Source: an uncultured Actinomycetota bacterium (GTDB taxonomy: Bacteria; Actinomycetota; Actinomycetes; Mycobacteriales; Jatrophihabitantaceae). From it: a stretch of 24,000 nt of DNA. Where the stretch lies: positions 28,854 through 52,853 of the forward strand of contig CAVVJA010000017.1 of assembly GCA_963748415.1 (NCBI GenBank). The letters run 5' to 3'. The notes below the pieces were generated by a model. The model was not told the DNA's origin. It worked only from the letters and a program-made list of their open reading frames with translations, and made no database searches. Below are positions 1-24,000 of the stretch, piece by piece. The position numbers and the translations under genes are program-made. The first letter of the stretch is position 1, and each line of letters opens with the position of its first letter.

Positions 1-354
1 GAGGCGGTCGGCGCGGCCGAGCGTCAGAATTCCCGTCCCGGCCGGCTCGGCGCCGAACGGGCGCTCACGTTCAGCGAGGGCTTGCTGAGCCGACAGGGGT
101 ATGAGCCGGACCGGGTCTCACCGACGCGGGTCTGCCTGCGCAACTGCCCGTTCCATCCCGTCAGTAGGCAGTTCCCAGAAGTCGTGTGCGGGCTCAACCA
201 CTCGTTCCTGACCGGCTTCCTGACCGGCCTGAATGCGCCGACCGTACGCGCGGTCCTGCAACCACGAGCGGGTGAATGTTGCGTCGAACTGCGGTCGGCG
301 ACGGCCGATGACCGGTCGCTAACCGACGTTCCTGCCGGTCCGCCGTCGTCCTGA
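1..354 (+). CDS. C-terminal part of a helix-turn-helix transcriptional regulator (ArsR-like type with a Cys/His-rich C-terminal motif); 5' end lies outside the window
   Basis: Frame 1 is open from base 1 to TGA 352-354. The listed ORF 82..354 carries 'CLRNCPFH...VVCGLNHSFLTGFL', which I recognise from actinobacterial ArsR-type regulators. It converges on the next gene with only 3 nt between the stops (TGAtcaTCA, 352-360). Confidence 0.5.
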   Translation, partial: EAVGAAERQNSRPGRLGAERALTFSEGLLSRQGYEPDRVSPTRVCLRNCPFHPVSRQFPEVVCGLNHSFLTGFLTGLNAPTVRAVLQPRAGECCVELRSATADDRSLTDVPAGPPSS

Positions 355-357
355 TCA

Positions 358-2424
358 TCAGCTACTCCCCAGGTCATAGACGGTCAGACCGCCTACGGAG
401 GTGGCCGTGAAGTTTGACGTCACCCAGTCGGTGATCTCGCTGCTGTTTCCGGCGCCGCCGCCCGGGCCGCCGCCCGCTCCGCCGACAATGAAGAAACGAA
501 TCTCTCCAGCGGCGACGTAGGCCTTGAATTGCGCGAGTGTCGGCGTCGGATCGGATCCACTCCAACCACCGATAGCCATGACGGCTTTGCCACCACTGGC
601 CAATTCGAGGCTGGCCGCACTTTGGTCGCCGACGGTTGCCGCGGCCCAGCGGGTGGAGGTGGTCTTGAGAAGTGCCGCGAGTTCGGTGTTGGACGAGCTC
701 GAAGCTCCCGGACCGGAGCCACCCGAGAACTCGCCTTGTCCTGACTGCAGATCGTTTCCGTTCCCTTGCTGGCTGAATGGGCTTCCGCCGCCCAGCCCAC
801 CGACGCCTGTCGCCGTATTCGACGTCGGTCCCGCGGACGGAATCGAACCAGCATGCGGGCTGGCCGCGGTATCGGCCGCGTACGCCGCCGACCCGCTCCC
901 GAGAGCGAGCAGCCCGGCCAAGCCGGCAACCGCGACGCCGCGCCGGCTGATCAGGTTCGGCGGGACCGCCATGGCCACCGCGGCGACAAGCGATATGACC
1001 AGGAGCGCATAGCGCAGCCAGGGATACCAATTGGCCGCCCGGGTCATCAGCTCGTAGCTCCATACGCCGGTCACCGCCACACCGGCGGCGAGGGTCAGCC
1101 GGGCGCCTATGGACGTACGCCGCCGCCACAGCACGACGGCGCCGATCGCGGCCAGCGCGGCGATAGCCGGAGCGAGTTGCACCGCGTAGTACGGGTGGAT
1201 GATGCCGCTCGCGTAGCTGAATACTCCGGCGGTTACGAGGAGCCAGCCGCCCCACAGCAGTGCTGCGGCACGGGTCCGGTCGGTTCGCGGCGCCCGGCGG
1301 GCGACGACGAACAAGGCGACGACCGCGACCAGCGCTGCCGGGAGGAGCCAAGAGATCTGCGTGCCGAAGTCGGAGTTGAACAACCGGCCGAGCCCGGACG
1401 AGCCGCCGAAGCCGCCTCCGCCACCGGGACCGCCGCCGGCACCGGGACCACCGCCGGCGGCGAGGTCGGCGCGCCCGATTCCGGGAAGCTGACCGGTCGG
1501 GCCGGTGCCGCCACCGCCCTGACTGCCGCCAGGTGCGCTGCCCGCGCCGCCCGTCAGCCGGCTGAGCCCGTTGTAACCCCAGGCCAACCCCCACACCGAG
1601 TTGTTGCCCGAGCCACCGATATAGGGCCGGCTGCTCGCGGGCGTCAACGTCACCGCGAGCATCCACCATCCGGCGCTGACGATCACCGCCGCGCCGGCGA
1701 GGAGCAGGTTGCGAATGCGCCGGCCTACCGTGGTGTTCGCGGCGACGAGGTAGACGATGGCGAGCGCGGGAAGCACGGTGAAGGGCTGCAGGCTCTTCGT
1801 CAGAAAGTCGAATCCCATAGCCGCGCCTGCGAGTACCAGCCAGCGCAACTTGCCGTCGTCGACGGCCCGGGTAACGCCGTAGGCAGCGACGACCAGGAGC
1901 AGCGTCATCAACGCGTCGGGGTTGTTGAAGCGGAACATCAACACGGCGACCGGAGTCACCGCAAGCAAGCCACCTGCGATCAGTCCGGCGGGCGGCCCAA
2001 ACCAGCGTTTGACCGTGAGATAGAGGAGTCCGACCGCCGCGACGCCCATCAGGGCCTGTGGGACGAGCATCGACCAGGAGTTGAATCCAAAGATGCGGCC
2101 GGCGATCTCCATCGGCCACAACGAAGCCGGCGGCTTGTCGACGGTGATGAAGTTGCCGGAGTCCAGCGAGCCGAAGAACATCGCTTTCCAGCTCTTCGTA
2201 CCGGCCTGCACAGCGGCCGCGTAGAACTGGTTGGCGTTCCCCGATGCGCCGAGATTCCAGAGATATAGCAGCGCAGTCCCGGCAAGCAGCGCGAGCACTG
2301 AAGGACGGACCCACGTGGGTTGGCCGACCGGACCTTGCAGAGCCCGGCGCACGCCACTCCGGCTCCGAGGCGCGAATGCCGGTGGGGATGCGTCAGGGCG
2401 AAGGTACGGGTAGGTCGTTGTCAT
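358..2424 (-). CDS. GT39 / ArnT-like (GT-C fold) polyprenol-phosphate-sugar dependent glycosyltransferase, polytopic membrane protein with a C-terminal extracytoplasmic domain
   Basis: Part of ORF 358..2592. N-terminal region 'FYAAAVQAGTKSWKAMFFGSLDSGNFITVDKPPASLWPMEIAGRIFGFNSWSMLVPQAL' plus many TM segments is typical of PMT_2/ArnT-like GT39 proteins. The C-terminus 'IGGWSGSDPTPTLAQFKAYVAAGEIRFFIV...TVYDL' matches the tail common in actinobacterial homologues. I chose the internal ATG at 2424-2422 (MTTTYPYL) because it forms an ATGA overlap with the upstream stop (2421-2424 = tcat on the plus strand). Confidence 0.85.
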   Translation of the reverse strand: MTTTYPYLRPDASPPAFAPRSRSGVRRALQGPVGQPTWVRPSVLALLAGTALLYLWNLGASGNANQFYAAAVQAGTKSWKAMFFGSLDSGNFITVDKPPASLWPMEIAGRIFGFNSWSMLVPQALMGVAAVGLLYLTVKRWFGPPAGLIAGGLLAVTPVAVLMFRFNNPDALMTLLLVVAAYGVTRAVDDGKLRWLVLAGAAMGFDFLTKSLQPFTVLPALAIVYLVAANTTVGRRIRNLLLAGAAVIVSAGWWMLAVTLTPASSRPYIGGSGNNSVWGLAWGYNGLSRLTGGAGSAPGGSQGGGGTGPTGQLPGIGRADLAAGGGPGAGGGPGGGGGFGGSSGLGRLFNSDFGTQISWLLPAALVAVVALFVVARRAPRTDRTRAAALLWGGWLLVTAGVFSYASGIIHPYYAVQLAPAIAALAAIGAVVLWRRRTSIGARLTLAAGVAVTGVWSYELMTRAANWYPWLRYALLVISLVAAVAMAVPPNLISRRGVAVAGLAGLLALGSGSAAYAADTAASPHAGSIPSAGPTSNTATGVGGLGGGSPFSQQGNGNDLQSGQGEFSGGSGPGASSSSNTELAALLKTTSTRWAAATVGDQSAASLELASGGKAVMAIGGWSGSDPTPTLAQFKAYVAAGEIRFFIVGGAGGGPGGGAGNSSEITDWVTSNFTATSVGGLTVYDLGSS

Positions 2425-3689
2425 GGCAGGGTCTCCACATCCGGTATGGCACGATGCCTGGCTGCTTGGACTGGTTGGCGCGGGGAGAAGACCCACTCGC
2501 GCAGCAGAACGAAGCGGAGCACGGTCGCGGCGAGGTTCGCGAGTAGGAGCACTCCGACCTCGACGAAGCGTGAGGGGTCGGCGCTGATCCACGACAGCAC
2601 AGCGAGCGCCCCACTCGTCACAGCCAGACCAAGTCCGAACACGAGAAGTCCTTGCAGTTGGTGCCGGGCGACGCCTTCGCCCCGCACCCCGAAGGTGAAT
2701 CGTCGGTTGGCGGCCGTATTCGCCACCGCAGTGACGAGGAGTGCGACCAGGTTGGCGAGCTGGGCGCCGAGACCAGCGCGGGACACGACGAACAGAAGCA
2801 GGTAAACGACGGTGCTGACGGCGCCTACGGCGGCGAACCGCAGGATCTGGCGCGCCAGCGATGGCGGCACTCCGGGTAACCCGATCGGTTGTCGGCCGAG
2901 CTGCTGGCGCAAGTCACGCAGGGGGAGGGCGCCGGTGGCGAATGCGCGCCCAACCCGGGCGATTCCTCGCAGGTCAGCGACGGCCGTGGCAACGATGTCG
3001 ACCCGACTGTCCGGGTCATCGACCCAGTCGACCGGCACCTCGTGGATTCGCAGCCCGGCGCGCTCGGCCAAGACGAGCAGCTCCGTGTCGAAGAACCAGT
3101 TCCGGTCGTACACGTAGGGCAACAGAGCACGCGCATGGTCCACGCGCATCGCCTTGAATCCGCACTGCGCGTCGGAGAAGCGGGCCCGAAGCGTGGCATG
3201 CAACAGAAGGTTGTAACCGCGGGAGATGAGTTCCCGCCGCGGGCCGCGAACTACCCGGGCTGTCCGCGACAACCGGGTGCCGATCGCCACGTCACTGTGC
3301 CCCGACATCAAAGGGGCGATCAGTGGAAGAAGGGCCGCGAGATCCGTGGACAGATCGACGTCCATGTAGGCGACGATGCGAGCGTTGCTGGCAGTCCAGA
3401 CGTCATGCAACGCGCGACCGCGACCTTTGGCCGCGACGTGGACGGCTCGCACGTCCGACAGCTCGTCTTCCAGCTGCTGGGCGATGGGCCACGTGCCGTC
3501 GGTGCTGGCGTTATCGGCAATGGTGATCACCGTCGGGAACGGGAACTCGTCGTGGAGGTACGCGTGCAATCGCCGCACGCTCGTCGCGAGGTCTCGCTCC
3601 TCGTTGTAGACCGGGACGACGATCTCGACGTCGGCCGTCCCGGTGTCGGTGGGGAGCACCAGCTGGGCGCTGGCCTCGATGGAGGTCAT
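2421..3689 (-). CDS. GT2 polyprenol-phosphate glycosyltransferase (GtrB / dolichol-P-sugar synthase-like) fused to a C-terminal GtrA-like 4-TM domain
   Basis: Part of ORF 2421..3989. GT2 motifs: 'VPVYNEE', 'DNASTDGT', 'DVDLS' (DxD), 'AQCGFKA'. The C-terminal 'ILRFAAVGAVSTVVYLLLF...NRRFTFG...LLREWVF' is GtrA-like. I chose ATG 3689-3687 (MTSIEAS), which is preceded by GGAG about 8 nt upstream. The longer ORF start would overlap the two upstream genes. Confidence 0.85.
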   Translation of the reverse strand: MTSIEASAQLVLPTDTGTADVEIVVPVYNEERDLATSVRRLHAYLHDEFPFPTVITIADNASTDGTWPIAQQLEDELSDVRAVHVAAKGRGRALHDVWTASNARIVAYMDVDLSTDLAALLPLIAPLMSGHSDVAIGTRLSRTARVVRGPRRELISRGYNLLLHATLRARFSDAQCGFKAMRVDHARALLPYVYDRNWFFDTELLVLAERAGLRIHEVPVDWVDDPDSRVDIVATAVADLRGIARVGRAFATGALPLRDLRQQLGRQPIGLPGVPPSLARQILRFAAVGAVSTVVYLLLFVVSRAGLGAQLANLVALLVTAVANTAANRRFTFGVRGEGVARHQLQGLLVFGLGLAVTSGALAVLSWISADPSRFVEVGVLLLANLAATVLRFVLLREWVFSPRQPVQAARHRAIPDVETLP

Positions 3690-3715
3690 GACGTCGCTCC
3701 GTCCGGAGTGGCGGG

Positions 3716-3916
3716 TTATCTCGGGGATTCGGCTATGCGCAAGGCCAGAGCTGGGCAAGCCGCTACCGTCCGTCGCTCGGCTCGGTCGTCGACCGGAGCA
3801 CCGCGCCGGCCAAGCAGAATGGGAAATCCCCATTCGTCTCGGACGAACTGTTCCGGCAGGAGTTCGGCGCACAGCCCGTGGCCATCGCAGCGCGTCCAGT
3901 CGATCTCGATCGTCAT
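3716..3916 (-). CDS. small ferredoxin (3Fe-4S/4Fe-4S single-cluster type)
   Basis: 66-aa ORF. 'CDGHGLC...' followed by '...ACPALAL' gives the CxxHxxC...CP pattern of small actinobacterial ferredoxins. Its start ATG 3916-3914 overlaps the upstream stop as ATGA (plus strand tcat 3913-3916). Confidence 0.7.
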   Translation of the reverse strand: MTIEIDWTRCDGHGLCAELLPEQFVRDEWGFPILLGRRGAPVDDRAERRTVAACPALALRIAESPR

Positions 3917-5163
3917 CGCGACCCTCCGATCGGAAGCTGACCTCGCACTGGACGCCCGCAGCCGCCTCGCAGATGCGCGGCGATGTCATCCGACAGCGCA
4001 GCTAGTCCGCTGCGGACGAATTGCGCCGCTCCGTCGGGATGCCGGCAGGCGCCGCGCCCGTCGACCAGGTCGGCATGACGGAGCCCCCGGGCGAGGCCGT
4101 TGCGGTCGCCCGACCAGATCGCTCGGACATCGCGAGCAAGGGCCGGCAGGCCGAACAGGCACGGTCCGCACTGCCGCGCGGACTCGGCCGCCAGCCAGTC
4201 GGTCACCCGCACGAGTTCGCCGAGCCCGCACGTCGTGTGATCCAGCACGAGGACGACGCCAGCGCCGAAGCTGCCCCCGGCATGGGCGACGCCCGCTCGA
4301 GATAGCCGCAGCTCGGGGTCGGCGGCCAGCCAGCGTCCGTGGTAGCCGCCCACAACCACCGCCTGCGCCGGCGCAGCGTGACCGGCCTCGAGGAGCACGC
4401 CGAGCGGCGTGCCCAGCGGCACTTCGACGACGCCAGCTCGCGATACGGCGCCGCCGAGCGACAGCAGGGTGCTGCCGGGTTCGGCGAGCGAACCGGTTCC
4501 GCCGTACCGCTGGGGGCCGAGACGCAGCAGCACCGCGAGCTGAGCGAATGTCTCGACGTTGCCGAGGATCGCGCCGAATGAACTGGCGTGGATGCGCCGG
4601 CCAGGGGGAATGGCCGGGCCGCCACGGATGGACCGCATCACGGCACGGGCTTCACCGCTGACAAATCCTCCTGGTACTCGATGGATCCGCACGATGCGTG
4701 CGTCGGAGCGCTCCGCGACGGCGTCGCGGACCGAATCAGCACTCATCGAGTCGTGCACCGCGAGAGTTACGCGGTGGGCACCGAGCGAGCCCGCGAGGCC
4801 CAGCGCCCCGTCCAGCACGAGATGGGGGGAGAAGCGCAGGAGCAGCCGATCCTTGATGCTCGCGGGCTCGCTCTCGCATCCGTTGATAACGACCTCGCGG
4901 CGCGTTTCCGCCGGCAGGGCGCGGATCTTGGCGGCGAGCGGAAAGCCCGCGCCGCCGCGCCCGGCCAACGCGACCCCATCGAGCATGCCCACCAATCGGG
5001 GTAGCTCGACGGCTGGCTGTGGGCCGTGTGTGGCACGATGCGCGCGGTGGTCCAGGCGGTTCAGCCCGCGATCGAGCCCGGCAAGTAGGCGGGGCGCGCC
5101 GATGCTCCACGCGATCGGCTCGGCTGGCGTGGTCGGGGCAGGGCGGATCATGGCAGCGGTCAT
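3913..5163 (-). CDS. NuoF-like NADH-binding flavoprotein (NADH:ubiquinone oxidoreductase subunit F iron-sulfur binding-region family)
   Basis: Part of ORF 3913..5373. Motifs: 'GRGGAGFPLAAK' (NuoF FMN/NADH glycine motif), 'VVINGCESEPASIKDRLLL', and C-terminal cysteines 'SARQCGPCLFG' plus 'GRGACRHPDG' (N3-type 4Fe-4S ligands). I chose ATG 5163-5161 (MTAAMIRP) because it overlaps the upstream stop as ATGA (5160-5163). Confidence 0.8.
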   Translation of the reverse strand: MTAAMIRPAPTTPAEPIAWSIGAPRLLAGLDRGLNRLDHRAHRATHGPQPAVELPRLVGMLDGVALAGRGGAGFPLAAKIRALPAETRREVVINGCESEPASIKDRLLLRFSPHLVLDGALGLAGSLGAHRVTLAVHDSMSADSVRDAVAERSDARIVRIHRVPGGFVSGEARAVMRSIRGGPAIPPGRRIHASSFGAILGNVETFAQLAVLLRLGPQRYGGTGSLAEPGSTLLSLGGAVSRAGVVEVPLGTPLGVLLEAGHAAPAQAVVVGGYHGRWLAADPELRLSRAGVAHAGGSFGAGVVLVLDHTTCGLGELVRVTDWLAAESARQCGPCLFGLPALARDVRAIWSGDRNGLARGLRHADLVDGRGACRHPDGAAQFVRSGLAALSDDIAAHLRGGCGRPVRGQLPIGGSR

Positions 5164-5735
5164 CGGGTTGCCTCGATCGGGACCATGGCGCGGCGCACGT
5201 AGTCGCGGCGAGCGAGCGAGACGAGGCGGGCCGTGATGGCAGCGAGCACCCCGACCAGGCAGACCAGGAACAACGCGTCGACCCAGCCCTGAACGACATC
5301 GGTGCCCGACTGGAAGCCGTGGATTATCGCGGCAGCCCATCCCAGGTAGGCCAGCGCGTGGAGCCCCCGCCAAACGCGGATGGCCTGCGGCGAACGGGCA
5401 AGTCGCCCTCGGCCGAGGCCGAGTGCGCTCACGGCGAGGAACACGTACGCGGCAACCGAGCCGAACGCCACCGAACCCGGTCGATAACTGGACTGGAAGG
5501 GTATGAGAGCGCCGAGGATGCCGACATGCGCTTTGGCGTCAGCCAGGATCGCCGTGATGTGCACCGCAAGGAGTGCCACCCCTAGGGCGGCAGCTGCGCG
5601 ATGCGCGTACTGGACGACGATCCGCCGCGCCGGGTTCGGGCTCGGCATCGAGACCAACGCCCCGAGCGCGGTCGCCGCGCTGAGCGCCACGAGAGCGGCC
5701 AGGCCGGCCCCGCGAGCGGTATACCAGAGCGTCAT
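5160..5735 (-). CDS. ferric-reductase-like / MsrQ-like transmembrane domain protein (putative di-haem b membrane electron conduit), TM domain only
   Basis: Part of ORF 5160..5771. About 6 hydrophobic helices carry paired histidines ('YAHRAAAALGVALLAVHI', 'GLHALAYLGWAAAIIHGF'), as in ferric-reductase TM domains. I chose ATG 5735-5733 (MTLWYTARG), which overlaps the ApbE stop as ATGA (5732-5735). Confidence 0.65.
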   Translation of the reverse strand: MTLWYTARGAGLAALVALSAATALGALVSMPSPNPARRIVVQYAHRAAAALGVALLAVHITAILADAKAHVGILGALIPFQSSYRPGSVAFGSVAAYVFLAVSALGLGRGRLARSPQAIRVWRGLHALAYLGWAAAIIHGFQSGTDVVQGWVDALFLVCLVGVLAAITARLVSLARRDYVRRAMVPIEATR

Positions 5736-6727
5736 GACAGCGCCGCTTCCAGGCCGACGGTGGGCCACCACGCGGTTGCCACGATGGTGCCGTCGCGAGC
5801 GACGAGCCGGGCGGCAAGCCTACGGGCGGTGAGCCAGTCGAGCGCCGCACCGCCGAGCACGATCGCCGCCGTGCTCGCGGTGTTGGCCGCAAGAGCTGAC
5901 TGGGCGTGCACGGTGACCGTGCGCCATGGTCCGTCGGCGGGCGCGCCGGTCGTGGGATCGACGATGTGGTGCATCGGTTGGCCGGCCCGCGTCCAGCGCC
6001 GGACCGTCGTGGTTGACGTCGCCAGGCCGCCGTGCCGCACGAGGACTAGCTGTCCCGGAGCGCCGGCCCGTTCCGCAACGAGCACATTCCAGCCGGGGGC
6101 ATTGCCATGAACGGCGAGGTCGCCGCCGATCTCCACCAGCACCGCGGTGCGATGACGGCGGGACAGCACAAGGGCGGCGAGGTCGGCCAGGTGAGCCTTG
6201 GCGGTTGCGCCCAGGTCCAGCGCGGTACCGGGCGGCACGGTCAACAGGTCGGCCTCCCGATCCAGAAGCACGTCGTGCCAACCCGCCTGCGGCGCAAGCG
6301 GGTGAACCGGATCGCTCGAATCCGCGACGGCGCGGATGTCCCGGTCGTAGCCGATGCGTCGCATGGCCAGGCCGACCGTCGGATCCACCACGCCACCGGT
6401 GACGGCGGCCGCGTCCAGGGCGACCCGCACGAACTCGACGAGGAGCGCGGGCACCGGCGTCGGCCGACCCGTGTTGGCGTTGGCGCGCGACAAGGCTGAG
6501 TCGGGGCGGAAGCGACTGGCGGTGCGGTCGACGAGGTCGAGCAGTGCGGTGAGATCGCGGGCCGCGGCGTCGCGAGCGGTCGGATCGGCGACGATCAGCC
6601 GCACCATGCAGCTCCACGCCTGTTGGACGTGCGTGCACTGGGCCAGCGTCGTGGCGTCCACATCGGCCGTGCTGGGCGTCCAGGTGGCTGGGCCCGGGCT
6701 GACTGCCGGGTCGAGGGTGCTCGTCAT
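5732..6727 (-). CDS. apbE: FAD:protein FMN transferase (ApbE family)
   Basis: 331-aa ORF. 'DSALSRANA', 'VDPTVG', 'ALDLGATAKAHLADLAA' and 'VEIGGDLAV' resemble conserved ApbE blocks. The start ATG 6727-6725 overlaps the upstream stop as ATGA (6724-6727). Confidence 0.75.
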   Translation of the reverse strand: MTSTLDPAVSPGPATWTPSTADVDATTLAQCTHVQQAWSCMVRLIVADPTARDAAARDLTALLDLVDRTASRFRPDSALSRANANTGRPTPVPALLVEFVRVALDAAAVTGGVVDPTVGLAMRRIGYDRDIRAVADSSDPVHPLAPQAGWHDVLLDREADLLTVPPGTALDLGATAKAHLADLAALVLSRRHRTAVLVEIGGDLAVHGNAPGWNVLVAERAGAPGQLVLVRHGGLATSTTTVRRWTRAGQPMHHIVDPTTGAPADGPWRTVTVHAQSALAANTASTAAIVLGGAALDWLTARRLAARLVARDGTIVATAWWPTVGLEAALS

Positions 6728-7077
6728 GATCCGTTACTCCCTGCTGCTGCAGCATTGCCCTGGTTGGTCGAGCCGATGCCGCTGGTGCTGTTGTCGGACG
6801 ACGCTCCGGGCGTCGGGGTGCTGCTCGCTCCGCTACTCGACGAACCTGGCGTGGTGGTCGTCGCGGACCCGGCGGCGGACCCCGTGGTGGCCGTCGACGT
6901 GGAGCCCGACGTGTCTGCCGAGGCGCCGGTCGCGGCGGAATTGGCAACTCCGGCCACGAGCGTCGCGCCGAGGGCCGCACCCGCCGTCGCGACGCCGGCC
7001 GCCGTGAATGTGGCGCGGCGCAACACGCGATTCGGTCGCTTGGGGGGTGGTGTCGTTGTCATGCGTACGACGATCAC
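6724..7077 (-). CDS. small secreted low-complexity Ser/Thr/Gly/Ala-rich protein with an RR-containing signal peptide; first gene of the operon
   Basis: 117-aa ORF (GTG 7077; alternative ATG 7062). The N-terminus 'KRPNRVLRRATFTAAGVATAGAALGATLVAGVANSAA' looks like a Tat/Sec signal peptide. The remaining ~70 residues are almost only S/T/G/A/P/N and include TGAS (6919-6930) and SGAS (6823-6834). The coding call rests mainly on the ATGA coupling to apbE and the signal-peptide-like start. Confidence 0.5.
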   Translation of the reverse strand: MIVVRMTTTPPPKRPNRVLRRATFTAAGVATAGAALGATLVAGVANSAATGASADTSGSTSTATTGSAAGSATTTTPGSSSSGASSTPTPGASSDNSTSGIGSTNQGNAAAAGSNGS

Positions 7078-7171
7078 CGGGAATGACTCATCGCAGCCTC
7101 AGCCGACCGTCAAGTGCACCTCAAGATCGGTTAGGAGGCGGCTGAACGAGACTGATCTTGTCCATGACCAA

Positions 7172-7218
7172 GATGATCTTTGAGATATGGGCGCTATTGA
7201 GCCTGTTGCAAAATTGCC
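7172..7218. repeat. left terminal inverted repeat of the IS1182-family element
   Basis: Aligned by eye to the reverse complement of 12687-12732. Shared blocks are GATGATCTT, GAG, GAGCCTGTTGC and AATTG, with a 2-nt length difference. Confidence 0.6.
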
Positions 7219-7976
7219 GCGCGCCTCTGCGGGTTGATCTTGGGTGCGCCACGAGCGCAGAGAGGGGTCGCCGTAGGAGATCTCTTGATGCGGTGCTGTG
7301 CAGGTGATGAAGGATTGCTGGCCCTTCGGCGTCGCCCTGCGGGGGGAGGCGTCAAACCGCCTCATGCTGCGTTGGTTGGTGACCGTCGTGGTGAGCGATG
7401 AGGAAAAGGCGCACTTTGATGCGTCAGGTGGGGATCGGGAAGGCGAGCGTGAGCGAACCGCTGAGGACGCGTCGAAACAACTGGATGACATCAAAACCGG
7501 GGAGGCTAAGAGTCTCCGGGATGAGCCTGGCGGGTGCCCGCTGATTGGCCAGGCGGTGTCCGGCGTGAAGGCGGCGCGAGCCCGGTCTGCGGCTCCTGCA
7601 CGGAACGTGGGGTGCGCCGGGATAAACCGGCAGGAGGAAAGGGATGAGAACGCCCGACATCGAAGGAGTAGCGATCCACGATGGCCCCGAGTCATGCGTC
7701 GACGTCCGTGAGGGCGGCGGCGAAGCGTTGACAGGGGTACGTGCAGGCCGAGCTATTGAGCCGCGAAATCACAGTTCGGGGTGCCGACGTCGTCTCACGA
7801 GACGGAAGGCCACATCGCCGGCGGCGTTAGCGCGAGCCGTTTGGTGGACCCCGCGCGGTCTGAGAACCTGGCATGTACGGAGTCCTTCTGCGCGAGAACC
7901 GGGAGGTCCCACTGCTCGCCCGTCCGGATGATCACCGGGCGGGCCGCTCAGGGAAGGCTGAGGCGGTAAGCCTGGG

Positions 7977-9521
7977 ATGAACGAGCGTGGGAAGTCAGAT
8001 GGGCCCGTAGTACCGACGAAGCCGCCGAACAAGGCCGGGGAAGCGGCCGCGGAGGTGGTGGAGGGAAGGCGCCCGGCCGAGGGGAACACGGCCGGCAAAA
8101 CGCATCCCGGACGCAGAGCCGGGCAAGGCGCGCCAAGCGGGCTGGATCGTGTACGTGAAGTAGCACGAACAGACAAGGATGCACGGTTCACGGCGCTGCT
8201 GCACCACGTCAACGTCGACCGTCTGCGGGCGGCCTACCGGGCGATCAGCCCGAAGGCCGCGCCGGGGGTGGACGGGGTGACGTGGGCAGCCTACGGGCAG
8301 GATCTGGAGGACAACCTTCAGGACTTGCACCGGCGGCTGCACGCAGGCAGCTACCGGGCAAGGCCGTCGCGGCGTGTCCTACATCCCGAAGGCGGACGGG
8401 CGGCAGCGGCCGCTCGGCATCGCCACGCTGGAGGACAAGATCGTCCAGCGGGCCGTCGTCGAGGTGCTCAACGCCGTCTACGAGGCGGACTTCCTCGGCT
8501 TCTCTTACGGGTTTAGGCCGGGACGCAACCCGCATGACGCGTTGGATGCGCTCACGGTCGGGATCTAGCGGAAGAAGGTGAACTGGGTGCTCGACGCGGA
8601 CATCCGCGACTTCTTCACCAGGATTGATCATGGCTGGTTGAAGAGGTTCCTCGAGCATCGAATCGCGGACAAGCGGGTCCTGCGGCTGATCGATAAGTGG
8701 CTGAGCGCGGGGGTCATCGAGGATGGGAACTGGTCGGAGACGAGGAGGGAACACCGCAGGGGGCATCGGTATCACCGTTGCTCGCCAACGTGTACCTCCA
8801 CTACGTCTTCGACCTGTGGGCCGAATGGTGGAGACGCCGGCACGCGCGCGGCGACGTGATCATCGTGCGCTGGGCGGACGACTTCATCGTGGGCTTCGAG
8901 CACCAAGATGATGCGAGGCGGTTCCTGAGCGAGCTTCGCGAGCGGTTCGCGAAGTTCGGGCTGGAGCTACATCCGGACAAGACGCGGCTGATCGAGTTCG
9001 GGCGGTTCGCCGCCCAGAATCGGCAGGCGCGGGGCCTCGGGAAACCGGAGACGTTCGACTTCCTGGGCTTCACGCACATCTGCGGGAACACGCGGAACGG
9101 GCGGTTCTGGGTGCGGCGTATCACGATCTCGAAGCGGATGCGGGCAAAGCTGCGAGAGGTCAAGGACGAGCTCAAGCGGCGCCGACATCAGCCCATCCCC
9201 GATCAGGGACGGTGGCTGGCGAGCGTAGTGCGGGGACACCGCACCTACTACGCCGTGCCAGGCAACAGCGAAGCGGTGCCACCTTCCGCACCCAGGTGAC
9301 CAGGCACTGGCACGAGGCGCTGGAGCGCCGCAGTCAGCGCACCGGATGAACTGGGACCGGATGGACCGCCTCGCGACGCGATGGCTGCCGCCCGCCCGCG
9401 TAGTGCACCCTTACCCGAGGCGCGCTTTCGCGTTCGCACCCGAGGCAGGAGCCCAGTGCGGTAGTACCGCACGCTGGGATCTGTGCGGGGGGCCGCCCGC
9501 AAGGGCGGTCCCTACCGCGAT
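7977..9521 (+). pseudogene. group II intron reverse transcriptase/maturase, disrupted (at least 4 frameshifts and 1 in-frame stop)
   Basis: RT sequence is spread over ORFs 7977..8516 ('[33 protein letters not shown]'), 8374..8568 ('[26 protein letters not shown]...[12 protein letters not shown]', ending in TAG 8566-8568), 8578..8859 ('NWVLDADIRDFFTRIDH', same frame as the previous piece), 8697..9299 ('GTPQGASVSPLLANVYLHY...VRWADDFIVGF...LHPDKTRLIEF') and 9346..9609 ('NWDRMDRLATRWLPPARVVHPYP'). Confidence 0.8.
9449..9521 (+). ncRNA. group II intron domains V and VI (inner intron 3' end)
   Basis: DV: GAGCCCAGUGCGG-loop-CCGCACGCUGGGAU with the AGC triad at 9450-9452. DV has a UAGUA-type (non-GNRA) loop. 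DVI: GCGGGGGGCCGCCC-GCAA-GGGCGGUCCC(UA)CCGC, with a bulged branch-point A at 9514. Confidence 0.7.
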
Positions 9522-9747
9522 AAGGCGGGTGCCGACACGGCCGCCGCGTGTTGTGAGGCATGGGGTGGTGAGAGGGAGCGCGTCGTACGGCGGAATCCGG
9601 AGACGCTGAGTACCGTCGCGGCGCCTGCTGGCGGACCGGCTCGTAGTAGCGGTGAAGCCCTGTAATGGGGGTGGAGCGAAGGGGCCGGCTCATCGATGGA
9701 TTTGTTCGCGCGAGCAACCGGGATCGAGAGGTTCTGGGAGGAGACGA

Positions 9748-11019
9748 GTGGGCAGGCCAGGTCAGGCTGAAAAGTCGTTTGATATTCCGAAGCAACTGGT
9801 GTGGGAGGCGTACGAGCGAGTCAAGGCGAACAAGGGTGCCGCCGGGGTGGATGGGCAGTCCATCGCCGGCTTCGAGGCCGATCTGCAGAACAATCTGTAC
9901 AAGATCTGGAATCGGATGTCGTCGGGGACCTACTTTCCGCCTGCGGTGCTGGCAGTGGAGATACCCAAGACCGGTAGCGGTGCGGGCACGAGGGTGCTCG
10001 GGGTGCCGACTGTCGCGGATCGGGTGGCGCAGACGGTGGCGGCGCTGACGCTGGAACCGCGGACGGAGTCGATTTTTCATTCTGACTCCTACGGGTACCG
10101 GCCAGGGCGCAGCGCGCTGGATGCGGTGGCGGTGTGCCGCACGCGGTGCTGGAAGAAGGCGTGGGTCATCGACCTTGATGTGGCCGCGTTCTTCGACAGC
10201 GTGCCGTGGGACCTGATGGTCAAAGCGGTCGAAGCCAACATCACCACCGAGCAGCGTTGGGTGCTGCTGTACGTGAAGCGGTGGCTACAAGCTCCGCTGC
10301 AGTTACCTGACGGCACGGTGCGGCAGCGGGACCGGGGGACCCCACAAGGGTCATCGATCTCGCCCGTACTGGCGAACCTGTTCCTGCATTACGCGTTCGA
10401 TTCGTGGCTAGCGCGCGAGTTCCCAACGGTGGAGTTCGAGCGGTACGCCGACGACGCGGTGGTGCATTGCGTGACCCAGCGGCAGGCACAGCAGGTGCTG
10501 GCCGCGCTCACGGCGAGGATGGCCGACGTCGGGCTGCGGCTGCACCCCGACAAGACCAGGATCGTGTACTGCAAGGACGGAGACCGGCGTCGCGAGCAGC
10601 ATGAGCACACGTCGTTCACCTTCCTCGGGTTCACGTTTACCCTGCGGCAGGCGCGGGGCAAGCACGGGCTGTTCAGCTCGTTCATGCCCGCGGCCAGCCG
10701 ACAGGCCCTCGCCGAGATGGGTCAGCGGGTTCGTCGGTGGCGGCTGCACCGGTGGGTCCAACGGGACCTGGCCGAGATCGCCGCGCAGATCAATCCGATC
10801 GTGGCGGGCTGGATCAACTACTACGGCCGGTTCTACCCGTCGCGGATAGTGCCCCTCCTGCAGCGCATCAACACCTACCTGATGCGCTGGGCAGGCATGA
10901 AATACAAACGGCTGCGGTCCTACAAACGCTTCAAGGCGTGGTGGTTCGGGATCATCGATCGAGACCCCGACCTGTTCGCGCACTGGCGCATGGTTCGCAC
11001 GTTCGCCGGACTGCGATGA
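9748..11019 (+). CDS. group II intron reverse transcriptase/maturase, intact, compact (423 aa), no endonuclease domain
   Basis: Part of ORF 9652..11019. I chose GTG 9748, preceded by GGGAGGAG (9735-9742). Motifs: 'GAAGVDGQS', 'GVPTVADRVAQ', 'SYGYRPGRSALDA', 'GTPQGSSISPVLANLFLHY', 'RYADDAVVHC', 'LHPDKTRIVY', and the maturase/X motif 'IVAGWINYYGRFY'. The protein ends shortly after the X domain. Confidence 0.9.
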   Translation: MGRPGQAEKSFDIPKQLVWEAYERVKANKGAAGVDGQSIAGFEADLQNNLYKIWNRMSSGTYFPPAVLAVEIPKTGSGAGTRVLGVPTVADRVAQTVAALTLEPRTESIFHSDSYGYRPGRSALDAVAVCRTRCWKKAWVIDLDVAAFFDSVPWDLMVKAVEANITTEQRWVLLYVKRWLQAPLQLPDGTVRQRDRGTPQGSSISPVLANLFLHYAFDSWLAREFPTVEFERYADDAVVHCVTQRQAQQVLAALTARMADVGLRLHPDKTRIVYCKDGDRRREQHEHTSFTFLGFTFTLRQARGKHGLFSSFMPAASRQALAEMGQRVRRWRLHRWVQRDLAEIAAQINPIVAGWINYYGRFYPSRIVPLLQRINTYLMRWAGMKYKRLRSYKRFKAWWFGIIDRDPDLFAHWRMVRTFAGLR

Positions 11020-11022
11020 GAA

Positions 11023-11096
11023 GAGCGGAGTGACGGGAGACTGTCACGCTCCGTTCTGTGGGAGCCCGGGGGTGCGATCCCCCCGGGCCACCCGAC
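11023..11096 (+). ncRNA. group II intron domains V and VI (outer intron 3' end)
   Basis: DV: GAGCGGAGUGACGG-GAGA-CUGUCACGCUCCGUUC (34 nt, AGC triad, GNRA loop). DVI: GGGAGCCCGGGGG-UGCGA-(U)CCCCCCGGGCC(A)CCC with a bulged A at 11090, then GAC. Confidence 0.75.
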
Positions 11097-11115
11097 TGTG
11101 GTTGAGGATCGGTGT

Positions 11116-12647
11116 GTGGCGAAGGGGTTTCGGCCGGTGCAGCGGGATCAGGTGTTTCTGTTGCCGCCGGATATGCGGCAGTGGCTGCCGGCTGATCATC
11201 TGGTGTGGTTTGTGTTGGACGCGGTGGCCGGCCTGGATCTGGCGGCGTTTTGGGGGCGACGTCGGCTCGGCGGGGCTGGGCGGGCGGCGTATGACCCGGC
11301 GATGCTGGTCGGCTTGTTGATCTACGGGTACGCGGTTGGGCAGCGGTCGAGTCGGCAGATCGAGCGGCTGTGTCACACCGATGTGGCGTTTCGGGTCGCC
11401 TGCGCGCAGGACGTGCCCGATCATGTGACGATCGCCCGGTTCCGGGCCGAGCACGAGACCGGCCTGGGCGGGTTGTTCGAGCAGGTGTTGATCGTCTGCG
11501 CTCGGGCCGGGATGGGGCGGGTCGGCGCTGTGGCCCTGGACGGCACCAAGATCGCCGCGAACGCTGCGCTGAGCGCCAACCGCGGCGAGTCGGCGCTGCG
11601 GGGGCTCGCCGCTGGCATTCTGGCCGAGGCTGCGGCGGTCGATGCCGCGGAGGATGAGCTGTTCGGGGATCGGCGGGGTGATGAGCTGCCGCCGGAGTTG
11701 GCTGACCCGGACGGGCGGGCGGCGCGGATCCGGCGGTTGCTTGATGACATCGCCGCCGAACGCGAGGCCAAGTCGGCCGACAGCGAACGGACTCGGCGGG
11801 CCGCCGAGCGGGTCGCGCAGGCCCGCGACAGGCTAGCCGACACTCGGGCCGAGGTCGGCCGCCGCAACGCCGAGCGGGCCCGCTGGGAGCAGCTGATCCG
11901 CGCCGGGGGCGGCAAAGGACTACCCGGCCGCGCGGTGCCGGTCGAGCAGCACTACGACGTCCGGGCTGCCGCCGCCCGACTGGCCCACGCGCAGGCGAAT
12001 CTGGCCCGCGCCGTGCACCCGCAATCAGCAGCGCCCGGCACGCCCGGGGAAGCCAAACGCAACCTCACCGACCCCGACTCGCGAATCATGCCCACCCGGC
12101 ACGGCTGGGTGCAGGGCTACAACTGCCAACTGGTGGTCAGCAGCGACTACCTCATCCTGGCCGCCGACCTGCACAACCGCCCCGGTGACGTCACCAGCTA
12201 CCAGCCGGTGATCGACCAGGCCGCCCAGGCCGCCCGCGCGATCCGCCGCGCCACCGGCCGCCGCAGCCGCATCGGCACCGTGCTCGCCGACGCCGGCTAC
12301 GCCAGCACCACCAACCTCACCTGCCCCGGACCGGACCGGCTCATCGCTCTCGGCACCCGACACCACCACCACACCGCCGCCCGCGACAACCCCGCCCACG
12401 GGCAACCACCCCACGACGCCACCCCGTGGCAACGCATGCACCACCGACTACGAACACCCGCCGGCGCCGCCGCTACCGACACCGCGCCGCCATCGTCGAA
12501 CCGGTCCACGCCCACCTCAAAGACCGCCGCGCTCTCCGCGCCTTTGCCCGCCGCGGACTCACCGCCGCCCGCAGCGAATTCCGCTTCGCCGCCGCCGTCA
12601 CCAACCTCCTGCGACTCCGCACCGCCCTCGCCAACACGGCAACATGA
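11116..12647 (+). pseudogene. IS1182-family DDE transposase with one frameshift near the C-terminus
   Basis: ORF 11098..12777 (probable GTG start at 11116, '(M)AKGFRPVQRDQVFLLPPDMRQWLPADHLVWFVLDAV...AYDPAMLVGLLIYGYAVGQRSSRQIERL...ALDGTKIAANA...VLADAGYAS'). It loses the conserved tail around 12461-12475 in a GCC-rich run. The tail 'YRHRAAIVEPVHAHLKDRRALRAFARRGLTAARSEFRFAAAVTNLLRL' continues in ORF 12426..12647. Confidence 0.8.
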
Positions 12648-12686
12648 TCAACAACAGAGTCCCAACCGCCACCGGCACCAACACGC

Positions 12687-12732
12687 AGCCAATTACGCAA
12701 CAGGCTCTATTGGCATTAACTCCAAGATCATC
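12687..12732. repeat. right terminal inverted repeat of the IS1182-family element
   Basis: Its reverse complement aligns with 7172-7218 (see the left IR). It ends about 20 bp downstream of the sensor-kinase stop codon (12752-12754). Confidence 0.6.
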
Positions 12733-12751
12733 CGTGGGGAGCCTCAGGCGA

Positions 12752-14314
12752 CTATGGGGCGCCCAGATAAAGGGTGACTTGCGCGCCGCCGGTTGGTGAG
12801 CTGCCGGTATCCATCCAGCCGCCACTGGCCTGCGCGCACCGGCGCGCGATCGACAACCCCAGGCCACTTGACCCTCGGTCGCTGCGTCCGCGGATCCCCG
12901 CTCCGTCGGGCAACCCGGGACCGGCGTCGCTTACGGTCAGCTCGGTCAGGCCGGACAGACTTGACAACCGCGGGCTGAACGCGGCTGCGCCACCCGACGG
13001 GCCCGGCGCGCTGACCGCACCCTCGGGGCTCAAGACTGCATTGAATCGGGCCGGTCCGGCGGCCGAGCCAGGCGCGAACGGCCGGCCCGCCGGTGCATCC
13101 AACGATGCCGCGGAGTCCGGGCCAACAAAGCCGGTCGGGCCCGCGCCTACCGAGCCGGTCAGGTCCCACGAGGTCGACGGGTTCGGGGATGCCGAGCGCA
13201 GCGACACGGCGAACGGCGTGCCTTCGGGGGTGTGCGCCACGACATTTTCGATCAGCGCGTCGACCGCCGCGGCCAGATCTTCGGCCGATGCGCGGACGAT
13301 GAGCGGACCGTCCGGAAGTGTCAGCGTGCATGCCCGTTCCTGCTCGTCGGTCAGGGCGGACCAGAACGCAACTCGATCGCGCACGACCGCGGTCGCGTCG
13401 GCGGACGGCAACCGGCCTTCTCGTTGCGGCCTCCGGGCGGCATGGATGACGGCAGTCAGGGTTCGCTCGAGGGCGGACGCCTGGGTCGCGATCCGCTCGC
13501 GCTCGGCCGGATCGCGCAGCGACTCCGACTCCAACCGCAGCGCGGTCAGTGGCGTTCGCATCCGGTGAGAGAGGTTCGCGACCGTCTCCCGTTCTTCGGC
13601 GACCAGCTCATCGATCCGGTCGGCGAGCTGGTTGAGCGATGCCCCGACTTCAGCCACCTCACGCGGCCCGTTCGTCGGGGCCCGAGCGGTGACGTCCCCG
13701 GCGGTCAGCAGGTGCGCGGTCTCGGCCGTCTGGACGAGGGGGCGAACGATGCGACGAGTCAGCAACTCGGCGCCGAACACGCTCACCACCAACAGCGCGA
13801 GGCTGCCACCGACGACCAGCATCAACCGCCCGACTTCACCGCTGTGCAAGGCAGCATTCGACACGTAGACCTGCACGAAGTACATGCCGTCGGGCAGCCG
13901 GAGGGCGAGCTCGGCGACCTGGCCACCGGGAATCTGACGTAATTGGGCCTGTTCGCCACCTTCTCCGCCGGGTGGTGGCCGGTTGTTCTCTGTCTCGTTC
14001 GGGGGCGACTCCGCTGGCGAGCCGTGGCCTGGCCCGGCGGCGCCGGGCGGCGCGGTGCCGAGCACGGTCCCGTCGGGCGTGCGCACGCTGGTGCGGCGGT
14101 CCTTGTTCTGCGCGAGCGCCTTCAAGTAGGACTCGATGGCGGCCTGATTGTTGTTCGTGCGAATGGTCAGCGCCACGTTGTTCGCTTGTAACACGGCCGC
14201 GCGCTCCGCGTTCTGGACCACGGAGGAGCGAATGAGCAGCGCCACCGGGATGGCGAACGCCAGGATGACAAGCGTCGTCAGCCCGACGACCAGGGCCATG
14301 ATCTGGCGGCGCAT
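12752..14314 (-). CDS. two-component sensor histidine kinase (2 TM, HAMP, HisKA, HATPase_c with a long low-complexity insertion)
   Basis: 520-aa ORF. TM1 'MALVVGLTTLVILAFAIPVALLI', TM2 'LMLVVGGSLALLVVSVFGAELL', H-box 'NLSHRMRTPLTAL', N-box region 'LIENVVAHTPEGT', G1 'VSDAGPGLP', G2 'GSSGLGLSIA'. ATG 14314 lies 1 nt after the response-regulator stop. Confidence 0.85.
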   Translation of the reverse strand: MRRQIMALVVGLTTLVILAFAIPVALLIRSSVVQNAERAAVLQANNVALTIRTNNNQAAIESYLKALAQNKDRRTSVRTPDGTVLGTAPPGAAGPGHGSPAESPPNETENNRPPPGGEGGEQAQLRQIPGGQVAELALRLPDGMYFVQVYVSNAALHSGEVGRLMLVVGGSLALLVVSVFGAELLTRRIVRPLVQTAETAHLLTAGDVTARAPTNGPREVAEVGASLNQLADRIDELVAEERETVANLSHRMRTPLTALRLESESLRDPAERERIATQASALERTLTAVIHAARRPQREGRLPSADATAVVRDRVAFWSALTDEQERACTLTLPDGPLIVRASAEDLAAAVDALIENVVAHTPEGTPFAVSLRSASPNPSTSWDLTGSVGAGPTGFVGPDSAASLDAPAGRPFAPGSAAGPARFNAVLSPEGAVSAPGPSGGAAAFSPRLSSLSGLTELTVSDAGPGLPDGAGIRGRSDRGSSGLGLSIARRCAQASGGWMDTGSSPTGGAQVTLYLGAP

Positions 14315-14315
14315 A

Positions 14316-15008
14316 TCACCCTTCCACGTCCGAGGGGGCCATCAGCCGAACCCCGACTCCGCGCACGCTGTCCAGGTAGCGCGGTTCGGCCGCCGTCTCC
14401 CCGAGCTTGCGGCGCAGCCAGGACAGGTGGACGTCGACGGTGCGGTCGGAGCCGCCCTACGCGTGCCGCCAGACCTCGGCGAGCAGGTCGCGCTTGGTCA
14501 CCACCTCGCCCGGCCGCCGGGCCAGCGCGAGCAGGAGGTCGAACTCCTTGCGGGCCAGCTCGACCGGGCGCCCGTCCAGGGTGACCTCCCGGCTGCGCTC
14601 GTCGATCGACCAGGCCGCCGACCGTGATCGGCTCCTCGACGAGCGGCGCCGCCGCGGCGCAGCACGGCGCGGACCCGGGCGTCGAGCTGGGCGGCGCTGA
14701 ACGGCTTGACCACGTAGTCGTCGGCGCCGGCGTCGAGTGCCTGGACGATGCTCGGCGTCGTCGTCGCGGGCGGTGGCCACGATCGATCGGGACGTCGCTG
14801 GCCGCCCGGAGCATCGAGAGCACGTCAGCCCCGTCGATGTCCGGCAGTCCGAGGTCGAGCAGGACGACGTCGGGTCGCTGGGCCACGGCCGACGTGAGGG
14901 CGCCCATGCCGGTGTCGACCGAGTTGACGGTATGCCCTGTTCCCGCAGGGCGCGCATCAACGCCGAGCGGATTGCCGCGTCGTCCTCAACGAGCAGGATC
15001 TGGACCAC
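14316..15008 (-). pseudogene. OmpR-family response regulator, frame-disrupted (about 5 frameshifts and an in-frame TAG)
   Basis: Recognisable sequence hops between three minus-strand frames: 'MVQILLVEDDAAIRSALMRALREQG', then '[40 protein letters not shown]', '[11 protein letters not shown]', '[19 protein letters not shown]', '[12 protein letters not shown]', and '[50 protein letters not shown]'. A TAG follows (14457-14459), then my own translation gives 'GGSDRTVDVHLSWLRRKLGETAAEPRYLDSVRGVGVRLM...' up to TGA 14316-14318. Confidence 0.8.
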
Positions 15009-15019
15009 GGGAGCGAAGG

Positions 15020-15385
15020 TCAGTTCGGTTGGTCGGATCCGCCGTCCGGGTGGTCGCCGCGCGGCTGGTTGCGCAGGTTGCGCAGGAACTCGGGGTCGTC
15101 ATCCGGGGCGACGGGCCGGCGGGGTGGGGCGGCGGGTCGGCCGAACTGGCCCGCCCAGCCTGCCCGCGGAGCGGCGGTGGGAGCCGGTGGCACGTCGGGC
15201 TTGCGCGGGCGCCCGACGGTGAACCAGAGCACGGTGCCCACGATGTTGAGCACCACGATCACGATCACCCAGACCGGTTTCGGGAGCAACCGGATCCGCT
15301 CCCGCGGCGCGGATATGGAATCGAAGAGTGCATAGAGCCAGAAGCCGAACGCGACGAGGGCGAGGAGGCCACCGAACCGGATCAT
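15020..15385 (-). CDS. small membrane protein with a PLD-nuclease-N-terminal-type (PLDc_N) two-helix domain and a Pro/Arg-rich tail
   Basis: 121-aa intact ORF. 'LLALVAFGFWLYALFD...LPKPVWVIVIVVLNIVGTVLWF' is the typical PLDc_N small-protein pattern. ATG is at 15385-15383. Confidence 0.65.
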   Translation of the reverse strand: MIRFGGLLALVAFGFWLYALFDSISAPRERIRLLPKPVWVIVIVVLNIVGTVLWFTVGRPRKPDVPPAPTAAPRAGWAGQFGRPAAPPRRPVAPDDDPEFLRNLRNQPRGDHPDGGSDQPN

Positions 15386-15409
15386 GGCTTCAGCCTAGGC
15401 TTGCTTGCT

Positions 15410-16892
15410 GTGGGTTTCGTTGATCTCCAGGACTTCTTGCGCGCATTGGAGCGTGAGGGGGACCTGGCGAGGGTCGACACGCCGGTCGACCCGGACCTCG
15501 AGGTGGCGGCGATCGTCCCGCGGGTGGTGCGCGATCGGGGCCCGGCCCTGCTGTTCGAGCAGCCGACCCGCGGCCGGCTGCCGCTGGCGATCAACGTCTT
15601 CGGCACGACGCGGCGGATGGCGATGGCGCTCGGCGTCACAGTCCCTCGACGAGATCGGCGAGCGGATCGGCGAGCTGCTCAAGCCCGAGCTGCCGCGCGG
15701 TGTCGGCGGCTTGCGCGACGCGCTCGGCAAGGTCGTGCAGCTGCGGGCGGTGCCGCCCCGGCAGGTGAAGGTCGCGCCGTGCCAGGAGATCGTGCTCAAG
15801 GGCGACGAGGTCGACCTGTCGATCGCTGCCCGGCTGAAGGCCTGGCCCGAGGACGGCGGCGTCTTCCTCAACTTCGGCCTGACCCACACCAAGCACCCCG
15901 AGACCGGCAAGCGCAACCTCGGCCTGTACCGGCTGCAGCAGCACGACGAGCAGCACGGTCGGCATGCACTGGCAGATCCACAAGGACTCCACCGCGCACC
16001 ACGCGGTGGCCGAGCGGCGCGGCGAGCGGCTGCCGGTCGCCATCGCCTTCGGCTGCCCGCCCGCGGTCACCTACGCGGCGTCCGCGCCGCTGCCGGGCGA
16101 CATCGACGAGTACCTGTTCGCCGGGTTCCTGCGGGCGAGCGGGTGGAGATGGTCGACTGCCTCACCGTGCCGCTGCAGGTGCCGGCGCACGCGCAGGTCG
16201 TCCTCGAGGGCTGGGTCGAGCCGGGCGAGCGGCTGCCCGAGGGCCCGTTCGGCGACCACACCGGCTTCTACACGCCGGTCGAGCCGTTCCCGTTCCTGCA
16301 CGTCGACGTGCATGACGATGCGGCGCGACCCGATCTACCAGTCGATCGTCGTCGGCCGGCCACCGCAGGAGGACGGGCCCGATCGGGCAAGGCCACCGAG
16401 CGGATCTTCCTGCCGCTGATCAAGCTGACCGATCCCGGACATCGTCGACTACGACCTGCCCGAGGCGGGCGTGTTCCACAACTGCGTCATCGTCTCGATC
16501 GACAAGCGGTACCCCAAGCACGCGCAGAAGGTGATGAACGCGATCTGGGGCGCCGGACTGATGTCGCTGACCAAGCTGATCGTCGTCGTCGACGACGACT
16601 GCGACGTGCACGACTACGCCGAGGTCGCGTGGCGGGCGTTCGGCAACGTGGACTACGCGCACGACCTGCTGCTCACCGAGGGCCCGGTCGACCACCTGGA
16701 CCACGCGTCGTACCAGCAGTTCTGGGGCGGCAAGGCCGGCATCGACGCGACCCGCAAGCTGCCGGGCGAGGGCTATCGCCGCGACGGGGGCTGGCCGGAG
16801 GAATGCGTGGTCGACCCCCGATCACGCAGCTGGTCGACCGCCGCTGGGCCTCGTATCGCATTCCGCGTGGGGCCGACGGAGGTGCTGGGTGA
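15410..16892 (+). pseudogene. UbiD-family decarboxylase of the futalosine menaquinone cluster, frame-disrupted (about 7 frame changes)
   Basis: Conserved UbiD sequence is readable only by hopping frames. (GTG 15410) 'GFVDLQDFLRALEREGDLARVDTPVDPDLEVAAI...INVFGTTRRMAMALGV'. Shift ~15645: 'SLDEIGERIGELLKPELP...GLTHTKHPETGKRNLGLYRLQ'. Shift ~15950: 'VGMHWQIHKDSTAHH...IDEYLFAGFLR'. Shift ~16135: 'GERVEMVDCLTVPLQVPAHAQVVLEGW...GPFGDHTGFYTPVEPFPFLHVDV'. Shift ~16308: 'MTMRRDPIYQSIVVGRPPQEDGP'. Shift ~16383: 'GKATERIFLPLIKLT'. Shift ~16435: 'PDIVDYDLPEAGVFHNCVIVSIDKRYPKHAQKVMNAIWG...'. Shift ~16815: 'ITQLVDRRW...' to TGA 16890-16892. Confidence 0.8.
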
Positions 16893-17821
16893 CTGAGCCA
16901 AATCGCGCCACATTGCCCCACAGTCCGGGCGCAAACCGAGGCCGGGTCGCGAAGTTCCTCCGGCTGGTGATGATCGAGCACTCGGTCTTCGCGCTGCCGT
17001 TCGCCTACATCTCCGCGCTGACCGCGATGTGGCAGCTGACCCGATCGGTCCACTGGTGGGAGCTGCTGCTGATCACCATCGCCATGGTGTCGGCGCGCGG
17101 ACGTTCGCCATGGCCGCCAACCGGATCCTCGACCGGCGCATCGACGCGCCGAACCCGCGCACCGCACAACGCGAACTGGTCACCGGCGAGCTCGATCTGC
17201 GTGCCGCCTGGATCGGCGCGGTCGTCGCACTTGATCGTGTTCCTCGCGAGCGCCGCCGCGCTGTCGTCGCTGCTGCCTGCTGCTCGCGCCGCTCGCCGTG
17301 GTGCCGCTGGTGGTCTACCCGTACGGCAAGCGGTTCACCGACTTTCCGCACGCGATCCTGGGCATGGCCCAGTTGATCGGGCCGGTCGGGCGCCTGGCTG
17401 GCGGTCACCGGCGAGGTGTCGTGGACCGGCCGGTGGTGCTCGGCCTCGGGGTGGGCATGTGGATCGGCGGATTCGACCTCATCTACGCCTGCCAGGACGC
17501 GGAGGTCGACCGGCGCGATCGGTGCGCGGTCGTCCCGGCCCGATTCGGCGTCCCGGTCGCGCTGCAGGCGTCGACGGTCGTGCACGTCGTGACGTTCGGC
17601 GCGTTCGTCTGGTTCGGCGTCGCCGCTCGGGCTCGAATGGTTGTGGTGGATCGGCGTGCTGCTCACCGCCGGCGTGCCTTCGTCTACGAGCATCGCGATC
17701 GTGCGGCCAGACGACCTGCCGGCGGGTCAACCGGGCGTTCTTCACCGCCAACGGCTTCATCGGCATCGGCCTGTTCGTGTTCGCCCTCGCTGATCTGATC
17801 GCGCAGGGCCTCCGCTGGTAG
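16889..17821 (+). pseudogene. UbiA-family prenyltransferase (MqnP-like, 1,4-dihydroxy-6-naphthoate polyprenyltransferase type), frame-disrupted (at least 8 frame changes)
   Basis: GTG 16889 overlaps the UbiD-like stop (GTGA). Conserved blocks sit in different frames: 'VAKFLRLVMIEHSVFALPFAYISALTAMW' (16889 frame), 'TFAMAANRILDRRIDAPNPRTAQRELVTGE' (17029 frame), 'PLAVVPLVVYPYGKRFTDFPHAILGMAQLIGPVG' and 'GVGMWIGGFDLIYACQDAEVD' (17298 frame, with a short out-of-frame 'AWLAVTGEVSWTG' between them), 'LGLEWLWWIGVLLTAG' (17029 frame, read by me), and 'RVNRAFFTANGFIGIGLFVFALADLI' (16889 frame) to TAG 17819-17821. Confidence 0.75.
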
Positions 17822-17835
17822 GCGTAGGTGCAGCG

Positions 17836-18499
17836 ATGACGAGGCTGCCGTGGATCGTCGGCGTGTCCGGCGCGTCCGGGACCCCGTACGCCCGGCGGTG
17901 CTTCGCGGCTCCTTGATGCCGGGCTGCCGGTGGATCTCGTCGTTTCGCGTGCGGCCCGGCTGACCATGCTGGACGAGACCGGCGTTCGCTTCCGAGACGC
18001 CCATTGGGCGACGATCTGGCCAGCTGGCTGGATCGCGAGGTGGCCGACGCGGATCTCGTCTACTGGCCGCCGGCGACCTCGCCGCGGGCCCCTCGTCGGG
18101 GTCCTACCGGACCCGCGGCATGGTCGTGGTTCCCGGCATCCACCGCGGCGGTGGCGGGCATCGCGATCGGGCTGTCCAAGGACCTGCTGCAACGCGCGGC
18201 CGACGTCACACTCAAGGAAGCGGCGGCCGCTGGTCGTTGTTCCGCGCGAGACGCCCTACACCCGGGCGACGCTGCAGCACTTGCTCGCGCTGCACGATGC
18301 GGGCGCTGTGGTGCTGCCGGCAAGCCCCGGCTTCTACAGCGCACCGGCATCCGTAGAGCAGCTCGTCGACTTCGTCGCGGCCAAGGTGCTGGACGTGCTG
18401 GGCGTCCCGCACGACTTGATGACCCGGTGGACCGGCCAGCTCGGCGCCGCGCTAACTGATCATCACGGGGCGTCGCCGTCAGCCCGTCCCGTACCCTGA
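17836..18499 (+). pseudogene. UbiX-family flavin prenyltransferase, frame-disrupted (at least 5 frame changes)
   Basis: ATG 17836 'MTRLPWIVGVSGASGTPYA' runs into TGA after about 26 codons. The sequence continues in other frames: 'DLVVSRAARLTMLDETGVRFRDAHW' (17930 frame), 'DDLASWLDREVADADLVYWPP' (18004 frame), 'DLAAGPSSGSYRTRGMVVVP' (18120 frame), 'ASTAAVAGIAIGLSKDLLQRAADVTLKE' (18004 frame), and 'RRPLVVVPRETPYTRATLQHLLALHDAGAVVLPASPGFY...' (17930 frame) to TGA 18497-18499. Confidence 0.75.
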
Positions 18500-18503
18500 C
18501 GGC

Positions 18504-19649
18504 ATGCCGCTGACGCAATCCCGCAAGGCCGAGCTGACCGAGAAAATCGCGGCCGGGGAACGCCTCGACTACGCGGACGGCGTTGATCTGTATGCCGCGG
18601 ACGACCTGGCCTGGCTGGGTGGTCTCGCCCACGGCGTCCGGACCGCCAAGAACACTGACATCACCTACTTCAACGTCAACCGGCACCTGAACCTCACCAA
18701 TGTCTGCAGCGCCTCGTGCGCGTACTGCTCGTTCGAGCGCAAGCCGGGACAGGCCGACGCGTACACGATGCGGGTCGAGGAGGCCGTCGCGAAGGCGCTC
18801 GCCATGAAGGACGACGGCATCACCGAGCTGCACATCGTCAATGGCCTGCACCCCACGTTGCCGTGGCGGTACTACCCCAGAGTGCTCCGCGAGCTGAAGG
18901 CGGCCCTGCCGCAGGTGGCGCTGAAGGCGTTCACGGCGACCGAGGTCCACTGGTTCGAGAAGATCAGCGGGCTACCGGCCGACGAGATCCTCGACGAGCT
19001 GATCGACGCCGGCCTCGAGTCGCTCACCGGCGGCGGCGCGGAGATCTTCGACTGGGACGTCCGGAAGCAGATCGTTGATCACGACACCCATTGGGAGGAC
19101 TGGTCGCGGATCCACCGGCTGGCCCACAGCAAGGGGCTGCGCACTCCGGCCACGATGCTGTACGGCCACATCGAGGAGCCGCGGCACCGCGTCGACCATG
19201 TGCTCCGGTTGCGCGGGCTGCAGGACGAGACCGGCGGCTTTGTCGTGTTCATCCCGCTGCGGTTCCACAACGACAACAACCGGCTGTCTCACCTGCCAAT
19301 GGCGCAGCCAGCGGATGTGCTGCGCACGTTCGCCGTCAGCCGGTTGCTGCTCGACAACTTCGATCACGTCAAGGTCTTCTGGGTGATGCACGGGTTGTCA
19401 ACCTCCCAGCTGGCCTTGAACTTCGGCGCCGACGACATGGATGGCTCGGTCGTCGAATACAAGATCACCCACGACGCGGACGGCTTCGGCACCCCCGACA
19501 AGTTGACCCGGGAGGACCTGCTCGGGCTGATCCGCGATGCCGGGTTCCGCCCGGTGGAGCGAAACACGCGCTACCAGGTCGTTCGCGAATACGACGGGCC
19601 GGTACCGCTCGCGGTCCGGCGAGCCGAGCCGCAGGCGGTCTGGGCGTGA
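18504..19649 (+). CDS. mqnE: aminofutalosine synthase (radical SAM), futalosine-pathway menaquinone biosynthesis
   Basis: Intact 381-aa ORF. 'YFNVNRHLNLTNVCSASCAYCSFERKPGQADAYTM' (CxxxCxxC radical-SAM cluster in the MqnE-type context) and 'GGAEIF', 'ATMLYGHIE', 'FIPL'. It sits beside UbiD/UbiA/UbiX-like genes, as I recall for the Streptomyces SCO4490-4494 arrangement. Confidence 0.85.
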   Translation: MPLTQSRKAELTEKIAAGERLDYADGVDLYAADDLAWLGGLAHGVRTAKNTDITYFNVNRHLNLTNVCSASCAYCSFERKPGQADAYTMRVEEAVAKALAMKDDGITELHIVNGLHPTLPWRYYPRVLRELKAALPQVALKAFTATEVHWFEKISGLPADEILDELIDAGLESLTGGGAEIFDWDVRKQIVDHDTHWEDWSRIHRLAHSKGLRTPATMLYGHIEEPRHRVDHVLRLRGLQDETGGFVVFIPLRFHNDNNRLSHLPMAQPADVLRTFAVSRLLLDNFDHVKVFWVMHGLSTSQLALNFGADDMDGSVVEYKITHDADGFGTPDKLTREDLLGLIRDAGFRPVERNTRYQVVREYDGPVPLAVRRAEPQAVWA

Positions 19650-20017
19650 CTGCGCCGGGGTCCGACGAGCCGATCCGCGGGCCGGTCGGGGAACCGTCGG
19701 ACCAGCCGAGTCAGCCGCCGGAGGCAACGCCGTCCGAGCCGTCGTTCGGTCGATCCATGGGGACGCTGTGGATGTACACGGGCCTGCGGTTCCTAGTCTT
19801 CGGAGTCCTGTTCGGTCTGCTCTGGTTGGTGGGTGTTCCGGTATTCCTCGCCGCGGTGCTCGCGCTCGGGTTGTCCGTGCCGCTGTCCTACGTTCTGCTC
19901 GCCAAGCCGCGGGCCGCGCTCGCCGAGACGGTCGAGGCGCGGCTCATGGCCCGCCGCGCCCATAGCGATGAGCTCAGCTCTCGGCTCAAGGGCGACGACG
20001 GAAGCGCCACGCCCTAG
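19646..20017 (+). CDS. DUF4229-type small two-TM membrane protein
   Basis: Tail of ORF 19091..20017. 'LWMYTGLRFLVFGVLFGLLWLVGVPVFLAAVLALGLSVPLSYVLLAKPRAALAETVEARL' matches the DUF4229 pattern. The likely start is GTG 19646, overlapping the mqnE stop as GTGA (alternative ATG 19757). Confidence 0.6.
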   Translation: MTAPGSDEPIRGPVGEPSDQPSQPPEATPSEPSFGRSMGTLWMYTGLRFLVFGVLFGLLWLVGVPVFLAAVLALGLSVPLSYVLLAKPRAALAETVEARLMARRAHSDELSSRLKGDDGSATP

Positions 20018-20104
20018 GGCCTGCGCCAACCCCCCGGTCGGCTCCGGCGCGCTATTTGGCGCCAGCTCTCGGCTCAATGGCGGACGACGGAACGGCCACG
20101 CCTC
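19975..20104 (+). repeat. imperfect direct repeat: the 3' end of the DUF4229 gene (19975-20015) is duplicated in the downstream spacer (20063-20104)
   Basis: 'CAGCTCTCGGCTCAAGGGCGACGACGGAAGCGCCACGCCCT' versus 'CAGCTCTCGGCTCAATGGCGGACGACGGAACGGCCACGCCTC', aligned by eye with a few substitutions and 1-nt indels. Confidence 0.7.
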
Positions 20105-20161
20105 ACACGTATTGACAATTCGCACTATGCGCCAGGCCCATGCCGTGCGCACACTGGGAGG

Positions 20162-20620
20162 GTGACCGCGCCACATCCGCAGACCCGCATCGGCTATGCA
20201 GAGCGCTCCGCCGCTCAGGAGGCCCTCGACGAGCATCTGACCGCCGGACGGCTCGACCCCGACGAGTACGCCGACCGGTACGCCGCAGCTGAGATAGCCC
20301 GCACCCAGGCCGAGCTCGATGCGCTGTTCACCGACCTGCCGGCGCCGCATCCGTCGACCGGGCACTCGACTCTTCCGGTGAACGCCGGCTCTGGCGGCTA
20401 TCGGCGGGACTGGTTTAGCTACATCCCGGAGTCGTCGGTCGGTCGCATCGCCGCACTCATTGCCGTGGTGGTGGCCGTGATATTGGTGTTTCCGTTGGTC
20501 ATCGCGGCTGTCGTGCTCTACTTCGTCGTTCTCCCGCGGCTCACGTCTGGCCGACGGTGGGGCTATCCGGGCGGTCCGATGTCGGATTGGGCCGGGCGTT
20601 CACGACAATGGCGCCGATGA
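20162..20620 (+). CDS. DUF1707 (SHOCT-like N-terminal) domain membrane protein, paralogue 1
   Basis: 152-aa ORF. 'RIGYAERSAAQEALDEHLTAGRLDPDEYADRYAAAEIARTQAELDALFTDLP' is the DUF1707 signature, followed by a TM segment 'IAALIAVVVAVILVFPLVIAAVVLYFVV'. Confidence 0.7.
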   Translation: MTAPHPQTRIGYAERSAAQEALDEHLTAGRLDPDEYADRYAAAEIARTQAELDALFTDLPAPHPSTGHSTLPVNAGSGGYRRDWFSYIPESSVGRIAALIAVVVAVILVFPLVIAAVVLYFVVLPRLTSGRRWGYPGGPMSDWAGRSRQWRR

Positions 20621-21075
20621 ACAGTTCGCCCAGCGGGGCGGACGGATCGCCTGAGCCGCACATCCGCATCGGCAACGACGAGCGCGCTGGCGCGATGCAG
20701 GCGTTGGACGAGCACCTATCCGCCGGGAGGCTCGAACCCGACGAATACGGCGACCGGGTCGCGAAGGTCAGCGTGGCGCGCACCCGTGAGGAGCTCGAGG
20801 TGCTGTTCGTCGATCTCCCGGAGCCGCACTCGCTGTCGGGCGCGCAGCTAGCGGCGATCAGGCATGCACCCGCTCCGCGCCGTCACGAGCCATCCGATGC
20901 CGACCGTGCTGACCGCGTTTTTGGCGGGCGGGCCGGTGCGATTGTCGTAGCGCTAGCCCCGATCATCGCGCTGGCCCTGTTCTTTGCTACAAGATGGTGG
21001 GTGTGGTTCCTGCTCGTCCCGGCGGTCGCAGTGATCGTCTACGGCGGTCGTGGCGAGCGACGTCGCGGCCGATAG
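20608..21075 (+). CDS. DUF1707 domain membrane protein, paralogue 2
   Basis: Part of ORF 20557..21075. 'RIGNDERAGAMQALDEHLSAGRLEPDEYGDRVAKVSVARTREELEVLFVDLP' plus C-terminal TM segments. I chose ATG 20608, which overlaps the end of paralogue 1 by 13 nt. Confidence 0.65.
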   Translation: MAPMNSSPSGADGSPEPHIRIGNDERAGAMQALDEHLSAGRLEPDEYGDRVAKVSVARTREELEVLFVDLPEPHSLSGAQLAAIRHAPAPRRHEPSDADRADRVFGGRAGAIVVALAPIIALALFFATRWWVWFLLVPAVAVIVYGGRGERRRGR

Positions 21076-21081
21076 CCGACG

Positions 21082-21894
21082 GTGCTGCTCGGGGAACGGC
21101 CCGTCGTTGGCGTCCTGCACCCGGGCGCCATGGGCGCCGCGTTAGGCGCGGCCCTCAAGCCCGTTGCCGGTCAGGTCATCTGGGCGGCCGCCGGACGCTC
21201 GGACGCCACGAGCAAGCGGGCGGAGCTCGCCGATCTGGTCGCGGTCCCGGATGTCGCCGAACTGGTGGCGCGTAGCGATCTCGTCATCTCGATCTGCCCC
21301 CCGCACGCCGCTCTGGACGTTGCTCGCGAGGTCCGGGCCGCTACTCGCGGCGCTCGTCCTGCCGCGTACCTGGACGCGAACGCGGTGGCGCCCACCACGG
21401 TCGCATCGATTGCCGAGTTGCTCGGCCGGGAGCGGGTGGTCGACGGCGCGGTCATCGGCGCGCCGGCCTGGCAGCGTGCGGACACGGTGCTGTGGCTGGC
21501 CGGCGAGCCAGCGAAGGAGGTGGCTGCGCTGTTCGCGGCCTCCCCGTTCGATGCCCGGGTGTTGCCCGGTGATCTGGGCTCGGCCAGCGCGCTCAAGGCC
21601 TGCTTCGCGCTGCAGAGCAAGGCACTCCCAACGTTGTGGTGGACCTTGGCGGAGGCAGCGCGCCGGTACGGCGTGGCCGACGCGGTGCGGGCCGAGCTGG
21701 CGCGTGACGGGGTCGATCTGGACGCGGCGCTGGCCGCGTTGGCCCGGCGGGCCGGCGGCAAGGCGTGGCGGTGGTCCGGCGAGATGGACGAGGTGGCGGC
21801 GGCCATGGCCACGGTAGGTCTGCCGGCGGGGTTTGCATCCGCCGCGGCCGAGACCTACCGCCGGCTCGCCGCGGACGGCGACGGGTCAGCCTGA
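21082..21894 (+). CDS. NAD(P)-binding oxidoreductase (6-phosphogluconate-dehydrogenase-like Rossmann N-domain plus DUF1932-like C-domain)
   Basis: 270-aa ORF. N-terminal 'VGVLHPGAMGAALGAAL' is Rossmann-like, and 'ASALKACFALQSKAL' is typical of this family. The assignment is generic. Confidence 0.5.
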   Translation: MLLGERPVVGVLHPGAMGAALGAALKPVAGQVIWAAAGRSDATSKRAELADLVAVPDVAELVARSDLVISICPPHAALDVAREVRAATRGARPAAYLDANAVAPTTVASIAELLGRERVVDGAVIGAPAWQRADTVLWLAGEPAKEVAALFAASPFDARVLPGDLGSASALKACFALQSKALPTLWWTLAEAARRYGVADAVRAELARDGVDLDAALAALARRAGGKAWRWSGEMDEVAAAMATVGLPAGFASAAAETYRRLAADGDGSA

Positions 21895-22653
21895 TCCGCG
21901 CAGCACCGTCGCCAGATCGTCGACGAGCTGCTTGCTGCCCGCGATGTACCACAGGTGCCCGTTGGCCGGTACAACGGCGATGTCGCCACCAGCCGCGGCC
22001 ACGAGAGCCGCGCCGGGCAGCCAGTCCCAGGGCAGGCAGTCGTGCTGGAGGAAGCCGCCGAGCCGACCATCGGCTACCCACGCCAACTCGATCGAACCTG
22101 AGCCGTAGGTGCGTACCGTGCCCGCGCGTCGCAGCGCACGTAACAGCGGTTCCCGCACCGAGTCGTCCGGCATGGTCGTGGGGTGCAGGTAACTTGCCAC
22201 CGCCGCCTCGACGAGCGGCCGGTCGGCGATGGGCGACACCGTTTCTCCGTTGCGAGTAGTCGGCCTCCCTGGACCACCGGACCACAGGTCGTCCGCCGCC
22301 GGATGGTATACGGCGCCGAGCAACGGCTCAGCAGCGTCGATGAGACCCACAGCGCTACACCACAGGGTGACGCCGGTCGCGTAGTTGTAGGTGCCGTCGA
22401 TGGGGTCGACAAACCATGTCCGGCGCCCTGGTTGCGAGCTCCCCTCCTCGGCGACGATGCCGTCCTCCGGGCGGGCCGCGCGCAACCCGTTGACGATCAG
22501 CGCCTCAGCGGCGTGATCCGCTGGGGTCACGAGGTCAGTGACGGACGTCTTGCGCGAGGACTGCACTCCGGAGCGTCGCATGTCGGCAGCCAATGTCCCG
22601 GCCGCCCGCACGAGATTCGACGCCAGCGCCAGATCGTCACGCTCGTCGGTCAC
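21886..22653 (-). CDS. inositol monophosphatase family protein
   Basis: 255-aa ORF (GTG start 22653). 'WFVDPIDGTYNY' and 'WDWLPGAALV' are the IMPase metal-binding motifs. Its 3' end overlaps the converging oxidoreductase gene by 9 nt. Confidence 0.8.
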   Translation of the reverse strand: MTDERDDLALASNLVRAAGTLAADMRRSGVQSSRKTSVTDLVTPADHAAEALIVNGLRAARPEDGIVAEEGSSQPGRRTWFVDPIDGTYNYATGVTLWCSAVGLIDAAEPLLGAVYHPAADDLWSGGPGRPTTRNGETVSPIADRPLVEAAVASYLHPTTMPDDSVREPLLRALRRAGTVRTYGSGSIELAWVADGRLGGFLQHDCLPWDWLPGAALVAAAGGDIAVVPANGHLWYIAGSKQLVDDLATVLRGSG

Positions 22654-22735
22654 CGATCAACACTAGTGTCCTGCGCCGTGATCTTGGCGGCCGAACGCGG
22701 GTGTTCCGCGCTGGACGGGAGCGGCTCACGCGTAG

Positions 22736-24000
<1,265 letters not shown>

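Follow-up and report, generated by a model that had tools for sequence, protein, structure and literature searches.

Five of the seven genes of a minus-strand operon probably constitute a self-contained NAD(P)H electron-export module, with the last two genes as a lineage-specific, co-transcribed glycosylation extension. The operon was identified in a stretch of 24,000 nucleotides from an uncultured Actinomycetota bacterium, hereafter called the window. Judging from the sequences, the core machine would probably take electrons of NAD(P)H through the membrane and deliver them to a flavin on the tail of a floppy small protein. The five-gene core is widespread in actinobacteria and the glycosylation extension is clade-specific.

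Operon layout, conservation and genomic context

The seven co-directional genes (Table 1) form one row in the ORF analysis of the window. Plus-strand TCAT (ATGA on the coding strand) is found at 6724-6727, 5732-5735, 5160-5163, 3913-3916 and 2421-2424, each of the five sites combining the stop codon of one ORF with the ATG of the next. GGAG in the gap between genes 5 and 6 is located 9-12 nt before the ATG at 3689. The row, the five overlaps and the gap with its GGAG are thus present as described in an earlier first-pass annotation of this DNA. Related genomes (L081, L082, L084-L086) have the 4-nt overlaps at the corresponding junctions, and the order ApbE-TM-NuoF-Fdx is found again in most of 80 species-level genomes, so the arrangement is unlikely to reflect chance. 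The seven genes are a real operon, and tight coupling of transcription and translation is supported in the window, in agreement with the single coupled unit proposed earlier. In relatives, genes 5 and 6 either overlap by 4 nt (L081, L086, L088) or are 9-25 nt apart (L083-L085, L087).

Table 1 Features of the operon and its upstream region in the window
Feature	Position	Strand	Remarks
Gene 1 (g1), small protein	6724..7077	-	117 aa from GTG 7077, or 112 aa from ATG 7062
g1 last seven codons (AAGSNGS)	6727..6747	-	Proposed FMN attachment site; clade variant of conserved motif
Gene 2, ApbE-family FAD:protein FMN transferase, 331 aa	5732..6727	-	PF02424, E 1.5e-47
Gene 3, five-helix membrane protein, 191 aa	5160..5735	-	Divergent MsrQ/ferric-reductase-type di-haem b cytochrome (predicted)
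Gene 4, NuoF-like NAD(P)H-binding flavoprotein, 416 aa, C-terminal Fe-S region	3913..5163	-	PF01512 5e-30, PF10589 2e-10
Gene 5, single-cluster ferredoxin (Fdx), 66 aa	3716..3916	-	PF13459, E 9e-12
Intergenic gap, 26 nt, CCCGCCACTCCGGACGGAGCGACGTC	3690..3715	-	Sole junction without overlap; contains GGAG
Gene 6, fusion of GT2 and GtrA/DPMS-type four-helix membrane domain, 422 aa	2421..3689	-	PF00535, PF04138 (GtrA_DPMS_TM)
Gene 7, GT-C glycosyltransferase, 688 aa, PMT_2 + YkcB_C, ArnT-like, Gly-rich insert	358..2424	-	PF13231 8e-32, PF24878 1e-26
Mobile-element block between kinase and g1	7250..12777	+	Group II intron RNA domains, two RT ORFs, IS transposase
HAMP histidine kinase	12752-14314	-	Part of two-component system 12752..15008
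OmpR-type response regulator, split over two frames	about 14278-15008	-	Same two-component system

A survey of 80 species-level genomes, anchored on the NuoF-like gene, found the TM gene upstream and the ferredoxin gene downstream of it in 79; in 57, ApbE is located upstream of it in the same orientation. Some 20 loci with TM-NuoF-Fdx lack an ApbE or g1 homologue, so the core can do without the flavin tether. Only 5 of the 80 genomes have the GT pair immediately after the ferredoxin gene, and 12 have a GT gene within 10 kb; in the close relative L082 the GT genes are missing from the operon, ccsA following Fdx directly. The seven genes therefore do not form a single conserved system.

In relatives, a two-component system of the same kind as in the window immediately precedes g1. 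ORF clustering ranks this system first among accessory neighbours; it is found within 5.5 kb in 37 of 80 loci and probably regulates the module. The mobile-element block (Rfam RF01999, RF02005 and RF00029; domains RVT_1/GIIM and DUF772/DDE) is absent from the same position in L001, L082 and L084-L086, and is outside the system.

Redox proteins encoded by genes 2 to 5

The NuoF-like and ferredoxin genes named earlier were both confirmed by HMM. Gene 4 scores far below the NuoF equivalog cut-offs (133 vs 558 bits). Among solved structures it is closest to M. smegmatis NuoF (8e9g_F, E 7e-31), with which it shares GRGGAGFP and ESEP, whereas SCGKCTPC is replaced by SARQCGPC; the first Cys of the N3 cluster motif is lost, which makes the Fe-S content uncertain. 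The gene 5 product has three Cys (CxxHxxC...CP) in a 3Fe-4S-type pattern. Exactly three Cys are found in 76 of 79 homologues, the middle position being H, R, Y or F and never Cys, with CP in all.

An HMM search with the gene 3 protein of the window gave no Pfam match, PF01794 included. Homologues are named YedZ/MsrQ or ferric reductase in their sources, one of them with PF01794, and the PF01794 gathering score is reached by the proteins that occupy this operon position in L043, L080 and L032. Four His (His45, His59, His126 and His139, with spacings of 14 and 13) are invariant in the family. The AF2 model (pLDDT 86.5) has five long helices, and its top Foldseek matches were STEAP2, DUOX1 and the NOX5 TM domain (TM about 0.5, prob 0.94-1.0, weak E of 0.07-0.5), in line with a fold of the FRD superfamily. 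The HMM on the window protein being insufficient, the earlier label of a ferric-reductase-like protein stands through the homologues, the conserved histidines and the fold search. The Arg-rich loops 1 and 3 and the C-tail would place the His45/His126 pair on the cytoplasmic side.

Gene 2 matches the solved FMN transferases 1vrm, 4xgw and 4xdt and keeps the HHIxDPxTG stretch. It has neither a signal peptide nor a lipobox, its ApbE homologues likewise have no hydrophobic N-terminus, and an in-frame stop is located two codons upstream of its ATG. An ApbE without a signal peptide is new here. The ApbE identity given in the first-pass annotation was borne out, whereas its appeal to flavinylation of extracytoplasmic proteins is not directly applicable without an extra step, e.g. 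export after flavinylation.

In the scheme that we infer for electron transfer, flavinylation, topology and export, the FMN of the NuoF-like protein would oxidise NAD(P)H, and the C-terminal Fe-S site of this protein would hand the electrons on to the three-Cys ferredoxin. From there they would reach the cytoplasmic-side haem b of the MsrQ-like protein (His45/His126), the outer haem (His59/His139) and finally FMN esterified by ApbE to the C-terminal Ser of g1. The path from NADH through a haem-b conduit to a flavinylated acceptor, as suggested before, fits the domains and the conserved residues. The flavin pocket would presumably be provided by the outer face of the haem protein, since g1 is without a folded domain, and the linker would let the flavin reach envelope acceptors. 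Flavinylation would most likely be cytoplasmic, where FAD is available, and ahead of translocation of the tail, because ApbE lacks an export signal. The export after modification that a cytoplasmic ApbE and a tail ending outside would need counts against this explanation.

The small protein g1 and its C-terminal motif

The g1 protein of the window gave no Pfam or NCBIfam match in HMM searches. It carries RRATF and a single hydrophobic helix rich in Ala/Gly in its N-terminal part, then a low-complexity linker rich in S/T/G, and ends in ...AAGSNGS-stop, the linker between the N-terminus and the conserved tail being disordered and hypervariable in the family. A comparable ORF is located directly upstream of ApbE in >40 loci, and public gene callers place a small domain-less gene at this position in L081, L082, L084 and L085. 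Run against 1279 ORFs, an HMM of the N-terminal segment matched family members (E down to 3e-14) and nothing else. RR occurs in the first 45 residues of 32 of the 42 family members; the hydrophobicity of the helix is ambiguous, and the Arg-Arg and helix N-terminus may be either a membrane anchor or a Tat-type signal. New here is that g1 is a member of a conserved family, in which an RR motif and a single helix are followed by a hypervariable S/T/G/P linker and the C-terminus [ST]-G-[GA]-S-stop.

The C-terminal motif of the family is [QHD]-x-x-[ST]-[G/S/N/H]-[G/A]-S-stop. The loose form [ST][GSNH][GAS]S$ is found in 34 of 42 members, compared with 1.2 expected from shuffles (maximum 7 in 2000), and the strict form [ST]G[AG][ST]$ in 19 of 42, compared with 0.23 expected. 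The Ser at position -1 is encoded by TCA (22), TCG (11) or TCC (5), and Ser/Thr at position -4 by AGY, TCN or ACN. Codons thus vary synonymously, and in distant orders the tail is kept at the protein level, right at the C-terminus. The motif is kept across ATGA, GTGA and non-overlapping junctions. A tail that merely reflects the ribosome-binding site of ApbE is ruled out, since the motif is still present where no ApbE gene follows (L032, L071, L080, L067). With D/Q/H at -7, as in DxxSGAT, the C-terminus resembles the ApbE flavinylation motif and is a candidate flavin site. The earlier proposal of g1 as flavinylation target thus receives direct support from a family-conserved motif.

Glycosyltransferase genes, alternative readings and known systems

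Gene 6 gave weak NCBIfam matches, all below cut-off (AglJ, PpgS, ArnC and Dol-P-hexose transferases), and its best solved relatives are P. furiosus DPMS (5mlz, 1.4e-9) and ArnC (9hwj); it is predicted to be a DPMS-like polyprenyl-phosphate sugar synthase. The sole solved match of gene 7 is ArnT (5ezm, 1.7e-9). The GT2-GtrA fusion, the GT-C type and the likeness to ArnT had been recognized correctly. The GT39 assignment is unsupported, gene 7 matching PMT_2/YkcB_C and ArnT with no match to PF02366 in a scan with a reporting limit of E = 0.01.

Within the clade of the window, the operon nearly always includes the GT genes (window, L001-L003, L012, L021, L081, L083-L088), even at NuoF-like identities down to 56-64%. 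For a reverse look-up, GT2-GtrA homologues were chosen blind, taking the closest ones on long contigs, and 4/4 were directly after the ferredoxin gene, so the adjacency is not limited to this strain. GT genes are also found within 10 kb, in rearranged order, in other orders (Amycolatopsis L033/L038, Nanopelagicales L077, Acidimicrobiales L067). Together with the 4-nt Fdx/GT2 overlaps, these observations would suit seven genes with a single product, in which the polyprenyl-phosphate sugar made by the DPMS-like synthase serves the GT-C to O-glycosylate the g1 linker outside the membrane; the flavin tether would then be a glycoprotein, shielded from proteases or wall-fixed. The linker S+T fraction is higher near GT genes (means 0.50 and 0.43 vs 0.31; one-sided Mann-Whitney p = 0.003, uncorrected, including for phylogeny), which weakly indicates the O-glycosylation of g1 suggested earlier. 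However, 68 of 80 loci have no GT within 10 kb, many with equally Ser-rich linkers (e.g. L027, L029, L050), L082 dispenses with the GT genes, and gene 7 is ArnT/YkcB-like and not a GT39 protein mannosyltransferase. GT2-GtrA identity across orders (63-67%, vs 40-47% for the redox proteins), set against the hypervariable linker, better suits a fixed envelope substrate. We regard the single-product reading as unlikely, tether glycosylation itself being plausible. The GT genes could instead be unrelated passengers, a general cell-envelope glycosylation unit located beside the redox module in this clade through local synteny (menaquinone genes, two-component system, redox module, GTs, cytochrome c maturation genes) and perhaps common regulation, with transcription reading through. 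The constant clade order ubiX-ubiA-ubiD / RR-HK / operon / ccsA-resB-ccdA-resA points this way, as do the high GT2-GtrA conservation, the one to two GT-C paralogues across loci, and a GT block that, like a cassette, is either present or absent between Fdx and ccsA (absent in L082, followed by other genes in L083 and L087). The Fdx/GT2 overlaps in several genomes and a link kept over deep divergence, with GT proximity in unrelated orders outside the synteny block, are unusual for pure passengers and count against this reading, which we hold to be a realistic possibility but do not adopt.

The flavin may also be attached elsewhere than at the g1 C-terminus, ApbE modifying some other protein, e.g. 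the TM protein at the conserved S-G-T-D that follows His139 in an outer loop, or the product of a gene located elsewhere, and g1 being merely a small membrane subunit or a signal-anchored spacer. The HGFxSGTD loop is nearly invariant in the gene 3 family, and the strongly conserved N-terminal segment of g1 fits a structural subunit. The tail of the window clade, S-[NH]-G-S, has N/H where other members have G, and the S-N-G-S of the window differs from the strict ApbE motif [S/T]GA[S/T]; internal strict 4-mers [ST]G[AG][ST] at residues 45 and 77 of g1 may be real sites or chance products of such a composition. However, L071 (SGDD) and the class B proteins (GRP) deviate from Ser/Thr at the third position of the loop, the g1 tail is kept at the exact C-terminus in distant orders, and g1-like genes are found only alongside the module, their stop usually overlapping the ApbE start. 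An attachment site other than the g1 tail is accordingly improbable. The preferred reading of a five-gene export module with a glycosylation extension retains the coupled unit, the redox logic and g1 as target from the first-pass interpretation, and gives up the seven-gene system and the novelty.

To our knowledge, a folded flavin-binding domain is common to all proven ApbE substrates; g1 differs from these in having none, which counts against our explanation. The redox combination is of a core type already catalogued bioinformatically: Méheust et al. 2021 (PMC8238504) described MsrQ-like flavinylation clusters in Actinobacteria, a NuoF-like gene being present in 31 of these clusters. ApbE targets [S/T]GA[S/T]-like motifs, and FMN_red proteins were shown by experiment to be flavinylated on an unstructured C-terminal extension (PMC11334425).

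Operon layout and neighbourhood conservation

Seven ORFs follow one another on the minus strand of the window, which has a high-GC base composition (66-73%). They encode a small protein with a conserved C-terminal tail (gene 1), ApbE, a transmembrane (TM) protein, a NuoF-like protein, a ferredoxin, a GT2-GtrA fusion and a GT-C glycosyltransferase. The five ATGA overlaps claimed in the first-pass annotation were borne out, with the stop codon of the upstream gene overlapping the ATG of the downstream gene at each site, including that between ApbE and the TM gene. The sixth junction was also as described, the end of the ferredoxin gene being followed by a 26-nt gap containing GGAG and then by the ATG of gene 6. 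The ferredoxin gene was absent from the ORF list and was confirmed by translation. A promoter and terminator scan of the first 7800 nt of the window gave nothing exceeding shuffled sequences, and an Rfam scan upstream of the operon detected group II intron domains and no riboswitch.

Coordinates of the features described (window positions, unless a homologous locus (L) or a protein is named)
Feature	Position	Strand	Remark
Seven-gene operon	7077 to 358	minus	
Stop/start overlaps	6724-6727, 5732-5735, 5160-5163, 3913-3916, 2421-2424		plus-strand TCAT
Ferredoxin gene	3716-3916	minus	
Left edge of window	1-357		no similarity to the start of the second GT-C paralogue found in L001
Mobile-element block	7250-12777	plus	between histidine kinase and gene 1
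Group II intron RNA domain RF01999	7309-7429		Rfam
Group II intron RNA domain RF02005	7647-7868		Rfam
Fragmented reverse transcriptase (RT)	7977-9299		
Intact RT/maturase	9652-11019		
Group II intron RNA domain RF00029	11021-11096		Rfam
IS transposase	11098-12777		DUF772/DDE
Response regulator, UbiD, UbiA	14278-17821		match homologues piecewise across frames
Futalosine-pathway/menaquinone-type gene or PLDc_N membrane protein	15020-15385	minus	
Futalosine-pathway/menaquinone-type gene or PLDc_N membrane protein	18504-19649		
Futalosine-pathway/menaquinone-type gene or PLDc_N membrane protein	22973-23812		
TM protein, outer loop	residues 139-146		HGFQSGTD
NuoF-like protein, N3 region	residues 329-338		first N3 cysteine gone in the family
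OmpR-type regulator and HAMP kinase, L081	5301-7329		
OmpR-type regulator and HAMP kinase, L054	12117-14200		
OmpR-type regulator and HAMP kinase, L077	11544-13700		
Second architecture, L007-L011, L013-L020, L024, L025	~8300-10000 each		TM, NuoF-like, ferredoxin
Second ApbE and MsrQ-like TM pair, L028	4317-5527	minus	divergent

A profile of the NuoF-like protein identified at least 492 relatives in species-representative genomes. The 80 best, at 39-91% identity and without exception from Actinomycetota (Acidimicrobiia among them), were retrieved with 10-kb flanks and scored by tblastn with the seven window proteins as queries. Among these best 80 of at least 492 matches, the TM gene lies immediately upstream of the NuoF-like gene in 79 loci and the ferredoxin gene immediately downstream in 79. 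ApbE is encoded upstream on the same strand in 57 loci and anywhere in the locus in 59, and an OmpR-type regulator or HAMP kinase occurs at most 5.5 kb away in 37. A GT2-GtrA homologue is present in 9 of the same 80 and a GT-C homologue in 12; the GT pair directly follows the ferredoxin gene in five (L001, L002, L003, L012 and L021), all Jatrophihabitantaceae-type MAGs akin to the window organism, L001 being 91% identical.

Further look-ups in the clade (L081, L083 and L084, the last of these Jatrophihabitans endophyticus) gave the same seven- or eight-gene order as the window, and in another locus (L082) the first five genes are followed directly by ccsA, the GT genes being missing. In the reverse direction, all four close gene-6 homologues on long contigs, chosen without regard to context, lie directly after a ferredoxin gene; this reverse survey covered the window's own clade, the best 120 gene-6 homologues all being 68-96% identical. 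Outside the clade, GT homologues (63-67% identity) are found near the module in different arrangements: divergent and past the kinase in Amycolatopsis, past a divergent two-component system in Nanopelagicales, and interleaved with the module in Acidimicrobiales. From the survey and the clade look-ups, genes 1-5 therefore form the conserved unit, frequently accompanied by a two-component system, and the GT genes are a clade-level extension of the operon that recurs loosely elsewhere. The seven-gene combination proposed earlier holds across nearly all of the clade, where the GT pair recurs, but does not extend to the survey loci at large, just five of which have the pair after the ferredoxin gene.

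The two-component system is the commonest accessory neighbour of the module among the best 80 loci, far above the GT genes, and sits upstream, downstream or divergent; its proteins matched no named NCBIfam equivalog. A GC3-based gene caller, which recovered 40 of the 80 ApbE genes (under-calling), was used solely to rank neighbours. In the window, as in two of the further look-ups (L083, L085), a small PLDc_N membrane protein adjoins the regulator. In one survey locus (L028), the main module is preceded, ~3 kb upstream, by a second ApbE and MsrQ-like TM pair on the opposite strand.

Throughout the clade, menaquinone-type genes (ubiD/ubiA/ubiX, mqn) are found on one side of the redox operon and the ccsA-resB-ccdA-resA genes of cytochrome c maturation on the other. 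In the window, the former occupy the remainder of the stretch, with a MqnC/CofH-like radical SAM protein, a PF02621 MqnA-type protein and UbiD/UbiA/UbiX. The response regulator, UbiD and UbiA genes are fragmented while the seven-gene operon is intact. The same fragmentation occurs in two related MFD MAGs (L012, L021), and represents either indel errors of long-read MAG assembly or real pseudogenes. The mobile-element block looks like two introns, nested or tandem. Its site spans only 40-130 nt in relatives, and a different IS (IS1595, DUF222) at this site in L087, a further look-up, suggests an insertion hot spot, insertions at which may uncouple the operon from its regulator.

Components of the redox module

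Gene 2 encodes an ApbE protein (PF02424, E 1.5e-47) that matched FMN transferases among solved structures and retains the HHIxDPxTG stretch. The window ApbE has no N-terminal hydrophobic segment, signal peptide or lipobox, and the ORF is not extendable upstream, because an in-frame stop codon lies two codons before the ATG. Its homologues begin 10-25 residues ahead of the first conserved strand.

The TM protein encoded by gene 3 of the window had no Pfam match, PF01794 being absent even at E <= 10; its assignment drew on homologues, on conserved residues and on a fold search. In the source records the homologues are named YedZ/MsrQ or ferric reductase, PF01794 is present in one database homologue, and the proteins at the same operon position in three survey loci (L043, L080, L032) pass the PF01794 cut-off of 28 with 32-44 bits. 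His45, His59, His126 and His139 are retained in every one of 43 sequences; the first pair is 14 residues apart and the second 13, and both lie on long helices of an AF2 model (pLDDT 86.5) that has five membrane-length helices, compared with six in the FRD core. The best PDB fold matches were STEAP2, DUOX1, the NOX5 TM domain and STEAP1 (TM-score ~0.5, probability 0.94-1.0, weak E values of 0.07-0.5). Together these results place the protein in the ferric-reductase-domain superfamily. Arg-rich loops 1 and 3 and an Arg-rich C-terminal tail imply an N-out, C-in topology, in which His45 and His126 would lie near the cytoplasm and His59 and His139 near the outside. Directly after the outer-haem histidine, the outer loop of five-helix proteins reads H-G-[FL]-x-[ST]-G-[ST]-D almost without exception, in place of which the six-helix class has H-G-L-x-x-G-R-P; a tethered flavin may dock at the five-helix loop.

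In loci lacking both gene 1 and ApbE, the TM protein has one more helix at its N-terminus and an extended, charged tail in the cytoplasm. These six-helix forms were found in a Streptomyces subgroup, beside leuS, and in Dactylosporangium and Catenuloplanes. In 15 survey loci this second architecture consists of the TM, NuoF-like and ferredoxin genes in that order, and the cytoplasmic tail is 300-500 residues long and charged or Pro/Tyr-rich, with a conserved terminal FWxxxRGEA[RK] in Dactylosporangium and Catenuloplanes. The five-helix form is paired with a gene-1-like ORF in all loci except two (L022, L043). Given this complementary distribution, the gene-1 helix may stand in as a sixth helix of the TM protein in trans, the argument being a topological one; an HMM of the gene-1 N-terminus did not match the additional helix at the N-terminus of the long TM proteins.

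Gene 4 matches PF01512 and PF10589, and its closest solved structure is the NuoF of M. smegmatis (8e9g_F, 7e-31), although its score against the NuoF equivalog TIGR01959 (133.5 bits) is far below the cut-off of 558.65. The GRGGAGFP and ESEP motifs are retained. In place of SCGKCTPC the protein has SARQCGPC, with Ala where the first of the four N3 cluster cysteines would be. This cysteine is gone throughout the family, which keeps invariant Cys312 and Cys402 as in mycobacterial NuoF. The neighbours of gene 4 are the TM protein and ferredoxin genes, and neither NuoE nor NuoG. Gene 5 encodes a single-cluster ferredoxin (PF13459) of a family in which 76 of 79 members have exactly three cysteines. 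They follow the pattern CxxXxxC...CP, in which X is one of H, R, Y and F but in no case Cys; we take this to be the 3Fe-4S pattern of actinomycete ferredoxins.

The gene-1 protein and the proposed electron path

A small ORF ending at the ApbE start was found in more than 40 loci across many orders, and a gene is annotated at this position in public annotations of relatives. The window protein itself had no match in a direct HMM search, and an HMM of the 37-residue N-terminal segment retrieved family members alone among 1279 neighbourhood ORFs. The family set (n = 42) was assembled manually, as an automatic signature scan proved over-stringent, passing over 22 ApbE-positive loci. Members begin with a basic stretch, usually G-[LM]-R-R, and continue with a single Ala/Gly-rich hydrophobic helix and a linker of highly variable length and composition that may be S/T/G-rich, P/A-rich or E/K-rich. 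At the tail, counted back from the stop codon, position -1 is Ser in 37 of 42, position -2 Gly in 31 and Ala in 8, position -3 Gly in 22 and N or H in the window's clade, position -4 Ser in 23 and Thr in 15, and position -7 Gln, His or Asp.

According to Huang et al. (2024, PMC11334425), ApbE targets a [S/T]GA[S/T]-like motif. The strict form [ST]G[AG][ST] stands at the exact C-terminus of 19 of the 42 proteins, compared with 0.23 expected from shuffled tails, and a looser form in 34 (1.2 expected). The window protein ends in A-A-G-S-N-G-S, the typical variant of its clade, and has strict TGAS and SGAS 4-mers internally. An artefact of the ApbE ribosome-binding site or ATGA overlap as the source of the conserved tail was ruled out. 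The Ser codon at -1 varies synonymously (TCA, TCG or TCC), as do the codons at -4 (AGY, TCN, ACN); the gene 1/ApbE junction may be ATGA, GTGA or non-overlapping, with the terminal Ser retained at non-overlapping junctions (TCC TGA n ATG); and the motif is kept where the TM gene, not ApbE, comes next. The tail is therefore conserved at the protein level.

Tat signals have the consensus S/T-R-R-x-F-L-K, followed by an h-region of weak hydrophobicity and then an AxA site. The window protein has L-R-R-A-T-F, RR is present in 32 of the 42 family members and the G-[LM]-R-R core is conserved, which is compatible with Tat and also fits an N-in membrane anchor. Flavinylation before export would reconcile a cytoplasmic ApbE with a single-helix, N-in protein whose tail is expected outside.

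The best-supported reading of the module, which we regard as probable with some reservation, is an electron path from NAD(P)H to a flavin on the gene-1 protein, each transfer step of which we infer. Electrons would pass from NAD(P)H to the FMN and then the putative Fe-S site of the NuoF-like protein, to the three-Cys ferredoxin, through the inner and outer haems of the TM protein to FMN on the gene-1 tail, and on to a further acceptor. An extended version, which is tentative and as a whole rather doubtful, takes the gene-1 family as a new class of ApbE substrate, a domain-less FMN leash. FMN would be carried on the C-terminal serine, added in the cytoplasm by the signal-less ApbE, and the protein exported by its twin-arginine N-terminus. 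The outer haem of the five-helix MsrQ-like cytochrome, whose missing sixth helix the gene-1 helix might replace, would be the docking place of the tethered flavin, and the disordered linker of 50-150 residues would let the flavin reach wall acceptors. In the window's clade, the DPMS-like and GT-C enzymes of the operon would also O-glycosylate the leash.

Gene 6 is a GT2 domain fused to a GtrA/DPMS membrane domain (PF00535, PF04138), closest among solved structures to Pyrococcus DPMS (5mlz, 1.4e-9) and also matching ArnC. Gene 7 contains PMT_2 and YkcB_C (PF13231, PF24878), and is closest to ArnT (5ezm, 1.7e-9). From these matches the pair is therefore predicted to be a polyprenyl-phosphate sugar synthase and a GT-C enzyme. 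The earlier assignment of gene 7 to GT39 did not hold, PMT_2 and YkcB_C being its sole matches at E <= 0.01, without PF02366, which some relatives match beside PMT_2. That the GT genes are passengers under shared regulation is quite possible, without being our expectation. Action of the enzymes on the Ser/Thr-rich linker of the gene-1 protein is unlikely. The S+T fraction of the linker is higher near GT genes (0.50 and 0.43 vs. 0.31; one-sided Mann-Whitney p = 0.003, n = 11 vs. 30, kinship ignored), but several loci without GT genes are equally Ser-rich there.

The most interesting element is the domain-less tail-motif protein with a signal-less ApbE, and not the seven-gene combination. Covalent flavinylation by ApbE is a major bacterial route wiring cytoplasmic reductant to chemistry outside the cell, and in Méheust et al. 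(2021, PMC8238504) ~4% of genomes with apbE are given as orphans without a known substrate. If the tail-motif protein is a substrate, one orphan apbE class would be removed, ApbE would be able to modify a domain-less peptide, and the question would arise how a flavin attached in the cytoplasm is delivered outside. The module is common in Actinomycetota (at least 492 matches in species-representative genomes), including Streptomyces, Mycobacterium, Nocardia, Amycolatopsis and Acidimicrobiia, and would, if the reading is true, be a candidate NAD(P)H-driven extracellular reductase of Gram-positive soil bacteria. The glycosylation link, if real, would make this the first redox shuttle protein tailored by operon-encoded lipid-linked glycosylation.

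Comparison with known systems

Judged from its genes and from Méheust et al. (2021, eLife, PMC8238504), the redox core of the window probably belongs to the predicted MsrQ-like flavinylation systems, in the subset with a NuoF-like gene. In these clusters, apbE occurs together with the genes of a two-haem membrane protein of the PF01794 type and of a NuoF-like protein (PF10589) that is cytoplasmic and binds NAD(P)H; 31 of them with a NuoF-like gene are reported there in a purely bioinformatic description, in which electrons from cytosolic NAD(P)H are proposed to reach a flavinylated acceptor outside the cytosol. The view that no characterised system has this combination is accordingly true of experimental work and overstated for bioinformatic predictions. 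As described there, the systems have a substrate with an FMN-binding domain (PF04205), which none of the seven window proteins contains, the domain-less C-terminal-motif protein standing in its place. They also have a signal peptide or lipobox on ApbE or the FMN-binding protein, whereas the window ApbE has neither, and the window TM protein itself is below the PF01794 threshold. That description mentions no ferredoxin, two-component system or GT genes. The filter of that study removed proteins without export signals, which may explain the absence there of a gene-1-type substrate. In the literature searched, no paper was found describing such a substrate, a NuoF-like/ApbE system beyond those cited, or a cytoplasmic ApbE combined with Tat export.

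Like E. coli MsrPQ (YedYZ), NOX and STEAP, the TM protein is predicted to carry electrons across the membrane by two b haems between two helices, and it has His pairs 13-14 residues apart, but five helices instead of six. The predicted donor is a separate NuoF-like protein and ferredoxin, in place of a fused FAD/NADPH domain, quinol or Fre, and no MsrP-type molybdoenzyme partner was found in neighbourhoods with Pfam-annotated neighbour genes. Gene 4 shares the FMN- and NADH-binding motifs and C-terminal Fe-S region of complex I NuoF (51 kDa), and differs in its sub-cut-off score, the lack of NuoE/NuoG, the first N3 Cys changed to Ala and its small three-Cys ferredoxin partner.

The gene-1 family resembles the FMN_red proteins, whose unstructured C-terminal extension is experimentally flavinylated (Huang et al. 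2024, mSystems, PMC11334425), in its [S/T]GA[S/T]-like motif, disordered C-terminal stretch and position beside apbE. In FMN_red proteins, from Firmicutes, the tail folds back onto a structured flavin-binding domain, whereas the actinobacterial gene-1 family has no folded domain and its motif is the very C-terminus.

No description of a polyprenyl-phosphate-sugar GT pair embedded in a redox operon was found in the searched literature. The pair itself follows the pattern of DPMS/PMT, ArnC/ArnT, GtrB-GtrA-GtrX, B. subtilis CsbB-GtcA-YfhO and YkcC-YkcB, that is, a GT2 lipid-phosphate sugar synthase with a GtrA/DPMS domain and a GT-C enzyme acting outside, and in the window the synthase and GtrA-type domain are fused, as in archaeal DPMS.

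What the first reader, a model, noticed from the sequence alone, without database searches (positions are those of the whole stretch)
6724..7077. Domain-less Ser/Thr-rich secreted protein in the slot where an FMN-binding domain would be expected
Seen: the gene ATGA-coupled upstream of apbE encodes an RR-type signal peptide ('RVLRRATFTAAGVATAGAALGATLVAGVA') followed by about 70 residues of almost pure S/T/G/A/P/N. This stretch has no Cys, no aromatics and no recognisable folded domain. It contains the tetrapeptides TGAS (6919-6930) and SGAS (6823-6834). Established: ApbE substrates are modified on the last Ser/Thr of an [S/T]-G-A-[S/T] core, normally inside FMN_bind or related folds. Ser/Thr/Pro-rich secreted segments are the usual targets of actinobacterial GT39 protein O-mannosyltransferases. 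Inference: this peptide could be a dual substrate, flavinylated by ApbE and glycosylated by the GT39 enzyme encoded in the same operon. That would make it an unusual disordered glyco-flavo-peptide. Caveats: in such low-complexity sequence the core motif can arise by chance. The upstream Asp of the fuller consensus, as I recall it, is absent.
Basis: partly seen in the sequence, partly recalled or inferred. Interest (0 to 1): 0.65.

Follow-up and report, generated by a model that had tools for sequence, protein, structure and literature searches.

The report
Small tail-anchored partner of atypical ApbE
The Ser/Thr-rich gene is real. It belongs to an unnamed small-protein family that always sits in front of an unusual flavin-transferase (ApbE) gene in soil actinobacteria, but its "flavinylation motifs" are chance matches; what is conserved is a membrane/signal segment and an almost invariant four-residue C-terminal tail.

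Summary
**Observation: confirmed.** Window 7077..6724 (minus strand; likely start 7062) encodes a signal/anchor segment followed by about 70 disordered S/T/G/A residues. It is ATGA-coupled to apbE.

**Interpretation: only partly supported.**
- [ST]GA[ST] occurs at chance level across 84 family members (9 observed, 8.4 expected).
- It is not positionally conserved even in 88–96 % orthologues.
- It never carries the upstream Asp.

**Not a truncated FMN_bind protein.** About 20 orthologous loci and 54 clusters at 50 % identity all encode small domain-less proteins of 64–131 aa.

**What is conserved:**
- a sequence-conserved hydrophobic segment (…AGALTVGLISGVVHT…);
- a variable low-complexity spacer (S+T fraction 6–70 %);
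- a C-terminus Q-x3-P-V-G-G-S-[N/H]-G-S-COOH, whose last four residues are near-invariant.

**The ApbE is atypical.** It has no signal peptide, and the conserved catalytic Asp is Asn in 120 of 120 relatives. The operon continues with a five-helix di-haem MsrQ-like protein, a NuoF-like protein and a ferredoxin. No operon protein carries a conserved canonical site.

**Best reading (inferred).** The protein is the extracytoplasmic arm of this electron-transfer module and its C-terminal tail is the functional end, possibly a non-canonical ApbE target. O-glycosylation of the spacer is plausible but untested and not essential.

The parts
6724..7077 (-). Small ORF: 117 aa from GTG 7077, most likely 112 aa from ATG 7062. 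Member of an unannotated small-protein family.
6946..7041 (-). Basic n-region (KRPNRVLRR) followed by a 21-residue Ala/Gly/Thr-rich hydrophobic segment ending GVANSA. This is either a signal peptide or an uncleaved N-in/C-out membrane anchor. It is the part under clear purifying selection.
6799..6930 (-). Variable low-complexity Ser/Thr/Gly/Ala spacer. It contains TGAS (6919-6930) and SGAS (6823-6834), which are chance-level and not conserved.
6727..6798 (-). Conserved C-terminal motif S-x-G-[ILV]-G-S-x-x-Q-x-x-x-[PA]-[VA]-[GA]-G-S-[N/H]-G-S-COOH; here SDNSTSGIGSTNQGNAAAAGSNGS. Codons GGG AGT (6741-6736) also form the Shine-Dalgarno sequence for apbE.
5732..6727 (-). ApbE-family protein (331 aa). 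It has no signal peptide, and Asn replaces the conserved catalytic/metal-site Asp (AANTAST).
5160..5735 (-). MsrQ-like di-haem membrane protein (191 aa). It has five hydrophobic segments, conserved H-x13-H and H-x12-H pairs, and predicted N-out/C-in topology.
3913..5163 (-). NuoF-like NADH/FMN/4Fe-4S protein (416 aa).
3716..3916 (-). Small ferredoxin (66 aa). Its orthologues hit Fer4_15.
2421..3689 (-). GT2 plus GtrA-domain polyprenyl-phosphate sugar synthase-like protein.
358..2592 (-). GT-C glycosyltransferase (PMT_2 plus YkcB_C). Its real start is probably ATG 2424, ATGA-coupled to the GT2 gene.
7199..12707 (+). Insertion sequence carrying two group II introns, inserted between the histidine-kinase gene and the small ORF. 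It is absent from orthologous loci.
12752..14314 (-). Sensor histidine kinase. In orthologues it lies about 165 nt upstream of the small ORF.

Best explanation
**Shown.**
- The ORF is a genuine member of a conserved, unnamed family of small proteins (64-131 aa).
- The family is encoded immediately upstream of, and translationally coupled to, a distinctive ApbE subfamily in soil Actinomycetota.
- Together they form a core module: small protein, ApbE, five-helix di-haem MsrQ-like protein, NuoF-like protein, ferredoxin.
- The family has three parts:
  - a basic N-terminus plus a sequence-conserved hydrophobic segment;
  - a low-complexity spacer of variable length and composition;
  - a C-terminus ending S-[N/H]-G-S-COOH.
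- TGAS and SGAS are by-products of composition.

**Inferred mechanism.**
- The protein inserts N-in/C-out, anchored or cleaved. The disordered spacer, probably O-glycosylated where it is Ser/Thr-rich, acts as a leash.
- The conserved C-terminal tail is the working end. It serves as the extracytoplasmic partner of the NADH -> NuoF-like -> ferredoxin -> di-haem conduit.
- In this it takes the role that a flavinylated FMN-binding domain has in ordinary MsrQ-like systems.
- The most likely specific version is that the tail is recognised by the co-translated atypical ApbE. S-[N/H]-G-S has the same Ser-x-x-Ser spacing as S-G-A-T, and the acceptor would be the terminal Ser.
For: **Synteny and coupling.** Conserved in about 20 loci, including divergent members.

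**Protein-coding constraint.** Purifying selection in the reading frame.

**Family size and shape.** Eighty-four members, including representatives of 54 clusters at 50 % identity out of 1.84 billion. None carries an added domain.

**C-terminal tail.**
- The last four residues are S 83/84, N48/H35, G 84/84, S 84/84. Q at -12 occurs in 67/84 and P at -8 in 54/84.
- The Gly codon at -2 varies synonymously (GGA/GGG/GGC). The terminal codon is always TCA, although any NNA codon would keep the ATGA overlap.
- The tail is kept in three loci where 37-70 nt separate it from the apbE start.

**Operon context.**
- No conserved [ST]G[AGS][ST] site exists in ApbE, the MsrQ-like protein, the NuoF-like protein or the ferredoxin. 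The small protein is the only exported product of the core module.
- Typical MsrQ-like clusters carry apbE plus an FMN-binding-domain gene, some with a NuoF-like gene, and orphan-apbE genomes remain unexplained (PMC8238504).

**Precedent for domain-less sites.**
- ApbE needs only a 7-residue unstructured tag, which works best at protein termini (PMC12052999).
- A flavinylation site on a C-terminal extension is known in FMN reductases (PMC11334425).
Against: - There are no experimental data at all.
- The tail is not the canonical motif: G-A is replaced by [N/H]-G and there is no Asp.
- The ApbE has no signal peptide in 120 of 120 relatives, so enzyme and tail are predicted to be on opposite sides of the membrane unless modification precedes export.
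- The ApbE has Asn in place of the conserved triad/metal Asp, so it may not be an active transferase.
- The G-S at -5/-4 are encoded by GGG AGC, which is also the Shine-Dalgarno sequence for apbE. Part of the tail conservation is therefore at the nucleotide level.
- A twin-arginine is present in only 40 of 84 members.
- A more distant subfamily (ApbE 48 % identical) has a different C-terminus.
Confidence: 0.4

Rival explanations
1. The peptide is flavinylated by ApbE at the internal TGAS/SGAS tetrapeptides and O-glycosylated by the operon's GT-C enzyme, giving a dual glyco-flavo-peptide.
For: - The tetrapeptides exist at the stated coordinates.
- ApbE can modify unstructured tags (PMC12052999).
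- GT2/GtrA and GT-C genes lie in the same operon in the window and in 6 of 10 diverse loci.
Against: - The sites are not conserved in the closest orthologues.
- Family-wide, 9 are observed against 8.4 expected, only 9 of 84 members have one, and none has the upstream Asp.
- The ApbE is signal-less and lacks the conserved Asp.
- The GT genes are absent from 4 of 10 loci, and some family members have almost no Ser/Thr in the spacer.
Confidence: 0.04
2. A purely structural membrane subunit. The conserved transmembrane segment supplies in trans the helix that the five-helix MsrQ-like protein lacks relative to six-helix MsrQ. The tail docks on the outer face of the cytochrome or is merely tolerated. 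ApbE acts on another target, or serves as a flavin-binding subunit.
For: - The hydrophobic segment is conserved in sequence, not merely in hydrophobicity (A30, L31, T32, L35, G38, V39, H41 near-invariant). This is unusual for a cleaved signal peptide.
- The MsrQ-like protein has 5 hydrophobic segments against 6 in E. coli MsrQ, and its K/R distribution predicts N-out/C-in.
- hhalign aligns its H-x12-H helix with MsrQ residues 144-168, which leaves one helix fewer on the N-terminal side.
Against: - The hhalign match is weak (E = 0.033, probability 1.5 %).
- The model does not explain the invariant C-terminal S-[N/H]-G-S.
- apbE lies between the two genes.
- A-x-A-type signal-peptidase sites follow the segment in most members.
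Confidence: 0.2
3. An export escort. The small protein binds the folded, signal-less ApbE through its C-terminal tail and carries it across the membrane by Tat hitch-hiking. This places the ApbE outside, where ApbE enzymes normally work.
For: - The window protein and 40 of 84 relatives carry RLLRR-type twin arginines followed by an Ala/Gly-rich, weakly hydrophobic segment.
- The ApbE lacks any signal peptide.
- Tight ATGA coupling would give matched synthesis of the two proteins.
- From my own knowledge, Tat hitch-hiking is known for HybOC and DmsAB.
Against: - More than half of the family, including the most populated clade (R-x-L-R-S-T-A-G), lacks a twin arginine.
- A 30-70-residue low-complexity spacer is not needed for an escort.
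- No exported canonical substrate is visible in the operon.
Confidence: 0.1
4. A regulatory or signalling peptide for the adjacent two-component system. Alternatively, a dispensable leader ORF kept only for translational coupling to apbE.
For: - In most loci the gene follows the RR-HK pair directly.
- E. coli msrPQ is likewise flanked by the HprSR two-component system.
- Part of the tail coincides with the apbE Shine-Dalgarno sequence.
Against: - When other genes are inserted, or the two-component system is divergent, the small gene stays with apbE and not with the kinase (L007, L025, L005).
- Purifying selection acts on the N-terminal 48 codons.
- Amino-acid-level invariance of [N/H]-G-S argues against a mere leader.
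- In this window the response regulator is decayed while the small ORF is intact.
Confidence: 0.1

Closest known systems
FMN-binding-domain proteins of MsrQ-like flavinylation gene clusters (Méheust et al. 2021, PMC8238504)
   Same: - Exported or anchored product.
- Encoded beside apbE and an MsrQ-like di-haem membrane protein in Actinobacteria.
- A cytosolic NAD(P)H-binding module is present; a NuoF-like protein was reported in 31 clusters.
   Different: - No FMN_bind fold, or any fold at all.
- No conserved [S/T]GA[S/T] site.
- The ApbE has no signal peptide and carries Asn in place of the conserved Asp.
- Such a cluster would have been excluded by that study's signal-peptide filter on ApbE and FMN_bind.
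[quoted passage not shown]
   Same: A small secreted accessory protein of an ApbE-associated cluster whose only strongly conserved element is a short motif at the extreme C-terminus.
   Different: - The motif differs: S-[N/H]-G-S against C-x-C.
- There is no Cys, so no thiol redox chemistry.
- The membrane partner differs.
Flavin-tag, and the C-terminal-extension flavinylation site of FMN reductases (PMC12052999; PMC11334425)
   Same: Both show that ApbE can modify a short unstructured sequence, best at a protein terminus. Natural substrates exist whose acceptor Ser sits on a C-terminal extension.
   Different: - Those sites are canonical D-x-x-[S/T]-G-A-[S/T].
- Here the Ser-x-x-Ser spacing is kept, but the middle residues are [N/H]-G and no Asp is present.
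E. coli HprSR-MsrPQ
   Same: - A two-component system lies next to an operon.
- In that operon an exported partner gene precedes a di-haem MsrQ-type membrane protein that delivers electrons outward.
   Different: - The E. coli partner is a folded Tat-exported molybdoenzyme.
- E. coli has no ApbE, NuoF-like protein or ferredoxin in the operon.
- E. coli MsrQ has six hydrophobic segments, not five.
Class IIb microcins such as MccE492 (from my own knowledge, not tested here)
   Same: An exported Gly/Ser-rich peptide with a conserved Ser-rich C-terminus (…SGSGS) whose terminal Ser carries a post-translational prosthetic group.
   Different: - Microcins use a double-glycine leader and an ABC exporter.
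- Their modification is a glucosylated catecholate added by MceCDIJ.
- There is no homology: the Pfam MccV matches at E >= 0.22 are compositional.
Actinobacterial Pmt (GT39) O-mannosylated secreted proteins (from my own knowledge)
   Same: A disordered Ser/Thr/Pro/Ala-rich exported segment, which is the usual acceptor type. A polyprenyl-phosphate sugar synthase and a GT-C enzyme lie in the operon.
   Different: - The operon enzyme is PMT_2 plus YkcB_C, not a canonical Pmt.
- The GT genes are missing from 4 of 10 loci.
- Ser/Thr content is not conserved across the family.

Membership tests
Canonical ApbE substrate | Positionally conserved [S/T]-G-A-[S/T] acceptor motif | tested here: not met
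   TGAS becomes TGTS or TDST, and SGAS becomes SSAS, in close orthologues. Across the family, 9 are observed against 8.4 expected, in 9 of 84 members.
Canonical ApbE substrate | Asp three residues upstream (D-x-x-[S/T]-G-A-[S/T]) | tested here: not met
   No family member matches D..[ST]GA[ST]. The motif definition is taken from PMC12052999.
Canonical ApbE substrate | Known flavinylated fold (FMN_bind, DUF2271, DUF3570, NqrB/RnfD, flavodoxin_4, FMN_red) | tested here: not met
   None of 40 members matches any of these families at E<=10. NCBIfam gives no hit. The AlphaFold2 model has mean pLDDT 49.9 and no secondary structure.
Canonical ApbE substrate | Encoded next to apbE | tested here: met
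   The gene lies directly upstream of apbE, usually with an ATGA overlap, in all loci examined.
Canonical ApbE substrate | Same cellular compartment as its ApbE | tested here: inconclusive
   The small protein has a basic N-terminus plus a hydrophobic segment. None of 120 ApbE relatives has a hydrophobic N-terminus. No SignalP, TatP or topology experiment was available.
Canonical ApbE substrate | Covalently bound FMN | not testable with these tools
   This needs in-gel UV fluorescence or intact-mass spectrometry.
Canonical ApbE FMN transferase (the neighbouring enzyme) | Conserved Ser241 / His257 / Asp285 (V. cholerae numbering) | tested here: not met
   Ser (-16) and His are present. The residue at +28 from His is Asn (AAN[TVI]AST) in 120 of 120 relatives, against A-D-A-x-x-T in 1vrm, 4xgw and 4xdt. 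Residue roles are from PMC12052999.
Canonical ApbE FMN transferase (the neighbouring enzyme) | ApbE fold / Pfam PF02424 | tested here: met
   PF02424 at 1.5e-47. PDB ApbE/Ftp chains match at 1e-20 to 1e-12.
MsrQ-like flavinylation-associated system (PMC8238504) | MsrQ-like (PF01794) di-haem membrane protein in the cluster | tested here: inconclusive
   There is no PF01794 hit, only Ni_hydr_CYTB at E = 0.17. Four invariant His residues form H-x13-H and H-x12-H pairs. The hhalign match to E. coli MsrQ is weak.
MsrQ-like flavinylation-associated system (PMC8238504) | apbE plus an FMN-binding-domain gene in the cluster | tested here: not met
   apbE is present. No FMN_bind gene was found in the window or in any orthologous locus.
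MsrQ-like flavinylation-associated system (PMC8238504) | Cytosolic NAD(P)H-binding donor (NAD_binding domain or NuoF-like protein) | tested here: met
   The NuoF-like protein hits Complex1_51K and NADH_4Fe-4S and nuoF_fam at 6.6e-39. A ferredoxin follows it.
Tat substrate | Twin-arginine in the n-region, conserved in the family | tested here: inconclusive
   The window protein has VLRRATF. Only 40 of 84 family members have RR in the first 30 residues.
Pmt/GT-C O-glycosylation substrate | Exported disordered Ser/Thr-rich segment | tested here: met
   The window spacer is 48 % S+T. The family median is 0.51, with a range of 0.06-0.70.
Pmt/GT-C O-glycosylation substrate | Dedicated GT39 enzyme co-conserved with the substrate | tested here: not met
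   The window enzyme is PMT_2 plus YkcB_C. The GT module is absent from L005, L006, L007 and L025.
Pmt/GT-C O-glycosylation substrate | Glycan on the protein | not testable with these tools
   This needs a lectin blot or mass spectrometry.

The most novel reading that the evidence does not exclude
The invariant C-terminal Ser of S-[N/H]-G-S-COOH is the acceptor of a new, non-canonical ApbE reaction.
- A cytoplasmic ApbE variant has lost its catalytic/metal Asp (now Asn).
- It uses the substrate's own terminal carboxylate in place of that Asp, which would explain why the acceptor must be the last residue.
- It loads FMN onto the peptide before export.

The product would be the first domain-less peptide-tethered flavin. 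It would sit on a flexible, partly glycosylated leash at the outer face of a minimal NADH-driven di-haem conduit.
Probability: 0.15. Interest if true: 0.85.

Novelty: new variant of a known kind. Interest (0 to 1): 0.58.

Why it matters
**An open question this addresses.** ApbE-dependent flavinylation is a major route for moving electrons out of bacterial cells. The field has stated that orphan-apbE genomes remain and that their substrates are unidentified (PMC8238504).

**What this locus contributes.** It defines a compact, strongly syntenic module in soil Actinomycetota with three unusual features:
- the expected FMN-binding domain is replaced by a domain-less small protein with a near-invariant C-terminal tetrapeptide;
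- the ApbE is signal-less;
- the ApbE carries a family-wide substitution of a residue reported as one of the few conserved active-site residues.

**If the tail is the ApbE target.** The recognition rules of ApbE would widen, and that would matter for the flavin-tag technology. It would also show a minimal peptide flavin carrier.

**If it is not.** The ApbE homologue has a different job, which is equally informative.

**Ease of testing.** Either answer needs only a two-gene co-expression and a UV-illuminated gel.

**A practical point.** The small gene is easily missed: gene callers picked the antisense ORF in two loci, and single-sequence searches fail on it.

Tried and rejected
1. **Single-sequence homology search with the ORF.** It found nothing, because of low complexity. 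A profile of 10 orthologues was needed.
2. **Truncated FMN_bind remnant.** Rejected. No locus has FMN_bind in the slot, and no family member is longer than 131 aa apart from two evident frameshift or deletion chimeras, P0171 and P0179.
3. **Recoding (frameshift or readthrough) that would fuse signal, linker and ApbE into one exported enzyme.** Rejected.
   - The frame offsets between the two genes differ among loci.
   - A stop lies two codons upstream in the apbE frame.
   - There is no slippery heptamer.
   - Three loci have 37-70 nt inserted between the genes.
4. **C-terminal conservation as a pure Shine-Dalgarno/ATGA artefact.** Only partly accepted.
   - GGG AGC does encode the Shine-Dalgarno sequence.
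   - [N/H]-G-S and the Q…P-V residues upstream are constrained at the amino-acid level.
5. **Another operon protein as the canonical ApbE target.** No positionally conserved [ST]G[AGS][ST] was found in ApbE, the MsrQ-like protein, the NuoF-like protein or the ferredoxin.
6. **The eLife supplement, searched for the 31 NuoF-like clusters.** The stored file is truncated and uninformative.
7. **hhalign of the MsrQ-like alignment against E. coli MsrQ.** Only a weak 25-column match over the H-x12-H helix. I used it as a hint only.
8. **GC-by-codon-position.** It could not discriminate sense from antisense frames in this composition. I replaced it with the substitution-pattern test.
Full report
**1. 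The observation**

The ORF is on the minus strand at 7077..6724. It is 117 aa from GTG 7077. ATG 7062 (112 aa, MTTTPPPKRPNR…) is the more likely start, because orthologue L003 begins there and the residue at position 5 of the longer form varies R/D.

- Its stop overlaps the apbE start as ATGA. apbE is 6727..5732 and matches PF02424 at 1.5e-47.
- After the basic n-region and an Ala/Gly/Thr-rich hydrophobic stretch come 69 residues: S19 T14 A13 G12 N4 P3 D2 I1 Q1. There is no Cys and no aromatic residue.
- No Pfam or NCBIfam family matches, even at E<=10.
- An AlphaFold2 model built on a 29-sequence alignment has mean pLDDT 49.9 and no secondary structure.

The descriptive observation is correct.

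**2. It is a real gene**

GC by codon position could not separate sense from antisense frames in this composition, so I used substitution patterns instead. In 14 close orthologues the first 48 codons vary at codon positions 1/2/3 = 4/1/20. Eighteen codon columns show only synonymous changes and 4 show amino-acid changes. The remainder varies at 31/15/47. All indels are whole codons.

Automatic gene callers chose the antisense ORF instead of this gene in two related loci. A single-sequence search found nothing. The family is therefore easy to overlook.

**3. Genomic context**

The operon on the minus strand is:

| Gene | Coordinates | Notes |
|---|---|---|
| Small protein | 7062/7077..6724 | this finding |
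| ApbE | 6727..5732 | PF02424 |
| MsrQ-like membrane protein | 5735..5160 | 191 aa |
| NuoF-like protein | 5163..3913 | NADH/FMN/4Fe-4S |
| Ferredoxin | 3916..3716 | 66 aa |
| GT2 + GtrA | 3689..2421 | sugar synthase-like |
| GT-C glycosyltransferase | ~2424..358 | PMT_2 + YkcB_C |

. Every gene starts ATGAC and overlaps the preceding stop.

The membrane protein has no significant Pfam hit. It does have four invariant His residues arranged as H-x13-H and H-x12-H. It has five hydrophobic segments against six in E. coli MsrQ, and its Lys/Arg distribution predicts an N-out/C-in topology. hhalign gives only a weak match of its H-x12-H helix to MsrQ residues 144-168.

Futalosine-pathway menaquinone genes flank the region. 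In orthologous loci, cytochrome c maturation genes lie on the other side.

Upstream of the small ORF lies a 5.5-kb insertion sequence at 7199-12707.
- It has 18-bp terminal inverted repeats and a TATT duplication.
- It is itself invaded by two group II introns.
- It is absent from orthologues, where the histidine-kinase gene ends about 165 nt before the small ORF.

**4. Orthologous loci**

The genome and metagenome scans with ApbE, and the contig look-ups, gave about 20 loci with ApbE identity from 98 % down to 48 %.
- All have a small signal-bearing ORF directly upstream of apbE.
- None has an FMN_bind gene.
- The core of small protein, ApbE, MsrQ-like protein, NuoF-like protein and ferredoxin is constant.
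- The GT2/GT-C pair is present in 6 of 10 diverse loci and absent from L005, L006, L007 and L025.

A profile search found 33 further members. The exhaustive search of 1.84 billion representatives found 54 clusters, all 64-131 aa except two obvious chimeras, and none with an added domain.

The 'truncated FMN_bind remnant' refutation is therefore not met. The 'FMN_bind lost here' idea applies, if at all, to the whole lineage.

**5. The flavinylation motifs are chance matches**
- TGAS reads TGTS or TDST, and SGAS reads SSAS, in loci whose ApbE is 88-96 % identical.
- In the window ORF, two matches are observed against 0.55 expected (P about 0.095).
- Over 84 family members there are 9 matches against 8.4 expected from composition-preserving shuffles. 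Only 9 members have any.
- No member has the full D-x-x-[S/T]-G-A-[S/T] motif, which the 2025 review gives as the recognition sequence (PMC12052999).
- No positionally conserved [ST]G[AGS][ST] exists in the other four core proteins either.

**6. What is actually conserved**

*The N-terminal segment.* A basic n-region is followed by a hydrophobic segment that is conserved in sequence (…AGALTVGLISGVVHT…). A30, L31, T32, L35, G38, V39 and H41 are near-invariant. A-x-A-type sites usually follow it. A twin arginine is present in the window and in 40 of 84 members.

*The spacer.* It is variable in length and composition. The S+T fraction ranges from 0.06 to 0.70, with a median of 0.51. Ser/Thr richness is therefore typical of the family but not defining.

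*The C-terminus.* Its consensus is …S-T-x-G-[ILV]-G-S-x-x-Q-N-x-Q-P-V-G-G-S-[N/H]-G-S-COOH. The last four residues are S 83/84, N48/H35, G 84/84 and S 84/84.

Part of the tail's conservation is at the nucleotide level. G-S at -5/-4 are almost always GGG AGC, which is the Shine-Dalgarno sequence placed 9 nt before the apbE ATG. The rest is at the amino-acid level:
- the Gly at -2 uses GGA, GGG and GGC;
- the last codon is always TCA, although any NNA codon would preserve the ATGA overlap;
- the Q…P-V positions lie beyond the ribosome-binding site;
- the tail is unchanged in three loci where 37-70 nt now separate it from the apbE start.

**7. The ApbE is atypical**
- All 120 closest relatives lack any hydrophobic N-terminus. 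The fold starts at about residue 8 of the 303-aa forms.
- Alignment to solved ApbE/Ftp structures puts Asn (AAN[TVI]AST) where they have Asp (A-D-A-x-x-T), 28 residues after the catalytic His.
- The review names Ser241, His257 and Asp285 as the only conserved active-site residues, and describes a proposed Asp-Ser-His triad (PMC12052999).
- Cytosolic ApbEs are known, but I found no description of this variant.

**8. Mechanism**

*Shown:* the family, its synteny and coupling, its architecture, and the absence of a canonical site.

*Inferred:*
- The protein inserts N-in/C-out, the spacer is a flexible leash, and the invariant tail is the functional end.
- By position and topology it stands where the flavinylated FMN-binding protein stands in ordinary MsrQ-like systems (PMC8238504).
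- I therefore take it to be the extracytoplasmic arm of the NADH -> NuoF-like -> ferredoxin -> di-haem conduit.

The most specific version is that the tail is the ApbE target.
- S-[N/H]-G-S keeps the Ser-x-x-Ser spacing of S-G-A-T.
- ApbE modifies short unstructured tags best at termini.
- A natural site on a C-terminal extension exists (PMC11334425).

Against this: the non-canonical middle residues, the predicted opposite compartments, and the Asn substitution.

Rival readings:
- a structural sixth-helix subunit;
- a Tat escort for the signal-less ApbE;
- a regulatory peptide;

O-glycosylation of the spacer is reasonable from general knowledge of actinobacterial Pmt substrates. It is neither tested nor required by the family pattern.

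**9. Comparison with known systems**

The module works like an MsrQ-like flavinylation-associated system with a NuoF-like donor. It fails that system's membership test on the FMN-binding-domain gene and on the exported ApbE.

[quoted passage not shown] It also resembles flavin-tag-like terminal sites. It is not a member of any described family. I file it as a new variant of a known kind.

**10. Verdict**

| Question | Verdict |
|---|---|
| Observation | confirmed |
| Interpretation | partly supported |
| Link to ApbE | supported |
| Specific sites (TGAS/SGAS) | not supported |
| Glycosylation | untested |

Interest is 0.58. The finding gives a cheap, direct experiment on an acknowledged gap, the orphan ApbEs, and it shows a family-wide active-site change. 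Everything about function remains inference.

Noticed in passing
window 5732-6727 (-): The ApbE homologue and all 120 closest database relatives lack a signal peptide. All carry Asn where solved ApbE/Ftp structures have the conserved catalytic/metal Asp (AANxAST against ADAxxT). This defines a distinct ApbE subfamily.
   Followed up: partly
window ~14311-15010 (-): The response-regulator gene upstream of the histidine kinase looks like a pseudogene. Relative to L001 it has 13 indel events, an in-frame TAG and 87 % nucleotide identity. The adjacent HK and apbE have no indels at 95-96 % identity. A local assembly error was not excluded.
   Followed up: partly
window 7199-12707: A 5.5-kb insertion sequence sits between the HK gene and the small ORF and is absent from orthologues.
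- It has 18-bp terminal inverted repeats (GAGCCTGTTGC…) and a TATT target duplication.
- Its DUF772/DDE transposase ORF is at 11098-12777.
- It is invaded by two group II introns. One has a frameshifted RT (7977-9299). The other has an intact RT/maturase (9652-11019), with domain V/VI at 11021-11096.
   Followed up: partly
window 5160-5735 (-): The MsrQ-like di-haem protein has five hydrophobic segments, against six in E. coli MsrQ. It has no Pfam hit, and its Lys/Arg distribution predicts N-out/C-in. The small protein's conserved transmembrane segment could supply the missing first helix; this is speculation.
   Followed up: partly
window 358-7062 (-): All seven operon genes begin ATGAC and overlap the preceding stop codon as ATGA. 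This is an unusually uniform chain of translational coupling.
   Followed up: yes
L022 6614-6943 and L023 6618-6974: Public gene calls in these loci annotate the antisense ORF (109 and 118 aa) instead of the small signal-bearing gene. The family is therefore under-represented in protein databases.
   Followed up: partly
L007 6964-7000; L023 6943-7000; L024 6931-7000: Short insertions of 37-70 nt separate the small-ORF stop (TCATGA) from the apbE ATG. In L023 and L024 they begin with GCGAGC… directly after TCATGA, which suggests a small duplication or repeat insertion. The C-terminal tail codons are unchanged.
   Followed up: no
L005 7476-7862; L019 14-400; L020 815-1201: A more distant subfamily (ApbE about 48 % identical) has a different small protein in the same slot. 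It has two Cys residues, a conserved VTVPVATSGGSGVTTT stretch, and a C-terminus …NHGEGGGD or …YSHEGGDQ. Its two-component system is divergently oriented.
   Followed up: no
window 15405-23812; L006, L007 and L025 flanks: The module sits in a respiratory neighbourhood. Futalosine-pathway menaquinone genes lie on one side (UbiD-like, UbiX-like, a radical-SAM MqnC/E-like gene, and a VitK2_biosynth family gene). In orthologues, cytochrome c maturation genes (ccsA, resB, ccdA, a thioredoxin-like gene) lie on the other side.
   Followed up: partly
protein P0179 (117 aa, metagenome): A chimeric product joins the small protein's N-terminal 35 residues to the middle of ApbE. It is probably a deletion variant or a misassembly.
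   Followed up: no

Follow-up and report, generated by a model that had tools for sequence, protein, structure and literature searches.

Positions 7244 to 11096 of a 24,000-nt stretch of high-GC, actinobacterial-type DNA (the window) contain the 5' ends of two group II introns, two reverse transcriptase (RT) sequences and two sets of domains V and VI, which raises the question of whether two introns lie here in series or one lies inside the other. An earlier note on this DNA proposed the latter, with the intron that carries the first RT (RT1) having retrohomed into the intron that carries the second (RT2). Comparison with uninterrupted relatives of both introns indicates that the nested model is right and confirms the earlier observation. 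Together with the mobile element at their flanks, the introns very probably form a nest of three levels, with an inner group II intron in an outer group II intron in an IS1182-family element (Table 1).

Boundaries and families of the two introns

The motif GTGCGCC, proposed to mark both 5' ends, is present at 7244-7250 and at 7612-7618. Excision of 7612-9521 (1910 nt) joins 7244-7611 to 9522-11096, and the resulting 1943 nt align in one HSP over positions 1-1943 with dozens of uninterrupted introns from other Actinomycetota (70-82% identity); the junction of GGAACGTGGG with AAGGCGG is free of gaps and conserved in 19 aligned relatives. For the excised 1910 nt, thousands of uninterrupted introns align over the full length; positions 1-1910 also match uninterrupted plasmid introns and, at 70-87% identity, upwards of 70 copies from metagenomes. 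In the aligned relatives, homology to the inner intron ends exactly at both the 7612 and the 9521 boundary. Both lengths, which had been called normal for bacterial introns, match those of the uninterrupted relatives. One intron thus lies wholly within the other, and its precise excision restores a contiguous outer intron. A search of the window revealed no second copy of either intron elsewhere within it.

The earlier note had itself named two arrangements that would speak against nesting, namely an RT1 intron that begins at the 7244-type sequence, and a single domain I composed of 7244-7611 and 7612-8100. Uninterrupted relatives of the RT1 intron, with lengths of 1904-1917 nt, start with the 7612-type sequence, and in those of the outer intron 7244-7611 is contiguous with 9522 onward. 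Furthermore, 7244-7611 forms a domain I that is complete and closed on its own, and its family is not that of 7612-8100: in an RNAalifold prediction from 40 homologues the domain is closed by the helix 7249-7253/7606-7610, with compensatory changes from C-G to U-A in 12 sequences and from A-U to G-C in 2, and the next domain begins at 9524.

In Rfam searches, distinct domain I models matched one after the other, RF01999 (99.8 bits, 7309-7429) and then RF02005, and there were two matches for domains V and VI in nested order with them, each with the bulged A that had been predicted. To judge by these models (D1D4-2 and D1D4-6), the two introns are unrelated and of distinct ribozyme families. The papers searched link neither model to a named intron class (A-F, CL, ML or IIC), and the placement of both introns stays at the level of the Rfam sub-models. 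An element of the form CGUAGUA..GAAGCC, which had been noted in both, is real. In the inner domains V and VI, none of the 73 conserved columns departs from the family consensus. The termini are canonical for the inner intron (GUGCG at 7612, ...CGCGAU at 9521) as well as for the outer one (GUGCG at 7244, ...CCCGAC ending at 11096), the latter being identical across its family.

Plasmids of Rhodococcus and Pseudarthrobacter carry intron-less relatives of the IS1182-family element. Its left inverted repeat aligns with the ends of these relatives, and intron-less relatives align across the junction of 7243 with 11097. The outer intron is located 19 nt upstream of the transposase start codon, as assigned by alignment to relatives. 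The transposase gene is probably frameshifted near 12400; a C-terminal DDE_Tnp_1_6 motif is found in a different frame at 12426-12647.

Table 1. Features of the nested introns and of the surrounding IS1182-family element (positions in the window).
Feature	Position	Strand	Evidence
Left inverted repeat of IS1182-family element	7196-7216	+	21 nt, 86% complementary to 12690-12710
IBS1 of outer intron, UCUUGG	7238-7243	+	Final 6 nt of 5' exon (IS leader); pairs with 7506-7511
Outer intron, 5' segment, complete domain I	7244-7611	+	RF01999; colinear with 1-368 of uninterrupted relatives; closing helix
EBS1 of outer intron, CUAAGA, loop of hairpin 7497-7520	7506-7511	+	Covaries with 5' exon
IBS1 of inner intron, CGUGGG	7606-7611	+	Complementary to EBS1 at 7794-7799
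Inner group II intron, 1910 nt, full-length RNA boundaries	7612-9521	+	End-to-end alignment with uninterrupted relatives
Inner domain I core	7647-7868	+	RF02005 (group-II-D1D4-6), 190.8 bits, E=1.9e-56
EBS1 of inner intron, CUCACG, loop of hairpin 7788-7804	7794-7799	+	Family-wide covariation
RT1, inner reverse transcriptase/maturase pseudogene	7977-9465	+	Split RVT_1, indels, TAG
Inner domains V and VI, branch A 9514	9447-9521	+	RF00029, 35.9 bits, just under the gathering score of 40; E=1.6e-4
Outer intron, 3' segment, domains II-VI including RT2	9522-11096	+	Colinear with 369-1943 of uninterrupted relatives
RT2, intact reverse transcriptase/maturase	9652-11019	+	RVT_1 1.8e-38, GIIM 4.1e-15
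Outer domains V and VI, branch A 11090	11021-11096	+	RF00029, 55.2 bits, above the gathering score of 40
IS1182-family transposase gene	11116-12777	+	DUF772 and DDE_Tnp_1 matches
Right inverted repeat of IS1182-family element	12690-12710	+	Inverted repeat with 7196-7216

Target recognition by the two introns

The hairpin with the CUAAG sequence, previously read as resembling a tetraloop receptor, carries EBS1 of the outer intron: its loop covaries with the exon end across 40 homologues, the corresponding 5' exon sequence in the window being UCUUGG. For the inner intron, CCCAC at 7908-7912 had been suggested to pair with the exon, but copies whose exons are unrelated have UCCCRY in this segment, which was rejected as EBS1 because it is conserved whatever the exon. 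The true EBS1 is the loop at 7794-7799; in 48 of the 59 distinct insertion sites, the six nucleotides at this alignment column are perfectly complementary to the end of the exon. Its pairing in the window (CUCACG with CGUGGG) comprises 6 bp, one G-U among them. For the EBS2 of this family, the tentative candidate is a weak signal immediately upstream of the EBS1 hairpin (approximately 7774-7779).

The insertion site within the outer intron hence agrees with the target specificity of the inner intron itself. The inner IBS1 coincides in part with the 3' strand of the helix closing the outer domain I, one nucleotide beyond which the insertion point lies. All introns of the outer family conserve this target, since it is the 3' strand of the closing helix, and as a result the insertion falls precisely between domains I and II.

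State of the two RT genes and of the inner ribozyme

Two RT/maturase ORFs had been reported, of which RT2 is indeed intact. It is an ORF of 455 aa with RT and maturase (X) domains (RVT_1 and GIIM), beginning at GTG 9652 or GTG 9748 and sharing 65-80% identity with 80 genomic relatives; a domain search of RT2 found nothing beyond RVT_1 and GIIM, and no endonuclease domain. RT1, as judged from its reading frame, is a pseudogene, and the inner intron lacks a functional IEP. RT1 is split into at least four frame pieces, with RVT_1 matches spread across three ORF fragments, and tblastn with intact relatives as query required changes of frame. Five 1-nt indels are specific to the window (at about 8375, 8741, 9277, 9342 and 9419), and an in-frame TAG is located at 8566-8568. 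The longest remaining ORF has 200 aa, compared with an ORF of at least 470 aa kept in 50 of 52 relatives. Look-ups of the exact proteins gave no record of RT2, from either start, or of two RT1 fragments. An intact RT2 next to an RT1 with five indels and a stop is a poor fit to simple parallel neutral decay since insertion.

The inner ribozyme agrees with 278 of 280 highly conserved columns. Two 1-nt deletions that are specific to the window, one near 7774 and one near 7870, mean that it may be inactive.

Recurrence of nesting in the inner intron family

The identical nested site is found in two metagenome contigs, L155 and L093; as a metagenome contig, L093 may be chimeric. Across intron families, approximately one quarter of the inner-family copies in soil Actinomycetota sit inside or beside another group II intron. 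Three target motifs appear, which are the domain I closing helix (the present window, L155 and L093), a CGUAG/UAG motif near the IEP start (L087, L097, L091, L100, L104, L124 and L154) and domain V (L001, L114, L129, L121 and L116). In L001, a Mycobacteriales MAG, an inner-type intron lies within domain V of an outer-type intron; this case is better described as a further recurrent site, occupied by a copy with the GAAAGCG variant of the family's 5' end, than as the imprecise junction that it first resembled.

The view that nested bacterial introns are rare thus needs qualifying, as nesting is frequent in the lineage of the inner intron. This lineage might live largely inside other group II introns by retargeting its EBS1 loop to motifs that the hosts must conserve, a tentative generalization that we hold to be a serious possibility short of a likely one. 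If true, it would represent a hyperparasitic intron habit at a scale not described for bacteria.

Origin and fate of the twintron

We propose that reverse splicing and retrohoming brought the inner intron to its site, with the pairing of its EBS1 (CUCACG) and CGUGGG at the end of the outer domain I as the guide. The proposal that the RT1 intron retrohomed into the RT2 intron is in this respect supported, with an EBS1 other than the one first put forward. Provided that the introns are competent to splice, as we infer, the inner one would have to splice out first for the outer ribozyme to assemble normally, an order suggested by the insertion position at the domain I/II junction; after that removal only would RT2 help the outer intron to splice and move. 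Given that RT1 is broken, splicing of the inner intron would require either self-splicing or a maturase supplied by another inner-family copy in the genome. Without such a helper the twintron would be a dead end, the host intron being in effect disabled by the inner one. Conversely, the outer ribozyme might tolerate an unspliced inner intron, since the insertion is located in an inter-domain linker.

The alternative that survives best, although we regard it as unlikely, is that no insertion of the inner intron took place at the present locus, either the twintron or a pre-invaded outer copy having moved as a unit, or a defective inner intron having been mobilised in trans. Composite mobility and trans-mobilisation have been discussed for the Thermosynechococcus twintrons (PMC2882425), and the contrast between an intact RT2 and a damaged RT1 would follow more readily from an inner intron that was already defective on arrival or from continuing selection on RT2. 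Against this alternative, L155 shares the nested site and is free of the RT1 lesions, and the window offers no further copy of either intron.

Quite improbable is a real nest with a fully active inner intron, in which the frameshifts of RT1 stem from indel errors in the assembly, and splicing and mobility of the twintron are normal. A UbiD-like chromosomal gene at 15.4-16.9 kb also shifts frame repeatedly (at least five frame changes), so some indels in the window could be assembly errors; the transposase is frameshifted too, and the inner ribozyme is well conserved overall. However, the TAG at 8566-8568 is a substitution and not an indel, and the indels lie outside homopolymers. Errors would moreover have to cluster oddly, given the intact state of RT2, of a histidine kinase and of at least seven further long genes; the histidine kinase is also matched exactly in an independent assembly.

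An assembly chimera, in which two separate introns were misjoined through repeats, is highly improbable: the two introns do belong to repeat families, and chimeras may occur among metagenome contigs such as L093, but the boundaries are nucleotide-exact at both ends, the insertion site fits the inner EBS1, excision restores the outer intron perfectly, and L155 and L093 show the same arrangement on independent contigs. The tandem model (an RT1 intron at 7244-9521 followed by a 5'-truncated second intron at 9522-11096) has nothing more in its favor than the linear order of both RT genes and is, on the alignments, refuted by the start and length of the RT1-intron relatives and by the 7244-7611 segment, which belongs to another Rfam family, is contiguous with 9522 onward in uninterrupted relatives and has its own EBS1 matching the exon at 7238-7243.

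We thus retain the reading of an inner intron inserted into a complete outer one. Because bacterial twintrons are few, a clean additional case is of value, and the present one provides base-resolution boundaries for both introns, identifies both EBS1/IBS1 pairs and combines two unrelated intron families, the outer with an intact and the inner with a decayed RT. More useful is the wider pattern, in which one intron family repeatedly hits structurally constrained motifs of other introns. It constitutes a natural system for studying how mobile introns find "safe", perpetually available homing sites, and also allows one to ask whether an invading intron silences its host intron.

Comparison with known twintrons

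Bacterial twintrons have already been described, and the present arrangement is real but of a known type. The Tery_4732 twintron of Trichodesmium erythraeum (Pfreundt & Hess 2015, PMC4649490) is likewise bacterial, with the inner intron within domain I of its host intron and with an IEP ORF in each intron, the ORFs degenerating (PMC4649490). Sequential splicing was shown there (PMC4649490), whereas here we infer it from sequence. The Trichodesmium twintron interrupts a conserved protein-coding gene and consists of two IIB-type cyanobacterial introns; in the window, the host is an IS leader, the introns match different Rfam domain I models, and the insertion site is the domain I/II junction.

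The TeI3/TeI4 twintrons of Thermosynechococcus elongatus (Mohr, Ghanem & Lambowitz 2010, PMC2882425) resemble the present case in their recurrent, independent insertions and in inner introns that rely on an IEP in trans (PMC2882425). Those inner introns are, however, ORF-less, of the same lineage as their hosts and located in domain IV between two start codons, whereas the inner intron described here is of a different family, has its own decayed RT and lies in the ribozyme core. A closer analogue of the Thermosynechococcus site is the related CGUAG/UAG site of the other contigs.

For the nested introns of Methanosarcina acetivorans (Dai & Zimmerly 2003), the summary in PMC4424553 likewise describes an arrangement in which no coding exons are affected; by the same summary, that system differs in its archaeal host, in its depth of as many as five nested levels and in homing mainly into related intron ORFs. 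The plastid twintrons of Euglena (Copertino & Hallick) share the principle of an intron within an intron whose removal precedes folding of the outer one, but they are degenerate introns of organelles that interrupt protein-coding genes, and they are not RT-encoding retromobile elements.

Nested introns rather than a tandem

The earlier note had read 7244-11096 as a twintron, i.e. an inner group II intron (7612-9521, 1910 nt, encoding the reverse transcriptase RT1) nested in an outer one (7244-7611 joined to 9522-11096, encoding RT2). The two GTGCGCC 5' ends on which it relied are present at 7244 and 7612, and Rfam recovered both sets of domains V and VI (DV/DVI) as well as domain I models of two different kinds, one after the other. 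Of the two RT/maturase ORFs it described, the downstream one is intact, while the upstream one is split among several frames.

Features of the twintron and its host element in the window
Feature	Position	Evidence
IS element inverted repeats	7196-7216 and 12690-12710	
Outer domain I	7309-7429	RF01999 (group-II-D1D4-2), 99.8 bits, Rfam
Inner domain I	7647-7868	RF02005 (group-II-D1D4-6), 190.8 bits, Rfam
Inner DV/DVI	9447-9521	Rfam, 35.9 bits, E=1.6e-4; gathering score of 40 slightly missed
RT2, downstream RT	9652-11019	Intact; RVT_1 and GIIM, without endonuclease domain
Outer DV/DVI	11021-11096	Rfam, 55.2 bits

According to a rival tandem model, an RT1 intron would extend from 7244 to 9521 and be followed by a 5'-truncated second intron (9522-11096). 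The outer family was sampled as 80 genomic loci coding for RT2 relatives; the named hosts of the closest ones are all Actinomycetota. Removal of 7612-9521 from the window gave a 1943-nt outer sequence that matched dozens of uninterrupted introns in one BLAST HSP over 1-1943 (70-82% identity), several of these relatives being repeat-collapsed contigs of 1937-1951 bp. When this joined sequence was aligned with 19 uninterrupted relatives (MAFFT), the outer junction GGAACGTGGG/AAGGCGG was free of gaps and near-invariant. The segment 7612-9521, in turn, matched annotated uninterrupted plasmid introns across 1-1910, was covered to at least 80% in 4140 plasmid records, and aligned with more than 70 copies (70-87% identity) from a metagenome scan with repaired RT1 as the query. 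Similarity between the inner intron and its relatives ends precisely at 7612 and at 9521, beyond which the relatives have unrelated flanks. These exact ends, together with uninterrupted relatives aligning over outer 1-1943 and inner 1-1910, refute the tandem model. Both comparisons that the earlier note named as able to refute nesting, with uninterrupted copies and by structural alignment, favour it.

Host element

The flanks ('exons') of the twintron are parts of an IS1182-family element, the transposase of which has DUF772 and DDE domains. Alignment with intron-less relatives of this element, on Rhodococcus pRB98 and Pseudarthrobacter pASPHE301, runs directly over 7243/11097. The twintron lies in sense orientation, 19 nt from the likely GTG start downstream (11116), and the window at large is chromosomal (69% G+C).

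Insertion point and target recognition

In an RNAalifold analysis of 40 outer-family sequences, outer domain I is closed by a helix of 7249-7253 (CCACG) with 7606-7610 (CGUGG), and the following domain begins at 9524. Base pairs of the closing helix have changed in a compensatory manner: U-A replaces C-G in 12 sequences, G-C replaces A-U in 2, and U-A replaces C-G in 3. This places the inner insertion 1 nt beyond domain I; on the predicted fold, the inner intron occupies the junction of outer domains I and II.

EBS1, the intron loop that pairs with IBS1 at the end of the 5' exon, was sought by comparing intron segments with the complement of the final six nucleotides of the exon. For the outer family, the search singled out the loop of hairpin 7497-7520, in which CUAAGA (7506-7511) pairs with UCUUGG (7238-7243). 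As this loop covaries with the exon from copy to copy, the CUAAG hairpin, previously taken to be tetraloop-receptor-like, is the outer EBS1. For the inner family, 48 of the 59 distinct sites had a perfect 6-nt exon complement at one and the same alignment column. This column is the loop of hairpin 7788-7804, and its CUCACG (7794-7799) forms six pairs, one of them G-U, with CGUGGG (7606-7611). Pairing of the inner intron with the exon end, as proposed earlier, is thus retained, but not through CCCAC at 7908-7912, which is conserved irrespective of the exon and was rejected as EBS1.

The 3' strand of the helix closing outer domain I serves as the inner IBS1, which accounts for the conservation of this target and makes the inner EBS1/IBS1 pairing and the closing helix mutually exclusive. 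At the level of sequence, these relations show the probable mechanism of inner insertion. The mutually exclusive pairings support sequential folding, short of proof; sequential splicing and any current activity of the twintron are inferences.

Many inner-family 5' ends in the metagenome set (L086-L165) are non-canonical, with GAGCG, GAUGCG or GAAAGCG in place of GUGCG; EBS1/IBS1 covariation sets the exon boundary immediately before these variants, and the ORFs are intact in most such copies. Proteobacterial inner relatives lie directly after LexA-box-like palindromes, at 283-300 of both L082 (Cupriavidus plasmid) and L084 (Burkholderia plasmid) (CTGTATGAATATACAGT, CTGTATGTTTGTACAGT). The aligned EBS1 loop of L082, ACUGUA, complements the palindrome end; that of L084, an intron flanked by imuA and an SOS-response peptidase gene, matches less well.

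Condition of the two introns

Alignment of RT1 with intact relatives requires several frame changes. Set against six close relatives, RT1 differs by five single-base indels specific to the window (~8375, 8741, 9277, 9342 and 9419), and a TAG is present at 8566-8568. Of 52 full-length inner relatives, 50 retain an ORF of 470 aa or longer, versus 200 aa at most in the window copy. In the 5' part of the inner ribozyme, 205 of the 207 highly conserved columns are matched, and in the 3' part all 73 conserved columns; two private 1-nt deletions are also present. These deletions and the RT1 indels indicate a similar indel rate in ORF and ribozyme, which suggests general decay. The indels lie outside homopolymers, and the TAG is a substitution. 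RT2 is free of lesions.

Other genes of the window also show frame changes. The IS1182-family transposase (11116-12777) looks frameshifted, with the C-terminal DDE_Tnp_1_6 motif (12426-12647) and the N-terminal 430 aa in different frames. A UbiD-like decarboxylase gene (15400-16900), adjoining intact menaquinone (futalosine-type) genes, has at least five frame changes and is either a pseudogene or affected by local assembly indel errors. Both genes place a caveat on the lesions of the inner intron: either the genome is rich in pseudogenes or the assembly contains local indel errors.

Nesting elsewhere in both families

The nested site of the window recurs in two metagenome loci, L155 (both flanks outer-type) and L093 (5' flank outer-type), the latter having both Rfam domain I models in the order and spacing of the window. 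In L093 (115-2855), the outer-type domain I 5' of the inner-type intron shows 85% identity, and the sequence 3' of this intron is from another intron lineage, also present in L086 (1825-4311). Either host introns have recombined here via a common inner copy, or the metagenome contig is chimeric.

Inner-family copies also lie at further conserved motifs of introns. One is CGUAG/UAG, occupied both within outer-type introns (L087, L097) and within members of the inner family itself (L091, L100, L104, L124); the CGUAGUA..GAAGCC motif common to both introns, a candidate part of domain III or domain IVa, thus serves repeatedly as a homing site. Others are found after GGGAGACUGUCA within the domain V of outer-type introns (L001, 1560-2732, a Mycobacteriales MAG; L114, L129, L121, L116), where the host's catalytic hairpin would be split, within RT ORFs (L096, L138), or as head-to-tail tandems (L137, L143). 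The EBS1 loop fits the insertion site in every one of these cases. With BLAST as the sole criterion, intron sequence was present in the flank of 19 of the 71 loci whose flank was usable; the 19 include an indexing artefact (L098).

Outer-family introns are nested in outer-family introns as well (L016, L036, L041, L057). L041 (931-4742) is interrupted at position 763/764, and L036 and L016 within RT coding motifs; L057 has a 1.7-kb insert around position 260-275.

Comparison with known twintrons

Nesting in the window is confirmed, and the earlier interpretation is supported with corrected details. Twintrons are an established kind of element: PMC4424553 describes them as common in the plastids of Euglena and adds that 'several are known in bacteria'. 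In the Trichodesmium twintron, the inner intron lies in domain I and sequential splicing is proven (PMC4649490); the five twintrons of Thermosynechococcus arose from an intron family targeting a conserved site of another intron (PMC2882425), and introns of Methanosarcina have repeatedly homed into other introns (PMC4424553). The window twintron is thus a further case of a known arrangement, set apart by four features: two different intron families, the domain I/II junction as insertion site, an IS element as host, and an actinobacterial host. What may be novel is a lineage-wide habit of residing in other introns.

Follow-up and report, generated by a model that had tools for sequence, protein, structure and literature searches.

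Genes at the Locus

The window (the whole stretch of DNA analysed, 24,000 nucleotides) holds a response-regulator gene (RR) and UbiD-, UbiA- and UbiX-like genes between long intact neighbours. The main features are as follows, with lengths in amino acids (aa).

12752..14314, minus strand: intact histidine kinase, 520 aa, left flank
14316..15008, minus strand: response-regulator gene of the OmpR type, 230 aa in relatives, from Pfam and alignment
14355..14938, no strand: disturbed zone 1, from positions differing from all seven native-type relatives
15020..15385, minus strand: intact PLDc_N gene, 121 aa, a clean native island separating the two disturbed zones
15410..16892, plus strand: UbiD-family gene for a menaquinone biosynthesis decarboxylase (relatives have 492 aa), with 10 indels of one base each that add up to +4
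15519..18479, no strand: disturbed zone 2, in which UbiD, UbiA and UbiX mix native with non-native alleles
16889..17821, plus strand: UbiA-family prenyltransferase gene (relatives have 306 aa), with 11 indel events that add up to +12
17836..18499, plus strand: UbiX-like flavoprotein gene, 221 aa in relatives; six one-base indels, net -2
18504..19649, plus strand: intact MqnE-like radical SAM gene, 381 aa, right flank

These identities, including that of MqnA, had been proposed in an earlier note made from the sequence, and Pfam and the relatives bear all of them out. The gene order, RR / PLDc_N / UbiD-UbiA-UbiX-MqnE and further on MqnA, is the same in all close relatives, as are the Pfam domains. 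Full-length domains in the repaired translations and in close relatives, together with the synteny with mqnE and mqnA, place the three genes in the late steps of the futalosine pathway, and database sources label the UbiD homologue as “menaquinone biosynthesis decarboxylase”. In Streptomyces we take SCO4490-4492, which lie near mqnE and mqnA, to be the late futalosine-pathway genes of UbiD/UbiA/UbiX type.

The kinase, PLDc_N, MqnE, MqnA and the genes at 358-7077 give full-length Pfam matches. The long ORFs of the block, 15405-16892 (495 aa) and 16889-17821 (310 aa), match Pfam only in pieces lying in different frames, and these ORFs are misleading because a GC content of about 70% leaves few stops in any frame. 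The UbiA ORF is open from start to stop with garbled internal segments, and the raw ORF has no Pfam match. After frame repair UbiD, UbiA and UbiX become clean, family-typical proteins free of stops, UbiD being 88% identical to the native protein, and the repaired RR is 86% identical to the intact RR of the relative L081.

Small Indels Confined to One Block

Alignment to intact orthologues, with positions called against the relatives L081 and L091, located 33 small indels in the window, all within 14611-18221, and one TAG. RR carries five 1-bp indels and one 3-bp deletion with a net sum of 0 (14611 +1, 14633 -3, 14653 +1, 14750 +1, 14786 +1, 14938 -1), and its TAG at 14457-14459 stands where all relatives have an invariant TGG. 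The 10 events in UbiD lie at 15638, 15825, 15835, 15954, 16135, 16310, 16381, 16388, 16431 and 16819; the 11 in UbiA at 17092 (+2), 17230, 17271, 17390, 17429 (+2), 17517, 17534, 17628, 17680 (+2), 17697 and 17718; the six in UbiX at 17895, 17911, 18013, 18075, 18136 and 18221. The earlier note, which followed peptide blocks across frames, had counted about five frame changes plus a TAG in RR, about seven in UbiD, at least eight in UbiA and at least five in UbiX, and alignment thus confirms its picture with somewhat higher numbers. Closely spaced compensating changes, also recognised there, are found as +1 at 17390 with +2 at 17429 and as +1/-1 at 15825/15835.

Comparison with relatives gave no frame-disrupting indel in the approximately 15 kb of other alignable window sequence, where each indel is either intergenic or a multiple of 3, and the kinase, PLDc_N, MqnE, MqnA and the genes at 358-7077 are indeed uninterrupted, as had been stated. 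A GC3 frame plot, tried as a means of locating the shifts, was too noisy at 90 nt and wrongly pointed to frame flips beyond the block, for which the alignments to relatives gave no support. Programmed ribosomal frameshifting or recoding does not fit the genes either, since every orthologue is a single ORF and each affected gene of the window carries 5-11 indels that shift the frame.

Against L091 the window shows 28 indels, 19 insertions and 9 deletions, of 1-2 bp only. Runs of three or more identical bases contain only about 3 of the 28, and most inserted bases lack an identical neighbour, so that the classical homopolymer signature of Nanopore or 454 type is absent from this set; the earlier suggestion that some shifts fall in short G/C runs does not survive as a bias. 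The indels are enriched near GATC (8/28 vs. 11%, p = 0.01). We considered an error linked to GATC methylation and dropped it, because the enrichment is explained by a foreign third-position G kept before a native ATC codon, and a methylation effect is not needed.

Intact Relatives and a Unique Allele

Ten independent contigs with identical MqnE carry RR (230 aa), UbiD (492 aa), UbiA (306 aa) and UbiX (221 aa) all intact, and at least 22 independent contigs hold an identical copy of the MqnE protein. Over 15009-15409, the PLDc_N island, L091 and the window agree at all 401 nt (100%), and over 984 nt of MqnE they are 99.1% identical. In UbiD, UbiA and UbiX, where the 28 indels separate the two and the L091 genes are intact, identity is 87.8%, 88.4% and 94.9%, respectively. 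In total, 20 or more native-type contigs, including L091, have intact genes.

The allele of the window was searched for widely. Among 5.8 billion proteins the repaired UbiD has no match above 89% identity, nor above 92% in any 75-aa segment, and the frameshifted UbiD product found no full-length match in the protein search. The garbled UbiA ORF forms a singleton cluster, on one 107-kb NCBI/ENA contig. A 33-nt string of the window spanning two insertions had no exact match in the JGI metagenome contig collection, and a flexible pattern for the same region matched four JGI contigs, all of them uninterrupted native forms. Exact searches for the RR and UbiD fragments that Logan ERR12983021 contigs would be expected to encode, in window-like and in native-like form, found none on record. 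One apparent second frameshifted copy, the 551-aa UbiD P0003, turned out to be a more distantly related UbiD that contains an internal duplication and has no bearing on the problem.

Native and Foreign Alleles Are Blended

Besides the indels, RR, UbiD and UbiA show roughly three times as much divergence by substitution as the flanks do, a feature that the earlier note did not mention, and synonymous divergence in the block is likewise raised about three-fold. The window's own branch measures 8.4-9.2% in RR, UbiD and UbiA vs. 0.7-1.4% in the kinase, PLDc_N and MqnE, and positions differing from all seven native-type relatives are absent from 14945-15518. In the block, C<->G changes make up 36% of the spectrum, AT>GC outnumber GC>AT changes by 118 to 50, 53 of 290 changes neighbour another change, and the third-codon-position bias is retained; in the flanking genes G>A and C>T predominate.

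The private bases of the window are common to 53-61% of distant relatives, vs. 10-20% for a control of bases private to L081; in the RR zone the available orthologues account for fewer of them (35%). In UbiD the window agrees with L081 only at 137 sites, with the non-native L025 only at 149 and with neither at 29, and the native and L025 states alternate at the scale of a few nucleotides. The gene sits on the internal path between lineages that differ by 19%, and its private branch measures only about 2%. Painting with k = 20 agrees with a blend, as the block has many 20-mers found only in non-native lineages. L025, the best candidate, was considered as a single foreign donor and rejected: it shares 83% of the UbiD private bases, yet it is frameshifted itself and only 88% identical overall. 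Among the loci and database proteins compared there is no clean foreign parent.

The indels are coupled to the same variant sites. The inserted base equals the allele of other lineages at the adjacent site in 16 of 21 real inserted bases (null 0.21), the p-value of 2e-5 having been computed on all 27 columns. Deletions remove a base where native and foreign sequences differ in six of seven cases (null 0.28; p = 0.002).

Frame Breaks Follow the Assembly Technology

Of 71 instances of these genes in MFD Nanopore-only MAG loci, 10 have a broken frame, vs. 0 of 259 instances in short-read MAGs and isolates (Fisher p = 1.3e-7). The contig of the window contains an IS element and a group II intron, and the spanning of such elements within one contig is usual for long-read assemblies; its own platform and assembler are presumably of the Nanopore MAG type, to judge by the size of the contig, the NCBI/ENA source tags and what its nearest relatives are. 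MFD MAGs were assembled with metaFlye and polished once with Medaka (PMC12313526). Frameshift errors have been found to be more frequent in ONT soil assemblies, and inter-genomic repeats are known to cause difficulties in assembly (PMC13087279).

Origin of the Block: Consensus Artefact or Real Allele?

Gene decay is almost certainly not the cause of the frameshifts, which we grade with the same firmness as an artefact. Judging from the consensus product, the block is very probably an artefact of metagenome assembly from long reads, most likely Nanopore reads only, in which native and non-native reads were blended. Within 14355-14938 and 15519-18479, native reads would have been mixed with reads or graph paths of other Actinomycetota that have homologous RR and UbiD-UbiA-UbiX genes, and the consensus step would then have produced a base-by-base blend of the two sets of alleles. 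Where both bases of a differing site were kept side by side a 1-bp insertion would arise, and where neither was kept a 1-bp deletion, which would yield the 33 small indels together with the spurious stop. The mixing may have taken place during repeat-graph collapse or during polishing. The organism itself almost certainly carries intact RR, UbiD, UbiA and UbiX, like the near-identical L091.

The earlier note had left two readings side by side, local assembly or base-calling noise and recent inactivation. The latter, a real pseudogenisation in situ in which the regulator and the late menaquinone genes were lost and now decay by mutation, would suit the clustering of frameshifts in functionally linked genes with intact neighbours and the one nonsense codon, but we give it hardly any credence. 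Flanks that are 99-100% identical to L091, whose own genes are intact, adjoin 5-12% divergence in the block; the private changes agree with what other lineages carry, and the indels are coupled to these foreign alleles; and relaxed selection cannot be the cause of a three-fold rise in synonymous divergence. The block spectrum is opposite to natural GC>AT-biased mutation, and the excess of insertions (19 vs. 9 deletions) with 1-2 bp events only and no larger deletions departs from the deletional bias and broad indel sizes of decaying genes. The disruptions were not reproduced in independent data of the same lineage, as the frameshifted allele was found in no other assembly searched. The noise reading was right in so far as it invoked an artefact. 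Its plain form, random base-calling errors in a low-coverage or poorly polished stretch without any foreign DNA, could appeal to the probable Nanopore source and to the 1-2 bp insertions and deletions typical of consensus errors, but such errors should ignore the alleles of other lineages, should not keep the third-codon-position bias of the substitutions nor avoid homopolymers, and would hardly leave repaired proteins so clean and family-typical, with no stops in UbiD, UbiA and UbiX; it is thus very unlikely.

An import of foreign RR and UbiD-UbiA-UbiX by homeologous recombination, for example by conjugal micro-mosaic transfer, with frameshifts arising during or after the import, shares with the blended-consensus reading the 20-mers of non-native lineages and the position of the block between native and L025-type sequences, and it would also account for the sharp zone boundaries. 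We nevertheless regard a real mosaic as very improbable. The native and foreign states switch every few nucleotides, in place of contiguous near-identical donor tracts, and no donor reaches above 92% identity in any 75-aa segment; recombination keeps the frame, which 33 indels disturb here, and cannot put both alleles of a mismatch in tandem. Furthermore, four genes would have been inactivated at once in a lineage whose relatives all retain them, and frame breaks of the same kind are confined to one assembly technology. A physically real variant, in which a heteroduplex with a foreign RR and UbiD-UbiA-UbiX segment underwent error-prone processing, for example mismatch-directed cleavage and end joining, so that 1-2 bp indels formed at mismatches, is a still fainter prospect; if true, the late menaquinone module would be inactivated in one strain.

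The localisation of the block, noted earlier as odd under either reading, is accounted for only partly by a blended consensus. The disturbed zones do lie in genes that other taxa also possess, and they leave out PLDc_N, which is lineage-specific. That said, the DNA similarity of MqnE to distant relatives is 82-83%, compared with 70-80% for UbiD-UbiA-UbiX, yet MqnE is untouched, and conservation alone was therefore rejected as a sufficient cause of the localisation.

Consequences for MAG-Based Inference

As biology the block has no consequence, the organism very probably having a normal intact late menaquinone module and regulator. The public MAG contig nevertheless contains 4 kb with four silently corrupted genes amid 20 kb of clean sequence. 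Because high GC keeps the corrupted ORFs open, UbiA even from start to stop, a check on ORF length would not reveal the damage, and such genes could be scored as present or as lost in a metabolic reconstruction. This is a warning for MAG-based metabolic inference. Private bases that match other lineages might serve as an artefact screen for long-read MAGs, and an inserted base equal to the foreign allele at a neighbouring site as a second signature.

Comparison with Known Systems

Compared with other late futalosine genes of actinobacteria, the copies in the window alone are frameshifted, and they become ordinary members after frame repair. The block resembles bacterial pseudogene clusters in having several frameshifts and one stop in adjacent linked genes with intact neighbours, and differs from them in that its disruptions are not reproduced in other assemblies while near-identical relatives are intact; neither its pattern of divergence nor its spectra of mutations and indels are those of decay. 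Homeologous-recombination mosaics, of which mosaic pbp genes and mycobacterial distributive conjugal transfer are examples, are likewise intermediate between two lineages with sharp outer boundaries; for the block, however, neither contiguous donor tracts nor a donor were found, and its frame is lost.

There is also a likeness to errors of long-read metagenomes (Nanopore, metaFlye/Medaka), where small ORF-breaking indels are confined to long-read MAG loci, and to collapsed inter-genomic repeats, in which conserved genes of co-occurring taxa are affected. The indels of the block are not of the classical homopolymer type, and it adds about 9% allele blending in the direction of other lineages and the tandem retention of both alleles where sites vary, a combined signature for which we found no description in the literature searched on long-read assembly errors. 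What marks the block as a very probable consensus artefact is the mixture of native and foreign alleles, the position of the indels at sites where the two differ, and the restriction of such frame breaks to one technology.

Gene Order and Close Relatives

With a GC content of about 70%, the window originates from a Jatrophihabitans-like actinobacterium, and its nearest relatives in the genome collection are soil MAGs, labeled Jatrophihabitantaceae or “uncultured Actinomycetota.” Its close relatives have a common gene order:

minus strand, first: mannosyltransferase, glycosyltransferase, ferredoxin, NuoF-like protein, hypothetical protein, ApbE
minus strand, after the ApbE group: kinase, then response regulator (RR)
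minus strand, after RR: PLDc_N
plus strand, after PLDc_N: UbiD, UbiA, UbiX, MqnE; MqnA further along

An MqnE identical to that of the window occurs on 10 independent metagenome contigs, and the neighbors are intact in 10 of 10 (RR 230 aa, PLDc_N 121 aa, UbiD 492 aa, UbiA 306 aa, UbiX 221 aa). Among the clean regions, divergence from L081, an intact relative carrying alleles of the window's own lineage (termed “native”), peaks in a tandem pair of DUF1707 paralogues at 20162-21075 (about 6%), which shows many non-synonymous changes and zero indels, and is thus probably fast-evolving rather than blended. In the homologous locus L093 (ENA ERZ27310481 k141_9248790), positions 349-2004 encode a 551-aa UbiD homologue in which both halves match the same part of UbiD in an overlapping manner, suggesting an internal duplication.

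Between ApbE and the kinase lies a 5.5 kb insertion (7199-12702) that is missing from all relatives compared (L001, L081-L090, L094, and L096-L098). Inverted repeats (GAGCCTGTTGC... / ...GCAACAGGCTC) mark its ends, together with a short duplication resembling CTATT, and it contains the following features:

7309-7429, 7647-7868, 11021-11096: group II intron RNA domains (Rfam matches)
9652-11019: intact RT/maturase
11098-12777: DUF772/DDE transposase

These sequence features give the insertion the appearance of an IS element into which a group II intron has moved. At 8238-9182, tblastn shows another RT-like coding region, read in frames 3/1/3 and sharing about 35% identity with the intact RT; it may represent an intron ORF that is degenerate or nested, or additional consensus errors in an element present in several copies.

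Frame Breaks and Their Placement

The earlier note described a block of frame-broken RR, UbiD, UbiA, and UbiX genes at 14316-18499; this was right, with the indels slightly undercounted, as alignment to L081 gives 33 that are window-specific. Long ORFs span the block in the ORF list, yet Pfam matches only fragments in different frames. Over the alignable 15 kb, 43 indel events separate the window from L081, 34 of them located at 14611-18221 and almost all of 1 bp, while those beyond the block either lie between genes or have lengths divisible by three. One of the 34, a difference of 17 bp at the junction of UbiD and UbiA, was left out as native-strain polymorphism, which leaves 33:

RR: 6 events plus a TAG
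UbiD: 10 events
UbiA: 11 events
UbiX: 6 events

The TAG in RR stands where all relatives have an invariant TGG. Against L091, a closer intact native-type relative, 28 indels were counted (16 of +1, 3 of +2, and 9 of -1), most of them outside homopolymers, contrary to the bias toward G/C runs that the same note had suggested. The junction itself (window 16886-16892; L081 8383-8395) differs from one native strain to another: a 13-nt spacer is present in L081-type contigs (seen as a 17-bp gap in the alignment), whereas the UbiD stop and UbiA start codons overlap (GTGA) in the window, L090, L091, and L095. This indel is real strain variation, outside the artefact.

Probable Blending of Native and Foreign Alleles

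The block is very probably a consensus in which native and non-native reads were blended, as judged from comparison of the sequences. Bases private to the window in UbiD, UbiA, and UbiX are carried by 53-61% of distant relatives, against 10-20% for L081-private changes used as a control; the window's private bases are non-random. In UbiD, 137 sites match L081 only, 149 match only L025 (a non-native lineage), and 29 match neither, and these classes alternate every few nucleotides. With a private branch of about 2%, the window UbiD thus falls along the internal path joining lineages that differ by 19%, a position unlike an extant gene and as would be expected of a blend. Painting with k=20 covered central UbiD with 20-mers exclusive to non-native loci of many lineages, and PLDc_N and the block edges were native. 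Among 5.8 billion proteins, none exceeded 89% identity to UbiD after frame repair, and no 75-aa segment of it found a match above 92%.

When the indels are read against native and foreign (other-lineage) sequences, a pattern of “tandem retention” appears:

Tandem retention at three insertions (window position; native; foreign; window)
16431; ACC-ATT; ACC-GTC; ACCGATC
17230; GCA-TTG; GCG-CTG; GCACTTG
17628; GCT-GGG; GCC-GGC; GCTCGGG

The inserted base equals the allele of other lineages at the adjacent site in 16 of 21 real inserted bases (null 0.21; p = 2e-5 over 27 columns, among them six stop-codon columns that are not real insertions). Six of seven deletions drop a base at a position that is variable between native and foreign (null 0.28; p = 0.002). 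Given a mixed pile-up, a consensus caller can output both bases, or neither. Weak GATC enrichment near the indels arises because a foreign third-position G is kept ahead of an ATC codon of the native sequence. The RR zone behaves in the same way as the UbiD-UbiA-UbiX zone.

Real pseudogenisation through in-situ decay, one of the two readings offered in the earlier note, is contradicted by several independent tests. Flanking genes diverge from L081 by 2-5% and PLDc_N by 2.5%, whereas RR, UbiD, and UbiA diverge by 11.6, 12.0, and 11.4%, still mostly at synonymous sites (in UbiD, 113 synonymous and 64 non-synonymous changes); a rise at synonymous sites is not an effect of relaxed selection. With L001 as the outgroup, the excess falls on the window's own branch (8.4-9.2% vs. 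0.7-1.4% in conserved flank genes), and the spectrum there is unnatural: C<->G accounts for 36%, AT>GC changes number 118 vs. 50 for GC>AT, and of 290 changes, 53 adjoin another one, whereas G>A and C>T predominate in the flanks. Decisive against decay is L091, which matches the window at all 401 nt of 15009-15409 (100% identity) and at 99.1% of 984 nt in MqnE, yet has intact, native-type UbiD, UbiA, and UbiX genes from which the window differs by 12, 12, and 5%. Moreover, the inserted bases track alleles of other lineages, and the base of another lineage is unknowable to any mutational process. Plain random noise is likewise contradicted by several independent tests, since random error does not favor synonymous sites, as the block does, and the private bases are non-random; a real mosaic allele is also contradicted by several independent tests.

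Both disturbed zones (14355-14938 and 15519-18479) fall within genes common to other taxa and bypass the lineage-specific PLDc_N. MqnE is clean though as conserved as the zone genes, and gene sharing with other taxa does not fully explain the zone boundaries.

Frame Breaks in Independent Assemblies

The garbled UbiA ORF (310 aa) forms a singleton cluster, seen on a single NCBI/ENA contig of 107,330 bp. A full-length counterpart of the frameshifted UbiD product is missing from the protein database; the product does match about 30 further truncated UbiD singletons (P0122-P0151) on long ENA/NCBI contigs. These truncated products are 200-400 aa long with incomplete domain sets and resemble out-of-frame UbiD translation; one of them sits on the contig of locus L010, from the Nanopore-only soil MAG set MFD. 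This suggests that frameshifted UbiD genes recur in long-read metagenome assemblies. A 33-nt window string across two insertions gave zero matches in the JGI metagenome contig collection, and a flexible pattern for it found four contigs there, all uninterrupted.

Counting frame breaks in the RR, UbiD, UbiA, UbiX, MqnE, and MqnA genes across the analyzed loci gave 10 in 71 gene instances in MFD Nanopore-only MAGs vs. 0 in 259 in short-read MAGs and isolates (Fisher p = 1.3e-7). The broken MFD loci are L008, L010, L025, L026, and L029 (UbiD/UbiA/UbiX/MqnE/MqnA regions). L025 and the window have in common a 21-nt string containing one of the window's “insertions.” The window's contig spans both the IS element and the group II intron, as is typical of long-read contigs. 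Elsewhere, the exact kinase and exact PLDc_N of the window were seen only in two short Logan contigs of run ERR12983021 (1745 and 1585 bp), which stop inside or near the first disturbed zone, at about 14426 and 14703; an assembly graph that branches in this area would fit these ends. The MFD MAGs were built with metaFlye and one Medaka round (PMC12313526), and recognized problems include inter-genomic repeats and, for soil assemblies from ONT reads, a higher number of frameshift errors (PMC13087279).
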